Shown here in pieces: positions 1 through 64,000 of a DNA stretch of 64,000 nt. Location: assembly GCA_963758915.1 (NCBI GenBank), contig CAVWXH010000016.1:96001-160000 (forward strand), in the 5' to 3' direction. The notes below the pieces were generated by a model. The model was not told where the DNA came from, did not search any database, and worked only from the letters and a program-made list of their open reading frames with translations. The DNA is from an uncultured Methanomicrobiales archaeon. GTDB taxonomy: Archaea; Halobacteriota; Methanomicrobia; Methanomicrobiales; Methanospirillaceae. Every line of letters starts with the position of its first letter. Position 1 is the stretch's first letter. A program made the position numbers and the translations under genes.

Positions 1-303
1 CTTAATAAGCTGCCTGATAGTTTCCATAGGGATGCAATCAGGGCACTTCTTTCAGACGCAACACAACAGATCTCCAAAGGGATTGTACACTGCAATGCAC
101 GTGATATGCCGGCCCTTAAGGAGATAATCGCACAAAAAGGAGAATTTTCGGGGTATTCCCCTGGGAATGTGAAGGATATTGAAGGAGGGGTCATAATCGA
201 GAGTAACGACAGTACCCTGCAAATCGATATGAGTTACCGCACATTCCTGGACAGTGTATGGGAAAAAGGGCTTAAGGATGCCTCGGATATCCTGTTCAGG
301 TAA
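1..303 (+). CDS. atpE: A-type ATP synthase subunit E, 3' part (starts before window)
   Basis: Open frame from base 1 to the stop at 303; C-terminal IEGGVIIES...IDMSYRTFL motif of V/A-type subunit E; directly upstream of subunit C. Confidence 0.9.
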   Translation, partial: LNKLPDSFHRDAIRALLSDATQQISKGIVHCNARDMPALKEIIAQKGEFSGYSPGNVKDIEGGVIIESNDSTLQIDMSYRTFLDSVWEKGLKDASDILFR

Positions 304-317
304 GGAGGTAGTAAAAC

Positions 318-1370
318 ATGGCTGAAGTGAGGGCTGGACCAGCTCCTTATATTTATGTCTGTACAAGGATGCGGGTCAGGAAATCAAAACTCCTGCCGAA
401 AGAAGAGTACCTCAGGATGCTGAATATGGGCCTCCCGGAGATCACCCGGTCGATAGAAGAACTTGAGTATAAGAGGGAAATTGACGAACTGAGCTCCTCG
501 TTTCATGGTATTGATCTGCTCGAGATCGCCTTATCATGGAACCTTGCCAAGGAATACCAGGCCATTATCGCTATCACTCCTGGAACACTCAAGGCATTTA
601 CACAGGCCTACCTGAGGCGCTGGGATATTCAGAATGTCCTTACCATTCTCCGGGGTAAACGGCAGGGCCTGAAACCGGGAAAAATCAAGGAAATTCTGAT
701 CCCGGCGGGTGAACTAGACCGTGTGTTCCTTGACCGGCTACTCCTTGAGGACTCACCTGAAAGAATTGTCGAGGCACTTAAGGGGAAGAAGCTGTACCCG
801 GTAATTGTAACGGAATTCCCAGGGGCAGTCCAGAGTAACTCGCTTTCCCACATGGAAAATGAGTTGTATAAGGATTTCTACCAGGATCTCATCAGCGATG
901 CAAACGCGATGAAGGGTGGAAAACTGTTCCTCAATTATATCAGCCTTGATATCGACATCACCAATATCAAGAACCTCTTCCGGCTCCGTGTCGATTCGAT
1001 ACCGGAGGACGCACGGGAGATGATGATCCCTGGCGGAACTTTTTCTGTGGACGATCTGCACAGGTTAAGCAGTATCACTGACCAGAATGAGTTCATTGAT
1101 GCCCTCATGGAAAAAGTCCGTGTAAAGACCCTCCTCGCAGTTCTCGACAAATTGCGCGGGGACAAACCGATCCGTGAGATTGAGATTGACCTGATAAAAG
1201 TGCAGATCGAGCAGATGGAGAAAATGGCAAAATTAAACCCGGTTTCTATCCACCCGATCCTCGTGTATCTTGAGAAGAAAAAGTACGAAGTCTTCAATCT
1301 GCGTGCTATTGCCCGTGGCAAGGAGTCAAAACTCCCCACTGACCGGATAAAAGGGTACCTGGTGATGTAG
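318..1370 (+). CDS. atpC: A-type ATP synthase subunit C
   Basis: YxYVxTRMRVRKSKLL N-terminus, RRWDIQN and EVFNLRAIARGK motifs; operon position; GGAGGT RBS. Confidence 0.95.
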   Translation: MAEVRAGPAPYIYVCTRMRVRKSKLLPKEEYLRMLNMGLPEITRSIEELEYKREIDELSSSFHGIDLLEIALSWNLAKEYQAIIAITPGTLKAFTQAYLRRWDIQNVLTILRGKRQGLKPGKIKEILIPAGELDRVFLDRLLLEDSPERIVEALKGKKLYPVIVTEFPGAVQSNSLSHMENELYKDFYQDLISDANAMKGGKLFLNYISLDIDITNIKNLFRLRVDSIPEDAREMMIPGGTFSVDDLHRLSSITDQNEFIDALMEKVRVKTLLAVLDKLRGDKPIREIEIDLIKVQIEQMEKMAKLNPVSIHPILVYLEKKKYEVFNLRAIARGKESKLPTDRIKGYLVM

Positions 1371-1673
1371 ATGGAGATTGCAGTCATTGGTAACAGTGAG
1401 TTCATCTTAGGGTTCCGGCTTGCCGGAATAAGGAAGACGTACGCAGCAGAAAACGAAGCAAAGCTCACAGAATATATCAACGGGGTTCTTGGGGACAACG
1501 ATGTCGGGATCCTTGTCCTGAACAATAGTGATATGAACCGGATCCCGGTACGGCTCAGAACACAACTCGAAAATTCGGTAAAACCGACGGTAATCGCAAT
1601 CGGCGGGGAAGAAGGCGGGTTGTCCATGAGAGAGAGAATCAAGAGATCAGTGGGTGTTGATCTGTGGAAGTGA
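1371..1673 (+). CDS. atpF: A-type ATP synthase subunit F
   Basis: [17 protein letters not shown] start and [10 protein letters not shown] end; 100 aa. Confidence 0.96.
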
Positions 1674-3430
1674 ATGAAAAAGATTCAAAAATCGACAAAA
1701 AGGGTGTTCTTAAAAGGATTTCAGGGCCGGTTGTCACGGCAGTGAATTTCGATGCCCACATGTACGACGTAGTCAAAGTCGGGAACGAGGCATTGATGGG
1801 CGAAGTCATCAAGATCCAGGGTGAGGAAACCATCATCCAGGTCTACGAAGATACTTCAGGCATCAAACCCGGGGAACCTGTAGTGAATACAGGACTTTCT
1901 CTTGCGGTTGAACTGGGCCCTGGTCTCCTGACAAATATCTACGATGGCATTCAGCGTCCTTTAAGCGTCCTCGTCGATAAGATGGGAAATTTCATCGAGA
2001 GAGGAGTTTCTGCCCCAGGGCTTCCCCACGATAAGAAGTGGGAATTTGTGCCCCTGGTCAAAGAAGGTGACAAGGTCATTGGCGGGAGTATCATCGGTGA
2101 AGTGCAGGAAACGAACATCGTCCATAAAGTCATGGTACCCCCGAATCTCAAGGGTGGGGCTGTAAAAAGCATTAAATCAGGCTCTTTTACCGTCGATGAG
2201 GTAGTGTGCGTTCTTGAGGACGGCACTTCATTAACCATGATGCAGCGCTGGCCTGTGCGGGTTCCAAGACCTGTAAAAGAAAAGCTGAACCCGGAGATCC
2301 CGTTGATTACCGGTCAGCGGATACTCGACGGGCTCTTCCCGATCGCAAAAGGAGGCACAGCAGCAATCCCTGGCCCGTTCGGAAGCGGTAAAACCGTCAC
2401 CCAGCAGCAGCTTGCAAAATGGAGTGATGCGGAGATCGTGGTCTACATCGGCTGCGGTGAACGCGGCAATGAAATGACAGAAGTGCTGACGGAATTCCCG
2501 GAACTCGAAGACCCGAAGACCGGCAAACCACTGATGGAGAGGACCGTTCTTATTGCAAACACGAGCAACATGCCGGTGGCGGCACGAGAAGCATCGGTGT
2601 ATACCGGTATCACGATTGCGGAGTATTTCCGTGATATGGGATACGATGTCTCGCTGATGGCAGATTCCACCTCACGATGGGCGGAAGCAATGCGTGAGAT
2701 CTCATCACGTCTTGAAGAGATGCCTGGTGAGGAAGGATACCCTGCATATCTTGCAGCCCGGCTCTCGGAATTCTACGAACGTGCAGGACTTGTGATTACC
2801 CTCGCTGGTGGAAATGGTTCCGTATCAGTTATCGGTGCAGTTTCCCCCCCTGGTGGAGATTTCTCCGAGCCTGTTACCCAGAATACCCTCCGTATTGTCA
2901 AGGTGTTCTGGGCGCTCGATGCGAAACTTTCGCAGCGCCGTCATTTCCCGGCCATCAACTGGTTAAACTCATATTCCCTGTACCTTGATACCCTCCACGA
3001 CTGGTACGACCGCGAGGTCTCACCCGAGTGGAACACATTGAGGTCATGGGCAATGGAAGTCCTCCAGAAAGAGGCCGAGCTCCAGGAGATCGTGCAGCTG
3101 GTAGGGTCAGACGCATTGCCTGAGACTGAACAGATCACGATCGAGGTTGCCCGCATGATACGTGAGATCTTCCTCCAGCAGAATGCCTATGATCCGGTCG
3201 ACACGTTCTGTGACATGAAGAAGCAGTATGATATTATGAAGTCGATCAAGTTGTTCGCCGACCTTTCGGCGGCAGCACAGGCAGCAGGTGTGACTCCGAC
3301 ACAGATTATTGCTTCCAAAGCGAAGAACGACCTGCCGCAGATCAAATTCATCAAGGACTACCAACCTGAGCTCGAGAGGATTGAAAAAGAGATGGATGCA
3401 GAATTCAATGCACTGAGGGCGGCAGCATGA
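1664..3430 (+). CDS. atpA: A-type ATP synthase catalytic subunit A
   Basis: Walker [26 protein letters not shown] motifs; 588 aa with no intein. Confidence 0.98.
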
Positions 3431-4815
3431 AGGAATACAGGACGATTTCTAAAATTGCCGGTCCTCTCGTGTTTGTCGAGAAGACCGAGCCTATCGGGTA
3501 CGGTGAGCTGGTCAACATTGTGACCTCTGATGGTACCATTAAGCGTGGGCAGGTGCTCGATACGAGCGATAATCTCGTCGTTGTGCAGGTCTTTGAGACG
3601 ACTGCAGGTATCGGAAGGGACAGTGGTGTCCGTTTCACCGGTGAAACCATCAAAATGCCTGTCGGAAAGGAGATGCTCGGACGTATCCTCTCTGGTGGCG
3701 GGAAGCCGATTGACGGCGGCCCTGAAATAGTCCCGGAAAAACGCCTGGATATCACCGGTGCGGCAATCAATCCCTATGCGCGTGCATCACCGAACGAATT
3801 TATCCAGACCGGTATTTCAACCATTGACGGGACGAACACACTTGTCAGGGGACAGAAGCTCCCGATTTTCTCGGCAGCGGGTCTTCCCCACAATAATGTG
3901 GCCCTGCAGATCGCCCGGCAGTCAAAAGTGATCGGTTCCACGGAGCCTTTCGCCGTGGTTTTCGCTGCCATGGGTATCACGAAGGAAGAGGCAAACCACT
4001 TCATGAAGGACTTTGAGCGTACAGGGGCGCTCGAGCGTGCAGTAGTGTTCTTAAACCTCGCTGATGACCCGGCAGTCGAACGGATTATCACCCCGCGTCT
4101 TGCCCTCACAACGGCCGAGTACCTTGCATTTGAACTTGGGATGCACGTGCTGGTTATCCTTACCGACATGACCAATTATTGTGAAGCACTCCGTCAGATT
4201 GGCGCGGCCCGTGAAGAAGTGCCAGGTCGCCGTGGTTATCCCGGTTACATGTACACCGACCTTGCAAGCATCTACGAACGTGCAGGGATTATCAAGGGCC
4301 TGAAAGGTTCTGTAACCCAGATCCCGATCCTTACGATGCCGGGTGACGATATCACGCACCCGATCCCTGACCTTACCGGGTACATTACCGAAGGACAGAT
4401 CGTGGTTTCCCGTGAGCTCCACCGGAAGGGTATTTACCCGCCAATCAACGTTTTGCCCTCATTATCCCGCCTGATGAACCTTGGTATCGGAAAAGGTCAT
4501 ACAAGGGAAGACCACAAAAAGGTCTCTGACCAGATGTATGCCGGGTATGCGGAAGGAAACGACCTCCGTGGCCTGGTCGCGATCGTGGGTAAGGATGCCC
4601 TTTCAGAACGTGACCGGATGCTTCTTGAATTTGCAGACCTCTTTGAACAGCGGTTTGTAAAACAGGGATACGACGAGGACAGGACAATCGTGGACACGCT
4701 TGATCTCGGCTGGGACCTGCTCTCGACATTACCCGTGGAACAGCTCACCCGTATCGATCGGGACCTTATCAACCGGTATCATCCCAAATTTAAAGCCGGG
4801 GCAGCAAAGGAGTAA
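3427..4815 (+). CDS. atpB: A-type ATP synthase subunit B
   Basis: [37 protein letters not shown] motifs. Confidence 0.98.
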
Positions 4816-4821
4816 CGTCAC

Positions 4822-5451
4822 ATGGCGCTCAGAGATATTAAGCCAACACGTTCAGAACTGATCAACCTTAAAAGGAGGATTGCGCTCTCCGAGCGTGGCT
4901 ATAAAATTCTCAAGATGAAGCGTGACGGACTGATCCTTGAATTTTTCAAGGTTCTTGCGGATGCCAAAGACAGCCGTGGAGAACTGCTGCAGAAATACCA
5001 GCGGGCAGTTGAAAGCATGGCGCTTGCGAACACGGTAGAAGGAGCAATCGGGGTAAAATCAGCTGCATTCTCCGTTAAGGAGGTACCCCAGATCATCCTG
5101 ACCTCCAAAAATATCATGGGGGTTGTCGTGCCAAAAATCGAGTCTTCGAAGGTGAGAAAGAGCCTTGTCGACCGTGGGTACGGTGTCCTCGGCACCACCT
5201 CGATTATCGATGAGACCGCCACCTCCTTTGAGGAGCTCGTTGAAGCGATCATCGAGAGTGCAGAGATCGAGACCACGATGAAACGACTCCTTAGTGAGAT
5301 CGAGTCAACAAAGCGCCGTGTTAATGCGTTAGAGTTTAAGGTGATCCCGGAACTTTCCGAGGCACGGGACTTTATCAAGATGCGTCTCGATGAGATGGAA
5401 CGGGAAGAACTCTTCCGCCTTAAGAAGATCAAGGCAAGAATGAAAGCATAA
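4822..5451 (+). CDS. atpD: A-type ATP synthase subunit D
   Basis: KPTRSEL, LKMKRDGL, KRRVNALE, ERE..FRLKKIK motifs. Confidence 0.97.
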   Translation: MALRDIKPTRSELINLKRRIALSERGYKILKMKRDGLILEFFKVLADAKDSRGELLQKYQRAVESMALANTVEGAIGVKSAAFSVKEVPQIILTSKNIMGVVVPKIESSKVRKSLVDRGYGVLGTTSIIDETATSFEELVEAIIESAEIETTMKRLLSEIESTKRRVNALEFKVIPELSEARDFIKMRLDEMEREELFRLKKIKARMKA

Positions 5452-5470
5452 TTGTAACCATGAGGTGCAG

Positions 5471-6686
5471 ATGCCGATCGGCACACTGAATGAAATGGGA
5501 ACTGATGGGAAAACGGTCCTGCTCAGGCTTGATCTCAATTCCCCCATCGATCCCACATCAAATCTTATTCTCGACGATAAACGGTTTCGTGAACATATAC
5601 CTACGATACAGGCCCTGAAGGGAAGCAGGGTCGTGATCGTGACACACCAGAGCCGTCCTGGGAAAAAGGACTTCACGACACTTGAAGCCCATGCTGAGAA
5701 GTTATCCCAGATGCTCGGGCGATCGGTTTTCTATATCGATGATATATTTGGGAACTCGTGCACGGGACGCCGTCCGGAATATGCGTTCGGGAGAAGTGAT
5801 AATGCTTGAGAATGTCAGGTTTAATGCTGAAGAAAACCTGACATTAAAACCCGAAGAAGCAAAAAAGACCCATCTTGTGCGTAAACTTTCAGGTATGGGG
5901 GATATTTTTATTAACGATGCATTCGGGACGGCACATCGCTCGCAGCCTACGGTTGTCGGGCTCCCGCTGGTCATGAAATCAGCTGCCGGTCTCCTGATGG
6001 AGAAGGAGGTCTCAACATTGAGCAGGGTGTTCATCGGGGCGCCAAAACCTGTGTGCATGGTGCTTGGTGGAACCAAGGTTGATGACTCGATGGCGGTTGC
6101 CCGGCATGTCCTTGAACATGGTATTGCCGATGAGGTAATGGTAATAGGCGTAGTTGCGAATGTCTTTCTCATTGCACTTGGTTTTGATATTGGCTCACCT
6201 TCTACACAATTGATCCACCAGCTGAAGTATGATAAGGAGATCGGTCATGCACGGGACCTCCTTGACCGTTACAGGGAGAGGATTATCGTTCCGGACTGGG
6301 TTGCAGTCCGGGAAGGGAACAGGCGTGTGGAATTTCCCGTCAACGCGATACCAGGGGATGCTCCGGTCCTGGACCTTGGGATGGATGCTATCAGCATGCT
6401 TTCAAAACAATTAAAGGCCGCCGGAACTGTGGTATTCAACGGACCGGCCGGGGTGTTCGAGGAGCCTGATTTCGCTACAGGGACCTATGAACTCCTGAAA
6501 GCGGCATCAACAGTGGATTTCTCAGTAGTGGGTGGTGGGCATACCGCTGCGGTTATCGAAAAACTCGGGCTTGGGAAGCACTTTACCCACATATCGACAG
6601 GCGGTGGGGCCTGCATCGAGTTTCTGACCGGGAAAAAACTTCCGGCAGTTGAAGCACTTGAGTTGTCAAAACAGATATTTGGTTAA
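5471..6686 (+). pseudogene. pgk: Phosphoglycerate kinase split by a single +1 frameshift at ~5750 (possibly an assembly error)
   Basis: LRLDLNSP and THQSRPG lie in ORF 5465-5809; LENVRF, NDAFGTAHR, GGTKV, GGGHT, HISTGGGA lie in ORF 5682-6686; removing one G from TTTGGGAACT joins IDDIFG to TRARDAV. Confidence 0.88.
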
Positions 6687-6689
6687 TCC

Positions 6690-7456
6690 GGTTCTGTTGA
6701 AAACACATATGAACAGTGAGTTCACAGCAAAACTATGAAAATTCCCGTTAAATTCTCCTGATATCGGGGGCCGATCAAGCAATTAATATGAAAATCCCAC
6801 TAACAATTTCATTTTGTATGCTTGTGGCCCTTTGGCATCATGCCTGTTTTCACAGGGTATCCTGCATATCTTTTAAATATGGGCTTTGTTGAAACCCTTC
6901 GGTGTCATAAAAAAAATAAGAGGGAAATACGAAGACAGGAGGGGGTTTCGCTCCCTCCCTGCCCCACTCCCATTAAGATATTCTTCGGGCAGGGTTTCCC
7001 AAAGGTCCATTAAATTCAGAGTATAGGGGAATAGTCTCTATCCCAACCGGGGTCGACAAAGCGGCGGGGCGGAGCCCCGGGAGCGTGACGGAATTTTGGA
7101 ATTACCAATCTCCAAGATAGATTTGAGAGGATTACCATGAAAAAGCCTGAACGGCCATTAACATAAGAGATTTTGAACGATACATTTTCATAGCCCTGGT
7201 GTGGACATCCCGTTCTTGTGTGTTTCTACAGAGCGTAAAAAGAGGAAATTCGTTGACAGGAGGGGTTTTCACTCCCTTCCTGTCCCTCCCCCAGCAAAGA
7301 TATTCAGTGTGCATGGTTCACCCGACATTTTGGGGATTTATGGCCCCGTCCCTACCAAAACCGGGCAGCCAAAGCGGCGGGGCCGAACCCCGGGATCTTG
7401 GGTAAATTTGGGAATACCCCTGTTAAAAAGAAAGATTTACAGGTTTTAACAAGCCC
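6690..7456. mobile_element. Mosaic/nested cluster of non-autonomous MITE-like repeats with IS903-like terminal inverted repeats
   Basis: GGCTTTGTTGAA at 6882; inverted ends near 7137-7147, 7222-7234 and 7442-7456; internal blocks recur at 10.6-11.0, 13.1, 15.6, 16.5, 34.4-35.1 and 55.4-55.9 kb. Confidence 0.7.
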
Positions 7457-7508
7457 AAAAATATTATTACGATTGATTATCTGCCTGGTTATTCGATGTG
7501 TCGGAACA

Positions 7509-8147
7509 TTACGCGATAAGGTTCATCGCGGCCAATAGCTGACTGGTGGTCCCCATATTACTCTGGTAGCCGACATTAGCCCGGTTATATGCATCATTTG
7601 CGTTATACCAGTTGCCTGCAAGCGCAAAGTCAGATGACTCTTTGTATGTTACCGTATTTCGTTGAACCGCATTCAACGTTGAAATCAGGACCGAAAGTGT
7701 TTCCTGCTGTGATTGAGGGGCTGTTTTCAACGCACTGGTATAGTCGGCCTGCGCACTGATGAAGAGGTTTTCAGCCGAGATGAAATTCTGTTTGGCGCTA
7801 AAGACTACATTCGTCTCATTATTATAGTTAGATCTGATGCTAAGCGGGGGAATCATTAAAGTTTTACCTTTTTCGACCTCTTTCTTTGCACTGTTTACTT
7901 TGTCGGTGCCAGACTGGATATAATCCAGGTATGCATATGCTGAAGTGGGTACCGGTGTGATTGCTGTCGGTGCAGGCGTTGGCTGAACTATTTCCGGGGT
8001 TGGTTCAGGAGTTGGCTGAACTGTCGGCTGGGACAGCGGTAATGTTCGTGAATATACCGAGTATGCGAACACGAGTGCTACCATGCAGACAGCGATGACG
8101 ATAACAATAGTTATTATCAGATTTGGTGATAATTTCATAATAAACAA
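7509..8147 (-). CDS. Hypothetical membrane-anchored or secreted protein with Pro/Thr-rich linker
   Basis: N-terminal hydrophobic helix, then QPTVQPTPEPTPE linker and a predicted helical domain; start may be the ATG at 8138. Confidence 0.8.
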   Translation of the reverse strand: MFIMKLSPNLIITIVIVIAVCMVALVFAYSVYSRTLPLSQPTVQPTPEPTPEIVQPTPAPTAITPVPTSAYAYLDYIQSGTDKVNSAKKEVEKGKTLMIPPLSIRSNYNNETNVVFSAKQNFISAENLFISAQADYTSALKTAPQSQQETLSVLISTLNAVQRNTVTYKESSDFALAGNWYNANDAYNRANVGYQSNMGTTSQLLAAMNLIA

Positions 8148-8444
8148 ATATTTATACTACCTCATTAACCTTTTGTAAAAACCTGATTCAGGAAAGATGA
8201 ATTGTTAGTGATGTCCCATGTTCCTGGCTTTTGAATAGTTTTCCATATTATTGATGCCGGTATCATATGTGCATGAATAAATTTTTGGGTGTACTGGTAC
8301 CATTTCATCCAGGCAGCAATCCAAATAATTGAGATTTGGCTTATAGAAGTATAAAATACCCGCCGATGGTCACTTTGGTTAACCCCTTTTTTCGTTGTCC
8401 GGTACCAGTATCAGACCGCCATAATTTTTAGTCCGGCTATCGTT

Positions 8445-8804
8445 ATGGATAGTATGCGCACTCAGGTTCTTTTCCTGATTTTTGCTCTCCTTGTTCTTTC
8501 ACTACTGGGTAGCGGCTGCATGAACCTGGTACCCGGGGATGTGACATACAAATCAGGATCTATAACATTCATAGTCAGGAGCGAGGAAGCCATCCCTGAC
8601 GGGGTACTGGAAGTCGCGGTTTTCCGCTTGCAGGACTTAAAACAGGTCGAACTATTCAGGAATGCGGATAATTTTCCACTTAAGGCCGGGGATAACGTGG
8701 TCACCATACCGCTTCCACTCGGGAAGGGAAATTACCGGAGTTTTATCTACATCAGTTCAGCGACTACCCGCTACCCGGTGGTGATCAGGGATTTTGAAAT
8801 CTGA
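8445..8804 (+). CDS. Hypothetical lipoprotein
   Basis: Signal peptide ending in LLGSGC (archaeal lipobox-like); overlaps the start of ade. Confidence 0.75.
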   Translation: MDSMRTQVLFLIFALLVLSLLGSGCMNLVPGDVTYKSGSITFIVRSEEAIPDGVLEVAVFRLQDLKQVELFRNADNFPLKAGDNVVTIPLPLGKGNYRSFIYISSATTRYPVVIRDFEI

Positions 8805-10461
8805 CCTTCAATCTTTAATCAGGGCCGCAAGAGGTCTTACCCCTGCGGATATTGTTATCCGGAATGCGGAACTCTACGACCCGTTTACCTGCGGCTGGGA
8901 CCTTGTTAATTTTGCCATAAAAGACGGGATAGTGCTTGGAACCGGTAATTATTCCGGTATCAGGGATATAGACTGCAAAGGGGCGCGGGTTGTTCCGGGA
9001 TTAATCGATTCCCATGTCCATATCGAGAGCTCCCTGCTTTGTCCCGCAGAATATGCCCGCCTGGTTGCCCGTCATGGGACGTCGACGGTCATCGCGGACC
9101 CCCACGAGATAGCGAATGTTCTGGGAAAACAAGGGATCGAATACATGCTCCAGGCATCGCAAAACACCGGCATTGATTTTTTTTATATGGTGCCGTCCTG
9201 TGTCCCATCGACACCTGTTGATACCGGAGGTGCTACGCTGGAGGCACCTGACCTCCTAACGTTTGCAGGCAGGGAAGGTATACTGGGATTGGGGGAAATG
9301 ATGAATATGCCGGGTGTCCTGTCAGGGGATGCGGGAATAATTAAAAAACTTGGAATTTTTCCTCTCATAGACGGACATGCCCCAATGCTTACCGGCAATG
9401 ACTTAAACGCCTATATACTCGCAGGGCCAGGGAGTGATCATGAATGTACAGAGGCTGCGGAAGCCCGGGAGAAGTTATCGAAGGGAATGCATATTTTTCT
9501 CCGGGAGGGCTCAACCGAGAAGAATATCAGGGCGCTGCTTCCGGTTGTGACCCCTTGCACGGTTTCACGGTGTTCATTTTCCACCGATGACCGTCACGCA
9601 GACACGCTTATGAAACAGGGACATATCGATGGTATAATACGAACGGCCGTATCAGAAGGGCTGGAACTTGAACTCGCTCTCCGGATGGCTACCCTGTCGG
9701 CAGCCGGGAGGTTCGGGTTACATGACCGTGGGGCGATATCCCCGGGTCGGATAGCGGATTTCTCTATCGTTGATACAAAAAAAGAATTTTATGTGAGGAG
9801 GACATTCAGACGCGGGAAAGAGATCCAGGGTGTATGCGTCCCTGTAACTGCACCGGCACTTCCGAACATAACGGCAACTATACCCGGGCCTGCTGACTTT
9901 GCCCTGAAAGGGAACGGGCTTGCACGAGTAATTGGTATTGTCCCCGGACAGATAATTACCAAAGAACTGCATTTTGATCTGCAAAGTGCAGAATTGCCCG
10001 ATTTAGAGCGGGATATAATAAAAACCACTGTTTGCAGCCGCTATTCTCCCGGGCTGCATATGACTGGTCTCGTACATGGGTTCGCGTTTGATCATGGCGC
10101 CATAGCTGGCAGTGTATCGCATGATGCCCATAATATTATTGCTGCCGGAACAAGCGACGAAGAACTTCAAAAAGCCATATCAGCCGTGATTTGTAACAAT
10201 GGTGGACTTGTGGCTGTGAATGGTGCTGATGTAACGGTGTTACCACTTGAAAATGCGGGGCTCATGTCCATAAGACCATATGAAGAGGTTGTTGAACAGC
10301 TCGAAATACTCCATTCAGCGACTCGTGAGATGGGTGGGATCGAAGACCCTTTTATGTACCTATCGTTCCTTTGCCTGCCAGTAATTCCGCAGCTCCGGCT
10401 GACGGTCCGTGGACTCTTTTCGGTTGAGAAATTTGAAACTGTCCCGGTATTTGTTGATTAG
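8794..10461 (+). CDS. ade: Adenine deaminase
   Basis: PGLIDSHVHIESS, DPHEIANV, IDGHAP, DHEC, LREGS, TDDRH, SHDAHN motifs. Confidence 0.95.
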   Translation: MKSDLQSLIRAARGLTPADIVIRNAELYDPFTCGWDLVNFAIKDGIVLGTGNYSGIRDIDCKGARVVPGLIDSHVHIESSLLCPAEYARLVARHGTSTVIADPHEIANVLGKQGIEYMLQASQNTGIDFFYMVPSCVPSTPVDTGGATLEAPDLLTFAGREGILGLGEMMNMPGVLSGDAGIIKKLGIFPLIDGHAPMLTGNDLNAYILAGPGSDHECTEAAEAREKLSKGMHIFLREGSTEKNIRALLPVVTPCTVSRCSFSTDDRHADTLMKQGHIDGIIRTAVSEGLELELALRMATLSAAGRFGLHDRGAISPGRIADFSIVDTKKEFYVRRTFRRGKEIQGVCVPVTAPALPNITATIPGPADFALKGNGLARVIGIVPGQIITKELHFDLQSAELPDLERDIIKTTVCSRYSPGLHMTGLVHGFAFDHGAIAGSVSHDAHNIIAAGTSDEELQKAISAVICNNGGLVAVNGADVTVLPLENAGLMSIRPYEEVVEQLEILHSATREMGGIEDPFMYLSFLCLPVIPQLRLTVRGLFSVEKFETVPVFVD

Positions 10462-10644
10462 GCAGAAAATACTTTTTTCCTCTGTCAATAACCTCCGGGT
10501 ATAAAAGAATGAAACGGGAGTCACTGTCAGGCAAATGGGTCAAGCCACACCCTGCCTGAGCCCATTATGCTTTTATTTTCCCACAGGGTAAACCAGTTTT
10601 TTTTAGATTCCTGAATAGTTCAGTAATGACCAGAAAACAGCCAA

Positions 10645-10997
10645 CTGCGGCTGAGGCGCCCAGGTTGGAATGGAGACATTTCTGGACCCACCGGGATTAT
10701 TGAAACGATCTCCAGAAAACCTTTTGCCTGGTTGAATTTCTTATCCGGGGTGGGATCGTGTGGGATAAATCCCCCTCCTGCTTAAGCAGTTCTGTTTACT
10801 ATGGCAGGATTAATTCCTACGATTTAATATAAAAATTCCCCTGGTAGTTTCATATTGTATGCTTGTGGCAACCAGGCCTCATGTCTGTTTTCAAAAGTAT
10901 GACCAATGACCGCAGGTCGTATAACTGTTTCCTTAATGCAGGAAAGGGTTTTCACTGAGCGTATATTTCAAAATCTGCAGGATAGATGTTAGAGGAC
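10645..10997. repeat. Degenerate copies of the dispersed MITE-like repeat blocks
   Basis: 10645-10781 is a reverse-strand copy of the CAGGAGGGGG...AAGATATTC...TCCCAACC block; 10823-10892 matches 6783-6852; 10972-10997 matches 7106-7131 and 15661-15683. Confidence 0.6.
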
Positions 10998-11508
10998 GTT
11001 AAACGAGTCCCTTTTTTCATACGGCCTCCTGAACAGACATCGTCAGAATGCCATGTTGTACTATGTCCGTAACAAACGGTACGATATTAAAAAGACTGCG
11101 GGAATTCCAGTGATAGAGAATGAGCTGAACGATAAGATCCGGTTGTTGGTGATGCCGGGAGTATCAGCCGGTGATTCATATCTTAAGAGTATCAGCATTA
11201 TGATATGATGATACCAGTCAACCGGACCCTATCAATTTCAGTACAGATTTTGTCTCCTTCAGATAATATAACAGTTTCGCTTGCCACATTGCAGAATTCT
11301 CCGGGTACCAGGGATTTGATCTCATAGAACCTGTATTTCGGGACTCTTTCATCCGAACTGCTGTTGAAACGATCTGCTGAAATGAGTAATCGCGCCATCG
11401 CCGGAGCAACGAATATGAATTAATATATAGATACGGTAACAATTTACATCAGGAGGGGGATATCCCAATGGGACGATCAGGGACAAGGATGCTACCGGGG
11501 GAAGAGTT

Positions 11509-12330
11509 ATGATATCGGTCCTTTTCGTTGATGATGAACCGGCCCTGCTGGAGATCACCCGGTTGTATCTTGAGAAATCCGGATCAATCACGGTTGAAAC
11601 CTGCAGGTCTGCGCTCGAAGCGCTGGGGGTATTGAAAAACCGGCAGTTCGATGTTATTGTGTCAGATTACGAGATGCCCCTTATGGATGGGATCATGTTC
11701 CTCAAGATCCTCAGGGCGGAAGGAAATGATACCCCGTTCCTGATATTTACCGGAAAAGGGCGGGAACATGTTGTAATTGAGGCTCTTAATAACGGGGCTG
11801 ATTATTACCTGCAGAAAGGTGGAGATCCAAAGGCGCAGTTCATCGAACTTACCCACATGATCGAGCAGGCATTCCAGCGGCGTCATGTGGAACAGAACCT
11901 GCAGGCATCCGAGAAGTTACTGGTTGAAATAATAAATTTCCTGCCAGATGCAACATTTGCGATTGATACAGGCGGGGCGGTTATTTCATGGAACAAAGCC
12001 ATGGAGGAAATGACCGGAGTAAAAGCAGAAATGATAATGGGTAAGGGAAATCATGAGTATTCGCTTCCCTTTTATGGGACACGGCGCCCGATCCTTATTG
12101 ACCTGATCACAAAACCGGATGAAGAAGTCAGGCGGAAATTTTACTCGATCATTAAACATGAGGGGGATATGCTGATTGCAGAAACAGAAAATGCAAGGCC
12201 CAGGGGAAAACAATCGGTGCTCTGGGCAAAAGCAACACCCCTCTATAATCCCAAAGGGGAGATCATAGGAGCTATAGAATCAATCAGGGACATTACCGAA
12301 TTCCGGAAGCCTGAGAAAGCAGTCTCCTGA
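11509..12330 (+). CDS. Response regulator receiver plus PAS domain protein
   Basis: VLFVDDEP, SDYEMP phospho-acceptor Asp, GADYYLQKG; PAS segment LPDATFAID...WNKAMEEMTG...RDIT. Confidence 0.93.
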   Translation: MISVLFVDDEPALLEITRLYLEKSGSITVETCRSALEALGVLKNRQFDVIVSDYEMPLMDGIMFLKILRAEGNDTPFLIFTGKGREHVVIEALNNGADYYLQKGGDPKAQFIELTHMIEQAFQRRHVEQNLQASEKLLVEIINFLPDATFAIDTGGAVISWNKAMEEMTGVKAEMIMGKGNHEYSLPFYGTRRPILIDLITKPDEEVRRKFYSIIKHEGDMLIAETENARPRGKQSVLWAKATPLYNPKGEIIGAIESIRDITEFRKPEKAVS

Positions 12331-12358
12331 TATAACCCCTGCGGGAGTTACTCCCGAG

Positions 12359-12877
12359 ATGCCAGGAAGTTCTGCGGAGACAGCTTCTCCGGGTTTATTC
12401 GACCGCATGTTTGGGAAAACAGCGAATTCCTGGTACCATAAAGGTGTTGACCTTTACTATAAGCACGGGAAATACCAGGAAGCGCTCCAGGCGTTTGACC
12501 GGGTGCTTGAGATTGAACCTGACCATGCAGGTGCATGGAACGGCAGAGGTATCTGCCTCAAGGAACTGGGAAGGTATGAAGAGGCAATACAGTGCTTCAA
12601 CAGGGTTATTGCAATCAACCCGGCCGATGAGGAAGTCCATTATAACCGGGGGGAGGCGCTTGAAAAACTTGGCAAGAGTAATGGGGATTTAAAATTATTT
12701 GAAGAGGCGATAAGAAGTTTCGATGCGGTACTGAACCTGAATCCCTACCATGTATATGCATGGAATTACCGTGGGGTCTGCCTCAAGGAACTGGGAAGGT
12801 ATGAAGAAGCCAAGCGCTGTTTTGACCATGCACAACTCCTGATTCGCCGGGGCCAGAATAAATCCGGCAGAATTTAG
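12359..12877 (+). CDS. Tetratricopeptide repeat protein
   Basis: About four TPR units (AWNGRGICLKELGRYEEA and relatives). Confidence 0.92.
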   Translation: MPGSSAETASPGLFDRMFGKTANSWYHKGVDLYYKHGKYQEALQAFDRVLEIEPDHAGAWNGRGICLKELGRYEEAIQCFNRVIAINPADEEVHYNRGEALEKLGKSNGDLKLFEEAIRSFDAVLNLNPYHVYAWNYRGVCLKELGRYEEAKRCFDHAQLLIRRGQNKSGRI

Positions 12878-13088
12878 GAAAGTTATGATCCCATGAGATC
12901 CTGTCGGGGATCGATTATTGCCCTGTCTTTCGTGCCGCTGGTTGTCCGGAATGCGGCTTTCATGATGTAGTCCAGATAAGCCGGGTGACCTGGTACCTCC
13001 TGGATGTTTCAGGTGGAAATAGGGGAAACTGCAGGAATTAAAGGACCAGGTCCGTTATACTGTAGCATAAGCAAAATCCTGGTTTTTC

Positions 13089-13260
13089 GGCTTTGTTGAA
13101 ACCCTTTGGTGTTATAAAAAATAAGAGGGAAATACGAAGACCTGGAGGGGGTTTCACCGCCTCCCTGCCCACCCCCATTAAGATATTCTTCGGGCAGGGT
13201 TTCGGCGAAGGCTCATTAAATTCAGAGTATTGGAGGATTATCTCTATCCCAACCGGGGTC
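13089..13260 (+). mobile_element. 5' part of the MITE-like element
   Basis: Begins GGCTTTGTTGAAACCC and follows 6882-7053 closely, then stops abruptly. Confidence 0.75.
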
Positions 13261-13565
13261 TGTTCTCCAGATACTTTTATTTTATCTTCTCTGGTGATTA
13301 TGGTGCTTCCTGTAGTTTAATCAGTCTCCGGACGGGCCTTAGTAAAAACAGGTAATGTATATCTGGGTATTCATCATATGCTACTACCAAGAGGAGTGGT
13401 ATGACCCTTCGGGACATTGATCGGTTCCGGGTGGCAGGGAAAGATATATTGGAAGAGTCAGGAAGATCAACATGAAGTGGGGCAGGTGCGTAACTCCCTT
13501 GAACAGCAGGGAAATATGCAGCAGTCCTTCCCGGAAAATTGTAACTATTTCAATTTGGGTGAAAT

Positions 13566-15416
13566 ATGAAGATAACCACTGACCTGGTGGAAAAAAATAG
13601 TATTAAAGTCCTTATTATTGGTATAACTACTATTGGAGCAGTTTTATTCGATATTTCCGGCCAGGTAAACGGGGCTTCAATTTTTGCACCGCTCCTGTTT
13701 TTCCTCCCAATTATCCTTGCTGCATACTGGTTCCCGCATAAGGGTGTATTATATGCCGTTGGTATCGGGATCCTGCAATTAATTCTTGTATCACAGTTCA
13801 CCTATCCCGACCTCGCCCCACTGACCTATGCGACAGCTACGGCGAGCTTTTATGTCCTTGTGGCGGTTTCAGTTGTGGTATCGGCACTTTCAGGGAACCT
13901 GCGGTTGCAGGAAGCAAGTTACCAGGCAATTTTCAACGATTCCCAGGCGGGTGTACTCCTTGTTTCAGACCGTGAAGAAACGCTGGTGATCGAAGAAGTA
14001 AATAAAAGTGCGGCTTCAAGCCTTGGGTACCTCCCGCAAGACCTTGCCGGTGCCAGGCTTATTTCAATCTGGGATAACTCTCCTGCTTTTAAGAAAATAA
14101 TGGGCCGGCTGGAACATGAACACAGTATTCTGGATATTGAGTCTTTTTTTGTAACCCGCCAGGGTACCTCATTTCCCGTGCTTGTTACTGCAGCACGTCT
14201 GCCGGAACACCACCTGGTCTTTACCTTTATGGATATCACGTCAATCCGGGAAGCCGAAGAAAAAATAAAACGACGGAATAACCAGCTCAGCATTGTAAAC
14301 GAAGTAATCACGATCACATCCAATTCAGAGAGTGTGTATGACCTCCTGGACCGATCCTTTGGAAAAATTAAAAAACTTCTTCCCGTTACTTCAGGGGCAA
14401 TCTACCTCCTGGACGAAGACCGGCATCTCCTGGAGGCCCATTACCATTCGGATGAAGAAGGCGTGACTTCGTCATTACCATTAAAGATCCCGCTAGTAAC
14501 CCCCCCGTTCAATGACGTTGTGCTTCATGGAAGTGCACTGTATACGACGTACTCTTCAGGTGGGAATGAATTCAATACGCAACAATTGAGTGCTGTTATT
14601 CCTGTAAGTTGTGAATCAAGAGTAATTGGATTGTTATGCCTGGTAAGTCCCAAAAACGAGCCATTTGCAGAGGATGACCGGGTTGTCCTTGAATCCATTG
14701 GTAAAGAGATAGGTTGTGCAGTCCAAAAACTCCGGCTTTCTGATAACCTGATCGAGGCGAACAGGAGGGCCAACCTGTACCTCGATATCCTGGTCCATGA
14801 CATCAATAATGCAAACCTTGCCTCCCTCGGGTATGGGGAACTTCTCACAGAAATGCTAACAGGGAAGGAGAAAGATGTGGCAGGGAAATTGATTGAAGGA
14901 GTCCTGAAGAGTCGTGAAGTAATACGGAACCTCGATACGATCCGCCATATACAGGAGCGGAGATTTGATTTCAAGGTTATTAATCTGGACACCCTGATCA
15001 AGCAGGAAATCAGGCACTATCCCTCGGCAGCGATTGACTATGGGGGGTGTAAAACCCTTGTCATGGCGGACGACCTGCTCGCAGAAGTCCTTACGAACCT
15101 TATCGGGAATAGTGCAAAATTTGGAGGCCCGGGTGTACGTATCACCATAAACGTGCAGGACTGTTCTGATCACCTGGCAAAAATAACCATCGCTGATGAA
15201 GGGCCGGGTGTACCGGATGAATTAAAATCAGTAATATTTATCAGGTTCCAGACAGGGGAGGAAAAAGGCAGCGGAAAAGGACTCGGGCTGTTTATTACAA
15301 AAACCCTTATTGAAAGGTACGGGGGTAAAATCTGGGTTGAAGACCGTATAAAGGGCAAATCCAGCAGTGGTGCGGCATTCGTGTTTACACTTCCAACAGC
15401 TAATCCCGGGTCATAA
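13566..15416 (+). CDS. Membrane-bound PAS/GAF sensor histidine kinase
   Basis: N-terminal TM helices, PAS, GAF, H-box LVHDINN, N-box NLIGNSAKF, DEGPG and GKGLGL. Confidence 0.94.
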   Translation: MKITTDLVEKNSIKVLIIGITTIGAVLFDISGQVNGASIFAPLLFFLPIILAAYWFPHKGVLYAVGIGILQLILVSQFTYPDLAPLTYATATASFYVLVAVSVVVSALSGNLRLQEASYQAIFNDSQAGVLLVSDREETLVIEEVNKSAASSLGYLPQDLAGARLISIWDNSPAFKKIMGRLEHEHSILDIESFFVTRQGTSFPVLVTAARLPEHHLVFTFMDITSIREAEEKIKRRNNQLSIVNEVITITSNSESVYDLLDRSFGKIKKLLPVTSGAIYLLDEDRHLLEAHYHSDEEGVTSSLPLKIPLVTPPFNDVVLHGSALYTTYSSGGNEFNTQQLSAVIPVSCESRVIGLLCLVSPKNEPFAEDDRVVLESIGKEIGCAVQKLRLSDNLIEANRRANLYLDILVHDINNANLASLGYGELLTEMLTGKEKDVAGKLIEGVLKSREVIRNLDTIRHIQERRFDFKVINLDTLIKQEIRHYPSAAIDYGGCKTLVMADDLLAEVLTNLIGNSAKFGGPGVRITINVQDCSDHLAKITIADEGPGVPDELKSVIFIRFQTGEEKGSGKGLGLFITKTLIERYGGKIWVEDRIKGKSSSGAAFVFTLPTANPGS

Positions 15417-15571
15417 GTCTTATTGGACCAGGATGTAAACCTGTCTTTTTTTATGCTGTATTTTCTGTTTCATTTACGATCTATGATGAAATACGTTGAC
15501 CGGACGGTGGTTCACCCTGTCCCTGTCCAACCCTAATTACGATGAACGTTCTGGCAACTTCCAGCGGTAGA

Positions 15572-15690
15572 ATTCCAAAAAAAATCGAGAATAACTGTCC
15601 TCCCTTGTATCAACCGGGTTCGCCAAAGCGGTGGGGTTCAAGCCCCGGGACCGGATACCCTAATCTGCAGGATAGATTTGAGAACCTCTG
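15572..15690 (+). repeat. 3' part of the MITE-like repeat
   Basis: CAACCGGGTTCGCCAAAGCGGTGGGG...GCCCCGGGA...AATCTGCAGGATAGATTTGAGA matches 7044-7128. Confidence 0.65.
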
Positions 15691-15713
15691 AATAATCTCT
15701 TACTCTCTTTCCT

Positions 15714-16493
15714 TCATCCCCACGGGGGGTGAAGCAGGAGGATAATAACCGGCTGGTGCAGGATATAGATGGCGAGCGAATGTCTGCCGAGGAATGCCAG
15801 TGCTTTACCAGGATATTCCGTCAGTTTAGAACTGGTAAAGAATTCCGGGAATGTATAACTTCGTTTACCCCCCGGATAGAATAGTTCCCCGAGATAAATT
15901 CCAATAAGTACGAGTCCAAACCAGGGGAATATGGGCGTATAATCCACACTATAAAATGAGGCCGGATGTATGCCCAGCGGGAGGAGGATAAATGGTCCCC
16001 TTACTCCCTGCAGCAGGATTCCACCAATAATGAACAATATACCGCCATACAATGCTATCAACTTCCTGTGGAAAAAAAAGGGGGCGATAATAATAGAAAA
16101 ACCGATGAGGTGCAGAATTCCAAAAATAATGTAGCCCTCACCAAGGTACCACCAGGTTACAATGGTAATCAAGGCCGCAATAATCAGGATTGTTATACCT
16201 CGTTTCAGGTATTTCATGAAAAAATTTCGCCTGTTCATTACCACTTCAGCTTTTACAGCACTGATCGTAAATGAAATCCCCACTAACAGCAGGAAAAGTG
16301 AAGCGGTGATGATGGCGAAGACCTTCCAGAACCCCGTTGTGACGTCTATCGGATAGATATTGAAAAAATACAGATCAAAGAGGAAATGATAGAGGACCAT
16401 CATGATAACCGCAAGTCCTCTCAGGAGGTCTATTTCTACGAATCGTCCTCCGGACACATTTTCTGGCATAATAACCTGGGAACTGGTCTTCAT
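15714..16493 (-). CDS. DUF1624 / heparan-alpha-glucosaminide N-acetyltransferase-like membrane protein
   Basis: RFVEIDLLRG..MVLYH, FGILHLIG, SVDYTPIFPW, GRHSLAIYILHQP motifs. Confidence 0.9.
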   Translation of the reverse strand: MKTSSQVIMPENVSGGRFVEIDLLRGLAVIMMVLYHFLFDLYFFNIYPIDVTTGFWKVFAIITASLFLLLVGISFTISAVKAEVVMNRRNFFMKYLKRGITILIIAALITIVTWWYLGEGYIIFGILHLIGFSIIIAPFFFHRKLIALYGGILFIIGGILLQGVRGPFILLPLGIHPASFYSVDYTPIFPWFGLVLIGIYLGELFYPGGKRSYTFPEFFTSSKLTEYPGKALAFLGRHSLAIYILHQPVIILLLHPPWG

Positions 16494-16497
16494 TTCA

Positions 16498-16590
16498 GCT
16501 TTGTTGAAAAGCTCTCAACTATATGGTTAAGATTAGGTCATTCCAAAATTTAATCACGCTCCCCGGATTGTCCCTGCACCACACCTGATT
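16498..16590 (-). repeat. Reverse-oriented 3' end of the MITE-like repeat
   Basis: Reverse complement reads GGGGAGCGTGATTAAATTTTGGAAT...GAGAGCTTTTCAACAAAGC, matching 7078-7130 and 35080-35142. Confidence 0.6.
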
Positions 16591-16674
16591 GGCAATTCAT
16601 GTGCCGGACAAATCAAATAATATAAATAGGATTTTTTTAATAATGAAATTAAATATTGAATTTAGGGGATTTGA

Positions 16675-17259
16675 ATGACGATTGAAGAACTTTTATCCGG
16701 GAATGAGCAGTTTCGGAGTGTACAGTTTAAGAAAAATATCAGCGTGTACAATGAACTGGCCAGAGGGCAGAAACCCGAGATACTCTGGATTGGGTGCTCG
16801 GATTCTCGTCTCCAGACCGGGCATATCACGGATTCAATGCCTGGGACCCTGTTCATTCACAGGAATATCGGGAATATGGCTGCTCTCAATGACTGGAATC
16901 TTTCGACTGTGCTTGAATACGGGATTAAACATCTAAAAGTCAAACATATCGTGATCTGCGGGCATTCGGATTGCGGCGCAATCAAAGCCCTCGACAAGGA
17001 CCTCGATGATGCATACATACCAAACTGGCTGAACAACGCAATGGATGCAAAAAAACGTGTTGATGCAAAGATCCCAAAGCCTGGCACGCCGGCAGAATTA
17101 AAAGAACGTTCAACGATGATCGAGCAGGAGAATGTCAGGCTGCAAATCGAACATTTAAAAACATACCCCCTTGTCAGGGACGCTATTCATGCGAAGAGTA
17201 TCCAGGTCCATGGCCTTTATTATGATCTTGACACGGGACTGCTCACAAAAATTGTGTAA
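16675..17259 (+). CDS. can: Beta-class carbonic anhydrase
   Basis: Zn ligands in GCSDSR and GHSDCGA; HRNIGN motif. Confidence 0.95.
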   Translation: MTIEELLSGNEQFRSVQFKKNISVYNELARGQKPEILWIGCSDSRLQTGHITDSMPGTLFIHRNIGNMAALNDWNLSTVLEYGIKHLKVKHIVICGHSDCGAIKALDKDLDDAYIPNWLNNAMDAKKRVDAKIPKPGTPAELKERSTMIEQENVRLQIEHLKTYPLVRDAIHAKSIQVHGLYYDLDTGLLTKIV

Positions 17260-17601
17260 TCAGGGTTGACACTTTTCTATCTCTTTTTTTATCAAGGGCA
17301 ATGAAACCCGTCCGATTGGGGTAATTTTCCCGTTAACGAGAATAATTGGGATCGGGGGGAAGTGTTCTGAAATAATTGCTTCGATGTGAGGGGGGACTTC
17401 ATCGTCAATAAGGGTCAGTTTCAATGACAGGGTGTCCCCGTATTCTTTACGGAGTGTTTTTTCCAGTATTTCAAATGCCCTGACCAGTGTCCCCATTGGA
17501 TAACAGTCTGAAAGCCCGCAACTTCTCTCTTCATCACACGCAAAAGGTGAGCAGTATGAGTCCCTAAGTCCAATCACCTCGATGTTGATAGTATTTGCCA
17601 T
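17260..17601 (-). CDS. Cys-rich hypothetical protein, possible thioredoxin-like fold
   Basis: CSPFACDEERSCGLSDC cluster; C-terminal PIPIILVNGK resembles the cis-Pro strand of Trx-fold proteins. Confidence 0.75.
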   Translation of the reverse strand: MANTINIEVIGLRDSYCSPFACDEERSCGLSDCYPMGTLVRAFEILEKTLRKEYGDTLSLKLTLIDDEVPPHIEAIISEHFPPIPIILVNGKITPIGRVSLPLIKKEIEKCQP

Positions 17602-18121
17602 AATAAATCATTGAAGAGGGAGTATTTGATGGTTCATATACCCGCAAAGATTTGGAACCTGGTCCCAAGATAGGAAGAGTAACGCGCACGGATAATTATT
17701 GATCAAATTACGAGGTAGTAATCTAATATTTCAGGTCTTTCATAATTTCAGTCAATTATCACTCGTATTTCAACTACTTCATTAAGCAGATTATTAGATT
17801 AGGTGATTCTTGATGATCTTTTATGAGATCTGAAATCCCCCCCTGATTTTCAAATTAATCTTCAAATGCCCCGCCAATCTGGAAACACTCGTAATAAATC
17901 TGCTTATACGTAAGAAAAAATTTGTAAGATAAGTATAGATATTAGTATTAATAATTCTATTACTCCGAAGTTGGCTATAACAGGTCCTGAGAAAACCTCT
18001 ACAGTTTTCTTTTGTCGGCAACGGAATTCATCTGATAATTATTGCACCAATTCGGGTACCGGGTAATCCACACAAAAGGAATCGATCTGATCCCTCATCC
18101 GTACCATCCAATTACACCCCT

Positions 18122-18153
18122 CAAAAAAACAAAAGACCCGGGAAAACCGGGTC
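18122..18153 (-). terminator. Hairpin plus U-tract downstream of the FDR gene
   Basis: Minus strand reads GACCCGGTTTTCCCGGGTC followed by TTTTGTTTTTTT. Confidence 0.4.
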
Positions 18154-18283
18154 CATCGCATATTTTTTTTATCGCTTGTTGTAAGACCATTTTTTTCCGT
18201 GCAGATCATAGATCAGGAAGAAAATCTTGTATGGGACCTTTTATTCCGGCAATGCGGTAATAGAGATCCCCGGAACCTGATTT

Positions 18284-18790
18284 TCACATAAACCTTTCAA
18301 AACGGTCTTTTTTGGCCTTACAAACCGGGCAGACCAGGGGGGCTTCATCCCTCGCGCAGAGATAGCCGCAAACCCTGCAGCGCCAGACCGGGTACGACAG
18401 GGATCCTGTCTGGGTTGTATGAATCGTTTTCCTGCTGTTTCTTTCACACCGTGGGGGCCTTCGCTCAGGCACGCAGGAAAGGGACTGTTTATTCGACAGG
18501 ATAGCATCAGAAACATACAAAGCGCAGTAACAGGCGCCATACTGGTCAAGGTCCGGGTCGCGGTAATCACATGGACATATGATGTCGAGATCTTCGGCTT
18601 TTATCCCTTTTGAGAAGCGGCAGGGACACGCAGGATATCCATACCGGGCTTCATTAATTAGCAACCCACGGACAAGTTTTTTTGTAAACTCCTTGTCAGG
18701 GCCAAGGTGGTAGCCGCCTTCTCTGGCCTCTCGGTCAAGCACCTGGTACTTTTTCTCCACGTCATCCTGGTTGATGTCCTCCATGTTCAT
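18284..18790 (-). CDS. Ferredoxin:disulfide reductase (FTR catalytic-chain domain plus C-terminal rubredoxin-like domain)
   Basis: CPCR, CPCDY, CYCALY FTR motifs; WRCRVCGY...CPVC rubredoxin motif. Confidence 0.92.
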
Positions 18791-19068
18791 TGCCTGAATG
18801 CACCCCTGATCTCTTCCTCCCGGAACCCGATTACGGCTTTCCGATCATTGATGATGAGCGTAGGAAACGATCCAGCCGGGTTCCACTTCTCGATGAGTGC
18901 AATTGCATCGTCCATCTCTTCTGGTGGCAGAAGATCGACATAGACAAAATCAAAGGCAATTCCGAGTTCTTTTAATAATTCCTTGGTCTTACTGCACCAT
19001 CCGCAGGTAGAGAGTGCAAACAGTACGACCTTCCCTTCATTGTTTCCATCTACATGTTCCATTTTCAT
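18787..19068 (-). CDS. Glutaredoxin-like protein (methanoredoxin type)
   Basis: STCGWC active site and SFPT cis-Pro motif; ATG at 19068 preceded by GGAGG; overlaps the FDR start. Confidence 0.9.
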
Positions 19069-19120
19069 AGTATCCTCCAGGTCAGGGGTTTTCTTTGCCA
19101 ATTAGCATTGCGAGGAGTAG

Positions 19121-19302
19121 TATATAAGGGTTCATTGAGTGAACGATAGTACCGTTTTACAACTCACGGTGACACAATCACCTTGACCAAGGCCAATTTA
19201 TTACTGGTATATCCAGGGTGTTTCCATTTCCTAATCATTGTGCAATTTCTCACAGATTTAACACGGTGACCTTGTGATAAACCGGATTACCCTGATTATA
19301 AA
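19121..19302. promoter_or_regulatory. Divergent promoter region between grx-FDR and the acs operon
   Basis: TTATATA on the minus strand at 19121-19127; TTATAAA on the plus strand at 19296-19302; repeated CACGGTGAC. Confidence 0.4.
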
Positions 19303-19377
19303 CCCCCTGAAAGATTGGGATTATCAGAAATCATTTACCATATGGCGATGGAATACTTGTAACAGAGGTATCTGCCG

Positions 19378-21408
19378 ATGACCGAGATGATGACCGCAAT
19401 AAAACTAGGCAATGCAAGCCTGAAGGAGAAAATGAATGCTATAAATGGGCCCATTGCGTATGAAGAGACTGCATATCACCTTCCTGTTGCCTATGCCCTC
19501 ACAGGCCGCCCGGTACATACAGCACAGGAGGCGATCGAGGTGTACAATCTCACCAGCGAAAACCCATTTGTTGCGTGTGAGTCTTTGATGGCCTTTTATG
19601 AACAGGGCCCGGGCCGTGAACCTGCCCCGTATACCGGGTTTATCGGAGATGCAGTACTCAGAAAACTCGGGTACTCACTTGTTGACGGGAGTATCCTCGG
19701 ACTCGCGCTCGTGATTGGTACCCCCGGGAACTCCGATACGGCCTCCCGGATATGCAGGGAGCTTCAGGAAAAATACATGCTTACCTTCCTTGCCGGGGAC
19801 GTGGTAACCTCTCTCTCGTCAGCTTCGGTTAAACTGGGACTTGAGTACCGGCTTATCCCTCTCGGTTCAACATCCATCCATGGCGTGCATTTTGTTGATA
19901 TCATCACCCGTGTTGCCCTGATGTTCGGCGGGGTTGTCCCTGGTGACCCGGGCAGGCTGCTGGCCTATGCAAACCAGCGTGCAAAAGCGATTGCGATCGT
20001 ATTTCCAGGTCTCGATAATGAAGGTATTGCCCTGGTTGACGCTCTGCGGCTCCTTGGTATCCCGATCCTGTCTCTCGGGGGATACGAGGGTGGTGAGTGG
20101 ACCTCGACGGTCCCGCAGGACGCTGTCAGGGAAGGGATGGAAAGAAAAGGGATCAAGGTTACCGTTACGGCTATCCCTATCCCGATGTCATGTTCCCCGG
20201 CATTTGAAGGCAAGAGTATAAGAAAGGAAGAGATGTACGTGGAATTCGGCGGGGGTCGTTCTCCTGCATTTGAGCTGCTCCGTGTAAAATCTGCATCTGA
20301 AGTAACTGATGGCCTGATCCGCGTTATGGGTCCTGAAATTGAGTCTGTTAAGGAGGGCTCGGCAGTCCCTCTTGGAATTATTGTTGATGTCGCAGGAAAA
20401 TCAATGAGGAAGGACTTCGAACCCGTTTTAGAGCGAAGGATCCATAATTTCGTCAATTATGGTGAAGGATCATGGCATGTTGCACAGCGTGACCTCATCT
20501 GGATAAGAATCTCAAAAGAAGCAGTAAAAAACGGTATAAAAATCGAGCATATCGGCAAGCTTATCGCGACCAAGTTCAGGATTGATTTCCCTGACCTCCT
20601 GGACGCTGTCCAGGTAACAATGGTGACAGACCTCCAGGCTGTTCTGGCAGGAAAAAAGGATGCGGAGGCAATTTACGAGGAACGTGACAGGCGTATCCAG
20701 GGGATGAAAGATACCGATGTTGACCTGTTCTATTCCTGCACGCTCTGCCAGACCTTCGCACCAAACCATGTCTGTATTATCACACCCGAAAGGCCCGCGC
20801 TATGTGGCGCAATCTCCTGGCTGGATGGTAAAATTGCATATGAAATATCACCTTCTGGTGCAAACCAGCCTGTTGAGAAAGGGGTAGTTATTGACAGGGA
20901 TAAGGGAGAATTCGAAGGTGTGAACCGTTTTGTAAAGAAAGCCTCGCATGGAGAGGTTGAACGTTGTTCCCTGTACAGTATAATGGAATACCCGATGACA
21001 TGTTGCGGGTGCTTTGAATGCATAGCCCTGATGCTCCCCGAGGTGAACGGCATCATGGTCGTGAACCGCGAATACAAGGGGGACACACCCTCCGGCATGT
21101 CTTTTTCAACGCTTGCAGGGACAATCGGTGGTGGTGCCCAGACGCCTGGTTTCGCCGGGATCTCTAAAAATTATATCCTTTCTGACCGTTTTTTACAGGA
21201 TGAAGGGGGAATTGAACGACTTGTCTGGCTCCCATCCCTGGTAAAAGAGGAGCTGAAAGAACGGCTCGTTAAGAGACTGAATGAACTTGGTCACCCGGAC
21301 CTGTTTGAAAAAATTGCCGATGAGACGAAGGCAACAACCTTAGAGGAACTGGTTGCATTCCTCGACGAAGTACAGCACCCGGCACTCACTATGAAACCGT
21401 TACTATGA
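19378..21408 (+). CDS. acsB: Acetyl-CoA synthase, bacterial-type (AcsB/CdhC family with N-terminal domain)
   Basis: A-cluster ligands SCTLCQTFAPNHVC...LCGA and PMTCCGCFE; N-terminal ETAYHLP and GFIGD.VLR..G..LVDG domain absent from archaeal CdhC; 676 aa. Confidence 0.93.
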   Translation: MTEMMTAIKLGNASLKEKMNAINGPIAYEETAYHLPVAYALTGRPVHTAQEAIEVYNLTSENPFVACESLMAFYEQGPGREPAPYTGFIGDAVLRKLGYSLVDGSILGLALVIGTPGNSDTASRICRELQEKYMLTFLAGDVVTSLSSASVKLGLEYRLIPLGSTSIHGVHFVDIITRVALMFGGVVPGDPGRLLAYANQRAKAIAIVFPGLDNEGIALVDALRLLGIPILSLGGYEGGEWTSTVPQDAVREGMERKGIKVTVTAIPIPMSCSPAFEGKSIRKEEMYVEFGGGRSPAFELLRVKSASEVTDGLIRVMGPEIESVKEGSAVPLGIIVDVAGKSMRKDFEPVLERRIHNFVNYGEGSWHVAQRDLIWIRISKEAVKNGIKIEHIGKLIATKFRIDFPDLLDAVQVTMVTDLQAVLAGKKDAEAIYEERDRRIQGMKDTDVDLFYSCTLCQTFAPNHVCIITPERPALCGAISWLDGKIAYEISPSGANQPVEKGVVIDRDKGEFEGVNRFVKKASHGEVERCSLYSIMEYPMTCCGCFECIALMLPEVNGIMVVNREYKGDTPSGMSFSTLAGTIGGGAQTPGFAGISKNYILSDRFLQDEGGIERLVWLPSLVKEELKERLVKRLNELGHPDLFEKIADETKATTLEELVAFLDEVQHPALTMKPLL

Positions 21409-21413
21409 GGTGA

Positions 21414-22373
21414 TTGCTGATGGCAGAAAACAGCCCGGATTTGGAAGGAAAAATTGGTTACGTTGTCCTTGGGGCAACAAAGGAAGAAGGCGGTACGAGG
21501 TCTGTTTCATACCGCCTCGGTGGTGAATCAGATCTACCTTTCATAGGGATGAACACATCAGCAGGTTCGATCCCGCTTGTGGCGTTTGAAATCTGTGATG
21601 ACGCTTCGTACTGGTCCCCGATAGTTACTTCGTATATTGGTGATCTCGCAACTGATACCCCGGAATGGGCAACTGCAGCCGAAAAACAATACGGAGCAGA
21701 CCTTGTCCGGCTATACCTGACCAGTACGAAACGCCGTGGATTCGACGATTTCCCTTCAATTTCAAAGGTAACTGATGAGGTACTATCCGGCACGGGGCTT
21801 CCACTCGTCGTGGAAGGGAGTAATGAACCGGCAATCGACTCAGAGATATTCCAGCGGTGCGGTGAGGCCGGGCAGGGCGAACGCCTGCTCCTTGGTACTG
21901 CCGAGGCAGGGAGGTACCGCAGTGTTGCCGCTGCAGCGATGGCCTACAATCATTCCGTGGTTGCACAATCTCCAATTGACATCAACCTCGCGAAACAGCT
22001 CAATATCCTCCTCCGTGAAATCGGCCTGAAATCGGACCATATTATGATTGACCCGTATACGGGGTCACTCGGATACGGGTTTGAGTATTCCTATTCAGTA
22101 ATGGAACGGATACGCTATGCTGCGTTAAAGGGTGATAATGACCTTTCCATGCCGATGATTGCCTCGGCCACGGACTCCCTCAGCGTAAAAGAAGTCCGGG
22201 AGGCAGATGCCGCGATCAGGGACGATATAGCCGTTGCATGGGAATTTTATGCAGCACTCTCCTCGGCAGTTGCCGGGGCGTCCATCGTTTGTGTACGGCA
22301 CCCAAAGACGGTTCCCCTGCTGAAACAGGCCTTCCGCGAATTATGGGCTGGAAAAAAGCCCGGGGGGGCCTGA
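21414..22373 (+). CDS. acsD: Corrinoid iron-sulfur protein small subunit (delta)
   Basis: SPIDINLAKQLN, DP.TGSLGYGFEYSYSVMERIR, RHP motifs; short bacterial-like length; start may be the ATG at 21420. Confidence 0.93.
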   Translation: MLMAENSPDLEGKIGYVVLGATKEEGGTRSVSYRLGGESDLPFIGMNTSAGSIPLVAFEICDDASYWSPIVTSYIGDLATDTPEWATAAEKQYGADLVRLYLTSTKRRGFDDFPSISKVTDEVLSGTGLPLVVEGSNEPAIDSEIFQRCGEAGQGERLLLGTAEAGRYRSVAAAAMAYNHSVVAQSPIDINLAKQLNILLREIGLKSDHIMIDPYTGSLGYGFEYSYSVMERIRYAALKGDNDLSMPMIASATDSLSVKEVREADAAIRDDIAVAWEFYAALSSAVAGASIVCVRHPKTVPLLKQAFRELWAGKKPGGA

Positions 22374-22377
22374 AACC

Positions 22378-23715
22378 ATGGCACTAAAAGCCCTTGATAT
22401 TTACAAGCTACTGCCTAAAAAGAACTGCAAAGAGTGCGGGGACCCGACATGCCTTACCTTCGCAATGAAACTCGCCAGCGGTAAGGGTGATATTGATAAA
22501 TGCCCCTATCTGGACCTCAATGCGAAAAATATTCTTGGTGCGTCAACACGCCCGCCGATCCAGCTGGTGAAAATCGGGGTTGGAGAACGGAGGTTTGCAG
22601 TTGGAGAGGAATTCGTGGTCTTCCGCCATGAAAAAACGTTTTATCACCCGCCGGGAATCATGTTCCAGGTATCTGACCTCTGGCCCGCTGAAAAAATTGA
22701 ATCTGTGACAAGGAGAGCAGGGTCAGAACATTTTGTCAGGGTAGGGACCGATTTAACCTTTTCGGGAGTCGCAATAACGAATGAAAGCAGAGACCCGGAT
22801 GTATTTGCAAAGGCTGTGGGCGTTGTTGAGGCAACAGGGACGCATATTCCCGAAGTATTAATGGCGGCGGACCCTGCGGTACAGGAAGAAGGCCTTAATA
22901 AATGCGGAAATTTCCGCCCTCTTATCTACTCAGCCACGAAAGACACGTACAAACCAATGTGTGCCCTTGCGAAGAAATTCGGGTCCCCGCTTGTTGTAAG
23001 TGCAAAAGACCTTGAATCGCTGGGTGAGATGACAAAACTCTGTAATGCAGAAGGTATAACCGACCTGCTTCTTGACCTGTCGTTCCCCTCACTCCGGGAC
23101 TATATCCCTGCAGCAACCGAAATCCGGCAGAAATCGATCTCGCGGTCAGCGCCAGAACTTGGTTATCCCATCTTCCTAGATACAACACGGTACGGGATGC
23201 AGGAAACGGCGCTTGTCCTGGGAATTGACAAATATGCAGGAGTGATCGTGACCCCGGCACTTGGACCTGCACCATCAGTAGCGGCACTTACCCTGCGCCA
23301 GAATATTTATACCGACCCCCAGAAACCAATACAGATGAACCCGGGGATATATCCGGTTGGTAACCCGGGAAAAGAGTCACCGGTACTGCTTACGGTAAAC
23401 TTTTCGCTGACCTACTTCACCGTTCAGGGGTACCTTGAGTCAAGCCGGATTCCCTGTTACATGTTCATCGTCGACACCGAGGGGTTGTCTGTACTTACTG
23501 CGGTTGCAGCGGGAAAGCTGAATGAGACACTTGTCCGTGACTCCATCAAAAAATTCGACCTCGAAAATCTCGTTTCACACCGCCGTCTGATTATTCCTGG
23601 CTATGCATCGCCGCTTTCCGGTAAGATCGAAGAGGAGACCGGCTGGAAGATCCTGGTAGGGCCACGTGATGCCGCAGAAATTGGCGACTACCTTGTAAAG
23701 GAGTGGAAAATCTAG
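22378..23715 (+). CDS. acsC: Corrinoid iron-sulfur protein large subunit (gamma)
   Basis: LPKKNCKECGDPTC 4Fe-4S motif, RQNIYTDPQKP, TVNFSLTY, GLSVLTA.AAG, VGPRDA. Confidence 0.95.
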   Translation: MALKALDIYKLLPKKNCKECGDPTCLTFAMKLASGKGDIDKCPYLDLNAKNILGASTRPPIQLVKIGVGERRFAVGEEFVVFRHEKTFYHPPGIMFQVSDLWPAEKIESVTRRAGSEHFVRVGTDLTFSGVAITNESRDPDVFAKAVGVVEATGTHIPEVLMAADPAVQEEGLNKCGNFRPLIYSATKDTYKPMCALAKKFGSPLVVSAKDLESLGEMTKLCNAEGITDLLLDLSFPSLRDYIPAATEIRQKSISRSAPELGYPIFLDTTRYGMQETALVLGIDKYAGVIVTPALGPAPSVAALTLRQNIYTDPQKPIQMNPGIYPVGNPGKESPVLLTVNFSLTYFTVQGYLESSRIPCYMFIVDTEGLSVLTAVAAGKLNETLVRDSIKKFDLENLVSHRRLIIPGYASPLSGKIEEETGWKILVGPRDAAEIGDYLVKEWKI

Positions 23716-25632
23716 ATGGCCTCCATCACGTTCCTTCCCAGTTACCGGAAGATCACCGTGGACCCCGGGAGTACCATTCTTGATGCAATCCAGAAAGCCC
23801 AAATCCAGATGAATGTTGTCTGTGGCGGCCAGGGTAAGTGCGGAAAATGTATTGTCTACATAAAAAACGGTTTAGTAGATTTTGATCATGAAAAATTCGG
23901 AAAATTTTTTACTGCCGATGAACTGGACCAGGGTGCATGTCTTGCCTGCCAGGCTGTTGTCAGGGATGACCTCCATGTCATGATCCCTGAAAGTTCACTT
24001 ATCCAGCAGCAGAAAATCCTGATGGAATCGCTTGGTATTGAGACCCCTTTTCAGCCGTCTGTATGGAAATATTATGTTGAGCTCTCACCCCCGACACTTG
24101 AAGACCCGTCCCCTGACCTCACGCGGCTTGTATGGGGGGTCCAGAAACAGGGTGGACCCCTGGCAGAGAAAATGTATGCTCCCCTGGATGTCCTCCGGGG
24201 GATGCCCCGTGTCCTCCGTGACAGCGGGTGGAGGGTTACCGCAACCCTCGCACTTGTACCTGGCGGGTACCGGATTATTGATATTGAGAAGGGTGACACC
24301 AGAAAGGAACTCTACGGGGTTGCCATAGATCTCGGCACTACCACGGTTGTTGCATATATTCGTAGTCTTGTTGATGGGCATGTTGTCGGTATTGCATCAA
24401 ATTATAACCGCCAGATCAGCTGCGGAGAGGACATCCTGTCGAGGGTGAATTTCGCAAGAAAGAACGGGCTCCCCAAGTTACAGTCGCTTGCAGCCGAGAG
24501 TATCAACCTTGCAATCACCACTGCCGCGAATGGTGCCGGGATCGACAGGGAGGATATCTATGAGGTTGTCGTTGCCGGGAACACAATCATGACCCACATC
24601 CTCCTTGGTATTGACCCGGCGTACATGATCGAGGAGCCCTATGTCCCGGTAGTGAGGCGTTACCTGACCACCGCAGCACCGAGGCTAGGGATTGAGGTTG
24701 CGAAGGATGCTTCGGTCTTCTTATTTCCTGCCGTTTCTGATTTCATTGGTGGTGATATCATTGCTGATATCCTTGCGTCCGGTATGGGTGAACGGGATGA
24801 GATATCACTTCTTGTAGATATCGGAACAAATTTTGAGGTGGTACTTGGGAACCGTGACTGGATGTTCTCGTGTGCCGGGGCTGCAGGGCCTGCCCTTGAA
24901 GGTGGGGAGGTCCTCTTCGGGATGAGAGCGAACCCCGGTGCAATTGAACGCATCATGATAGATCCGGTAACGCTGGAGCCCCAATACCAGACCATAAACA
25001 GCATAAAACCGATGGGGATTTGTGGTTCCGGGCTTATCGACCTTCTTGCCGACCTTCTCAGGGCCTGCGTCGTGGACAGGACAGGGCGGATCAACACTGA
25101 AATTATCCATCCGCGTATCAGGCAGGGTACCCATTGCCCTGAATATGTGATTGCATGGAAACAGGAAAGTGGAAATAACAAGGATATTGTAATTACCGAG
25201 AATGATATCAAGAACCTGATCATGAGCAAGGCGTCAGTCCTCGCTGCATGCATTACTCTTATGAAACAGGCAGGAATTACGAGAAACGAGATATCAACTA
25301 TTTATTTTTCAGGGGCATTTGGAAATTATATCCACAAGGAACATGCGATCATGATCGGGCTTATTCCTGAGGTACCAGTGGAGCAGATTAAAAACATTGG
25401 GAACGGGGCCGTCGAGGGAGCAAATATGGCATTGATAAACCGGAAAAAGAGAAAAACACTTGATGAAATTGCAAGGAATATCGCCTATATCGAGCTGAAT
25501 GCCGAGTCGTCCTTTATGGATGAGTACACCGGCAGCTCGTTCCTTCCCCATACAGACCTCTCGTTATTCCCGGGGGTCCAGAAAATGCTCGATGAGTGCC
25601 GGTTGAAAAAAATTTCCCGGGGTGTACCATAA
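23716..25632 (+). CDS. acsV: Reductive activator of corrinoid protein (RACo; 2Fe-2S plus ASKHA ATPase)
   Basis: N-terminal CGGQGKCGKC...CLAC; DLGTTT, DIGTN, AAGPALEG, GICGSG motifs. Confidence 0.92.
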   Translation: MASITFLPSYRKITVDPGSTILDAIQKAQIQMNVVCGGQGKCGKCIVYIKNGLVDFDHEKFGKFFTADELDQGACLACQAVVRDDLHVMIPESSLIQQQKILMESLGIETPFQPSVWKYYVELSPPTLEDPSPDLTRLVWGVQKQGGPLAEKMYAPLDVLRGMPRVLRDSGWRVTATLALVPGGYRIIDIEKGDTRKELYGVAIDLGTTTVVAYIRSLVDGHVVGIASNYNRQISCGEDILSRVNFARKNGLPKLQSLAAESINLAITTAANGAGIDREDIYEVVVAGNTIMTHILLGIDPAYMIEEPYVPVVRRYLTTAAPRLGIEVAKDASVFLFPAVSDFIGGDIIADILASGMGERDEISLLVDIGTNFEVVLGNRDWMFSCAGAAGPALEGGEVLFGMRANPGAIERIMIDPVTLEPQYQTINSIKPMGICGSGLIDLLADLLRACVVDRTGRINTEIIHPRIRQGTHCPEYVIAWKQESGNNKDIVITENDIKNLIMSKASVLAACITLMKQAGITRNEISTIYFSGAFGNYIHKEHAIMIGLIPEVPVEQIKNIGNGAVEGANMALINRKKRKTLDEIARNIAYIELNAESSFMDEYTGSSFLPHTDLSLFPGVQKMLDECRLKKISRGVP

Positions 25633-26666
25633 TGGCGGTTCACCTGGCATCGCCCGGCAGCCTGGCGACCGGTATAGGGAGTCTTCCGCATACCGACCCT
25701 GTACTGGCATGTAATGAGGTAGTAAGGATATTCCCGCAGCTACCATATGCCCCCTCACTTCCCAACAGGGGATTACTGGAAAATATTGTATTTTGTGATT
25801 CAGAACGCCTCCCTGGCAGGGTAATCAGGGAGGGAAGACTGCTTGTTGACCGGAAAGCGGATCTTTCGGGTGTAATGGAACAGATTTATCTTGATTACAT
25901 TGAAGGGAATTATTCCCCTTACGCAATAGCAACAGAATATGCCTCAGGCTTTCACGAATTTAAAAGGAGGAAATTTAATTCTCCGTTCGCCCTGAAATGC
26001 CAGGTCACGGGACCGGTGACGTTTGGCATGCAGGTTGTGGATGCAGAAAAACGGCCGGTCTATTATGACAGCCAGTACGCCGATGTCCTCTCGAAGCTGA
26101 TCGCACTCCGGGCCCGCTGGCTCGAACAGACACTGACCGGGGATACCGGGGTTGCGAATACCATTGTAATGGTGAACGAACCATATCTCGCAGCCCTTGG
26201 GTCATCGGTAGTCCCGATAGACATGGATTCTGTCAAATCAGGCTGGCATGATATCGCAGATCTGCTCCAGGGAAGCACAGGCATTCATTGCTGCAGTAAT
26301 ACCGACTGGAGTTTTATATTCTCGCTTGACCCGGGAATCGTATCATTTGATGCCTACGCGACGACGAAGGAATTTCTCCTGTACAGGGATGATCTTTTTT
26401 CCTACCTCGAACGGGGAGGGGTTGTTGCATGGGGTGTTGTACCTGCCGACAACCGTGTTTTTTCCTTGGAAACCCCGGAATCACTGTATGAGCGCTATAT
26501 GGGTATCAGAAAAGAGGTGACCTCGTATATCCCTGAAAAATTATTTGATGCCCAATCAATAATAACCCCAAGCTGTGGAATACGATTCGCAAATGAAACG
26601 GAATCCTGTAGTATTATGGAAACAGCTGCAATGATATCATCCCGTGTTCGGGGGGCATACAATTAA
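25632..26666 (+). CDS. mesB: Folate-independent (core MetE, MesB-like) methionine synthase
   Basis: ATGIGSLPH start, KCQVTGPVT, NEPYL, Zn-site GIHCC / SFDAY / ITPSCG, VAWGVVP; single ~345 aa barrel; TAATG coupling to acsV. Confidence 0.82.
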   Translation: MAVHLASPGSLATGIGSLPHTDPVLACNEVVRIFPQLPYAPSLPNRGLLENIVFCDSERLPGRVIREGRLLVDRKADLSGVMEQIYLDYIEGNYSPYAIATEYASGFHEFKRRKFNSPFALKCQVTGPVTFGMQVVDAEKRPVYYDSQYADVLSKLIALRARWLEQTLTGDTGVANTIVMVNEPYLAALGSSVVPIDMDSVKSGWHDIADLLQGSTGIHCCSNTDWSFIFSLDPGIVSFDAYATTKEFLLYRDDLFSYLERGGVVAWGVVPADNRVFSLETPESLYERYMGIRKEVTSYIPEKLFDAQSIITPSCGIRFANETESCSIMETAAMISSRVRGAYN

Positions 26667-26724
26667 TGAACGATTATAGTAGTGTATTTTTTCTTTGCAG
26701 GCCGGAAAAAGGGAGGTGGTACAG

Positions 26725-27498
26725 ATGATCGTCCCGTATACCATTGCCGTAGCGGGGAAAGGGGGCACAGGGAAGACGACAATTAGTTCCCTGCTTGTGC
26801 GGGCACTTATCGGGCTTGGGAAAGCACCGGTGCTTGCGGTGGATGCTGACCCGAATGCAAATTTTCATGAAGCACTTGGCGTGGAGGTACTGGAAAACCT
26901 TGGCGGGATGCGCGAAGATGCATTCACGAAGAGTATTCCTGCCGGGATGACCCGCACCGATTATATTCGGTTCCGGTTTTACCAGGTCCTCGTTGAGGAC
27001 GATGGTTTTGACCTGATAGCGATGGGCAGGCCTGAAGGGACCGGCTGTTATTGTTTTGCAAATGACCTCCTTAAAACGTGTATGCGTCTGTTAGAGCGTG
27101 ATTACCAGTTTATCATTATAGATTCAGAGGCGGGGATGGAACATATCAGCAGGGGGACTATTGGTATACCTGACCTCCTCCTGATCGTGAGTGACCCGGG
27201 TGCACGGGGTCTCCGTACAGCCTCCAGGATAATCGATATTGCCCTGGACCTTGGTATCAGCCGTTCTGCCATGCACCTGGTTTTTAACCGGTATAAAAGT
27301 GGCGTAGCCCCGGCCGGGGCTTTTCAGGACCCCCCTATCGCGGTGGTCCCCTACGATCCTGCCGTAGAAGCTGCTGACCTTGAGGCATCACCGGTGTCCC
27401 TGATACCTGGTGGGAGTCCTGCAAGAGAAGCGGTGGAGGAATTGGCTGTTAAACTGATTGGATTTGCAGATAAAAAGGAAAGCGAAAGGGTGAAATAA
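26725..27498 (+). CDS. cooC: CooC/AcsF nickel-insertion ATPase
   Basis: GKGGTGKTT, VDADPN, MGRPEGTGCYC, DSEAGMEH motifs; GGAGGT RBS. Confidence 0.92.
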   Translation: MIVPYTIAVAGKGGTGKTTISSLLVRALIGLGKAPVLAVDADPNANFHEALGVEVLENLGGMREDAFTKSIPAGMTRTDYIRFRFYQVLVEDDGFDLIAMGRPEGTGCYCFANDLLKTCMRLLERDYQFIIIDSEAGMEHISRGTIGIPDLLLIVSDPGARGLRTASRIIDIALDLGISRSAMHLVFNRYKSGVAPAGAFQDPPIAVVPYDPAVEAADLEASPVSLIPGGSPAREAVEELAVKLIGFADKKESERVK

Positions 27499-27660
27499 CT
27501 CAAACCAGAGTATTTTTCGAATGGCGGGCCATCTGGGATGGTTTCGTACCGGGCCGCTTTTTACTCCTGACCTGGAGCAGGTGATACGTGCCTCATTGCC
27601 GGGGGCTGTGGTTAGTGACCGTAGCAAATCCATAAAATAGAACGGAATCATACGATTGGT

Positions 27661-28372
27661 ATGGAATCCTCTGAGCGGGAAGATTATCTTGAAGCAGTAC
27701 CTGGTGAGGCATCTTGCTGCACAGGGCACTCCTACTGCAAAAGATATTGCACAAGATCTGTCCCTTGGGGAGGATACCACATCAGCGGACTTAAAAACCC
27801 TTGGAATAGAGGGTGACCTTGTTTTCGATGAAAAAGGGGCAGTCAGTCTTACGGATCAGGGACGCAGCATAGCAGAACGCGTACTGAAAAAACATCGTGT
27901 ACTGCAATGTTTCCTCGGTGAGATCCTCGGGATGGATGAGGATGCAGCATCGGATGAGGCATGTATACTGGAGCATTCCATATCCGATACAGCCATCAAC
28001 CGGATAGGAAATTACGTGAATAAAACCGGACCCCGGAATAAATCCTCCTGTCAGAGGCTGATGAATAATTATCTTCTTAACCCCCCGTCTTCTGGTACAC
28101 TACCCCGGGTACCGGAGGTCTCACCAGCTGGATCATCCCCTGCCCCGGTATGCAGTTCTCTCATCGATGCAATGGAATCCATACCCCTGACGGTCATGGG
28201 AATCACGGGTGGAGAGTATCTCCACCGGCTGATCGACCTCGGGGTAATTCCCGGGGAAGTAGTTATTTTAAGGCGAAGACTGCACAACAACGCAGTTGTC
28301 CTCCAGGTTAAGGAATGTGACATCGCGTTATCACCTGAGATCGCAGGGACTATTCTCGTGGAGAAACTGTAA
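27661..28372 (+). CDS. DtxR/MntR-family metal-dependent regulator with C-terminal FeoA domain; apparent +1 frameshift at ~27700
   Basis: MESSEREDYLEAV from the ATG at 27661 in one frame; HTH, KHRVL, EACILEH and FeoA RLIDLGVIPG in the next frame. Confidence 0.85.
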
Positions 28373-30223
28373 ATGAAGATCGGGCTTATTGGAAACCCCA
28401 ATGTCGGGAAATCCCTGATCTTCAACCAGTTGACCGGGCTCGGTGTTGAGGTAAGTAATTATCCCGGTACAACAGTCGGACTTGAAAAGGGACATGTCTG
28501 CTACCAGCGTGAAAAATTTGAAATCTGTGACCTCCCCGGCATTTATTCGCTTGACGGGGATTCAGATGAAGAAAAACTTGTCAATGGCATGCTGGAACGC
28601 CATGAACTTGACCTGGTAATTGCGATACTGGATGCAGTCCACCTTGAAAGAAACCTGTACCTGTTTCTCCAGGTGGCGGAATATGGCCTGCCGATGCTGG
28701 TTGTCCTGAATATGGCGGACGAGGCAGAAAAATTTGGTATATCGGTAGACTCATCAGAACTATCGATAATTCTTGGTTGCCCGGTTATTATGACCGCAGC
28801 AATCCATGGAAGGGGCACTGGCCAGATCCTCCCTGCTGCGCTCAGTTCTGCCTGCCCTGCAACCGTTATCGTTGCGTATGACCACCACATCGAGGCTGCA
28901 GTCAGAAGCATTATGGGTAACTTCCCTGTCTCAAGACCGGTTGCCATCCGGTCACTCGAAGGGATCGGGCCAGATAAGGAAATGCTTGATTCATCTGCGG
29001 CAATAGCAAACGAGATAGAAAACCGGCACAAGATGTCCCCGCGCCAGATTATTTCAGCAAACCGTCACCATTTCGCGGAACAACTGGCAGACCGGGTGAT
29101 TACTACCAGGCTGAAAAAACCAGCGTTCGACCTGGACCGGCTTCTTACAAAGAGTATACCCGGCATCCCTATTATGGCCGCCATACTTATCGGGATCCTG
29201 GTCGTGGTATTTACCATAGGTTCATGGCTTGAAGGAATTATTGTTGCTTTCTTTACCACCTACCTGGTCGCACCACTCCTTTCGCTCAGCCTGCCACCGC
29301 TCCTTTTACAGGTATCAATTTCCGTATTACTTGGAATTCAGGCAGGGATTGGCATCGCATTGCCTTTCATTTTTACGTTCTATATCTTCATATCAATATT
29401 AGAGGACTCAGGCTACCTGACCCGGGCGGCCTTCCTGGCAGACCAGGCAATGCACAGGATCGGCATGCACGGCCAGGCAATAATTCCGCTTATACTTGGA
29501 TTCGGCTGTACTGTGCCTGCGGTGATGAGCATCCGGCTCCTCGCATCGCGCCGTGAGCGTTTTATTGCCTCATTTCTCGTGACCATGATCCCGTGCTCAG
29601 CCCGGACAGTGATTATCGCCGGGGTCGTCGCAACCTTTGTTGGTATCTGGTGGGCACTTTCAATTTACCTTATCGTGTTTATTCTTGTCGTGTTTACCGG
29701 GCTGTTTCTCTCCCGGATAACCCCGGGAGAACGATTCGGTATGATCATGGAGATGGCGCCGCTCCGGGCACCGCAGGCCGGTAACGTGGTGAAAAAATCA
29801 TGGGGAAAAATTTCTGAATTTCTCATCATTGCGATGCCCCTGCTGATAATCAGCAGTGTAATACTCGGGTTGCTGCAGTATTATGGCGTGATTACTGCAT
29901 TTACGAATTTTATCGAGCCATTTTCAACAATGGTGCTCGGGCTTCCTGCCTACGCAACAACGGCCCTGATGTTCGGGATCCTCCGAAAGGAGATGGCACT
30001 CGGGGCATTGGTTGTCCTTGCCGGTACCCCTGCACTGGATACGGTAATGACCCAGGTCCAGCTGTATACCTGGGCTATCATCAGCGTACTGTTTGTCCCG
30101 TGTATTTCCACGATTGCCGTGCTCTACCGGCAGATGGGGTTAAAGACGGTTGTCCTGGTGACGATGTACACGTTGATTCTCGGGCTGGCAATCGGAGCTG
30201 GTATCCACCTGGCGTTCCCCTGA
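28373..30223 (+). CDS. feoB: Ferrous iron transporter B
   Basis: GNPNVGKS, NYPGTTV, DLPG.YSL G-domain; LEDSGY, GFGCTVPA, IPCSAR membrane motifs. Confidence 0.96.
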   Translation: MKIGLIGNPNVGKSLIFNQLTGLGVEVSNYPGTTVGLEKGHVCYQREKFEICDLPGIYSLDGDSDEEKLVNGMLERHELDLVIAILDAVHLERNLYLFLQVAEYGLPMLVVLNMADEAEKFGISVDSSELSIILGCPVIMTAAIHGRGTGQILPAALSSACPATVIVAYDHHIEAAVRSIMGNFPVSRPVAIRSLEGIGPDKEMLDSSAAIANEIENRHKMSPRQIISANRHHFAEQLADRVITTRLKKPAFDLDRLLTKSIPGIPIMAAILIGILVVVFTIGSWLEGIIVAFFTTYLVAPLLSLSLPPLLLQVSISVLLGIQAGIGIALPFIFTFYIFISILEDSGYLTRAAFLADQAMHRIGMHGQAIIPLILGFGCTVPAVMSIRLLASRRERFIASFLVTMIPCSARTVIIAGVVATFVGIWWALSIYLIVFILVVFTGLFLSRITPGERFGMIMEMAPLRAPQAGNVVKKSWGKISEFLIIAMPLLIISSVILGLLQYYGVITAFTNFIEPFSTMVLGLPAYATTALMFGILRKEMALGALVVLAGTPALDTVMTQVQLYTWAIISVLFVPCISTIAVLYRQMGLKTVVLVTMYTLILGLAIGAGIHLAFP

Positions 30224-30379
30224 TTTCCAGGGACTCACCTGATCTTTTATAACCCTGCAAATCTGAAAAAACGGTGGCATATAAACAAATAAATCAGGGA
30301 TTATTCCCATTTTTGGGATATAAAGTCTTAAGATTCCAATAACGGCAATAACGGTTTCTGACGATGAGCTGGAAAAAAA

Positions 30380-30685
30380 TTACATTTTGGTGACTTTATC
30401 CATTTTCAGCACTTTCTTTGCGACAATAAAGACGACCAGTGCGACAATGATAAAGTAAATCAGATCTGAAAGGAACGGGCCCCAGCCGATTACCATTGGC
30501 CCAATGATAACTGTTGCGGTTTTCCAGGCCCCTCCGGGAATTAACACCGCGATAACAGGCATAACCAGGTTATCTACAAAAGACTTTACGAGGGCTGATG
30601 CGGCGACACCGATTATGAAGGCAATTGCGAGGCCTATAATCTTATATTCCTGGAGAAATTCCATAAACTCTGACATAAAACCCAT
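30380..30685 (-). CDS. mscL: Large-conductance mechanosensitive channel family protein (short archaeal type)
   Basis: EFMEFL...GLAIAFIIG....LVKSFVDNLVMP, WGPFL motifs. Confidence 0.88.
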   Translation of the reverse strand: MGFMSEFMEFLQEYKIIGLAIAFIIGVAASALVKSFVDNLVMPVIAVLIPGGAWKTATVIIGPMVIGWGPFLSDLIYFIIVALVVFIVAKKVLKMDKVTKM

Positions 30686-31094
30686 GTTTTTTCACATCCT
30701 CTTTAAAAAAGTATGTATCAGTTTTTGTATATAATAACAATTCGGTAGTTCTTACCAACGGATCTTTGGTAATCCTGTTCCGGAATCAATGAACTGTAAC
30801 AGGCAGAAAAATATGGCCCTGATATGTGGTGGATACATTGGCAAACAGCACCATAACCCTGTCTTCCAGCACCTGAACTCTCTCCCATGAACAGGTATAG
30901 GAGTTCTATACGTCCGTTTCATCTCGTAAAGGGCCGCGAAAAGAATTAACCCTTGCCCTGCAGAAACATGGATGAACGGGGAGTCCGATGTGTGTTTCAA
31001 CAAGGCGTGCTATTGGCCTATGGCTCATAGATGAGCATGAAAAAGGTGGCCTTTCAGATTGTTTTGCCGGGATTTTTCATATCAGCCTTAATCG

Positions 31095-32363
31095 TTAGTT
31101 TTTTTCCTGATTTGTGTCGTTTCGTGTCTCTTTACCCCGGGAAAAAATCCGGAACAATCTCCCTGTACTGTCAATAATCCATAGCCCGCTTTTTAATACT
31201 GCCACTTTCAAGCCCATGGTCCTCCCTTCCATCGAAGCTGAAACTTCTTTCAGGCATGCCTGGATCGGCAGGTGCTGGGGGCAGATTTTTTCACATTTTC
31301 CACAATCCCTGCAGAGTCCTGCATATGACCGGTCCCCGGTTATCCCGCCATGCCGGGTGAGATAATGAAAAGCGTATTCACGACGGTTTCCAAACATTGA
31401 TGCCCCGTTGTAGAGGGCAAAACATTCAGGTATATTGACACCTGCAGGGCATGGCATGCAATAACCACAACCGGTACATCCGACTTCCATCAGGCGGGTA
31501 TACGTGTCCCGTACTCTTGCAATAAGGGCATGTTCTCCGGTGGACAGAGAACCGGGTTCTGCCTCTCCTGCGATTTTCAGATTTTCCTCTATATGGGACT
31601 CGTGGTTCATTCCGGAAAGGACAACTGTCACCGCCGGGTGGTCCCAGACAAACCTGAGCCCCCATTCTGCCGGAGTGCGCCTGACAGGTGCTTCTTTCCA
31701 GATCTCGTCTACCCGGGTTGGGACCTGCCCTGCAAGGCTGCCGCCGCGGAGAGGTTCCATGACCATGACCGCAAGGCGTTTTGATGCTGCATAGTTCAGA
31801 CCTTCGGTCCCGGCCTGGTTCCGCTCATCAAGGAAATTATACTGGACCTGGCAGAATTCCCAGTCATATGCATCGACAATTTTTCGGAAGGTCGCAAGAT
31901 CACCATGAAACGAAAATCCGGCATTGATTATGTTACCTGATGACTTTGCATCATCAAGGAATCCAAGGACACCGAGGTGGACCATGGCCTCCCAGTTCTC
32001 GCTGGCAAGACTGTGAAGGAGGTAATAATCAATATGAGATGTTGCAAGTTTTACCAGCTGGCCATCAAGGATATGGTCCATATCCTCCCTGGTTTTGACC
32101 GCCCACGGTGGTAACTTGGTTGCGATCCGGACGTTATCCCGGTACCCGTCAGCAAGTGCACGACCAAGCAGGGGTTCACTCCGGCCAAGGTGATAGGCAG
32201 GTGCTGTATCAAGGTAATTGACCCCGTTATCAATAGCGTAACGAATCTGGTTTATTGCCCGCTTCTCGTCTATCGTATGAGTCCGGGTCAAAGGCAGGCG
32301 CATACAGCCAAAGCCAAGGATTGATAACCTATCGCCGGTTTTTGGGACAGTCCGGTAGAGCAT
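31095..32363 (-). CDS. Aldo/keto reductase family protein with C-terminal 4Fe-4S dicluster
   Basis: SILGFGCMRLP, YLDTA..Y, IATK, YYLLH; CTGCGYCMPCP and CRDCGKCEKICPQ; likely start MLYRTVPK at 32363. Confidence 0.93.
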   Translation of the reverse strand: MLYRTVPKTGDRLSILGFGCMRLPLTRTHTIDEKRAINQIRYAIDNGVNYLDTAPAYHLGRSEPLLGRALADGYRDNVRIATKLPPWAVKTREDMDHILDGQLVKLATSHIDYYLLHSLASENWEAMVHLGVLGFLDDAKSSGNIINAGFSFHGDLATFRKIVDAYDWEFCQVQYNFLDERNQAGTEGLNYAASKRLAVMVMEPLRGGSLAGQVPTRVDEIWKEAPVRRTPAEWGLRFVWDHPAVTVVLSGMNHESHIEENLKIAGEAEPGSLSTGEHALIARVRDTYTRLMEVGCTGCGYCMPCPAGVNIPECFALYNGASMFGNRREYAFHYLTRHGGITGDRSYAGLCRDCGKCEKICPQHLPIQACLKEVSASMEGRTMGLKVAVLKSGLWIIDSTGRLFRIFSRGKETRNDTNQEKN

Positions 32364-32499
32364 TGGTAGTTCCTCAGATGTAATTGAACCCTCACTGATA
32401 TCGCCCGGGGGGTTATTAATCGGAACCACCGGGTTAGCCTTTCCCGCTTTAACCATACGGGTATCGGGAAAAAGGAAAAAATGATCCCGGGCAGGAGAC

Positions 32500-33738
32500 T
32501 TATGCGAACATTGCGCCGAACGTGCTGATCATCCGCTGCCGGTCGAAGTCTGCCTCAACTTTTTCAATGGCAGCAATCAGGTCCTCATGGGTAACATGGT
32601 CATGCTCTTTCCGTATGGCAAACATCCCCGCCTCCATTACGATCGCCCTGAGGTCAGCCCCGTTTTTACCCTCGGTCAGCCTGGCGACTTCAGAAAGCTT
32701 CACCGATTCATCAAGATTCATGTCACGGACATGGACGTTCAGGATTGCAAGCCTGCCGGATGCGTCCGGGAGTGGGATCTCGATGATACGATCGAAACGC
32801 CCGGGCCTGAGCAGTGCCCGGTCAAGGATATCGATCCTGTTCGTCGCCCCGATGATCTTTACATCACCCCGGCGTTCAAACCCGTCCATTCCTGCAAGGA
32901 GTTGCATGAGTGTCCTCTGTACCTCACGGTCTCCTGATGTTGTTGCCTCTGTCCGGGACGCTCCGATTGCATCTATCTCATCAATAAAGATGATTGTCGG
33001 GGACTTTTGCTTCGCCAGTTCAAATAGCTCCCGGACAAGCCGTGCCCCTTCACCAATATACTTCTGGACGAGCTCCGACCCGACAACCCGTAGGAAATGG
33101 GCATTTGTTTCATGTGCAACTGCACGTGCCAGCAGGGTTTTTCCTGTACCCGGTGGTCCATGGAGAAGTACTCCTTTTGGTGGATCTATCCCGATTTTCT
33201 CGAACAGGTCGGGTCGTTTAAGGGGGAGTTCAACTGCCTCTTTAATTTCAGTAATCTGTTGCTCAAGACCCCCGATATCACTGTAACTTTCCATCGGGGT
33301 CTCCACGATCTCCATACCATAGACCTGTGAATCAAAACTGCTCGGCAGAATATCAACCACTGCAAGTGACTGCTGGTTCAGGGTACACCGTGAACCCGGT
33401 TTGAGCTTCTCCTGGTCGATGCAGAGCGAGCTCCTCACAAGAAAACGGGGGCCCGCACTGCTCCTCACGATAACCCGGTTATTATCAATGATATCCGTAA
33501 TTGTCCCGACTACCAGCGGAGGGCTCCGGAGCTGTTCGATCTCGCTCTTTAACTTCCTTACCTCCCGCTCGTAGCGTATTTTCTGGGTCTCAATATATCG
33601 TTTATCTGACTCAATCTGGCGCAGCTGCTCACGAAGCTCCAGGTTGCGTGATTCCATGCTTGTTACCCGTTCCAGCAGGTACCGGTATAATTCTTCAGGG
33701 TTTTGCGGCTCCGGTGGCTGGCGGGCAGTCTCTGCCAT
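32500..33738 (-). CDS. pan: Proteasome-activating nucleotidase
   Basis: N-terminal coiled coil, OB fold, [23 protein letters not shown]-terminal MFA HbYX-like tail. Confidence 0.97.
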
Positions 33739-33793
33739 TTGTGTGCCTCAAATAGATATATAGGGAAAAATGACTATAAAGATGTTTGCGACT

Positions 33794-34297
33794 ATGCAGT
33801 GCGAATTATGTGGCGCAAATGCGCGCGCTTTGAAAAATGTCAGGGTCGAGAGCGCGGAGCTCCGGGTCTGTCCCCAGTGCGAACATTATGGTGTTGAAAT
33901 CCAGCAGCCCCATAGGACTACCCCGAGACCTGGTACTGGTCGCCGGCCGGCAAATGCACCCCCGGTTCCCCACCCTGTTGCAAAAACACGACGTGATATG
34001 TTTGATATGATAGAGGGGGAAATCGTCGATGACTATGGTGAGCGGATCAAGCATGCCCGTATGCAAAGGGGCTGGTCTCAGAAAGACCTCGCTATGGAGT
34101 TGAAAGTAAGGGAACTTTTAATTAAAAAGATTGAAAACGGAGACCTGATCCCTGAAGATGACGTGCGGAGGATGCTTGAAAAAACACTTGATATCCGCCT
34201 CCTTGACATTCCGGAAGATGAGAGTGGAAAGAAAAAACCCGGGACCGTAGTGCCGACGCTCGGGGACGTCATATCTATAAAAAAAGTTAAAAAATAA
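33794..34297 (+). CDS. mbf1: Archaeal multiprotein bridging factor 1
   Basis: Zn ribbon CELCG...VCPQC plus HTH (SQKDLA...IENG), TLGD tail; divergent from pan, a conserved archaeal arrangement. Confidence 0.93.
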   Translation: MQCELCGANARALKNVRVESAELRVCPQCEHYGVEIQQPHRTTPRPGTGRRPANAPPVPHPVAKTRRDMFDMIEGEIVDDYGERIKHARMQRGWSQKDLAMELKVRELLIKKIENGDLIPEDDVRRMLEKTLDIRLLDIPEDESGKKKPGTVVPTLGDVISIKKVKK

Positions 34298-34397
34298 TTA
34301 TTTTTGGTGATTCATCAATTGGAACCACCACAATACATTTTTATTCGTTAAATCAGGAGAGAATTGTATCCGGTTTAGGTAATCCTGTCATTTTGAG

Positions 34398-35142
34398 ACC
34401 TTTCAACAGTCCAGGAACTATCCCAATTGGGTGTTGCCGTAGCGGCGGGGGCAATGCCCCCAAGAGCGTCTTATTTTCCAATTCTAACTACATTTTTTTG
34501 AATTGGTTATGAGTCTGAAAAAATTGGGTGGCGTTTGTTGACGAATCACCTTATTTTTAATTTTTTGGTCTTGAATAAACGGGCCAGACCAGACCAGATT
34601 GACCCAAATCCTGGCATGACGTTTTTACAGGATTTTATATCAATGCGACTTGGATGAAACACACATGAACGGGAAGTTCACACCCGGACGATTGAAAATG
34701 GTTCGTTAAAAATCTCCTTATATTGGAGTCTGTTCAGGCATTTCCAATAAAAATCCCATCGACAATTTCATTGTTTATGCCCGACAGCAGGGCGGTCACA
34801 GGCGGTTAATATGAAAATCCCAACTGGCATTTTCATTTTGTATGCGTGTGACCTTTTGGCATCATGCCTGTTTTCATGGGAAGCCCTGAATTTTAAAACG
34901 AGGAAGAAATATGTAGACAGGAGGGGGTTTCACCCTGAGTTTCACCCCCTCCCTGCCCCACCCCCGATAAGATATTCCCCGGGTAGGGTTAACCGGAAGA
35001 ATCCACCAAAATTTCAGAGATTTAATGACCATTCTCTATCCCAACCGGGATCACCAAAGCGGCGGGCCATGAGCCCAGGGTGCGTGGATAAATTTCGGAA
35101 TACTTCAAAATGGTAATATATTTTAGAGCATTTCAACAAAGC
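34398..35142. mobile_element. Mosaic cluster of MITE-like repeats
   Basis: 34648-34780 follows 6690-6822; 34806-34876 follows 6783-6852; 34917-35142 is a full structured block ending AGCATTTCAACAAAGC. Confidence 0.7.
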
Positions 35143-35444
35143 GATAAATGCCATAAACGGGCCACTCTATTTAAATACTGGCAATGCTGAAATAATTTAC
35201 AATGTGTGGTGAATGTTTTTTTGCCCGGGAGTGTTTTTATCACGACCAGCAGAGCACATACACGATGCATGAAATCCGGTAGTCCTGTTCAGGGACCCTG
35301 TTTTAATCAGATTATTCAACCAGCAGGTGCTTTGGAAAAATTATCAGCAATTCCTGGTTATTATCGTTATTATTTTAGTTTTAGGTATCTCCCATACTGA
35401 ACGGATCTGGTTTCTGACCGTTTTGGCAGGGGAGGAGGATTACT

Positions 35445-36233
35445 ATGAGAGGGAAAGATATTCGTCTTGAACGCATCATGAACCGTAACACAAGAAAGAC
35501 CATCATTGTCCCGATGGACCACGGTGTCACGAACGGGCCGATAGATGGCCTGATCGATCTTGGTAACGCAGTTGACCAGGTGGCGGAAGGGGGAGCCAAT
35601 GCCGTGCTGGGCCATATGGGCCTCGCATTATACGGCCACCGGAAAACAGGCCGTGATATCGGGCTCATCCTCCATCTCTCGGCAAGCACGTCGATAGGAC
35701 CTGACCCCAATGAAAAAGTACTGATCAACACAGTTCAGAACGCATTGAAAATGGGGGCCGACGCGGTGTCGATGCATGTGAACATCGGGGCCGATTCTGA
35801 GGCGGTAATGCTTTCAGACCTGGGAAAAATTGCGGTTGACTGTATGGAATGGGGAATGCCGCTCCTCGCAATGATGTACCCGAGGGGCAGGAAGATCATT
35901 GATGAACATGGTGTGGAGCAGGTGAAACTGGCTGCCCGTGTGGCTGCCGAACTCGGTGCAGATATCGTAAAAACCGTGTACACGGGTGACCCTGACAGTT
36001 TCCGTGAAGTGACCCGGGGTTGCCCGGTACCCGTGGTGGTAGCCGGAGGCCAGAAAACCGATGACCGCTCGACATTGGAATTAATTGAAGGAGCAATGGA
36101 AGGTGGTGCAGCCGGGCTCTCGATTGGAAGGAACGCGTTCCAGCACCGGACTCCGGCACGATTTGTACATGCGGCGGCAATGATCGTCCATGAACGAAAA
36201 AGTGTCGATGAAGCACTTCAATCGCTGGTATAA
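35445..36233 (+). CDS. aroA': 2-amino-3,7-dideoxy-D-threo-hept-6-ulosonate synthase (DhnA-type class I aldolase), paralog 1
   Basis: VPMDHG, HLSAST, MMYPRG, GADIVKT Schiff-base Lys, GRNAFQ; upstream of aroB'. Confidence 0.88.
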
Positions 36234-36329
36234 GTCATCCGGAATACCGGATGTGATGGATTAACAAAATGGAAAAGACCAACAAAGGATTAGAACGTTA
36301 AACCGGAAGGAAGGGAGAGGAACAACATT

Positions 36330-37115
36330 ATGATTGGGAAGGACATCAGGATAGAAAGGATAATGGACAGGAATACGGGAAGGGGGGTCATTGTACCGAT
36401 GGACCACGGGTTTACCCTCGGCCAGATCGACGGTCTTCTTGACATGACTAAAATCATATCCGAGGTATCTGAAGGCGGGGCAAATGCAATCGTCCTGCAT
36501 AAAGGACTTGTTAAACGGGGTCACCGGAAAAGGGGTCGCGATATCGGGCTTATCGTCCACCTCTCGGCAAGCACCTCCTTAAACCCGGACCCGAATGACA
36601 AGGTCCTCGTCTGCACGGTTGAGGAGGCTGTTGCACTCGGAGCAGACGGGGTATCAATCCATATTAACCTTGGTGCACCGCAGGAATCGAGAATGATCGA
36701 GTCTGCCGGGAAGATCGTGAAAGACTGCAACCGCTGGGGTATGCCACTGCTCGTCATGATTTACCCAAGAGGCAAGGGTATCGATCCCAATTCGCCGCAG
36801 GCTATCGGGCACTGTGTCAGGGTAGCCGAGGAGCTCGGTGCAGACCTGATCAAGACAAATTACCCCGGAGATCCGGTTTCATTCAGAAAGATTACTGATG
36901 CCTGCTCAGTCCCGGTACTGGTTGCCGGTGGTGAGAAGATGGGGGACCTCGAGTCGCTCCGGATGATCCGTGAATCAGTCCATGCCGGGGGTGCCGGTGT
37001 TTGTGTCGGCCGTAATGCGTTCCAGAGGGTTTCTCCCGGTGCATTTGTGAAAGCACTCGGGCGCGTGGTCCATGATGACCTGGAGCCTGCCCTGGCATTG
37101 GAGCGGTCCGGATGA
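36330..37115 (+). CDS. aroA': ADH synthase / DhnA-type class I aldolase, paralog 2
   Basis: Same motif set (VPMDHG, GADLIKT, GRNAFQ); overlaps the aroB' start. Confidence 0.85.
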   Translation: MIGKDIRIERIMDRNTGRGVIVPMDHGFTLGQIDGLLDMTKIISEVSEGGANAIVLHKGLVKRGHRKRGRDIGLIVHLSASTSLNPDPNDKVLVCTVEEAVALGADGVSIHINLGAPQESRMIESAGKIVKDCNRWGMPLLVMIYPRGKGIDPNSPQAIGHCVRVAEELGADLIKTNYPGDPVSFRKITDACSVPVLVAGGEKMGDLESLRMIRESVHAGGAGVCVGRNAFQRVSPGAFVKALGRVVHDDLEPALALERSG

Positions 37116-38098
37116 AGGAGTTCTGGGTGGACTGCAGGCCCTGGAACAAGGCGATTGCGACAACAGCAATTGAAAGCGGTGCAGACACCCTGGTGCTTGA
37201 CCAGGCCCGGTCAGGTCGTGAACTGGGGAGGGTCAGGACCGTTGCACCTGACGGTGACCTTGTCCCGGACAATGATGTATTCACCTGCAGGATAAGGGAT
37301 AAGGCAAGTGAAAACGAGGCTGTTGCACTGTCACGGAAGGGATACGTGATCGTTGAAACCGAAGACTGGAACGTGATCCCACTCGAGAACCTTGTTTCAT
37401 TGTCAGACCGCATCATTGCACTCGTGCATGACCTGGAATCAGCAGAACTGGCCCTGAATGTTCTTGAAAAGGGAGTCTGCGGGATTCTTCTGTCAACAAC
37501 GGAACCTGCAGTTGTCAGGAAGGTTGCGTCACTTCTCAAGTCAGGGTCCCAGCCGGCTGAAATTGTTCCCCTTACTATCACAGGGGTAACTCCCGCCGGA
37601 ATGGGTGACCGGGTCTGCGTGGATACCTGTTCACTATTGTCTGACAGTGAAGGGATGCTTATAGGTAATACTTCGGCCGGTGCATTCCTCGTCCACGCGG
37701 AAACGCTTGAAAACCCGTATGTTTCACCACGTCCATTCCGCGTAAATGCCGGGGCAGTTCATGCCTATGCAACAATGCCCGGGGGAAAAACTGCATACCT
37801 GTCAGATCTTAAGGCCGGTGACCGGGTATTGATTTCGGATTCCCAGGGAAGGACAAAAGAAGCAACAGTGGGCAGGGTAAAAATTGAACTACGCCCGCTT
37901 CTGCTCATCGAAGCCGAGTGCGGGGGGAGAAAGGTGAGTGCCATTCTCCAGAATGCCGAGACTATCCGCCTGGTCCGTAAAGACGGGAGTGCCTGCTCTG
38001 TTGCCTCCGTAAAGACCGGTGATATCGTGATGGGGACGGTAACAGAAAGCGGCCGCCATTTTGGCGTTGCCGTGAAAGAGCATATTATAGAAAAATGA
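37112..38098 (+). CDS. aroB': 3-dehydroquinate synthase II
   Basis: W.VIPLEN, GDRVCVDTCS, RPFRVNAGAVHAY, LQNAETI, RHFG motifs. Confidence 0.95.
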   Translation: MKEFWVDCRPWNKAIATTAIESGADTLVLDQARSGRELGRVRTVAPDGDLVPDNDVFTCRIRDKASENEAVALSRKGYVIVETEDWNVIPLENLVSLSDRIIALVHDLESAELALNVLEKGVCGILLSTTEPAVVRKVASLLKSGSQPAEIVPLTITGVTPAGMGDRVCVDTCSLLSDSEGMLIGNTSAGAFLVHAETLENPYVSPRPFRVNAGAVHAYATMPGGKTAYLSDLKAGDRVLISDSQGRTKEATVGRVKIELRPLLLIEAECGGRKVSAILQNAETIRLVRKDGSACSVASVKTGDIVMGTVTESGRHFGVAVKEHIIEK

Positions 38099-38171
38099 AT
38101 ATGGAATGTACCATGGTAACGAATATGTACCAGTGCTGCCGTTCTGACATAGTATCCCGGGGCCCACCACG

Positions 38172-38996
38172 ATGAAGGTAGGTATCATAGGGGGTACCGG
38201 AAGGATGGGGAGCCTTTTTTCCGGGGTGTTTGAACGGGCTGGACACGAAGTGGCTTGTTCCGGGAGGAATACCCGGGTTAGTGCGATGGATCTGGTATCA
38301 GAATCCGATCTCATCATCGTTTCAGTTCCCATCCATAGCACGGCAGAAGTGATCCGGACTATTGCCCCTGATCTTACGGCATCGCAGGTTATTTGTGACC
38401 TGACCTCGCTCAAGGTATTCCCTGTCAGGGAGATGCTCTGTTCAAAGGCGGAAGTCATCGGGCTTCATCCGATGTTCGGTCCAACCGTCAGGACACTGGA
38501 ACAACAAACGATAATTGTCACCCCGGAGCGGTGCAGCAGGGAGAACCTTGGGAGGCTGACCGATATCTTTGAGACGGAGGGTGCAAGGATAACGATCACC
38601 ACCCCTGAGGCGCATGACAGGATGATGGCAGTTGTCCAGGGGCTGACTCATTTTATCACGCTCAGCATGGCTGAGACCATGCGGAGTATTGGTATTACGC
38701 CCGCTGATACTGAACCTTTTATGAGTCCGGTATACCAGATAGAGACCGGGCTGATGGGGCGGCTCCTTTCGCAGGACCCGGGCTTATACGCTGATATGCT
38801 CAGGATGAACCCCTATGTGCCGGCGGTACTCGAAGCATGTGAGCGTGCAGTCCGTGATGTTAAAAACACCGTATTATCAGGGGAGCGTAGCCCGTTTGAG
38901 CAGATTTTTTCCCGGAATAGCGAACATTTCGGTGATTACTGCAATACAGCGTCATCGCTTACAGATTCCCTGATTGAAGCGATGGTGAAACGATGA
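38172..38996 (+). CDS. tyrA: Prephenate dehydrogenase
   Basis: IIGGTGRMG Rossmann motif, DLTSLK, HPMFGP, HDRMMAVVQGLTH. Confidence 0.94.
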   Translation: MKVGIIGGTGRMGSLFSGVFERAGHEVACSGRNTRVSAMDLVSESDLIIVSVPIHSTAEVIRTIAPDLTASQVICDLTSLKVFPVREMLCSKAEVIGLHPMFGPTVRTLEQQTIIVTPERCSRENLGRLTDIFETEGARITITTPEAHDRMMAVVQGLTHFITLSMAETMRSIGITPADTEPFMSPVYQIETGLMGRLLSQDPGLYADMLRMNPYVPAVLEACERAVRDVKNTVLSGERSPFEQIFSRNSEHFGDYCNTASSLTDSLIEAMVKR

Positions 38997-39787
38997 CCCT
39001 GTTCGCCCTTGGACCGGAAGGGACGTTCAGCCATGAACTTGCGTGCAAATTAGTCCCCCCCGGCGAGGTGCGGCTCCTTCCGGCCATAGGCACGGTCCTC
39101 TCAACTGTTGAGCAGGGCCTGGGTGACGGGGTGATACCTGTTGAGAATAGCGAAGCTGGCGGGGTCGGCCCTTCGCTTGACGGTCTTTTACGGTACAATG
39201 TTTTTGTAACGGCGGAAATGTATATCGAGATTCATCATTTTCTTGCATCATTCCTCCCTGTTGAAGAGGCTTCGGTTATCTATGCCCATCCACAGACCAG
39301 TGAGCAGTGCAGTGAATTCCTTGATAAACTGGGTATCGAGATAATCCCTACAAAAAGCAATGCGGCAAGTGCTATTGAACTGCTGGGTAACCGCGGGGGT
39401 GCGGCGGTTGTATCAAAGAAGATTTCAGAAGTCTACAATCTGCCGGTAATTATCTCCCATATTGAGAACAACCCTCATAATGTCACGAGGTTTTTCCGGG
39501 TGTCAGATCAGCCGTTGCAGGAACCAGGGCCGGAAAAATGTAGTATTGTTGTTGATCCGGCAACCGACCGCCCGGGTCTTCTCTATGAATTGCTCGCGGT
39601 GTTTGGGAGGCGCGGGATTAACCTCTGCAGGATCGAGTCCCGGCCATCAAAACGGGGTATGGGAAGTTACGTCTTTTTCATGGACATCACGACATCACCC
39701 GGGTACGAGGAGTCCCTTGCTGAGCTTGAAGAGCTGACGGTTATCAGGCGGCTTGGCTGTTATAAACGTCTTGAGGTGAACCTGTGA
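38993..39787 (+). CDS. pheA: Prephenate dehydratase
   Basis: LGPEGTFS, PVENS, NVTRF, ACT domain DRPGLL...IESRP. Confidence 0.95.
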   Translation: MTLFALGPEGTFSHELACKLVPPGEVRLLPAIGTVLSTVEQGLGDGVIPVENSEAGGVGPSLDGLLRYNVFVTAEMYIEIHHFLASFLPVEEASVIYAHPQTSEQCSEFLDKLGIEIIPTKSNAASAIELLGNRGGAAVVSKKISEVYNLPVIISHIENNPHNVTRFFRVSDQPLQEPGPEKCSIVVDPATDRPGLLYELLAVFGRRGINLCRIESRPSKRGMGSYVFFMDITTSPGYEESLAELEELTVIRRLGCYKRLEVNL

Positions 39788-41052
39788 ATATTACCCTTCC
39801 AAAAATGAAGGAGAGCGAGTTCTGTGTTACCGCCCCGCCTTCAAAAAGTTATACTCACCGGGCCCTCATTGTTGCAGCAATGGCCGATGGCGTTTCCACG
39901 ATAAAAAATCCCCTCTATTCAGGAGATACGCTTGTTACCTGCCGTGCACTCCGTGCACTTGGTGCCGGCATAAGCCAGGAGCCCGGAATGCTTCGTATAA
40001 CGGGTTGTTCCGGGCACTTCTCAGGTGGGAAGATGATGACCCTCGATATGGAAAACTCGGGTACCAGCTTCCGGCTCCTTACTGCAGCTGCGTTGTTATG
40101 CCCACAACCGGTAATTTTTACCGGGAGCCCCCGGATGCAGGAACGCCCTGTCGGGCATCTCGTGGAAGCGCTCAATTCAATTGGCGGCCGGATCAGGTAT
40201 CTTTCAAACGCAGGGTATCCCCCGGTCCTTGTTGAAGGCACGCTCCGGGGCGGGGTTGTTTCAATTCCAGGCACTATCAGCAGCCAGTTTATTTCTGCAC
40301 TGATGATCCCGTCGCCGTATGCCGAAACCGATGTCGAAGTCCTTGTTACCGGGGATATCGCATCACGTTCCTACCTTGATATTACTGCCGACTGCATGGA
40401 GACATTCGGGGTAAAACCCGGGCGGGAGGGATATCACAGGTTCATGATCAGGTCTGGTGCGGGGTACGAAGGTCGTAATTATACCATCGAAGGTGATTAC
40501 TCCTCGGCATCATACTTTTTTGCAATTGCTGCAGTTTGCGGCGGTTCTGTGGAAGTGGCGGGGCTAAATCCCGGATCGGTGCAGGGAGACCGTATGTTTG
40601 TCCAGGCACTGGACCGGATGGGGTGCAGGGTGTCATTTCAGGCAGATAGTGTCAGGGTCGAGGGGACTGGTGTTCTTACGGGAATAACCGTGGACATGTC
40701 TTCATCTCCTGACACGGTACAGACACTTTGTATGGTTGCAGCCATGGCATCCACACCGTCCCACATCAGTGGGATCTCCCACCTGAAATACAAGGAGAGT
40801 GACCGGCTCAAAGCAACGGTTGACCTCCTGAACGGGCTCGGGGGTAATGCGAGAATGACCGGGGATGGGATCACCATCACGCCCGTTCCGCTTCATGGTG
40901 GCGAGGTTGACCCGGGAGACGACCACCGGACTGCGATGAGTGCTGCGGTACTGGCACTCACACGGGGGGATATCATTATCAGAAATGCAGAATGCGTTGA
41001 CAAGTCGTTCCCACGTTTCTTTGAAATTATCAGGGGGATTGCACCGGAATGA
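39784..41052 (+). CDS. aroA: 3-phosphoshikimate 1-carboxyvinyltransferase (EPSP synthase)
   Basis: PPSKSYTHR, NSGTSFR, SSQFISAL, EGDYSSA, KESDR, DHR.AMS, KSFP motifs. Confidence 0.96.
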   Translation: MNITLPKMKESEFCVTAPPSKSYTHRALIVAAMADGVSTIKNPLYSGDTLVTCRALRALGAGISQEPGMLRITGCSGHFSGGKMMTLDMENSGTSFRLLTAAALLCPQPVIFTGSPRMQERPVGHLVEALNSIGGRIRYLSNAGYPPVLVEGTLRGGVVSIPGTISSQFISALMIPSPYAETDVEVLVTGDIASRSYLDITADCMETFGVKPGREGYHRFMIRSGAGYEGRNYTIEGDYSSASYFFAIAAVCGGSVEVAGLNPGSVQGDRMFVQALDRMGCRVSFQADSVRVEGTGVLTGITVDMSSSPDTVQTLCMVAAMASTPSHISGISHLKYKESDRLKATVDLLNGLGGNARMTGDGITITPVPLHGGEVDPGDDHRTAMSAAVLALTRGDIIIRNAECVDKSFPRFFEIIRGIAPE

Positions 41053-41087
41053 TGTGGTACGATGTAGTGGAAATGGAGGATTAGTGT

Positions 41088-42476
41088 ATGGTAAGAATAG
41101 TTCTCACCGGGTTTCGGGGGACAGGTAAGACAAGGGTCGGGGAACTCCTTGCACACATGCTCGGCGTGCCGTTTATTGATACTGATGCCCTGATCGAGGA
41201 ACGTGCCGGAATGACAATATATGAAATATTCCAGAAACACGGGGAGGAATATTTCCGGAAGAAGGAATGTGCAACAATCAACTCCCTCGAGATAGCTGAT
41301 TCCGTGGTCAGTACGGGAGGAGGGGCAATAATGGACCCGTCCAACGTGGCTGCAATCAGGCGCGGTAGTACCGTGTTCCTTCTCACGGCGGATGACCGGA
41401 CCATTGAGCAGAGGATAGCTCGCACAGAACGCCCTTCCCTTACAAGACTTCCGCTCAGGGAGGAGATCCACGAGCTCCAGGCTATCAGGAGACCGTTTTA
41501 CATTGCATCAGCAGATTTTTGCGTTAGTACAACACGGAAAGACGCAAATGAGACGGCCATGGTCATACGGCATATTCTGGCAGGTGGGAATTCAACCAGT
41601 AAGGATGCAGCAGGTTTCCTGTCATTTGTGAGGAAAACTTTAATTGAACCGGAAGAGGCTGATGCACTCGAATCCGCTATTGCATCTCCCGGCCGGGATC
41701 CCCTTACCCGTATCTACGCTGTTGCAGGGAACCCGTGTACCCATAGTCTCTCTCCACTCCTCTTCAACCGCCTGTTCTCTGAATACCGCATGAACTGCCA
41801 TTACACAAGGCTATGCTGGCCTGACTTCGGGGAAATTATCAGGGAGGCGAAAAAAATTGGCATCCGCGGGATTTCCGTCACTATCCCCTTTAAAACCGGG
41901 GCGCTGGCATATATCGATGAAGCTGATGACCATGTAACGGCAATCGGTGCGGCGAACACTCTTGTGATGTGTGAAGGCACAACCTTCGGGTTCAATACCG
42001 ACTGGACCGGGATTAAGGACCCCCTGGATCACCTGAAAGGGTCACGGGCTGCTGTGATCGGGGCAGGGGGAGCTGCAGCCGCAGCGGTGTATGCATTGCA
42101 GTCCCTGGACATGGACGTCACAATCCTTACCAGGAAACCTTCGAATGCAGAGGAACTTTCAGCAAGGTTCGCGGTCCCGGTCAAACCATTGTCCGGATTT
42201 TCAGAAGTCAACCCGGATGTTGTCATAAACGCAACCCCGGTTGGCATGGGGTCTGACATGCGGTCATTAGTTGATACATCACTGCTGAAACCCGGTATGA
42301 CCATTTATGACCTGGTCTATACCCCTGCAGACACCCCACTGATCATCGCTGCCCGGAAAGCAGGCTGTACCACGATACCCGGCACCGAAATGTTTGTGCG
42401 CCAGGCCTGTGCCCAGTTCCGCTGTTTCACCGGTATCGAGGCGCCACCGGCGATTGTGCGGGGGTATGTCATATGA
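41088..42476 (+). CDS. aroE: Fused shikimate kinase (P-loop type) and shikimate dehydrogenase
   Basis: N-terminal [23 protein letters not shown]; C-terminal HSLSP, SVTIPFK, GAANT, NTD, GAGGAA, NATPVGM. Confidence 0.93.
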
Positions 42477-42537
42477 ATGGAAGTACCTGGTTTTTTCCCT
42501 GCTCCGGGCTGGGCATCCCTGGAAGGTGGTGTCACAA

Positions 42538-43557
42538 ATGAATACCTTTGGCAATAATTTCCGCTGTACCACGTTCGGAGAGAGCCACGGAAAAGCGCTT
42601 GGTGTAGTTATAGACGGATGCCCCGCAGGTATCCCGCTAACCGAATCAGACATCCAGCCACTCCTTGACAGGCGACGTCCAGGCCAGTCAGACCTGGCAT
42701 CGCAGAGAAAGGAAGAAGACTGTGTGGAGATACTCTCCGGGATATTCGAGGGAACAACCACCGGCACACCGATCGCCCTTATCATCCGGAATATGGATAT
42801 GAAAACCGAAGATTACGTTCCCCTCAAGGACATATTCAGGCCCGGTCATGCGGATTTTACCTACCTGCAAAAATATGGCATCCGGGATTTCAGGGGGGGG
42901 GGACGAAGTTCCGGGAGAGAAACGATCTCACGGGTTGCGGCAGGAGCCGTCGCTATGAAGGTGCTTGGCTATGCAGGGGTATCACTCTCGGGAAGGGTTA
43001 TTGAAGTCCATGGAAAAACTCTTCCTGCTGAAATGGAAACAGAGATCCGGGCTGCAAGAGACGCGGGAAATTCTGTAGGTGGAATTGTCGAGGTTGTAGC
43101 GAAAGGCACACCCCCGGGTATTGGTGACCCTGTGTCCGGGAAACTTGATGCTGCAATCGCCCATGCCATGATGGGGATTGGATCGGTGAAAGGTGTGGAA
43201 ATTGGTGAAGGATTCCATGCAGCTGCGTTGTTCGGGAGTGAAAATAACGATGAAATGGCCGCTGAAGGATTTTTGACCAACCATGCAGGGGGTATTCTTG
43301 GCGGTATCAGCACGGGTTCAGATATTACCGTCCGCATCGCTGTAAAACCGACACCATCAATTTCAAGGGAACAACAGACGGTGACCGCTTTCGGCATGCC
43401 TGTAACGATCTCGGTTCAGGGAAGGCACGATCCCTGCATAGCCCCACGGATCGTCCCGGTAGCGGAGGCAATGATCGCGCTGGTGTTGGTGGACGGGCTT
43501 CTTGAACAGCTGAAGAATTCAGGGTTTCAGGCCCTCCTGAAGAATACCCACGCCTGA
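42538..43557 (+). CDS. aroC: Chorismate synthase
   Basis: [46 protein letters not shown]. Confidence 0.97.
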
Positions 43558-43654
43558 TTCCCGCTCTTTTTCCTGTAGATGAAAAAGGAAACCCCTGGAG
43601 ATATCGGGGTTCTGATGAACACCGTGTGCCATTCGCGGCGTTTTGTTCTGCAGA

Positions 43655-44314
43655 TTATTGCTGGTTATTATCCGACCTGTATTCCTGCAGGAGGCGGGCA
43701 TATATCTCCTGAAGGTCGCGGATATGGTACTGGCCCGCAGCGGTAGCCTCACCTGCATGCCCGAATATCCACTCCGAACCAAACAGGGGGAGTAGCGGGC
43801 GCATATGCCGGTAATGTTCTCCCATAATACTCGTTATTACAGGTTTTTCTGCATGGAGAGTAAATGAAAGGAAGATGATAATGTCATGTTCATCTGATGG
43901 TGTGACGACAATTTTCAGAATATCTCCGTATTCACGGAGAGCGTCATCGATTGCGGCCAGTTCCTCTATTGATGGCATCCGTTTCATGTGATATGAAGCG
44001 ATGATGCTGACTCCCTGCTCCCTGATGAACCGGGCATGAGAGGAAAACCGTTGTTCAATATCGACATAGGACGCGTAGGGAAGAAGCGGCGTAATGGTCT
44101 CGATCCAGAGGTCAGAATCGCCGGAAAATGACCCCCCTTCCTGTTCACTCCGGAGCGTCAGGATTAATGGAATTTCTGTCTTCGCATACCATTCCTGGAC
44201 AATTACAGGTAAGTCCCCCCTCAACAGGTCCAGACGAATTTCAATCAGGTCAGGATTATACTGGAGCAGGGTAGTCCCGCCAGGTCTCTCACCGGTTGAT
44301 ACGACAATCTTCAT
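43655..44314 (-). CDS. aroD: Type I 3-dehydroquinate dehydratase
   Basis: IEIRLD, LTLRS..EGG, YVDIE, IASYH, KIV, MGE..R, AAGQ motifs; convergent with aroC. Confidence 0.9.
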   Translation of the reverse strand: MKIVVSTGERPGGTTLLQYNPDLIEIRLDLLRGDLPVIVQEWYAKTEIPLILTLRSEQEGGSFSGDSDLWIETITPLLPYASYVDIEQRFSSHARFIREQGVSIIASYHMKRMPSIEELAAIDDALREYGDILKIVVTPSDEHDIIIFLSFTLHAEKPVITSIMGEHYRHMRPLLPLFGSEWIFGHAGEATAAGQYHIRDLQEIYARLLQEYRSDNNQQ

Positions 44315-44357
44315 CTGCCGGGTACCTCCCGATAACATATTCTCCCGGGGTTCTTAT

Positions 44358-44912
44358 ATGTTAACAACAATCATGACCGGACAAGGTCACCCTGCAGGGG
44401 GGATATCCAGGGATTGCGTCATTGCGCTTTTCATTGGAGGAATATCACCGTTTATTGCCGGTTTTTTCTTCATGGTCCCCCCGGGATCTGTCCTTGCCCT
44501 GATGTCAGCGACCATCGTACTTGAGTATGGAGCCGTTTTCATCGGTACTGCGCTTGACATGCGTAATGCCATCACCTTTATCATTGTATCACTTGTAGCG
44601 ACCGGAATTATATTCTTCCAGTTATCGTTATTTGACCATTTCGGGAAAATTTCACCACGGGTGGGCCTGTTTCTTGATCGGACACGGGTGAAATACGGGT
44701 CATCACCATTTGTGAAAAAATACGGGGTCTTTGCCCTGGTTCCCGGGATGCTGGTAGTTGGTTTTTTTGTCTGCCCTGCAGTAGCATGGCTCATGGGATG
44801 GGAGCGAAAGATCGCATTCATGGTAATGATGGGAACATTCTGTGCGGCTTCAGCATTCCTCCTCCCGGTTAGTGAAGGACTTATTCACTGGATATCCGGC
44901 CTTGCGGGTTAA
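44358..44912 (+). CDS. Integral membrane protein (small multidrug export / COG2426-like)
   Basis: Several hydrophobic helices; VKKYGVFAL.PG..VGFFVCPAVAWLMGW pattern. Confidence 0.7.
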   Translation: MLTTIMTGQGHPAGGISRDCVIALFIGGISPFIAGFFFMVPPGSVLALMSATIVLEYGAVFIGTALDMRNAITFIIVSLVATGIIFFQLSLFDHFGKISPRVGLFLDRTRVKYGSSPFVKKYGVFALVPGMLVVGFFVCPAVAWLMGWERKIAFMVMMGTFCAASAFLLPVSEGLIHWISGLAG

Positions 44913-45061
44913 CCTTTATGGTCACGGATGGCGGCAGGTACCTTAAAAAAACAGCATTAAGAACACAGTTTACCTATTCTTATTTCAGGTGTACGATCAA
45001 TGCGGAGGCACGATACTATGGTGATGCATAACCCCCGGGATGCGGGGGGCCGGGGTTTCGA

Positions 45062-47677
45062 ATGAAAGTCCCGGAACTCCTGGCGCCTGCAGGCTCAACA
45101 GAATCGCTTGTAGCCGCAATCGATGCGGGAGCTGACGCTGTATATCTCGGCGGAAACCGTTTTAGTGCCAGGAACTTTGCGGAAAACTTTAACCCGGCCT
45201 CAATTGTGAATGCCGTGCAGTATGCACATTTACGGGGCGTTAAGGTGTATGTCACGGTCAATACGCTTGTCCGTGATTCCGAACTTCCCGATACGGTTCA
45301 ATTTATATTGTTTTTATACCAGGCTGGCATCGATGCCATCCTTGTCCAGGACACTGGTGTCGCTTCAGTTGCACGGGAGATAGCGCCCGGACTACCCCTG
45401 CATGCCTCAACGCAAATGACTATCCATAACCGTGAGGGTGTGGCATGGGCAGGGGAACTGGGATTTACAAGGGTGGTTCTTGCAAGAGAACTCTCCCTGG
45501 AAGAAATAGCTGGTATCGCATCCGCCCCGGAGTGCCAGGGGGTGGGGCTTGAAATTTTTGTACATGGGGCACTGTGCTATTCGTACTCAGGGCAGTGTCT
45601 CCTTTCATCAGTGATAGGAGGGAGGAGCGGGAACCGGGGGATGTGTGCGCAGCCCTGCCGGAAACCCTACCATTCTGTCAGTGGGCCGATGGACAAGTAC
45701 GGACGACCTGCATCTCTTTCCAAAACCAAGTGGGACGAGGAGTACATCATGTCAACAAAGGACCTCTGCAGTTACCGGGACCTTGAATCCATTGTCCACG
45801 CTCCCGTAGAGAGCTTAAAAATTGAGGGGCGGATGAGGTCGCCCCGCTATGTCTCCACCGTGGTATCTGTTTACCGGAGGGCGATTGATGCAATCGCCTT
45901 GGGGAACTGGAGCCCTAGGGATGACGAAGAGGAGGAACTTGCACTTGCCTTCAACAGGGGTTTTACCCGTGGATACCTCAAAGGTGCGCGTCATGGTGAG
46001 ATAATGGGCCGGGACCACCCTGATCACAGGGGTATCATGGTAGGGACTGTCATTTCGTATCATCCCCGGGTGAATCAGGCACGGGTCAGGCTTTCAGGGG
46101 ATACGTTCCTTTACAAGGGGGATGGAGTAGTATTCCTGGACCCGTGCACCGGTAGTGAAAACGGGATGATCCTCTACGGGATGCCTGTCAGGGATGCTGA
46201 CGGACTCCTCGTCCCGGTTTCAACTCCGGTAAAATCCGGGGACCTCCTCTATCTTACCCGCCGGAAGGATCGGGGAACGGCGGGTAAAAAGGATAAACCC
46301 GGTGAAAAGGGGAAACAATTTCAGATCCCCCTTGATCTCGTCATCACCTGGGATGAAGAACGACGTCCCGTGGTAAACGGGGTTATACCCGGTAAAGACG
46401 GCATTCCGATCAAATACAGCTATACTGGTCAGCCCATGCAGGTTGCAGAAAAAACTCCTCTCACCGCCGAGCAGATTGCCATGCAGGTCAGCAGGACCGG
46501 CGGTACACCATTTGTCGTCGGTAACATCGTTGTCCATTACCCGGGAGGGCTCTTCACACCTGTGTCCGTATTGAACCAGCTCAGAAGAGATTTCCTTGAG
46601 GGTGCGGAACTGGCAATTACCTCTTCATGGAGGCCAGGGCAGGTTGAATTATCATCTGCTGAAAAACAGGCCGGATTGGTTATCGCATCACTTTCAGCGA
46701 CAACCACTTCCAGGCCTCCCCTGTGCCCCGGATCTATGAAAATCTCTGTTTATGCAAATTCCTCAGAAGTAGCAGTTGCAGCTCTGGAAGCCGGATGTGA
46801 CCGTGTATATTTTGAACCAGAGGTCGGAACGAAGACCTGCCGGTGCCGCAAAACGGCTATCGTTCCAATGGGGCAGGGGCCTTTTCCGGAAATTGTTGCC
46901 CTGGTCAGGGATTTGCTTGTGCGTACGGCAGGGAGCAGCCGGCAGATATTCTGGAAATGGCCGTCAATCCCCGAAAGGGATTATATTGATAGGTCACTGG
47001 CAGTCCTTCCGGAATTGCTTGAAATGGGGATTGGCGGTATCATGGTTGACAGCGCCGGTCTTGCAGGAACGGTCCGTCGGTTATTTCCTGCACTGAAGAT
47101 ATGCGGTGGGGCCGGCCTGAATATTTTCAACCATGTTGCAGCCGGTTCATTACCTGGCTTTTTCAGCCTTACCCCGTCTCCCGAGCTGTCCCACGATGAT
47201 ATTTCAGCACTGGCGGCATGGTGTTACCACGGTGAAACCCCCCTGTTTGAAGTAATTGTCCAGGGAAATCTTGAAGTCCTTACCAGCAGGGACTGCATAC
47301 CTGCAGGTATGCCCCAAGGGAAAAGTACCTGCGGTGGGCTGAATGAAAGCCTCTTCTCTGGCCTGCAGGATGCTACCGGCAGGATCTTTCCTTTCAATGT
47401 TGACCCCTGGTGTCACACTCACATCAGGAACTCCAATGAAATCTGCCTGATCGATAGCATCCCGGGACTTATTGCTTCGGGTGTATCTTCGGCAGCCATT
47501 GACGCCCGTCATAAGACTCCTGCCTATGCAAAGGAAATGGTATCGTTATACAGGGAAGCAATCAGGCGTTCCGGTGAGCCATCAGGGCAGGAACAATTCA
47601 CCGATCTCCTCGCTGCGGTGAAAAGGATCTCGCTCGGTGGCATCACATCTGCATCCTTCCGGGGTAATCTTCTCTGA
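45062..47677 (+). CDS. Peptidase U32 family protein with DUF3656 (RlhA-like Fe-S RNA hydroxylase)
   Basis: PELLAPAG, HASTQ, RVVLAREL, HGALCYSYSGQC...GNRGMCAQPCR, LKIEGRM; 871 aa long form. Confidence 0.9.
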   Translation: MKVPELLAPAGSTESLVAAIDAGADAVYLGGNRFSARNFAENFNPASIVNAVQYAHLRGVKVYVTVNTLVRDSELPDTVQFILFLYQAGIDAILVQDTGVASVAREIAPGLPLHASTQMTIHNREGVAWAGELGFTRVVLARELSLEEIAGIASAPECQGVGLEIFVHGALCYSYSGQCLLSSVIGGRSGNRGMCAQPCRKPYHSVSGPMDKYGRPASLSKTKWDEEYIMSTKDLCSYRDLESIVHAPVESLKIEGRMRSPRYVSTVVSVYRRAIDAIALGNWSPRDDEEEELALAFNRGFTRGYLKGARHGEIMGRDHPDHRGIMVGTVISYHPRVNQARVRLSGDTFLYKGDGVVFLDPCTGSENGMILYGMPVRDADGLLVPVSTPVKSGDLLYLTRRKDRGTAGKKDKPGEKGKQFQIPLDLVITWDEERRPVVNGVIPGKDGIPIKYSYTGQPMQVAEKTPLTAEQIAMQVSRTGGTPFVVGNIVVHYPGGLFTPVSVLNQLRRDFLEGAELAITSSWRPGQVELSSAEKQAGLVIASLSATTTSRPPLCPGSMKISVYANSSEVAVAALEAGCDRVYFEPEVGTKTCRCRKTAIVPMGQGPFPEIVALVRDLLVRTAGSSRQIFWKWPSIPERDYIDRSLAVLPELLEMGIGGIMVDSAGLAGTVRRLFPALKICGGAGLNIFNHVAAGSLPGFFSLTPSPELSHDDISALAAWCYHGETPLFEVIVQGNLEVLTSRDCIPAGMPQGKSTCGGLNESLFSGLQDATGRIFPFNVDPWCHTHIRNSNEICLIDSIPGLIASGVSSAAIDARHKTPAYAKEMVSLYREAIRRSGEPSGQEQFTDLLAAVKRISLGGITSASFRGNLL

Positions 47678-47733
47678 CATTTCCGAAGCGTGCAGTTCTT
47701 TATCAAATGATACATATATGGGGATGAAAGAAC

Positions 47734-48402
47734 ATGGCAGCCCCGTTCATCCTGATTAACCTGAAGACATACCGTGAAAGTATCGGACAGCACGCGCACC
47801 GGATTGCATCCATTGCACAGGCTGTAAGCGCTGACAGCGGTGTACTCATTGGTATCGCGCCTTCATATCTCGATATACACCCGATATCGCGGCATTATGA
47901 AATTCCCGTATTTGCCCAGCACGTCGATGGTCTGGAACCCGGGGCCCATACGGGGACTATCACCGCAGAAGCACTGAAACAGGCGGGGGCGAAAGGTTCC
48001 CTGGTAAATCATTCAGAACGGAGACTCACACTCGCCGATATTGATGCAGCGGTTTCAGCCCTCCGTGCAGCGCATATGGTATCTGTAGTGTGTACCAACA
48101 ACGAAGCAGCCAGCGCAGCAGCTGCAGCCCTTTCACCTGATTACGTAGCGGTTGAACCTCCAGAATTAATCGGGAGCGGTGTATCGGTTGCAAAGGCAAA
48201 CCCAGAAATAATAAAAAAGACTGTGGAAGCTGTCCGGTTGGTAAATCCAAAAGTTCTGGTGTTAACCGGCGCAGGGATACAGACCGGGGAGTGTGTCAGG
48301 ACTGCAATTGATCTTGGGACTGATGGTGTACTTCTCGCCTCAGGCGTTGTCAAGGCAAAAGACCCCGAAGCAGTACTTCGTGACCTCGTCTCAAAAATCT
48401 GA
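47734..48402 (+). CDS. tpiA: Triosephosphate isomerase (archaeal type)
   Basis: [38 protein letters not shown]. Confidence 0.97.
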
Positions 48403-48460
48403 ATGAATCATTGGTTGAAGGTGATTACCGGGAATCTTTTCAGGAGCCCCCGGGCCGCGC

Positions 48461-49021
48461 CTATGGGCGGACTATCAGGGATATCAGGTCATGTTTTGTT
48501 ATCACCCCCTGGACACGCCCGCCTTCAAGAACAAGCACTGCATGGTGGTGCTGAAGGATTGATACCACCGTTTCCACGTCGGTATCAGGAGGGACTGTAG
48601 GAAACCCGGACTCCATGAAGTCATTCGCCGAATATATGTGACTTTTATGGAGCCGCTGCTCTTCAATGGCATTTACAATGGCAGTCTCTGAAATACATCC
48701 GACTGGTACACCGTTTTCTATCACCGGAAGCTGGGAGATATTGTTCTTGTCCATTATTTCAACAGCAGTGGTGATGGGGTCGATTGGTTTTACCGCGAAA
48801 ACAGGTGTATGCATCACATCTGATGCCGTAACCCGGTGCCTTACTGCACTGTTCAGCACGTTCAGTATCCGGGTTAAGGTACTGACACGGGGGTCGACAC
48901 TCCCTGCTTCAATGCGGGCGATCATTGACTGGCTGACTCCCGCCCGCCTGGCAAGTTCAGCCTGCCGCATCTGGAGCACTTCCCTCCGTGACCTGATCTC
49001 TTCGGGAGTAGGGATATGCAT
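48461..49021 (-). CDS. HTH-CBS domain transcriptional regulator
   Basis: XRE HTH (QAELARRAGVSQSMIARIE) followed by a CBS pair. Confidence 0.92.
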   Translation of the reverse strand: MHIPTPEEIRSRREVLQMRQAELARRAGVSQSMIARIEAGSVDPRVSTLTRILNVLNSAVRHRVTASDVMHTPVFAVKPIDPITTAVEIMDKNNISQLPVIENGVPVGCISETAIVNAIEEQRLHKSHIYSANDFMESGFPTVPPDTDVETVVSILQHHHAVLVLEGGRVQGVITKHDLISLIVRP

Positions 49022-49080
49022 AATTATTACTGATGGTGATATTTCCTTAAATTAACTTCTCATATCACGGTTAGAAGAAG

Positions 49081-49430
49081 TGAGTGGGAGGAGTAAGCCC
49101 CCTTCTGTTCATTGCGGCATTCAGCTACGCGCCTACCTGGGCAGGTACTGAGCTACCCATCTGCCCTGTTCCGGCTTGCACCCGCAGGGATTCACCGTTT
49201 CATCGTATCCTGTCCCTACGCTCTGCGAGTTATCTCGTGCGTGACGCACTTCTCGCACGGGGGGATTGAACCCCCTTGCTCGGTCGCATCATTGCTAATG
49301 ACAGGCCGTGCCGTTTCTGTGCCATTGCCGTGACTCTCGCCACCCATACTTGCATATGGCTGCGTGCTCAGTAGGTGGGGGGACTTTCCTCAGCAGCATA
49401 AAGCCACCGTCGGCCGCACTCTCCCTCTCA
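49081..49430 (-). ncRNA. rnpB: RNase P RNA (archaeal)
   Basis: Minus strand has GAGGAAAGTCC near the 5' end and AACAGAAGGGGGCTTA near the 3' end; termini TGAGAGGGAG and CTCCCACTCA can form helix P1; about 350 nt. Confidence 0.95.
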
Positions 49431-49464
49431 TATTATAATGGGGAGAGCGCATTATTTACTCTTA

Positions 49465-50031
49465 ATGGATATGCTAACTGCTGATGAAGGCACGATGGCT
49501 GTTAAAATGGCCCGGAATACAATAGAGGCCGTGGTTCGCGGCAGACCTGTCCCTTCAGCCAGTCTACCGCCGGTATTTTCAGAAAAACGAGGGATATTTG
49601 TGACAATTACCCGTTCTGGTGAGTTACGGGGGTGTATCGGGTATCCCTATCCGGTACTCCCGCTGGGGGAGGCGATACGATCCGCTGCAACGGGTGCGGC
49701 GCTCGAGGACCCCCGGTTCCCCCCGGTGCCCCTGTCCGAACTCGACAGGATCCGGGTTGAAGTGACGGTGCTCACGCCGCCCGAACCACTTGATGTGGCG
49801 CCAGAGATGCGGCCTCATGCCGTGATAATTGGGAAACACGGGTTAATTGCACGCAGTGGAGGAAGAAGCGGGCTCCTGCTGCCACAGGTGGCAACCGAAT
49901 ATTCATGGAATTGTGAAGAATTCCTGTCCCATACCTGTATGAAATCCGGACTGCCTGCCAATTGCTGGAAACGATCCGAAACCGAAATCCTCACGTTTGA
50001 AGGGCAGATTTTTCACGAGCAGGTATCTTAA
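49465..50031 (+). CDS. AMMECR1 / TIGR00296 family protein
   Basis: GIFVTI, LRGCIG, DPRF, GKHGLI, GLLLPQV motifs. Confidence 0.94.
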
Positions 50032-51488
50032 TGGCAATCTCATTTGAAATTCTTGAGGAGGATATATTTGGCCGGACGGGACGGTTAAAAGTCGGGGAAA
50101 AAGTCCTGAAAACACCTGCACTTCTTCCTGTCGTAAACCCTCACCTGCCACTCATTACCCCCGCCGAGATGAAATCGCTTGGTGCGGGGGCCCTGATCAC
50201 CAATGCATACATCTTCTACCGGAGCAAGGAGTTCCGCGAGCCGGCCCTTGCAAGGGGTCTCCACGATCTCCTTGGATTTGACGGGATAATAATGACCGAT
50301 TCGGGATCCTTCCAGCTCTCGGTATACGGGGACGTCGAGGTATCCAATTCAGACACGCTCCTGTTCCAGCGATCCATAGGGAGCGATATCATCGTCCCGC
50401 TGGATATCCCCACACACCCGGATACCAGCCGGGAGCAGACTGAAAATGAGCTGGGGATTACCATGGAGAGGCTCAGGGAAGCAGGCGAACTCCTCGGGCC
50501 CGGTGCCCCGCTGGCAGCCCCCATCCAGGGGGGCTCATTCCCTGACCTCCGGGAAAAAGCCGGACGTATGGCAGGGGAGATGGGATTTACGTTCACACCG
50601 ATTGGAGCGGTCGTCCCCCTGATGGAATCGTACCGGTACGAGGACCTCGTCCGGGTTGTCCTCGCCGCAAAAAAGGGTATCCCCTCCTCTGCCTGTGTCC
50701 ACCTGTTTGGAGCAGGACACCCGGTGATGTTTGCACTTGCCGTGGCAATGGGTTGTGACCTCTTTGACTCGGCTGCGTATGCATTGTACGCGAAAGAGGG
50801 GCGCTACCTCACGACGCACGGGAGTAAAAAACTGGCCGAGTTGTCCGAATTACCCTGCAGTTGTGAAGTTTGCAGGGGCCATTCTGCCGACGAAATGCGG
50901 CAATCCCCACAAAAAATCAGGCTCCTTGCGCGGCATAACCTGATTGTGACGCTAACGGAGATTGCCCGGATCCGACAGGCGATTTCTGACGGGGTCCTCT
51001 GGGAACTCGTAGATGAACGTTGCCGGAGTCACCCAAGGCTCCTCCGTGGTTACCGGACATTGCTTTCTCATAGCGAAGAACTCGCCACGAGGGACCGGAT
51101 TTCAAAACGCCGTTTTTTTTACCGGGGTGGTGAAAGTTGCCGGCGGACAGAAGTACTACGGTACCAGATGATGATACCAAGGTTTTCTGTCGGCCGCCGC
51201 GTGCTGGTTACTTTTGACCGGCTCCCTCCGGATGGTGCAGCGGGGTATGATACGGTACTCCTCTTCAGGCCACCGTTTGGTCCTTACCCTGTTGAATTAA
51301 AGGAAACTTTTCCGATTGGGCAGTGTGAACTTCCTGAATGGGATGAGCAGATGGTAGTAACCGGGTGCGACGGGATAAGGGCATTAATCGATGCGAACCC
51401 CGGTACCTCTGTCAGCGTCCGGTGTGGTCCTGAATGGGAGGTCATTGTTGGCAGGAAATTACCTGAGGTGCAAATTGAACAGCGTTGA
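50031..51488 (+). CDS. tgtA: tRNA-guanine(15) transglycosylase
   Basis: [42 protein letters not shown] Zn site. Confidence 0.95.
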
Positions 51489-53118
51489 AGTAAAACGGCG
51501 GGACGGACTGGCCAGGTCCGGAACTTACCGTATCGAAGGGACCAGTATCGCATTCCCTGCCGCGGTTGATACGCTGATAGTATTTCCAGGCCTTAAGCAG
51601 GCGGCATTATCAAATATACCACTTTCTGCAGGACCTGAGTTTGTTGTAAAATACTGGCCTGACGGACCGGGTATTCCGGTGATGATCCACCCTCATCATA
51701 CATCGGGGCCGTGTTCAGGTGATTGTGTGATGGTGCCCGGGTGGCATACCGTCCTTAACAATCCGAGGAATTATGTGACCTGGCTCACCGCGATGAAAGC
51801 CCTGGTACCTCCCGATACGCTCTGGTATGCCCCGGGTGCTGCAGTACCTTCGAATGCCCATATCCTCTGCTATTCCGGGTTTGACCTGTTTGATTTCATT
51901 GCCTGTGATCTTGCGGCGGCGCAGGGGGTCTTCCTCCTTCCGGAAGGGGAGTTTGACCGTACCTGGATGGATGCAGGGGTATGTAATTGTGAAGGCTGCA
52001 GGTCTGCCGACCTGAAATTGCATAACCGCACGGCATTGACGAAAGAACTGGCCCTTGTGTACCGGTTTATCGCAGCATCCCGCCTCAGGGAATTTGTTGA
52101 GTCCCGGTGCAGGATGCATTCAGCGCATGTCGCTATTATGCGGCACCTCGATTCGATGTATGATGTAATGGAACAGGTGGTTCCGGTTGCACGAGATGTC
52201 GCGTTCGGTGCGACAACCGGTGAGACGCTGAACCGTATTGAGATCCGTCGTTTCGCACGGCGTGTCGTGGACCGTTACATACCCCCTCAGGCAGACACGG
52301 CGGTTATGCTACCCTGTTCTGCACGGAAACCCTATTCCCTTTCCCAGAGTCATAACAAATTTACCCGCTCGATACAGGGGAGGGCCCACGAATTAATCGT
52401 GACCTCCCCGGTGGGACTCGTCCCAAGGGAACTTGAACTGGTGTACCCTGCTGCCCATTATGATGTCCCGGTGACCGGGTACTGGGACCGGGAAGAGAAG
52501 GCCTTCATATCTGGAGTCATCGGGGAATACCTCCAGAAAAACCGCTACCGGCGGGTAATTGCCCACCTGGACGGGGGTGCCCTTGAAGTGGCAAAGGCTG
52601 GTGCGGAAATTGCAGGGATTGACCTTGAATACACCTGCTCCGGGCGGAGACCTACCGACGGGGGCTCTCTCGCGGCCCTTGATGCTGCACTGGAAGGGTG
52701 CCGGAGGGTGAAGCAGGACCTCATCAGGGGAATTTGTTCCTGGCAGTTCGGGACTGCCCCTGACACCGCAGGGTTGATGCCACGGGGGCGGTACCCGGCG
52801 GTGAAGTATTCGCGGAACCGTGTCCAGATGTTCTCTCTTGACACCGGAACCGGGCTGGTAAGACCTACGTTCGAAGGCTGGAAGCTGCTTGGGGAATGTT
52901 ACAGGGTACAGATATCTGATTTTGTCCCGCAGGGAGATATCCTCGCGCCGGGTATCGTGAGTGCTGACCCCTGCATTCGGGAAGGGGATGAGGTGCTTGT
53001 TGTCGGTCCCAGGGTTTCAGGCACAGGCAGGGCTGCAATGGGTGCCCGCGAGATGACGCATTCGAAACGTGGTGTGGCGGTGCGGGTGCGTAAAATAAAG
53101 ATGTGTACCGACCAATAA
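51475..53118 (+). CDS. arcS: Archaeosine synthase subunit alpha
   Basis: [36 protein letters not shown]-terminal PUA domain; TTG start after GAGGTG. Confidence 0.93.
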
Positions 53119-53174
53119 GTACGATACGCCAGACCGGGAAGGTTGTTCCGGCAGTACCAGAAGGTGTAATATCG

Positions 53175-54014
53175 TTGTACAGGGTTTTAAAGGCTACACA
53201 ACTTGCTGAACGGGTCTTTCAGATGTGGGTATTTGCACCGCACGTGGCCCACCACGCAGAAGCCGGCCAGTTTTTAATTGTCAGGGTCCATGAGTCCGGG
53301 GAACGGATCCCCCTGACTATATCTGCTGTAGACGGTGACGCGGTAAGGATTATTTTTATGGCCGTTGGCAAGACTACAGAACTCCTTGCGTCACTGCGCC
53401 AGGGTGACATGATCCGGGATATTGCCGGCCCACTCGGTCGCCCGAGTGATGTATCGAAGTATGGTACCTGTGCTGTCATCGGGGGCGGTGTTGGTATCGC
53501 GAGTGCCCCGATCATCGCAAGGGCTGCTAAATCCGCTGGGAACCACGTCATAGGCATCATTGGCGCGAGAAATGCCGGGCTCCTTATCCTTGAGGACGAG
53601 ATGAGGGCGAGTTGTGATGAACTGTTCATTACAACCGACGATGGCAGCAAAGGGATCCACGGGTATGCAGCAGACGTCCTGAAGGCAGAGCTTGGAAAAC
53701 GTACCATCGATTGTGTATGGATCATAGGTCCGGCAATAATGATGAAGGTGACATCCGGGGTTACCAGGCCTTACCACGTGAAGACGTTCGTGTCATTGAA
53801 CCCGATAATGGTGGACGGTACGGGTATGTGTGGATCATGCCGGGTGCAGGTGGGGGGAGCGACCCGGTTTGCCTGCGTGGACGGGCCTGAATTTGATGCC
53901 CATCTTGTTGATTTTGACCTCCTGATGCAACGGCAGCGGACATACCAGCCTGAAGAACGCGAGGCTCTTGAACAGTACCATGAGCACTCATGCCATTGTC
54001 ATGGGGGTGAATAG
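53175..54014 (+). CDS. nfnA: NfnA/SudB-type FAD/NAD-binding 2Fe-2S subunit
   Basis: GQFLIVR, ERIPLTI, GPLG, GGGVG, MVDGTGMCGSCRV, CVDGPEFD. Confidence 0.9.
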   Translation: MYRVLKATQLAERVFQMWVFAPHVAHHAEAGQFLIVRVHESGERIPLTISAVDGDAVRIIFMAVGKTTELLASLRQGDMIRDIAGPLGRPSDVSKYGTCAVIGGGVGIASAPIIARAAKSAGNHVIGIIGARNAGLLILEDEMRASCDELFITTDDGSKGIHGYAADVLKAELGKRTIDCVWIIGPAIMMKVTSGVTRPYHVKTFVSLNPIMVDGTGMCGSCRVQVGGATRFACVDGPEFDAHLVDFDLLMQRQRTYQPEEREALEQYHEHSCHCHGGE

Positions 54015-54016
54015 TC

Positions 54017-55360
54017 ATGGAAGACCGTCCCGCCGGGCAGAGAGTACACGATTTCTTTGAGGTATCACCCGGTCTCTCCCCGGATGAGGCCATGCTTGAG
54101 GCAGAGAGGTGCCTGCAGTGCAAGAAGCCGAAATGCGTGAGCGGCTGCCCGGTCTGTATTGACATTCCTTCGTTTATTGCCGAGATTGCGCTGGGAAATT
54201 TCCGCAATGCCGCAGTTATTATCAAGGCCGATAATATGCTCCCGGCTGTATGCGGCCGCGTCTGCCCCCAGGAGACACAATGCGAAGGGGAATGTATCCT
54301 GTCAGGCAAGGAACGGCCAATCTTAATCGGTTCACTTGAACGGTTTATTGCGGACTGGGAGCGTGCGCATGGCACGAGCGTACCGGAGAAGCAGGCCTCT
54401 ACCGGGCACCATGTGGCTGTAGTCGGTTCGGGTCCGGCCGGCCTGACCGCGGCAGCAGAACTGTCCAGGCTCGGGCACAAGGTCACCCTGTTCGAGTCCC
54501 TGCATGAAGCCGGGGGCGTGCTGATGTACGGGATCCCTGAATTCCGGTTACCGAAGGAGATTGTAAGGGCGGAAGTGGAACAGGTGCTTGCAATGGGTGT
54601 AGAAATCAGGCTCAACCATCTTGCAGGAAGAAGTATCACGGTCCAGGAACTGCAGAAGTTCGATGCGGTCTTTCTTGCTACCGGTGCAGGACTCCCCACC
54701 TTTATGGGTATACCCGGGGAGCAACTGAACGGGGTCTATTCAGCCAATGAATTTCTGACACGGGTGAATTTTATGCATGCTGACCAGTTCCCTGTTTTTG
54801 ATACCCCGGTTAAAAAGGGTAGTCGTGTCGTTGTTGCAGGTGGGGGGAACGTGGCCATGGACGCAGCACGGGTGGCAAGACGCCTCGGTTCCAGGGTAAC
54901 ACTGGTCTACCGCCGTCGCGAGGAGGACCTCCCGGCAAGAATTGATGAAGTAATCCATGCAAAGGAAGAAGGTGTTGAGATCCTTGCCTGTGCCAATCCA
55001 ATCCGTGTTATCGGGGAATCGTGTGTAACCGGGGTTGAATGCATACAGATGGAGATGTGCATGCCGGATGAAACGGGAAGGCCGGCTGCCCGCCCGGTAG
55101 AGGGGTCGTCCTTTATTATCGATGCGGATATGTTTATTGAAGCAATCGGCCAGGGTCCAAACCCCCTTTTAATATCTGAAATTAAAGGGCTGGTACGGGA
55201 GAAGAAGGGAAACGTCAAGGTCGACGGAGAAGGAAAGACCTCTGTCCAGCGTATTTTTGCAGCCGGTGATGTGGCAACAGGTGCCGCAACCGTAATATGG
55301 GCAATGGGTTCTGCAAAAACAGCTGCCAGGGCAATAGACCGGATCTTACGCGAAGAGTAA
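54017..55360 (+). CDS. nfnB: NfnB/SudA-type (GltD-like) NADPH-dependent flavoprotein
   Basis: EAERCLQC...CV.GCPV, CGRVCPQETQCE, GSGPAG, GGGNVAMD, AAGD..TGAATV; follows nfnA; no gltB adjacent. Confidence 0.88.
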   Translation: MEDRPAGQRVHDFFEVSPGLSPDEAMLEAERCLQCKKPKCVSGCPVCIDIPSFIAEIALGNFRNAAVIIKADNMLPAVCGRVCPQETQCEGECILSGKERPILIGSLERFIADWERAHGTSVPEKQASTGHHVAVVGSGPAGLTAAAELSRLGHKVTLFESLHEAGGVLMYGIPEFRLPKEIVRAEVEQVLAMGVEIRLNHLAGRSITVQELQKFDAVFLATGAGLPTFMGIPGEQLNGVYSANEFLTRVNFMHADQFPVFDTPVKKGSRVVVAGGGNVAMDAARVARRLGSRVTLVYRRREEDLPARIDEVIHAKEEGVEILACANPIRVIGESCVTGVECIQMEMCMPDETGRPAARPVEGSSFIIDADMFIEAIGQGPNPLLISEIKGLVREKKGNVKVDGEGKTSVQRIFAAGDVATGAATVIWAMGSAKTAARAIDRILREE

Positions 55361-55389
55361 AATAACTACAATATTCATGCCTTTTTTTA

Positions 55390-55903
55390 ACTCTGTTGTC
55401 ATCCATTGTCATGTCAAAAAAAAACCGGAATTATTTGGACAGGAGGGGGTTTCACCCGGGTTTTACCCCCTCACCCAATAAGATATTCCCCGGGGCAGGG
55501 TTAAACAGAAGAATTTATGAAAATTTCAGAGATTCAATGACCCTTTTTTTTATCCCAACCCGGGTCGACAAAGCGGCGGGCCATGAGCCCCGGGAGCGTT
55601 GTTAAATTTAGGAATACTTCAAAACGGTAATATAATTTTATAGCATTTCCCATGTAAATGACAAAACGGACCCCAATATATGGGAATTCTGGACGAGGCA
55701 TTTAATGTGAAAATCCCCACTGGTATTTTCATTTTGTATGCATGTGGCCTTTTTGCATCATGCCTGTTTTCATAGCCCTGGTGTGGACGTCCCGTTCATG
55801 GGTGTTTCAACAATGCGGGAAATCAGTAAAATCCGGTTAAAGGACTGATATAGAGCTGGAATGACTTAATTCACGCGAAGATAGGGAAAATTTGAACAAA
55901 GCC
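55390..55903. mobile_element. Mosaic cluster of MITE-like repeats
   Basis: 55438-55650 structured block; 55701-55815 matches 6783-6852 joined directly to 7185-7234; inverted ends TTTCAACAATGC and TTTGAACAAAGCC. Confidence 0.7.
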
Positions 55904-56006
55904 TTAATTTTCATGTTTCGCGGGATAAGGTCTGCTATTGACCGTCGTTTCGTTGTATATCTGATAAAAACATTCTGATGATCTGATTGCCATTAATAGC
56001 CGGTAT

Positions 56007-57185
56007 TCAGTCACAACCGGCTGCAAAACCCCTGATAATCCCTTCAAAGACCGAAGTAACCTTCGTAAGTGATTCGATGGAAACCCTTTCGTTTACCGCA
56101 TGAAGTGAAGTAATTTCCCCTGGTCCGTACTCGACAACCCGGAACCCCTCAGTCCTAAGGTACCTCGCATCGCTTGCAGCCCACTGGACAATTGGCTGGG
56201 CAGGTAATCCATAAACCCGGGAGATTTCTCTGCAGGTGACTTCAACAAGCCTGCAATCCGGGGATGTCATCGACGGGTTACTGATGCTTACCTCTTCGAC
56301 GGTCGCACCTGGTGAATGCCTGGCAATATCTGCGATAAGGTCAGGGATTGAACAACCCCACGGTACCCGGATATCAAGCTGAAGGTCGCAATGCTGGGCG
56401 ACGATGTTGGCTTTTTCCCCACCCTCAATCCTTCCGGGGTTGAACATGACACGCCGCAGAACGTGTTTTGCCTCGTCAACGGCGAGGATATCCCGGAGCA
56501 CTGCGGAAGACTGCTCGATGATTGCGTCAACAGCCCCTTCCACATGGTACTCATGCCGGTGCACAGTACGTAAATAATCGAGGGTATTATACGCCTCCAT
56601 AACCGCACTCACACCACGGGTAGGATATAATGAACCATGGCCTGGTTCTCCCCGGAAATGCAAATTAATCCTGCAAAGGCCTTTCTCCCCGATATTCGGG
56701 TTCAGTTCAGGGCATGGTTCTGCTATGAGGACATCGCACGGACGGAGGAGATCCTTGGAAAGAACGCACCTGATACCATAGGTACCGCTCGTCTCCTCAT
56801 CGCATACGAAAAGGAAGTCTGCATCAGGTTCCTTTCCCGAGTCGAGGAGCCGCTTGTACGATGACAGGAGTGCAGCACACCCTCCCTTCATATCGGTGGA
56901 ACCCCTCCCGTAAAGGTACCCCTCCTCGATCTCGCCTGAGAAAGGCGGGTGCCGCCAGCCCTCTGCCATTGCCGGCACTACATCGACATGACCACAGAGG
57001 AGCAGGTGATGGTTACGGTGTGCACTGATAAGGTTGTCCCGCCCTCCCCGGTTCCTGATCACATCGGTCCGGACACCGAGACTGTCCAGAAATCCCTTGA
57101 TATAATGAATGACTTCCTCGGTATTTCCAGGTGGGTTTTCGCTTTTTATCTTTACGAGTTCCCTGGTGAGGTGCACAACGTCCAT
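56007..57185 (-). CDS. M20 family metallohydrolase (ArgE/DapE-like)
   Basis: GHVDVV, YGRGSTDMKGG, DEE, AEP, HGS, ASDAR, LHAVNE motifs. Confidence 0.92.
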   Translation of the reverse strand: MDVVHLTRELVKIKSENPPGNTEEVIHYIKGFLDSLGVRTDVIRNRGGRDNLISAHRNHHLLLCGHVDVVPAMAEGWRHPPFSGEIEEGYLYGRGSTDMKGGCAALLSSYKRLLDSGKEPDADFLFVCDEETSGTYGIRCVLSKDLLRPCDVLIAEPCPELNPNIGEKGLCRINLHFRGEPGHGSLYPTRGVSAVMEAYNTLDYLRTVHRHEYHVEGAVDAIIEQSSAVLRDILAVDEAKHVLRRVMFNPGRIEGGEKANIVAQHCDLQLDIRVPWGCSIPDLIADIARHSPGATVEEVSISNPSMTSPDCRLVEVTCREISRVYGLPAQPIVQWAASDARYLRTEGFRVVEYGPGEITSLHAVNERVSIESLTKVTSVFEGIIRGFAAGCD

Positions 57186-57186
57186 G

Positions 57187-57705
57187 TCATTTCCCGGTGG
57201 TGATTACGTCCCGTTTAAATTCTTCAAAGAGCATGCTGAGTGATGCATCGCTGTAGAGGCTCTTTAAAAAATCATTATTGAAAAATTCATCGACTGCCTT
57301 TGCAAAGAAAGCAGCAGGCAGTGGACTGGTCTGTTCAGGGTCAATTACGATACGAAAACTCCTGTAATCCGCCCTGGTATCACGGTCGTAGATAACCTGC
57401 CAGAGAAAGGGGAGTCGTTCAAACCTGTCCGGGTGGGTCTCTTTTAACCAGTTGATGAACGTCCTGAAATGAGCCCGGTCTCCTTTCTTCTCCTCGTCTA
57501 TCCTCCACCTGAGGTATTCCCCTGACATGACATTCCGGGGTGATGTATAGGTATAGGTCAGGAGGCCGAGGGTGTAGTCTATATGGGCCAGGGCATCGAT
57601 AAAAAAAAATCTCAGGACCGGGTGGAACATCGTGGTATCATGAAGGACCAGGTTCTTCGTATAGAGGTATTCCATGATGTTTGCATATTCTTTTACATCA
57701 CTCAT
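57187..57705 (-). CDS. Hypothetical protein
   Basis: 172 aa ORF with protein-like composition ending 1 nt before the M20 start; no recognised motif. Confidence 0.8.
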   Translation of the reverse strand: MSDVKEYANIMEYLYTKNLVLHDTTMFHPVLRFFFIDALAHIDYTLGLLTYTYTSPRNVMSGEYLRWRIDEEKKGDRAHFRTFINWLKETHPDRFERLPFLWQVIYDRDTRADYRSFRIVIDPEQTSPLPAAFFAKAVDEFFNNDFLKSLYSDASLSMLFEEFKRDVITTGK

Positions 57706-57813
57706 GAGCTTGCTATTAGCCTTTGAAATTGTATAAAAATACCGGATTTTCCCGGGTCAACCGCAGAAACAACAGGTCACTGTGAACGAGGATATCTGAG
57801 TCAGGGTTCTTCG

Positions 57814-58692
57814 TCACTGGTAAAAGGGAGCCCGTCGTTTAACCGCTTCAATAAATGCATTTTCAAGATCGATCCCTGTTTTGCCCCTGATATTGACATG
57901 GTTATCTGCCCTCAGGAGGCATGGCTTAAGGTTCCCGTCCGAGGTGACACGTAACCTGTTGCAGAATGCGCAGAATTCAGTGTTATGGAGCGGCCTGACC
58001 ACTTCAACTTCGGCCCCGTCGAGGCAGTATTTTTTCCGGTGGTGCATCCTCCGTGTTAGGATTACTTTTGACCTCCCGGCAAGTTCCTCTTCAAGGGCTG
58101 ACAGGTCAGAATGACATTCACACCCCCCGAGGCTCATAAGTTCTATTACCTGGAGAATAAGGTTACGGTTGTTCCTGATATAACCGTAAAAATCCTCAAG
58201 CTCATGATCATTGATACCCCGGAGCATTACCATATTCAGTTTGATCGGGGTGAGACCTGCCTCGAGGGCGGCCTCAATACCTGAAATTACATCAGAAAGC
58301 CGGTCGCTGCCGGTGATTTTTTTATAGGTCTCCGGGTTGAGACTGTCTAGTGAAATATTTACCCGTGACATGCCGGCCTGTTTTAATTCAGCGGCATAAT
58401 CAGCCAGGAGAATACCGTTGGTGGTAATCGAACTCTCCATCGAATCCGGGACCAGTCTGACAATATCGGTGAGGTCTTCCCTCAATAATGGCTCCCCACC
58501 CGTGAATTTTACACTTCTGATGTCGAATTTTGCCGCGGTTGAAAGGACATTGCCAATCTCCCTGGTACTGAGCGGATCCGTTGGTGCCTTCTCTCCCTCG
58601 CGGTGGCAATAGATGCAGGAAAGGTTGCATTCCGGGGTCACACTCACGCGAAGGTTGCTTACCGGCCTGTTATACGGGTCCTTTAGTCTCAT
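57814..58692 (-). CDS. moaA: GTP 3',8-cyclase
   Basis: LRVSVT..CNLSCIYC radical SAM motif, TGGEP, FCAFCNRLRVT.DG.LKPCL. Confidence 0.96.
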   Translation of the reverse strand: MRLKDPYNRPVSNLRVSVTPECNLSCIYCHREGEKAPTDPLSTREIGNVLSTAAKFDIRSVKFTGGEPLLREDLTDIVRLVPDSMESSITTNGILLADYAAELKQAGMSRVNISLDSLNPETYKKITGSDRLSDVISGIEAALEAGLTPIKLNMVMLRGINDHELEDFYGYIRNNRNLILQVIELMSLGGCECHSDLSALEEELAGRSKVILTRRMHHRKKYCLDGAEVEVVRPLHNTEFCAFCNRLRVTSDGNLKPCLLRADNHVNIRGKTGIDLENAFIEAVKRRAPFYQ

Positions 58693-59308
58693 TGGTGCAG
58701 TTATTCAGGGTTTCGTTGTTCCATTCGCGTCCTATAAAGTTTTTTGCAACGATATAGATCTCGGTACTGCCCTTTCGTGTTGAATGAGGACGGAACGTCC
58801 TGGCGGAGAGGAAATGATCCCTGACCAGGTTAATAAGGGTATTAAAGTCCTGTCCCTGGAATGACTTGACAACAAAATTACCGCCAGGTTTTAAGATTTT
58901 CTCCGCGAATGACAGGGCATTCTCTCCGAGTTCTATTGCCCTTGCCTGGTCGTAGGTCTTCTGGCCTGATAGCTTTGGTGACGCGTCGGATAACACAACG
59001 CTGGTACATGGCATGAGTGGCCGGACTGCTTCAAGCGTATGGGCGTGTGTAAAATCCCCCATAATAGTGATGACATTGTCTATCGGAGGGATATACGAGA
59101 GATCAATGCCCACAACAACCCCTGCTGTGAGTTCCCGCTCTACCTGGAGCCAGCTTCCTGGTGATGCCCCAAGGTCCACGATATTATCTGTTTCGCGGAT
59201 AATGTGATACCGCTCCTGTATTTCCCGCAGCTTGTATGCTGCACGTGAGCGGTAACCCTCCTTCACTGCCCGCACATACACCTTGTCCCTGCTCCATTGT
59301 GAACCCAT
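58670..59308 (-). CDS. rlmE: 23S rRNA Um2552 2'-O-methyltransferase
   Basis: YRSRAAYKL, DLGASPGSW, SDASP, KSFQG, S.EIY motifs. Confidence 0.95.
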   Translation of the reverse strand: MGSQWSRDKVYVRAVKEGYRSRAAYKLREIQERYHIIRETDNIVDLGASPGSWLQVERELTAGVVVGIDLSYIPPIDNVITIMGDFTHAHTLEAVRPLMPCTSVVLSDASPKLSGQKTYDQARAIELGENALSFAEKILKPGGNFVVKSFQGQDFNTLINLVRDHFLSARTFRPHSTRKGSTEIYIVAKNFIGREWNNETLNNCTNETKGPV

Positions 59309-59405
59309 AGTGTCCGTCCATGTCTGCCCTCTTTAAGGGCTTAAAACTAAATCAGATATTATTAAAAATATGAGCGATAGTTTATATTAGAGATATTCGG
59401 GGTGC

Positions 59406-60152
59406 GTGATGTTAAAAGCAACGATTGATGCAGATATCCTTAAAGAATCTATAGATGCCATCTCGGCACTGGTTACCGAGTGCAGGCTCCATACTGACGA
59501 GAATGGGATCAGCACACGCGCGGTTGATACAGCAAACGTCGCAATGATCTCCCTGCTTCTGAAAAAGGAGGCATTTTCATCTTTTGCAGCGACCAGGAGT
59601 GAACTTGGGATAGATATTGCAAAGATGAAAAATATTTTCGGGATGATGGCAAAGAACGATCTGATTACCCTTGAGCTTACCGATGATATCCATAAGCTTC
59701 AGGTCAGTTTCCAGGGGTACAAATATTCAATTACCCTGCTTGATGAGAATACGATACGGAAGGACCCGAACCCTCCTACGATCGAACTGCCCGGAAAGGT
59801 GGCAATACCCGGATCAGAACTTAATTCAGCAATTAAGGCGGCAGCGGTTGTATCCGATAAGATAGCGCTTGGCATAGATGCTGCAAAGCAGATTTTCTTT
59901 ATGGCTGCCGAGGGTGATACCGATCATATCAGGCGTGAATTCGGAAAGGATGAAGTCAACTTTATCAACGGGGTTGATGCCAAATCCCTCTTCTCCCTGG
60001 ATTATTTAAAGGATATGGGTAAAGTGATGAGCCGCACTGATGAAGTGGAAATCCACATCGGGGTCGATCATCCTGTCAAGTTTTCTTTCAATGTCGCCGG
60101 TGGTAACGGCCATGTCGAGTACCTCCTCGCCCCGCGGATTGAGGCCGACTAA
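59406..60152 (+). CDS. pcn: DNA polymerase sliding clamp (PCNA)
   Basis: RAVDTANVAM, SLFSLDYL, YLLAPRIE; 248 aa. Confidence 0.96.
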   Translation: MMLKATIDADILKESIDAISALVTECRLHTDENGISTRAVDTANVAMISLLLKKEAFSSFAATRSELGIDIAKMKNIFGMMAKNDLITLELTDDIHKLQVSFQGYKYSITLLDENTIRKDPNPPTIELPGKVAIPGSELNSAIKAAAVVSDKIALGIDAAKQIFFMAAEGDTDHIRREFGKDEVNFINGVDAKSLFSLDYLKDMGKVMSRTDEVEIHIGVDHPVKFSFNVAGGNGHVEYLLAPRIEAD

Positions 60153-61319
60153 ATGCGGGTCAGAATAGATGAAAAAGATTTTATTAACTATCCATTTTTA
60201 AAAGAGTCCCAAAATTTTGTGAGTGGTTACGCGGGTTCTCCTGAACGCTTCCTTTGTACATCAACAGGTAAAGCAGCCCTTGCCCAGGCGAAAGACAGAA
60301 TTTTATCTGCGATTGCCGGAAAATCCGGTCCGAAGACAGATGCCCGTCCGGCACTTCCGACCGATAGTGATGGTGTCAAGGTGATAGTCTCCGGGTATGC
60401 ACTAGCCCGGGTGATTATCTCCTGTATGAAAGACCGGATGATTATTGACCGCTTCACCCGTAGCGAGGCGCAAAAAGCTTACGAGTGCCTGATAGACGAG
60501 GAACCGGGCAAAAAGGTTTTCATTGCGACCAGTCTTGGAATTGACATAGGCGCTGATGAGGTGCCTCTTGTTCCCTATGTTGAACTATCTGCAGGGATGC
60601 GGGAAGAACGATGGAGACTGGTGAACCGGGATATTGAACACGGGATGGTGAAGGTGAAAAAAAATGAGACTGATGAAATACTCCGGGAATGTATCAGGGT
60701 TACCATCAGCCGGAACCTCCCGCTTCCCGTCCCGTCGGGAATTTGCGAGGTTCTTGCACCGGTCGTGAAAGAAATCAGCGCGGCAGAGCAGCAGCACCTG
60801 CTGGAGCAGTTTGGTTCTGTTGAGGAACAATGTTTCCCCCCGTGCATGCAGGCATTGATTCTTGCACTTTCCGCGGGAACAAATATCTCGCACCCCGGGC
60901 GTTTCGCACTTACTGCGTTTCTCCACAATATCGGCATGAATTCTTCTGACATTATTGGCCTCTATTGCCGGGCCCCGGACTTCGACCTCAGCCGTACGAT
61001 GTACCAGGTTGAGCATATATCCGGGCGTGGTGGCACAGAATATACTGCGCCATCATGCGCGGCCATGAGGACAACCGGTGTCTGTGTGAAAAAAGACCTG
61101 CTCTGTGAACGCGTAAGTCATCCGCTGAATTATTACAAGCAAAAGAAAAGAAAAGAAAAAAAGAATGCCCCTGTTCCATCAGGTAATATGCTTGTTGATA
61201 GTAACGCCGGCGGCGCTCATCGCGAGAAGGAAGCAGGCAATAGCGAAAATATACGCGATCCCCGCGGGCATCATCAGGGGGAGCATGATCAGGAGGACAA
61301 TAAAAAAAACCAGGCCTGA
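60153..61319 (+). CDS. priL: DNA primase large subunit
   Basis: YPFL, WRLVNR, FPPCM, H.GRFAL.AFL, YQVEHI, PSC..M...G.C, HPLNYY; follows pcn. Confidence 0.95.
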   Translation: MRVRIDEKDFINYPFLKESQNFVSGYAGSPERFLCTSTGKAALAQAKDRILSAIAGKSGPKTDARPALPTDSDGVKVIVSGYALARVIISCMKDRMIIDRFTRSEAQKAYECLIDEEPGKKVFIATSLGIDIGADEVPLVPYVELSAGMREERWRLVNRDIEHGMVKVKKNETDEILRECIRVTISRNLPLPVPSGICEVLAPVVKEISAAEQQHLLEQFGSVEEQCFPPCMQALILALSAGTNISHPGRFALTAFLHNIGMNSSDIIGLYCRAPDFDLSRTMYQVEHISGRGGTEYTAPSCAAMRTTGVCVKKDLLCERVSHPLNYYKQKKRKEKKNAPVPSGNMLVDSNAGGAHREKEAGNSENIRDPRGHHQGEHDQEDNKKNQA

Positions 61320-61355
61320 TAAGCCCACGACTATGTCAAGAAGTCTTGGATCCAT
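61179..61355 (-). CDS. Small two-helix membrane protein (58 aa), antisense-overlapping the priL tail
   Basis: Manual translation MDPRLLDIVVGLSGLVFFIVLLIMLPLMMPAGIAYIFAIACFLLAMSAAGVTINKHIT*; followed by a U-rich tract; below the ORF-track size cutoff. Confidence 0.7.
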   Translation of the reverse strand: MDPRLLDIVVGLSGLVFFIVLLIMLPLMMPAGIAYIFAIACFLLAMSAAGVTINKHIT

Positions 61356-61432
61356 ATATGATATTCATCCGGGCGTCCTATATCTTTAACCATGGGCAAT
61401 CCTGATGTGGACCGGATGGGGCGGTATCCTTC

Positions 61433-61990
61433 ATGGTCTTCTGTGTGCCTGGGGACCGAATTATGATCAACGATGAAAAGGCTGACATTCTTCAGAAACT
61501 ATCCCATGCTGCCTCACTTCTTGCTGGTGTCATCCGCGAGGATCTCGTTCCCGCCGGTGGTGTGCAGCTGGCGTATGCGCGGAAAGGGGCAAGGGATGAT
61601 ACCGGTATTGCCTTCGTCCGTGGAGGACTGTGCCTTGAAAGCGTGGGTTTTGATACACCTCAAGTCGGATTTGGTGGCGGAGGAATGATTGCTACCGTCC
61701 TTCTTACTGCAATGAAATTTGACCCGCGTATCAGGAGCGCAGCGATTATTGCCTGCACACCTGCGGCGGTTAAAACGATGGACGGGAGATTTTTAGAAAT
61801 TTGTTCATTTGATCCCAGCCGGGAACCCCCCGGAATAAGGACAATGGACTGGGGTGTTGCCCAGTGCTGCCGTGATGGTGTACCGGATGCGATTTACAAC
61901 AGGCGCACCGGTGATACCGGGGCAATTATAAGGCTTTTTGGAGAAGACCCACAGGGAATTGCAAATAATATTCTTATGCTATCAGTGTGA
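61433..61990 (+). CDS. Thiamine-phosphate synthase (ThiN) family domain protein
   Basis: LAYA, FGG...A.VLLTAMKFDP.IRSA, SFD..REP, TMDWG, PDAIY, IRLFGEDP pattern; some catalytic positions look divergent; start may be at 61463. Confidence 0.8.
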   Translation: MVFCVPGDRIMINDEKADILQKLSHAASLLAGVIREDLVPAGGVQLAYARKGARDDTGIAFVRGGLCLESVGFDTPQVGFGGGGMIATVLLTAMKFDPRIRSAAIIACTPAAVKTMDGRFLEICSFDPSREPPGIRTMDWGVAQCCRDGVPDAIYNRRTGDTGAIIRLFGEDPQGIANNILMLSV

Positions 61991-62022
61991 ATAATATTAG
62001 CACAAACCTGAGGTATGTTAAC

Positions 62023-62214
62023 ATGGGAATCAAGCCGTCATATATCAAATCAACAGGAGCCGAGCTTATTACGAGATTCGGCGATAAAATGTCCAATAAT
62101 TTTGATGAGAACAAGCAGGTCGTCACTGATATGACTTCGATATCCAGTAAACGCGTAAGAAACCGGGTGGCCGGATACATTACACGGAAAATAAATACGG
62201 GAAGACACTCATAA
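62023..62214 (+). CDS. rps17e: 30S ribosomal protein S17e
   Basis: MGIKPSYIK, FDENK, SKRVRNRVAGYITR. Confidence 0.96.
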   Translation: MGIKPSYIKSTGAELITRFGDKMSNNFDENKQVVTDMTSISSKRVRNRVAGYITRKINTGRHS

Positions 62215-62222
62215 CCCCTATT

Positions 62223-63098
62223 ATGTTTGAGGGAGTTCTTCCTGCAATTATAACCCCTTTTAAAAGAAATTCTACGTTGGATCTTGACCTTGAGGGTCTG
62301 AGATCAAACATTGCATTTCTCCTGGAGCAGGGTGTACACGGTATCGTACCTTGTGGTTCGACAGGCGAATCAGCCACGCTCAGCTTTGAAGAGCATGAGC
62401 AGGTAATCGAGGTCACGATAGATGAAGTTGATGGCAGGGTTCCGGTCCTTGCAGGTACCGGGTCAAATAACACTGCTGAGGCAGTCAGGTTCACTGAAGC
62501 TGCCAAGGACCTCGGAGCAGATGGGGCACTCGTTATAAGCCCGTATTACAATAAGCCTAACCGGTCAGGGCTTGTAAAGCATTACACAAGGATTGCCGAT
62601 ATCGGAATCCCCATAGTAATGTACAATGTTCCCGGGCGCACAGGGCAGAACCTCCTGCCTGATCTCGTGATTGAACTTGCACGTCATCCGAATATCGTTG
62701 CGATCAAGGAGGCGAGCGGGGATATCGGTCAGGTATCCCGCATTATCGAAGGTACTCTTGATGAGGACTTCATGGTGATATCCGGTGATGACGGTCTCAC
62801 CCTGCCAATTCTCTGCCTGGGTGGGAGTGGTGTAATATCGGTCGCAGCGAATGTTGAGCCGGCCCTGATGGTTAAAATGTTCGACCATTTCTGTGAAGGG
62901 GAAATCGAAGAGGCGCTGGACCTCCATTACGCATTATCACCTCTTTTCCGTGGCCTGTTTATCGATACCAACCCGATACCCGTTAAGAAGGCGGTCGCAC
63001 TGTGTGGTATGGCAGGGGGCCCGGTACGGCCACCACTTGATGACCTGGATGCTGAAAAGACTAAAAAACTCCAGGAGGTCCTCGATATCTATGCCTAG
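62223..63098 (+). CDS. dapA: 4-hydroxy-tetrahydrodipicolinate synthase
   Basis: CGSTGES, PYYNKP, YNVPGRT, IKEASG, SGDD, TNPIPVK. Confidence 0.97.
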   Translation: MFEGVLPAIITPFKRNSTLDLDLEGLRSNIAFLLEQGVHGIVPCGSTGESATLSFEEHEQVIEVTIDEVDGRVPVLAGTGSNNTAEAVRFTEAAKDLGADGALVISPYYNKPNRSGLVKHYTRIADIGIPIVMYNVPGRTGQNLLPDLVIELARHPNIVAIKEASGDIGQVSRIIEGTLDEDFMVISGDDGLTLPILCLGGSGVISVAANVEPALMVKMFDHFCEGEIEEALDLHYALSPLFRGLFIDTNPIPVKKAVALCGMAGGPVRPPLDDLDAEKTKKLQEVLDIYA

Positions 63099-63870
63099 CG
63101 TCGTTGTGTGCGGGGCACTCGGGCGAATGGGCATGACTATCGGGCGAATGGTGAATGAATCGGCAGACCTTGACCTTGTCGGGGGGATTGATCTCAAACC
63201 CGGGTCATTTTTTGGGGCCGATGTTGTCGAATCATCGCAGCTGGCAAGGCTGCTTGAAGAGAAGCGTCCTGATATACTGATAGATTTTACCGTAGCAGAT
63301 GCGGCCGTCCAGAATGTGAAGACAGGAGCGAAAGCCGGCACTGCCCTTGTTATCGGTACTACCGGTTTCACTCCCGCCCAGCGGGCTGAAATGGCCGCCG
63401 CGATAAATGGGAATGTAGCGGCGGTTATCTCAAGCAACTATAGTATCGGGGTGAACATATTCTGGCAGCTCATCCGTGATGCAGCGCCATTGCTCGCCGA
63501 TTATGACATAGAGGTTACTGAAGCGCACCACCGGTATAAGAAGGACTCTCCGAGTGGTACTGCCCGGACAATCCTGCAAATCCTTGATGAGGAACTCGGG
63601 GAACGCAGGAAACAGTATGGCCGCGAGGGAATGAAGGAGAGGGAAAAATCCGAGATAGGTGTACATGTTATCAGGGGCGGGGATATTGTCGGAGACCACT
63701 CGGTGATGTTTTCCGGCAATTTCGAAACGATTACACTCTCCCATCGTGCATATGACCGGTCGGTATTTGCACAGGGTGCGCTCCGGGCGGCACGATGGGT
63801 CGTCTCCCGGGGGCCCGGCATCTACGGGATGGACGAAGTCCTTAACCTTAAACGAAAATCAGCCAACTAA
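63091..63870 (+). CDS. dapB: 4-hydroxy-tetrahydrodipicolinate reductase
   Basis: GALGRMG, IDFT, IGTTG, EAHHRYKKDSPSGTA, RGGDIVGDH; ATG at 63091 after GGAGG. Confidence 0.97.
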   Translation: MPSVVVCGALGRMGMTIGRMVNESADLDLVGGIDLKPGSFFGADVVESSQLARLLEEKRPDILIDFTVADAAVQNVKTGAKAGTALVIGTTGFTPAQRAEMAAAINGNVAAVISSNYSIGVNIFWQLIRDAAPLLADYDIEVTEAHHRYKKDSPSGTARTILQILDEELGERRKQYGREGMKEREKSEIGVHVIRGGDIVGDHSVMFSGNFETITLSHRAYDRSVFAQGALRAARWVVSRGPGIYGMDEVLNLKRKSAN

Positions 63871-63945
63871 TCGTATTTTTTTGGTAATACCGATACGTTA
63901 TTTATATTTTTAATGCCCATATTAAAGGACAAAGTGATACTATCC

Positions 63946-64000
63946 ATGACTGCAATTGTTGACGAAGGAAAATGTACTGCCTGTGAGACATGTGTCGATG
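63946..64000 (+). CDS. 4Fe-4S ferredoxin, 5' fragment (runs off window)
   Basis: MTAIVDEGKCTACETCVD with CxxCxxC; TATA-like TTTATAT about 45 nt upstream. Confidence 0.85.
   Translation, partial: MTAIVDEGKCTACETCVD

Follow-up and report, generated by a model that had tools for sequence, protein, structure and literature searches.

The window, by which we mean the whole 64,000-nt stretch of DNA that was analysed, contains six tightly packed open reading frames on the + strand, in the order acsB, acsD, acsC, acsV, a MesB-type gene, and a cooC-like gene (Table 1). In the ORF listing of the window, the six frames extend over 19378–27498, with intergenic spacings of 5, 4, 0, −1, and 28 nt from acsB to the cooC-like gene. 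The spacing between acsB and acsD is 11 nt if acsD begins at its first ATG, while the −1 spacing at the acsV/MesB-type gene junction reflects a TAATG overlap of stop codon and ATG. The operon itself, which a preliminary description of the locus had reported as six co-directional and tightly spaced genes, is confirmed.

Table 1 Operon genes and the region upstream, in window positions
Feature	Position	Strand	Basis
Upstream intergenic region, probable promoter region of operon	19102..19377	+	276-nt gap before acsB
acsB, bacterial-type three-domain acetyl-CoA synthase (A-cluster subunit), 676 aa	19378..21408	+	NF040764, PF03598, PF19436
acsD, CoFeSP small subunit, 319 aa	21414..22373 (first ATG 21420)	+	NF003376
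acsC, CoFeSP large corrinoid/[4Fe-4S] subunit, 445 aa	22378..23715	+	NF003195, PF04060, PF03599
acsV, RACo-type reductive activator of corrinoid protein, 638 aa	23716..25632	+	PF00111, PF17650, PF17651, PF14574
MesB-type core MetE-like Zn methyltransferase (putative), 344 aa	25632..26666	+	Remote homology (profile-profile), Zn ligands
cooC/acsF-like Ni-insertion ATPase, 267 aa	26695..27498 (start possibly 30 nt further downstream)	+	PF01656, PF13614

The upstream region has no match to an Rfam family at E ≤ 1. A GAAAGTATAT-like box located ~40 nt upstream of the acsB start is common to the Methanoregula relatives, and its conservation in the window's own upstream region is weak (alignment A4). 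RNA-library contigs from two studies, with 0–2 differences, map inside acsB, acsC, and acsV, and one RNA-library contig spans the stop codon of the MesB-type gene. These contigs are a weak sign of operon expression, given that RNA libraries can contain DNA.

Gene identities and metal ligands

AcsB matches NF040764 with 899 bits (cut-off 800), as well as PF03598 and PF19436. Its closest solved structure is C. hydrogenoformans ACS, matched over the full length with 637 bits; the match to Methanosarcina CdhC (377 bits) covers the C-terminal part only. In the alignment with C. hydrogenoformans ACS, which covers residues 23–676, all A-cluster Cys motifs of AcsB are aligned, C-G-C included. AcsB has the bacterial-type feature set, namely three domains with the N-terminal domain and the A-cluster ligands (four Cys plus Cys-Gly-Cys).

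AcsD matches NF003376 (352 bits, cut-off 280) and the small subunit of Moorella CoFeSP (215 bits). AcsC matches NF003195 (528 bits, cut-off 306) together with PF04060 (FeS) and PF03599, and its residues 1–445 match the large subunit of C. hydrogenoformans CoFeSP with 369 bits; all 19 of the sequences compared have C17, C20, C25, and C42. All four Pfam domains of RACo (Fer2, linker, middle, and C-terminal) are matched, and the score against the AcsV family NF040756 is 560 bits, under its cut-off of 800. The feature set of CoFeSP and RACo is present: a four-Cys cluster and a corrinoid domain in the large subunit, a TIM-barrel in the small subunit, and a four-domain RACo. Both CoFeSP subunits are encoded twice in the genome, as acsC/acsD in the operon and as cdhD/cdhE on contig C15. 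The identity of AcsB, AcsD, and AcsC to CdhC, CdhD, and CdhE of the same genome is only 46.5% (over 404 aa), 38.6%, and 33.8%, respectively. Because the alignment with CdhD starts at CdhD residue 74, AcsD lacks the N-terminal extension that is typical of archaeal CdhD (PMC13370988).

The CooC-like protein is a ParA/MinD-type ATPase that matches PF01656 and PF13614. The closest solved structure is C. hydrogenoformans CooC1 (3KJE; 70.6 bits), with which the P-loop and C-x-C motifs align.

The product of the fifth gene has no match in Pfam or NCBIfam, even at E ≤ 10. Within the family of the window MesB, 5 of 53 members match PF01717, and the family profile aligns with the genome's own MesA (hhalign probability 96.9%, E 1.4e-10). 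Profile searches find no further domain besides the MetE-catalytic-like one, and no folate-binding domain. H219, C221, and D240 are invariant among the 53 sequences and C315 is present in at least 90% of them; all four Zn ligands are invariant in 120/120 close homologues and in 120/120 Dehalococcoidales-type proteins. Their spacing is the same as that of positions 214, 216, 235, and 311 of DET0516. One criterion of Price et al. for MesB is a phmmer score to DET0516 that reaches 173 bits (or 130 bits) (PMC7857596). With P0299, annotated at NCBI as methionine synthase [Dehalococcoidales] and used as a proxy for DET0516, the window protein gives a BLASTP score of 228 bits at 36% identity. The nearest bacterial relatives are proteins of Dehalococcoidia and Anaerolineae (36–43% identity), some of which are named methionine synthase at NCBI. 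The sequence evidence supports the assignment of the fifth gene as a putative MesB-type Zn methyltransferase of the ~340-aa class with a single MetE-catalytic-like domain.

Accordingly, the gene identities given in the preliminary description (acsB-acsD-acsC-acsV-mesB-cooC) are borne out by family profiles, with remote homology for mesB, and the checked metal ligands are intact, as they had looked to be in that description, with the motifs of AcsB, AcsC, MesB, and CooC aligned or conserved.

Genomic context and distribution in Methanomicrobiales

The window had been described as devoid of CODH and AcsE. This is correct for the operon and the window, since contig C16, on which the window lies, has no match to the Prismane/CODH family or to Pterin_bind. 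Unlike bifunctional bacterial CODH/ACS (AcsA-AcsB), the acs cluster contains no CODH subunit gene (acsA/cooS). At the genome level, the CODH-less reading is incorrect: the genome-wide search for mesA and cdhA/cooS that had been proposed finds a complete archaeal cdhABCDE operon on contig C15 (cdhA, 1099.6 bits), cooS on contig C2 (679.3 bits), and a MesA-type methionine synthase gene on contig C1 (PF01717, 146 bits). MesB is therefore not the sole methionine synthase of the genome. Because these genes are carried on other contigs, the idea of an acetate-requiring organism is unsupported, and nothing marks the source organism as such.

The absence of AcsE extends to the whole genome (94% complete; PF00809 search). 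The sole PF00809 (Pterin_bind) gene is DHPS (TIGR01496, 201 bits, cut-off 162.6), which adjoins FolD and GlyA. The genome thus has no gene for a methyltransferase able to load CoFeSP from a pterin, and AcsB is left as its one product with a known ability to methylate CoFeSP. For archaeal CoFeSP, self-loading from methyl-H4MPT is reported, with no separate methyltransferase required (PMC13370988), and the CoFeSP of the operon may do likewise.

Synteny across Methanomicrobiales, another proposed check, agrees with a conserved unit. The full set of six genes, with order and strand unchanged, is present in 24/39 loci, and another 12 loci are interrupted by contig ends but consistent; the cooC-like gene comes after mesB in every archaeal locus that reaches that far. 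Conservation does not extend to the flanking genes (DtxR and FeoB, 0/39 loci). The MesB gene is present in 98 of the 251 sampled genomes, compared with 236 of 251 for a MesA-type PF01717 gene, which co-occurs in 96 of the 98 MesB-positive genomes.

The route is redundant in the source genome, with no evident need, because the full cdhABCDE, cooS, and MesA are present; as MesA is retained, the module is an accessory route and not the only one. With all its functions duplicated by CdhABCDE and MesA, the operon could be a horizontally acquired relic without a current role in the source genome, which would also fit its patchy occurrence within genera (MesB gene in 17/48 genomes of one genus and 2/10 of another). 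We regard such a relic as highly improbable, since the six frames are open, every checked ligand is intact, at least four families of Methanomicrobiales share the gene order and conserved sequences, the MesB tree groups by family, and RNA-library contigs match operon genes.

Proposed route of the methyl group

The six genes would constitute one self-contained module of five functions: AcsB, CoFeSP, RACo, the MesB-type enzyme, and a Ni chaperone. In the reading that we infer and favour, to which we give about an even chance, AcsB would process acetyl-CoA in the cleavage direction, the methyl group would pass to Co(I) of CoFeSP, and the MesB-type enzyme would take it over from CoFeSP and use it to methylate a thiol activated by zinc. 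Homocysteine is the most likely such thiol, and methionine would be the product. RACo would rescue Co(II) in an ATP-dependent manner, and the CooC-like protein would load the A-cluster with nickel. Released CO would be oxidised by the cell's CODH (CooS or CdhA in the source genome) and would exit the cell in relatives without any CODH. In the source organism, the module would be accessory to CdhABCDE and the MesA-type methionine synthase.

The CODH status of the carriers bears on the direction of ACS. Among the 98 MesB-positive genomes, 48 have cdhA, 34 have cooS only, and 16 have neither; 10 of these 16 are at least 90% complete. In 5/5 checked genomes without cdhA and cooS, acsB lies ~6 kb upstream of mesB. 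Three of the five (98–99% complete) lack any Prismane-family gene and retain acsB at 65–74% identity. Since 16/98 carriers lack both genes, the module is independent of CODH; this speaks for cleavage of acetyl-CoA as the source of the methyl-CoFeSP that MesB would use. The earlier notion of a self-contained methyl module is in keeping with the occurrence of the unit in CODH-free relatives and with the absence of AcsE; in the source organism, where MesA is kept, the module is accessory. Taken as a whole, the earlier interpretation is partly supported.

ACS could also work in the biosynthetic direction, which we consider rather unlikely. CoFeSP would then be methylated from methyl-H4MPT (by itself, as CdhDE, or by some other enzyme), AcsB would synthesise acetyl-CoA from this methyl group and CO supplied by CooS or CdhA, and MesB would only tap methyl-CoFeSP for methionine. 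AcsB retains the N-terminal domain through which the bacterial enzyme contacts CODH, and in the 34 carriers with cooS but not cdhA the module and CooS would amount to a complete CODH/ACS. The cooS gene is located 2–3 kb downstream of the operon in two loci, where it has its own cooC (L031 and L036), and, by coordinates, in three further genomes (G163, G155, and G065). The self-loading reported for archaeal CoFeSP would remove the need for a separate methyltransferase (PMC13370988), but the window AcsD is without the extension that archaeal CdhD typically has at its N terminus. In addition, 48/98 carriers, the source genome included, already have their own CdhABCDE for the same job, and the carriers without cdhA and cooS, with acsB retained where Prismane genes are absent, are not expected from this direction. 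Facultative autotrophy is described for M. hungatei JF-1, in which the reductive acetyl-CoA pathway may be in use and the ACS genes may serve CO2 fixation; net synthesis is possible if its ACS is of the window type; in the same paper, acetate-requiring Methanospirillum strains carry CODH/ACS genes, the function of which its authors call unclear, and M. purgamenti strains with such genes still require acetate (PMC11346949).

For the favoured route from acetyl-CoA to methionine, the acceptor is less certain in most archaeal MesB, because the canonical homocysteine-binding Asp and Ser are missing from these copies. The two positions were mapped via the MetE numbering in PMC7857596, where Ser and Asp are described as "mostly conserved" in MesB. 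Bacterial MesB has the Asp in 120/120 and the Ser in 118/120 sequences. In the window protein, Ser17 is kept, and position 182 is Asn where bacterial MesB has Asp. Among 120 close homologues, position 182 (equivalent to MetE Asp599) is Asn in 118, and position 17 (equivalent to MetE Ser433) is Ala in 85, Ser in 24, Gly in 10, and Thr in 1. The archaeal clade is not uniform, since Methanospirillaceae copies retain both Ser and Asp. The loss of both residues in most archaeal copies may be a new point.

This pattern raises the possibility that the acceptor has changed. The MesB-like enzyme of most Methanomicrobiales might transfer the acetate-derived methyl group from the dedicated ACS/CoFeSP to a different thiol, such as coenzyme M or a small mercapto-acid, or might load CoFeSP in reverse from a methylated thiol. 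The complete retention of the Zn ligands (120/120) next to Asp to Asn (118/120) and Ser to Ala/Gly (95/120) replacements is consistent with a new thiol, as is the separation of the archaeal and bacterial MesB clades by one long branch with SH-aLRT of 100. Furthermore, MesA is present in 170/172 high-quality genomes, which leaves no obvious need for a second methionine synthase. We nevertheless consider an altered thiol improbable: the Asp to Asn replacement is conservative and may still permit binding of the amino group, Ser17 is present in the window protein, the Methanospirillaceae copies have both residues, and methane formation from acetate is not known for any cultured Methanomicrobiales. 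In either version, the operon would connect acetyl-CoA and the thiol-methyl pool, and nominally hydrogenotrophic methanogens would gain a route from acetyl-CoA to a methylated thiol that uses neither H4MPT nor Mtr. Homocysteine remains the acceptor that we favour.

Comparison with known systems

The preliminary description had left open whether the arrangement had been described before. It has: methanogen operons that combine mesB with acsC and acsD, of the same type as the window's, were noted by Price, Deutschbauer and Arkin (2021), who concluded that the methyl group comes from CoFeSP (PMC7857596). The pairing of mesB with acsC/acsD is thus already in print. The relevant text of that paper (section 8 and the Fig. 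3B legend) does not mention acsB, RACo, and cooC as members of the operon, bacterial-type ACS beside the archaeal Cdh complex, the occurrence of the unit with and without any CODH, or the altered substrate-binding residues.

The closest functional parallel is Dehalococcoides mccartyi, for which an incomplete Wood-Ljungdahl pathway and core-MetE (MesB) were described (Zhuang 2014, cited in PMC7005905 and PMC7857596). The route from acetyl-CoA via AcsB and CoFeSP to core-MetE was proposed for Dehalococcoides by Deobald et al. 2020 (PMC7005905). Labelling demonstrated the transfer of the acetate methyl group to methionine in this lineage, from which core-MetE has also been characterised (PMC7005905, PMC7857596). 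AcsB, AcsCD, and a MesB-type core methionine synthase are common to D. mccartyi and the window, and AcsE is found in neither; the flow proposed for both runs from acetyl-CoA through methyl-CoFeSP to homocysteine, with CO as a by-product. The two systems differ in three respects. First, the window has all parts in one operon, whereas mesB is near ACS genes in 0/41 Chloroflexota loci, and lies ~890 kb from them in one complete Chloroflexota genome. Second, the source genome has cdhA, cooS, and MesA, whereas Dehalococcoides has neither CODH nor another methionine synthase. Third, the homocysteine-binding Asp and Ser of Dehalococcoides-type proteins differ in most archaeal copies.

The archaeal CdhABCDE complex encoded on contig C15 has the same chemistry, with an A-cluster ACS plus CoFeSP. 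The window AcsB is distinguished from CdhC of the complex by its length (676 versus 463 aa), its bacterial N-terminal domain, and the lack of attached CdhA/B in the window. The identity between the two sets of subunits is limited. MesA, the methylcobalamin:homocysteine methyltransferase of methanogens and a predicted user of MtrA, likewise belongs to the core MetE-like zinc enzymes; profile comparison relates it to the window protein, and both are encoded in the source genome. Whereas MesA matches PF01717 directly, is not linked to ACS, and is near-universal in the order, the window MesB differs from it in all three respects.

Structure and conservation of the operon

The operon comprises six ORFs on the plus strand, with successive gaps of 5, 4, 0, −1, and 28 nt and a TAATG overlap between the fourth and the fifth. 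Among solved structures, AcsB is closest to the three-domain acetyl-CoA synthases (ACS) from Carboxydothermus (637 bits) and from Moorella (603 bits), and CdhC of Methanosarcina matches its C-terminal part only (377 bits). The A-cluster cysteines of AcsB align with those of the solved ACS, Cys-Gly-Cys among them, and none of the four N-terminal cysteines of AcsC varies among all 19 sequences compared. The contig that carries the window has no CODH-family or Pterin_bind match, and no regulatory RNA was matched in Rfam at E ≤ 1 upstream of or inside the operon. The preliminary description of a six-gene operon with intact ligands and with no CODH or AcsE in the window thus stands on family and motif matches.

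The same description had proposed synteny across Methanomicrobiales as a check, and the six-gene order proved to recur. Specifically, scanning a single genome for each species gave 80 loci (39 from Methanomicrobiales, 41 bacterial). All six genes are present in 24 of the 39 Methanomicrobiales loci, with order and strand as in the window, in Methanoregula, Methanolinea, Methanosphaerula, Methanoculleus, Methanofollis, and Methanospirillaceae; 12 more are interrupted by a contig end and otherwise consistent, and three are irregular. The cultured Methanosphaerula subterraneus EG (L038) is among the organisms whose genome has the operon. The flanks are not conserved among loci. Small insertions in three loci (L023, L024, and L055) were checked for a methyltransferase or a CODH and contain neither; their genes encode a thioredoxin-like protein, a PG-binding protein, and proteins of unknown kind. 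The operon is therefore real and well conserved. The two genes just 5' of it in the window are not kept beside it in relatives. Farther downstream, a shikimate kinase-dehydrogenase fusion sits in an archaeal-type shikimate cluster with a DeoC-type aldolase, DHQS II, and EPSP synthase.

RNA-library contigs from two studies match acsB, acsC, and acsV with 0-2 differences, and one of this set spans the mesB stop. Contigs of a third study (run X19) derive from relatives only (90-95% alike), and parts of the stretch have no cover; neither point was given weight. RNA libraries can carry DNA over, and the contigs of the first two studies are a weak sign that the operon is expressed.

Features of the window, of its genome (G000; C, contigs), and of loci in G000 and its relatives (L)
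Feature	Location	Strand	Size	Observation
Six-gene operon	window, 19378-27498	+		acsB, acsD, acsC, acsV, mesB, cooC
Gene 1, acsB			676 aa	Bacterial-type acetyl-CoA synthase; NF040764, 899 bits (cut-off, 800)
Genes 2 and 3, acsD and acsC				Small and large subunits of the corrinoid iron-sulfur protein (CoFeSP)
Gene 4, acsV				Four-domain RACo
Gene 6, cooC				CooC-like ATPase; P-loop and C-x-C motifs align to 3KJE
RNA-library contig	window, 26431-26698			Spans the mesB stop
Two genes 5' of the operon	window, 16675-17259 and 18284-18790	+ and −		Beta-class carbonic anhydrase; ferredoxin-thioredoxin-reductase catalytic domain fused to rubredoxin-like domain
Shikimate fusion	window, 41088-42476	+		Bacterial-type shikimate kinase domain fused to shikimate dehydrogenase
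AMP-forming acetyl-CoA synthetase	G000:C15:55793-57604			Best match (870 bits); one in-frame TAA
Second synthetase copy	C3			659 bits, under cut-off
Corrinoid genes	L012 (G000:C15:84000-100000), 12757-15563			Directly 3' of cdhABCDE; B12-binding corrinoid protein (PF02310, 221 aa) and DUF166 protein (319 aa)
Regulatory-type genes	L013 (G000:C2:86000-100000), 4091-5934			5' of cooS; 5TM-LYT/SpoIIE phosphatase across two adjacent ORFs
Folate-type genes	L104 (G000:C6:86000-95000), 4249-7128	−		DHPS, FolD, and serine hydroxymethyltransferase, consecutive, adjoining a CofE-like ligase
Prismane-family fragments	G000:C6:1-1300 and G000:C5:132672-132935			At contig ends
cooS then own cooC	L031, 13878-16711	as operon		Also in G163, G155, and G065 (Methanoregulaceae)
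cooS then own cooC	L036, 12934-14856	as operon		
Irregular operon	L050			acsV not detected
Irregular operon	L055			2.7-kb insertion; acsC not detected
Irregular operon	L070			mesB match split

The fifth gene and its substrate pocket

The fifth gene has no match in Pfam or NCBIfam, even at E ≤ 10, and none among PDB sequences; in a profile search, 3RPD was the sole match (E 0.25). When all 1.84 billion representatives were scanned, 1468 relatives passed E ≤ 0.001, of which 270 passed E ≤ 1e-30. Among 53 of these relatives that were aligned, H219, C221, and D240 do not vary, C315 is present in at least 90%, and the motif has the same spacing as the His-x-Cys...Asp...Cys zinc motif of the characterised Dehalococcoides MesB as described by Price et al. 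(PMC7857596). PF01717, the MetE catalytic domain, is matched by 5 of the 53, and the family profile matches the genome's own MesA (probability 96.9%, E 1.4e-10) with the zinc ligands in register. Among bacteria, the closest relatives are proteins of Dehalococcoidia and Anaerolineae (36-43% identity), some of which are named methionine synthase at NCBI, one of these matching the window protein with 228 bits. On these sequence grounds, we accept the fifth gene as encoding a predicted MesB-type enzyme. A quick maximum-likelihood tree of MesB (37 archaeal and 41 bacterial rows) separates archaea from bacteria on one long branch (SH-aLRT 100), with the archaea clustered by family.

Price et al. describe two homocysteine-binding positions as "mostly conserved" in MesB (PMC7857596). 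The archaeal clade departs from the consensus at both, namely positions 182 and 17 of the window protein (equivalents of MetE Asp599 and Ser433). Position 182 is Asp in all 120 Dehalococcoidales-type proteins compared and in 122 of 129 full-length family representatives, whereas among the 120 closest homologues of the window protein it is Asn in 118 and Ser in 2. Similarly, position 17 is Ser in 118 of the 120 and 119 of the 129, respectively, whereas the closest homologues have Ala (85), Ser (24), Gly (10), or Thr (1). In the window protein the two residues are Ser17 and Asn182, and both Ser and Asp are retained in three Methanospirillaceae-clade copies (L046, L047, and L057) and in a further locus (L033). 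An Arg three residues past the final zinc ligand distinguishes the archaeal clade but is also present in the genome's own MesA, and was given no weight. As judged from the alignments, the change at 182 and 17 may be neutral or may be a sign of a shifted acceptor. It lowers confidence in homocysteine as the substrate, and the altered pocket offers a concrete way to test acceptor specificity biochemically at low cost.

CODH and MesA in the genome and across the order

The organism is a methanogen of the Methanoregulaceae, as shown by the names of its closest homologues and by a gene for MCR component A2. The operon had been read as belonging to an acetate-requiring organism without CODH, a picture that does not hold for this genome: cdhA (1099.6 bits), cdhB, cdhC, cdhD, and cdhE lie in a row on contig C15, and cooS (679.3 bits) is on C2. 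A genome-wide search upheld the absence of AcsE, the sole Pterin_bind gene being a DHPS adjoining FolD and GlyA, but found cdhA, cooS, and, on C1, a MesA-type PF01717 gene. The genome-level context had been misread, and the finding is less striking for this genome because ordinary CODH/ACS and MesA are also encoded. The operon proteins share low identity with the genome's own archaeal subunits (AcsB with CdhC, 46.5%; AcsD with CdhD, 38.6%; AcsC with CdhE, 33.8%). The operon is therefore a second, separate system.

Several other genes were observed in the genome. It encodes AMP-forming acetyl-CoA synthetases, and the in-frame TAA in the C15 copy may reflect a disrupted gene or a mistake in assembly. 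The corrinoid genes adjoining the archaeal ACS, with a 300-aa RACo C-terminal-like gene on the opposite strand, look like a second small corrinoid system. The split phosphatase 5' of cooS is followed by a HATPase_c_2 kinase-like protein, a partner-switching-like set in an archaeon, and the DHPS cluster is a folate-type C1 gene set within a methanogen. The Prismane-family fragments may be pieces of one further CODH or HCP gene broken in assembly.

Among 251 genomes of the order Methanomicrobiales (172 high-quality), the MesB gene is present in 98 (81 high-quality), cdhA in 61 (49), cooS in 125 (101), and a MesA-type PF01717 gene in 236 (170); because the genomes are kin, the figures are descriptive of this sample and do not amount to a statistical test. 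The module is thus present in roughly four of every ten Methanomicrobiales species sampled. Both cdhA and cooS occur in 19 of the 98 carriers, this genome among them, cdhA without cooS in 29, cooS without cdhA in 34, and neither in 16, ten of which are at least 90% complete. In all five CODH-negative carriers checked, acsB lies ~6 kb 5' of mesB; three have no Prismane-family gene, and two have a single kind, HCP-like and 530-550 aa long. All but two carriers have a MesA-type gene, and both exceptions are less than 80% complete. The module is therefore kept with or without CODH, and alongside MesA in nearly all carriers.

Direction of the ACS reaction and comparison with known systems

No encoded enzyme other than AcsB is known to methylate the CoFeSP of the operon, and AcsB is retained in carriers without any CODH, which makes cleavage of the Dehalococcoides type the simplest reading. 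In the Dehalococcoides proposal, acetyl-CoA is cleaved, the methyl group passes to CoFeSP and then to MesB, and CO is freed (PMC7005905). By analogy, AcsB would cleave acetyl-CoA, the methyl group would be transferred to CoFeSP and on to the MesB-type enzyme, and CO would be set free, which either CooS or CdhA of this genome could oxidise. The CooC-like protein, also retained in carriers without CODH, probably acts at the ACS nickel site, by analogy with AcsF. The mechanism as a whole is a plausible proposal.

A biosynthetic role of the module together with CooS remains a live rival, because the cleavage route is redundant in this genome and a few relatives have cooS, followed by a cooC of its own, 2-3 kb 3' of the operon. 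Consistent with such a role, M. hungatei JF-1 is described as a facultative autotroph (PMC11346949), and archaeal CoFeSP reportedly acquires its methyl group from pterin unaided (PMC13370988). Cultured Methanospirillum relatives of JF-1, however, have CODH/ACS genes yet need acetate, for which reason at least this one paper calls the function of the genes unclear (PMC11346949). In the cooS-bearing relatives, two genes of unknown family separate the operon from cooS. Nothing found indicates that cooS once belonged to the operon in the window's genome, and the genes between cooC and cooS in L031 bear no relation to those around cooS in the window's genome.

The core idea is already published: linkage of mesB to acsC and acsD in methanogens, with CoFeSP as inferred donor, is in print (PMC7857596), as is the Dehalococcoides mechanism (PMC7005905). 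The passages covered by the literature search yielded no mention of the complete six-gene unit, with its bacterial-type AcsB, in a genome that also has an archaeal Cdh complex, or of the altered MesB substrate residues; nor, in the same passages, was the CODH independence of the module across the order stated or the cleavage direction argued for methanogens.

In the bacterial mesB loci, the arrangement differs. None of the 41 (40 Chloroflexota, 1 Sysuimicrobiota; 15 with full 10-kb flanks) contains an ACS gene. Five of these genomes, from Chloroflexota and Sysuimicrobiota, have acsB elsewhere (44-53% identity to the window AcsB), and on one complete chromosome it lies ~890 kb from mesB. Adam et al. 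2018 (PNAS) may describe bacterial-type ACS in Methanomicrobiales. If the module cleaves acetyl-CoA for methyl supply, the ACS genes of acetate-requiring strains would be explained, CO release would be predicted from CODH-less methanogens, and the "backwards ACS" idea from Dehalococcoides would reach archaea.
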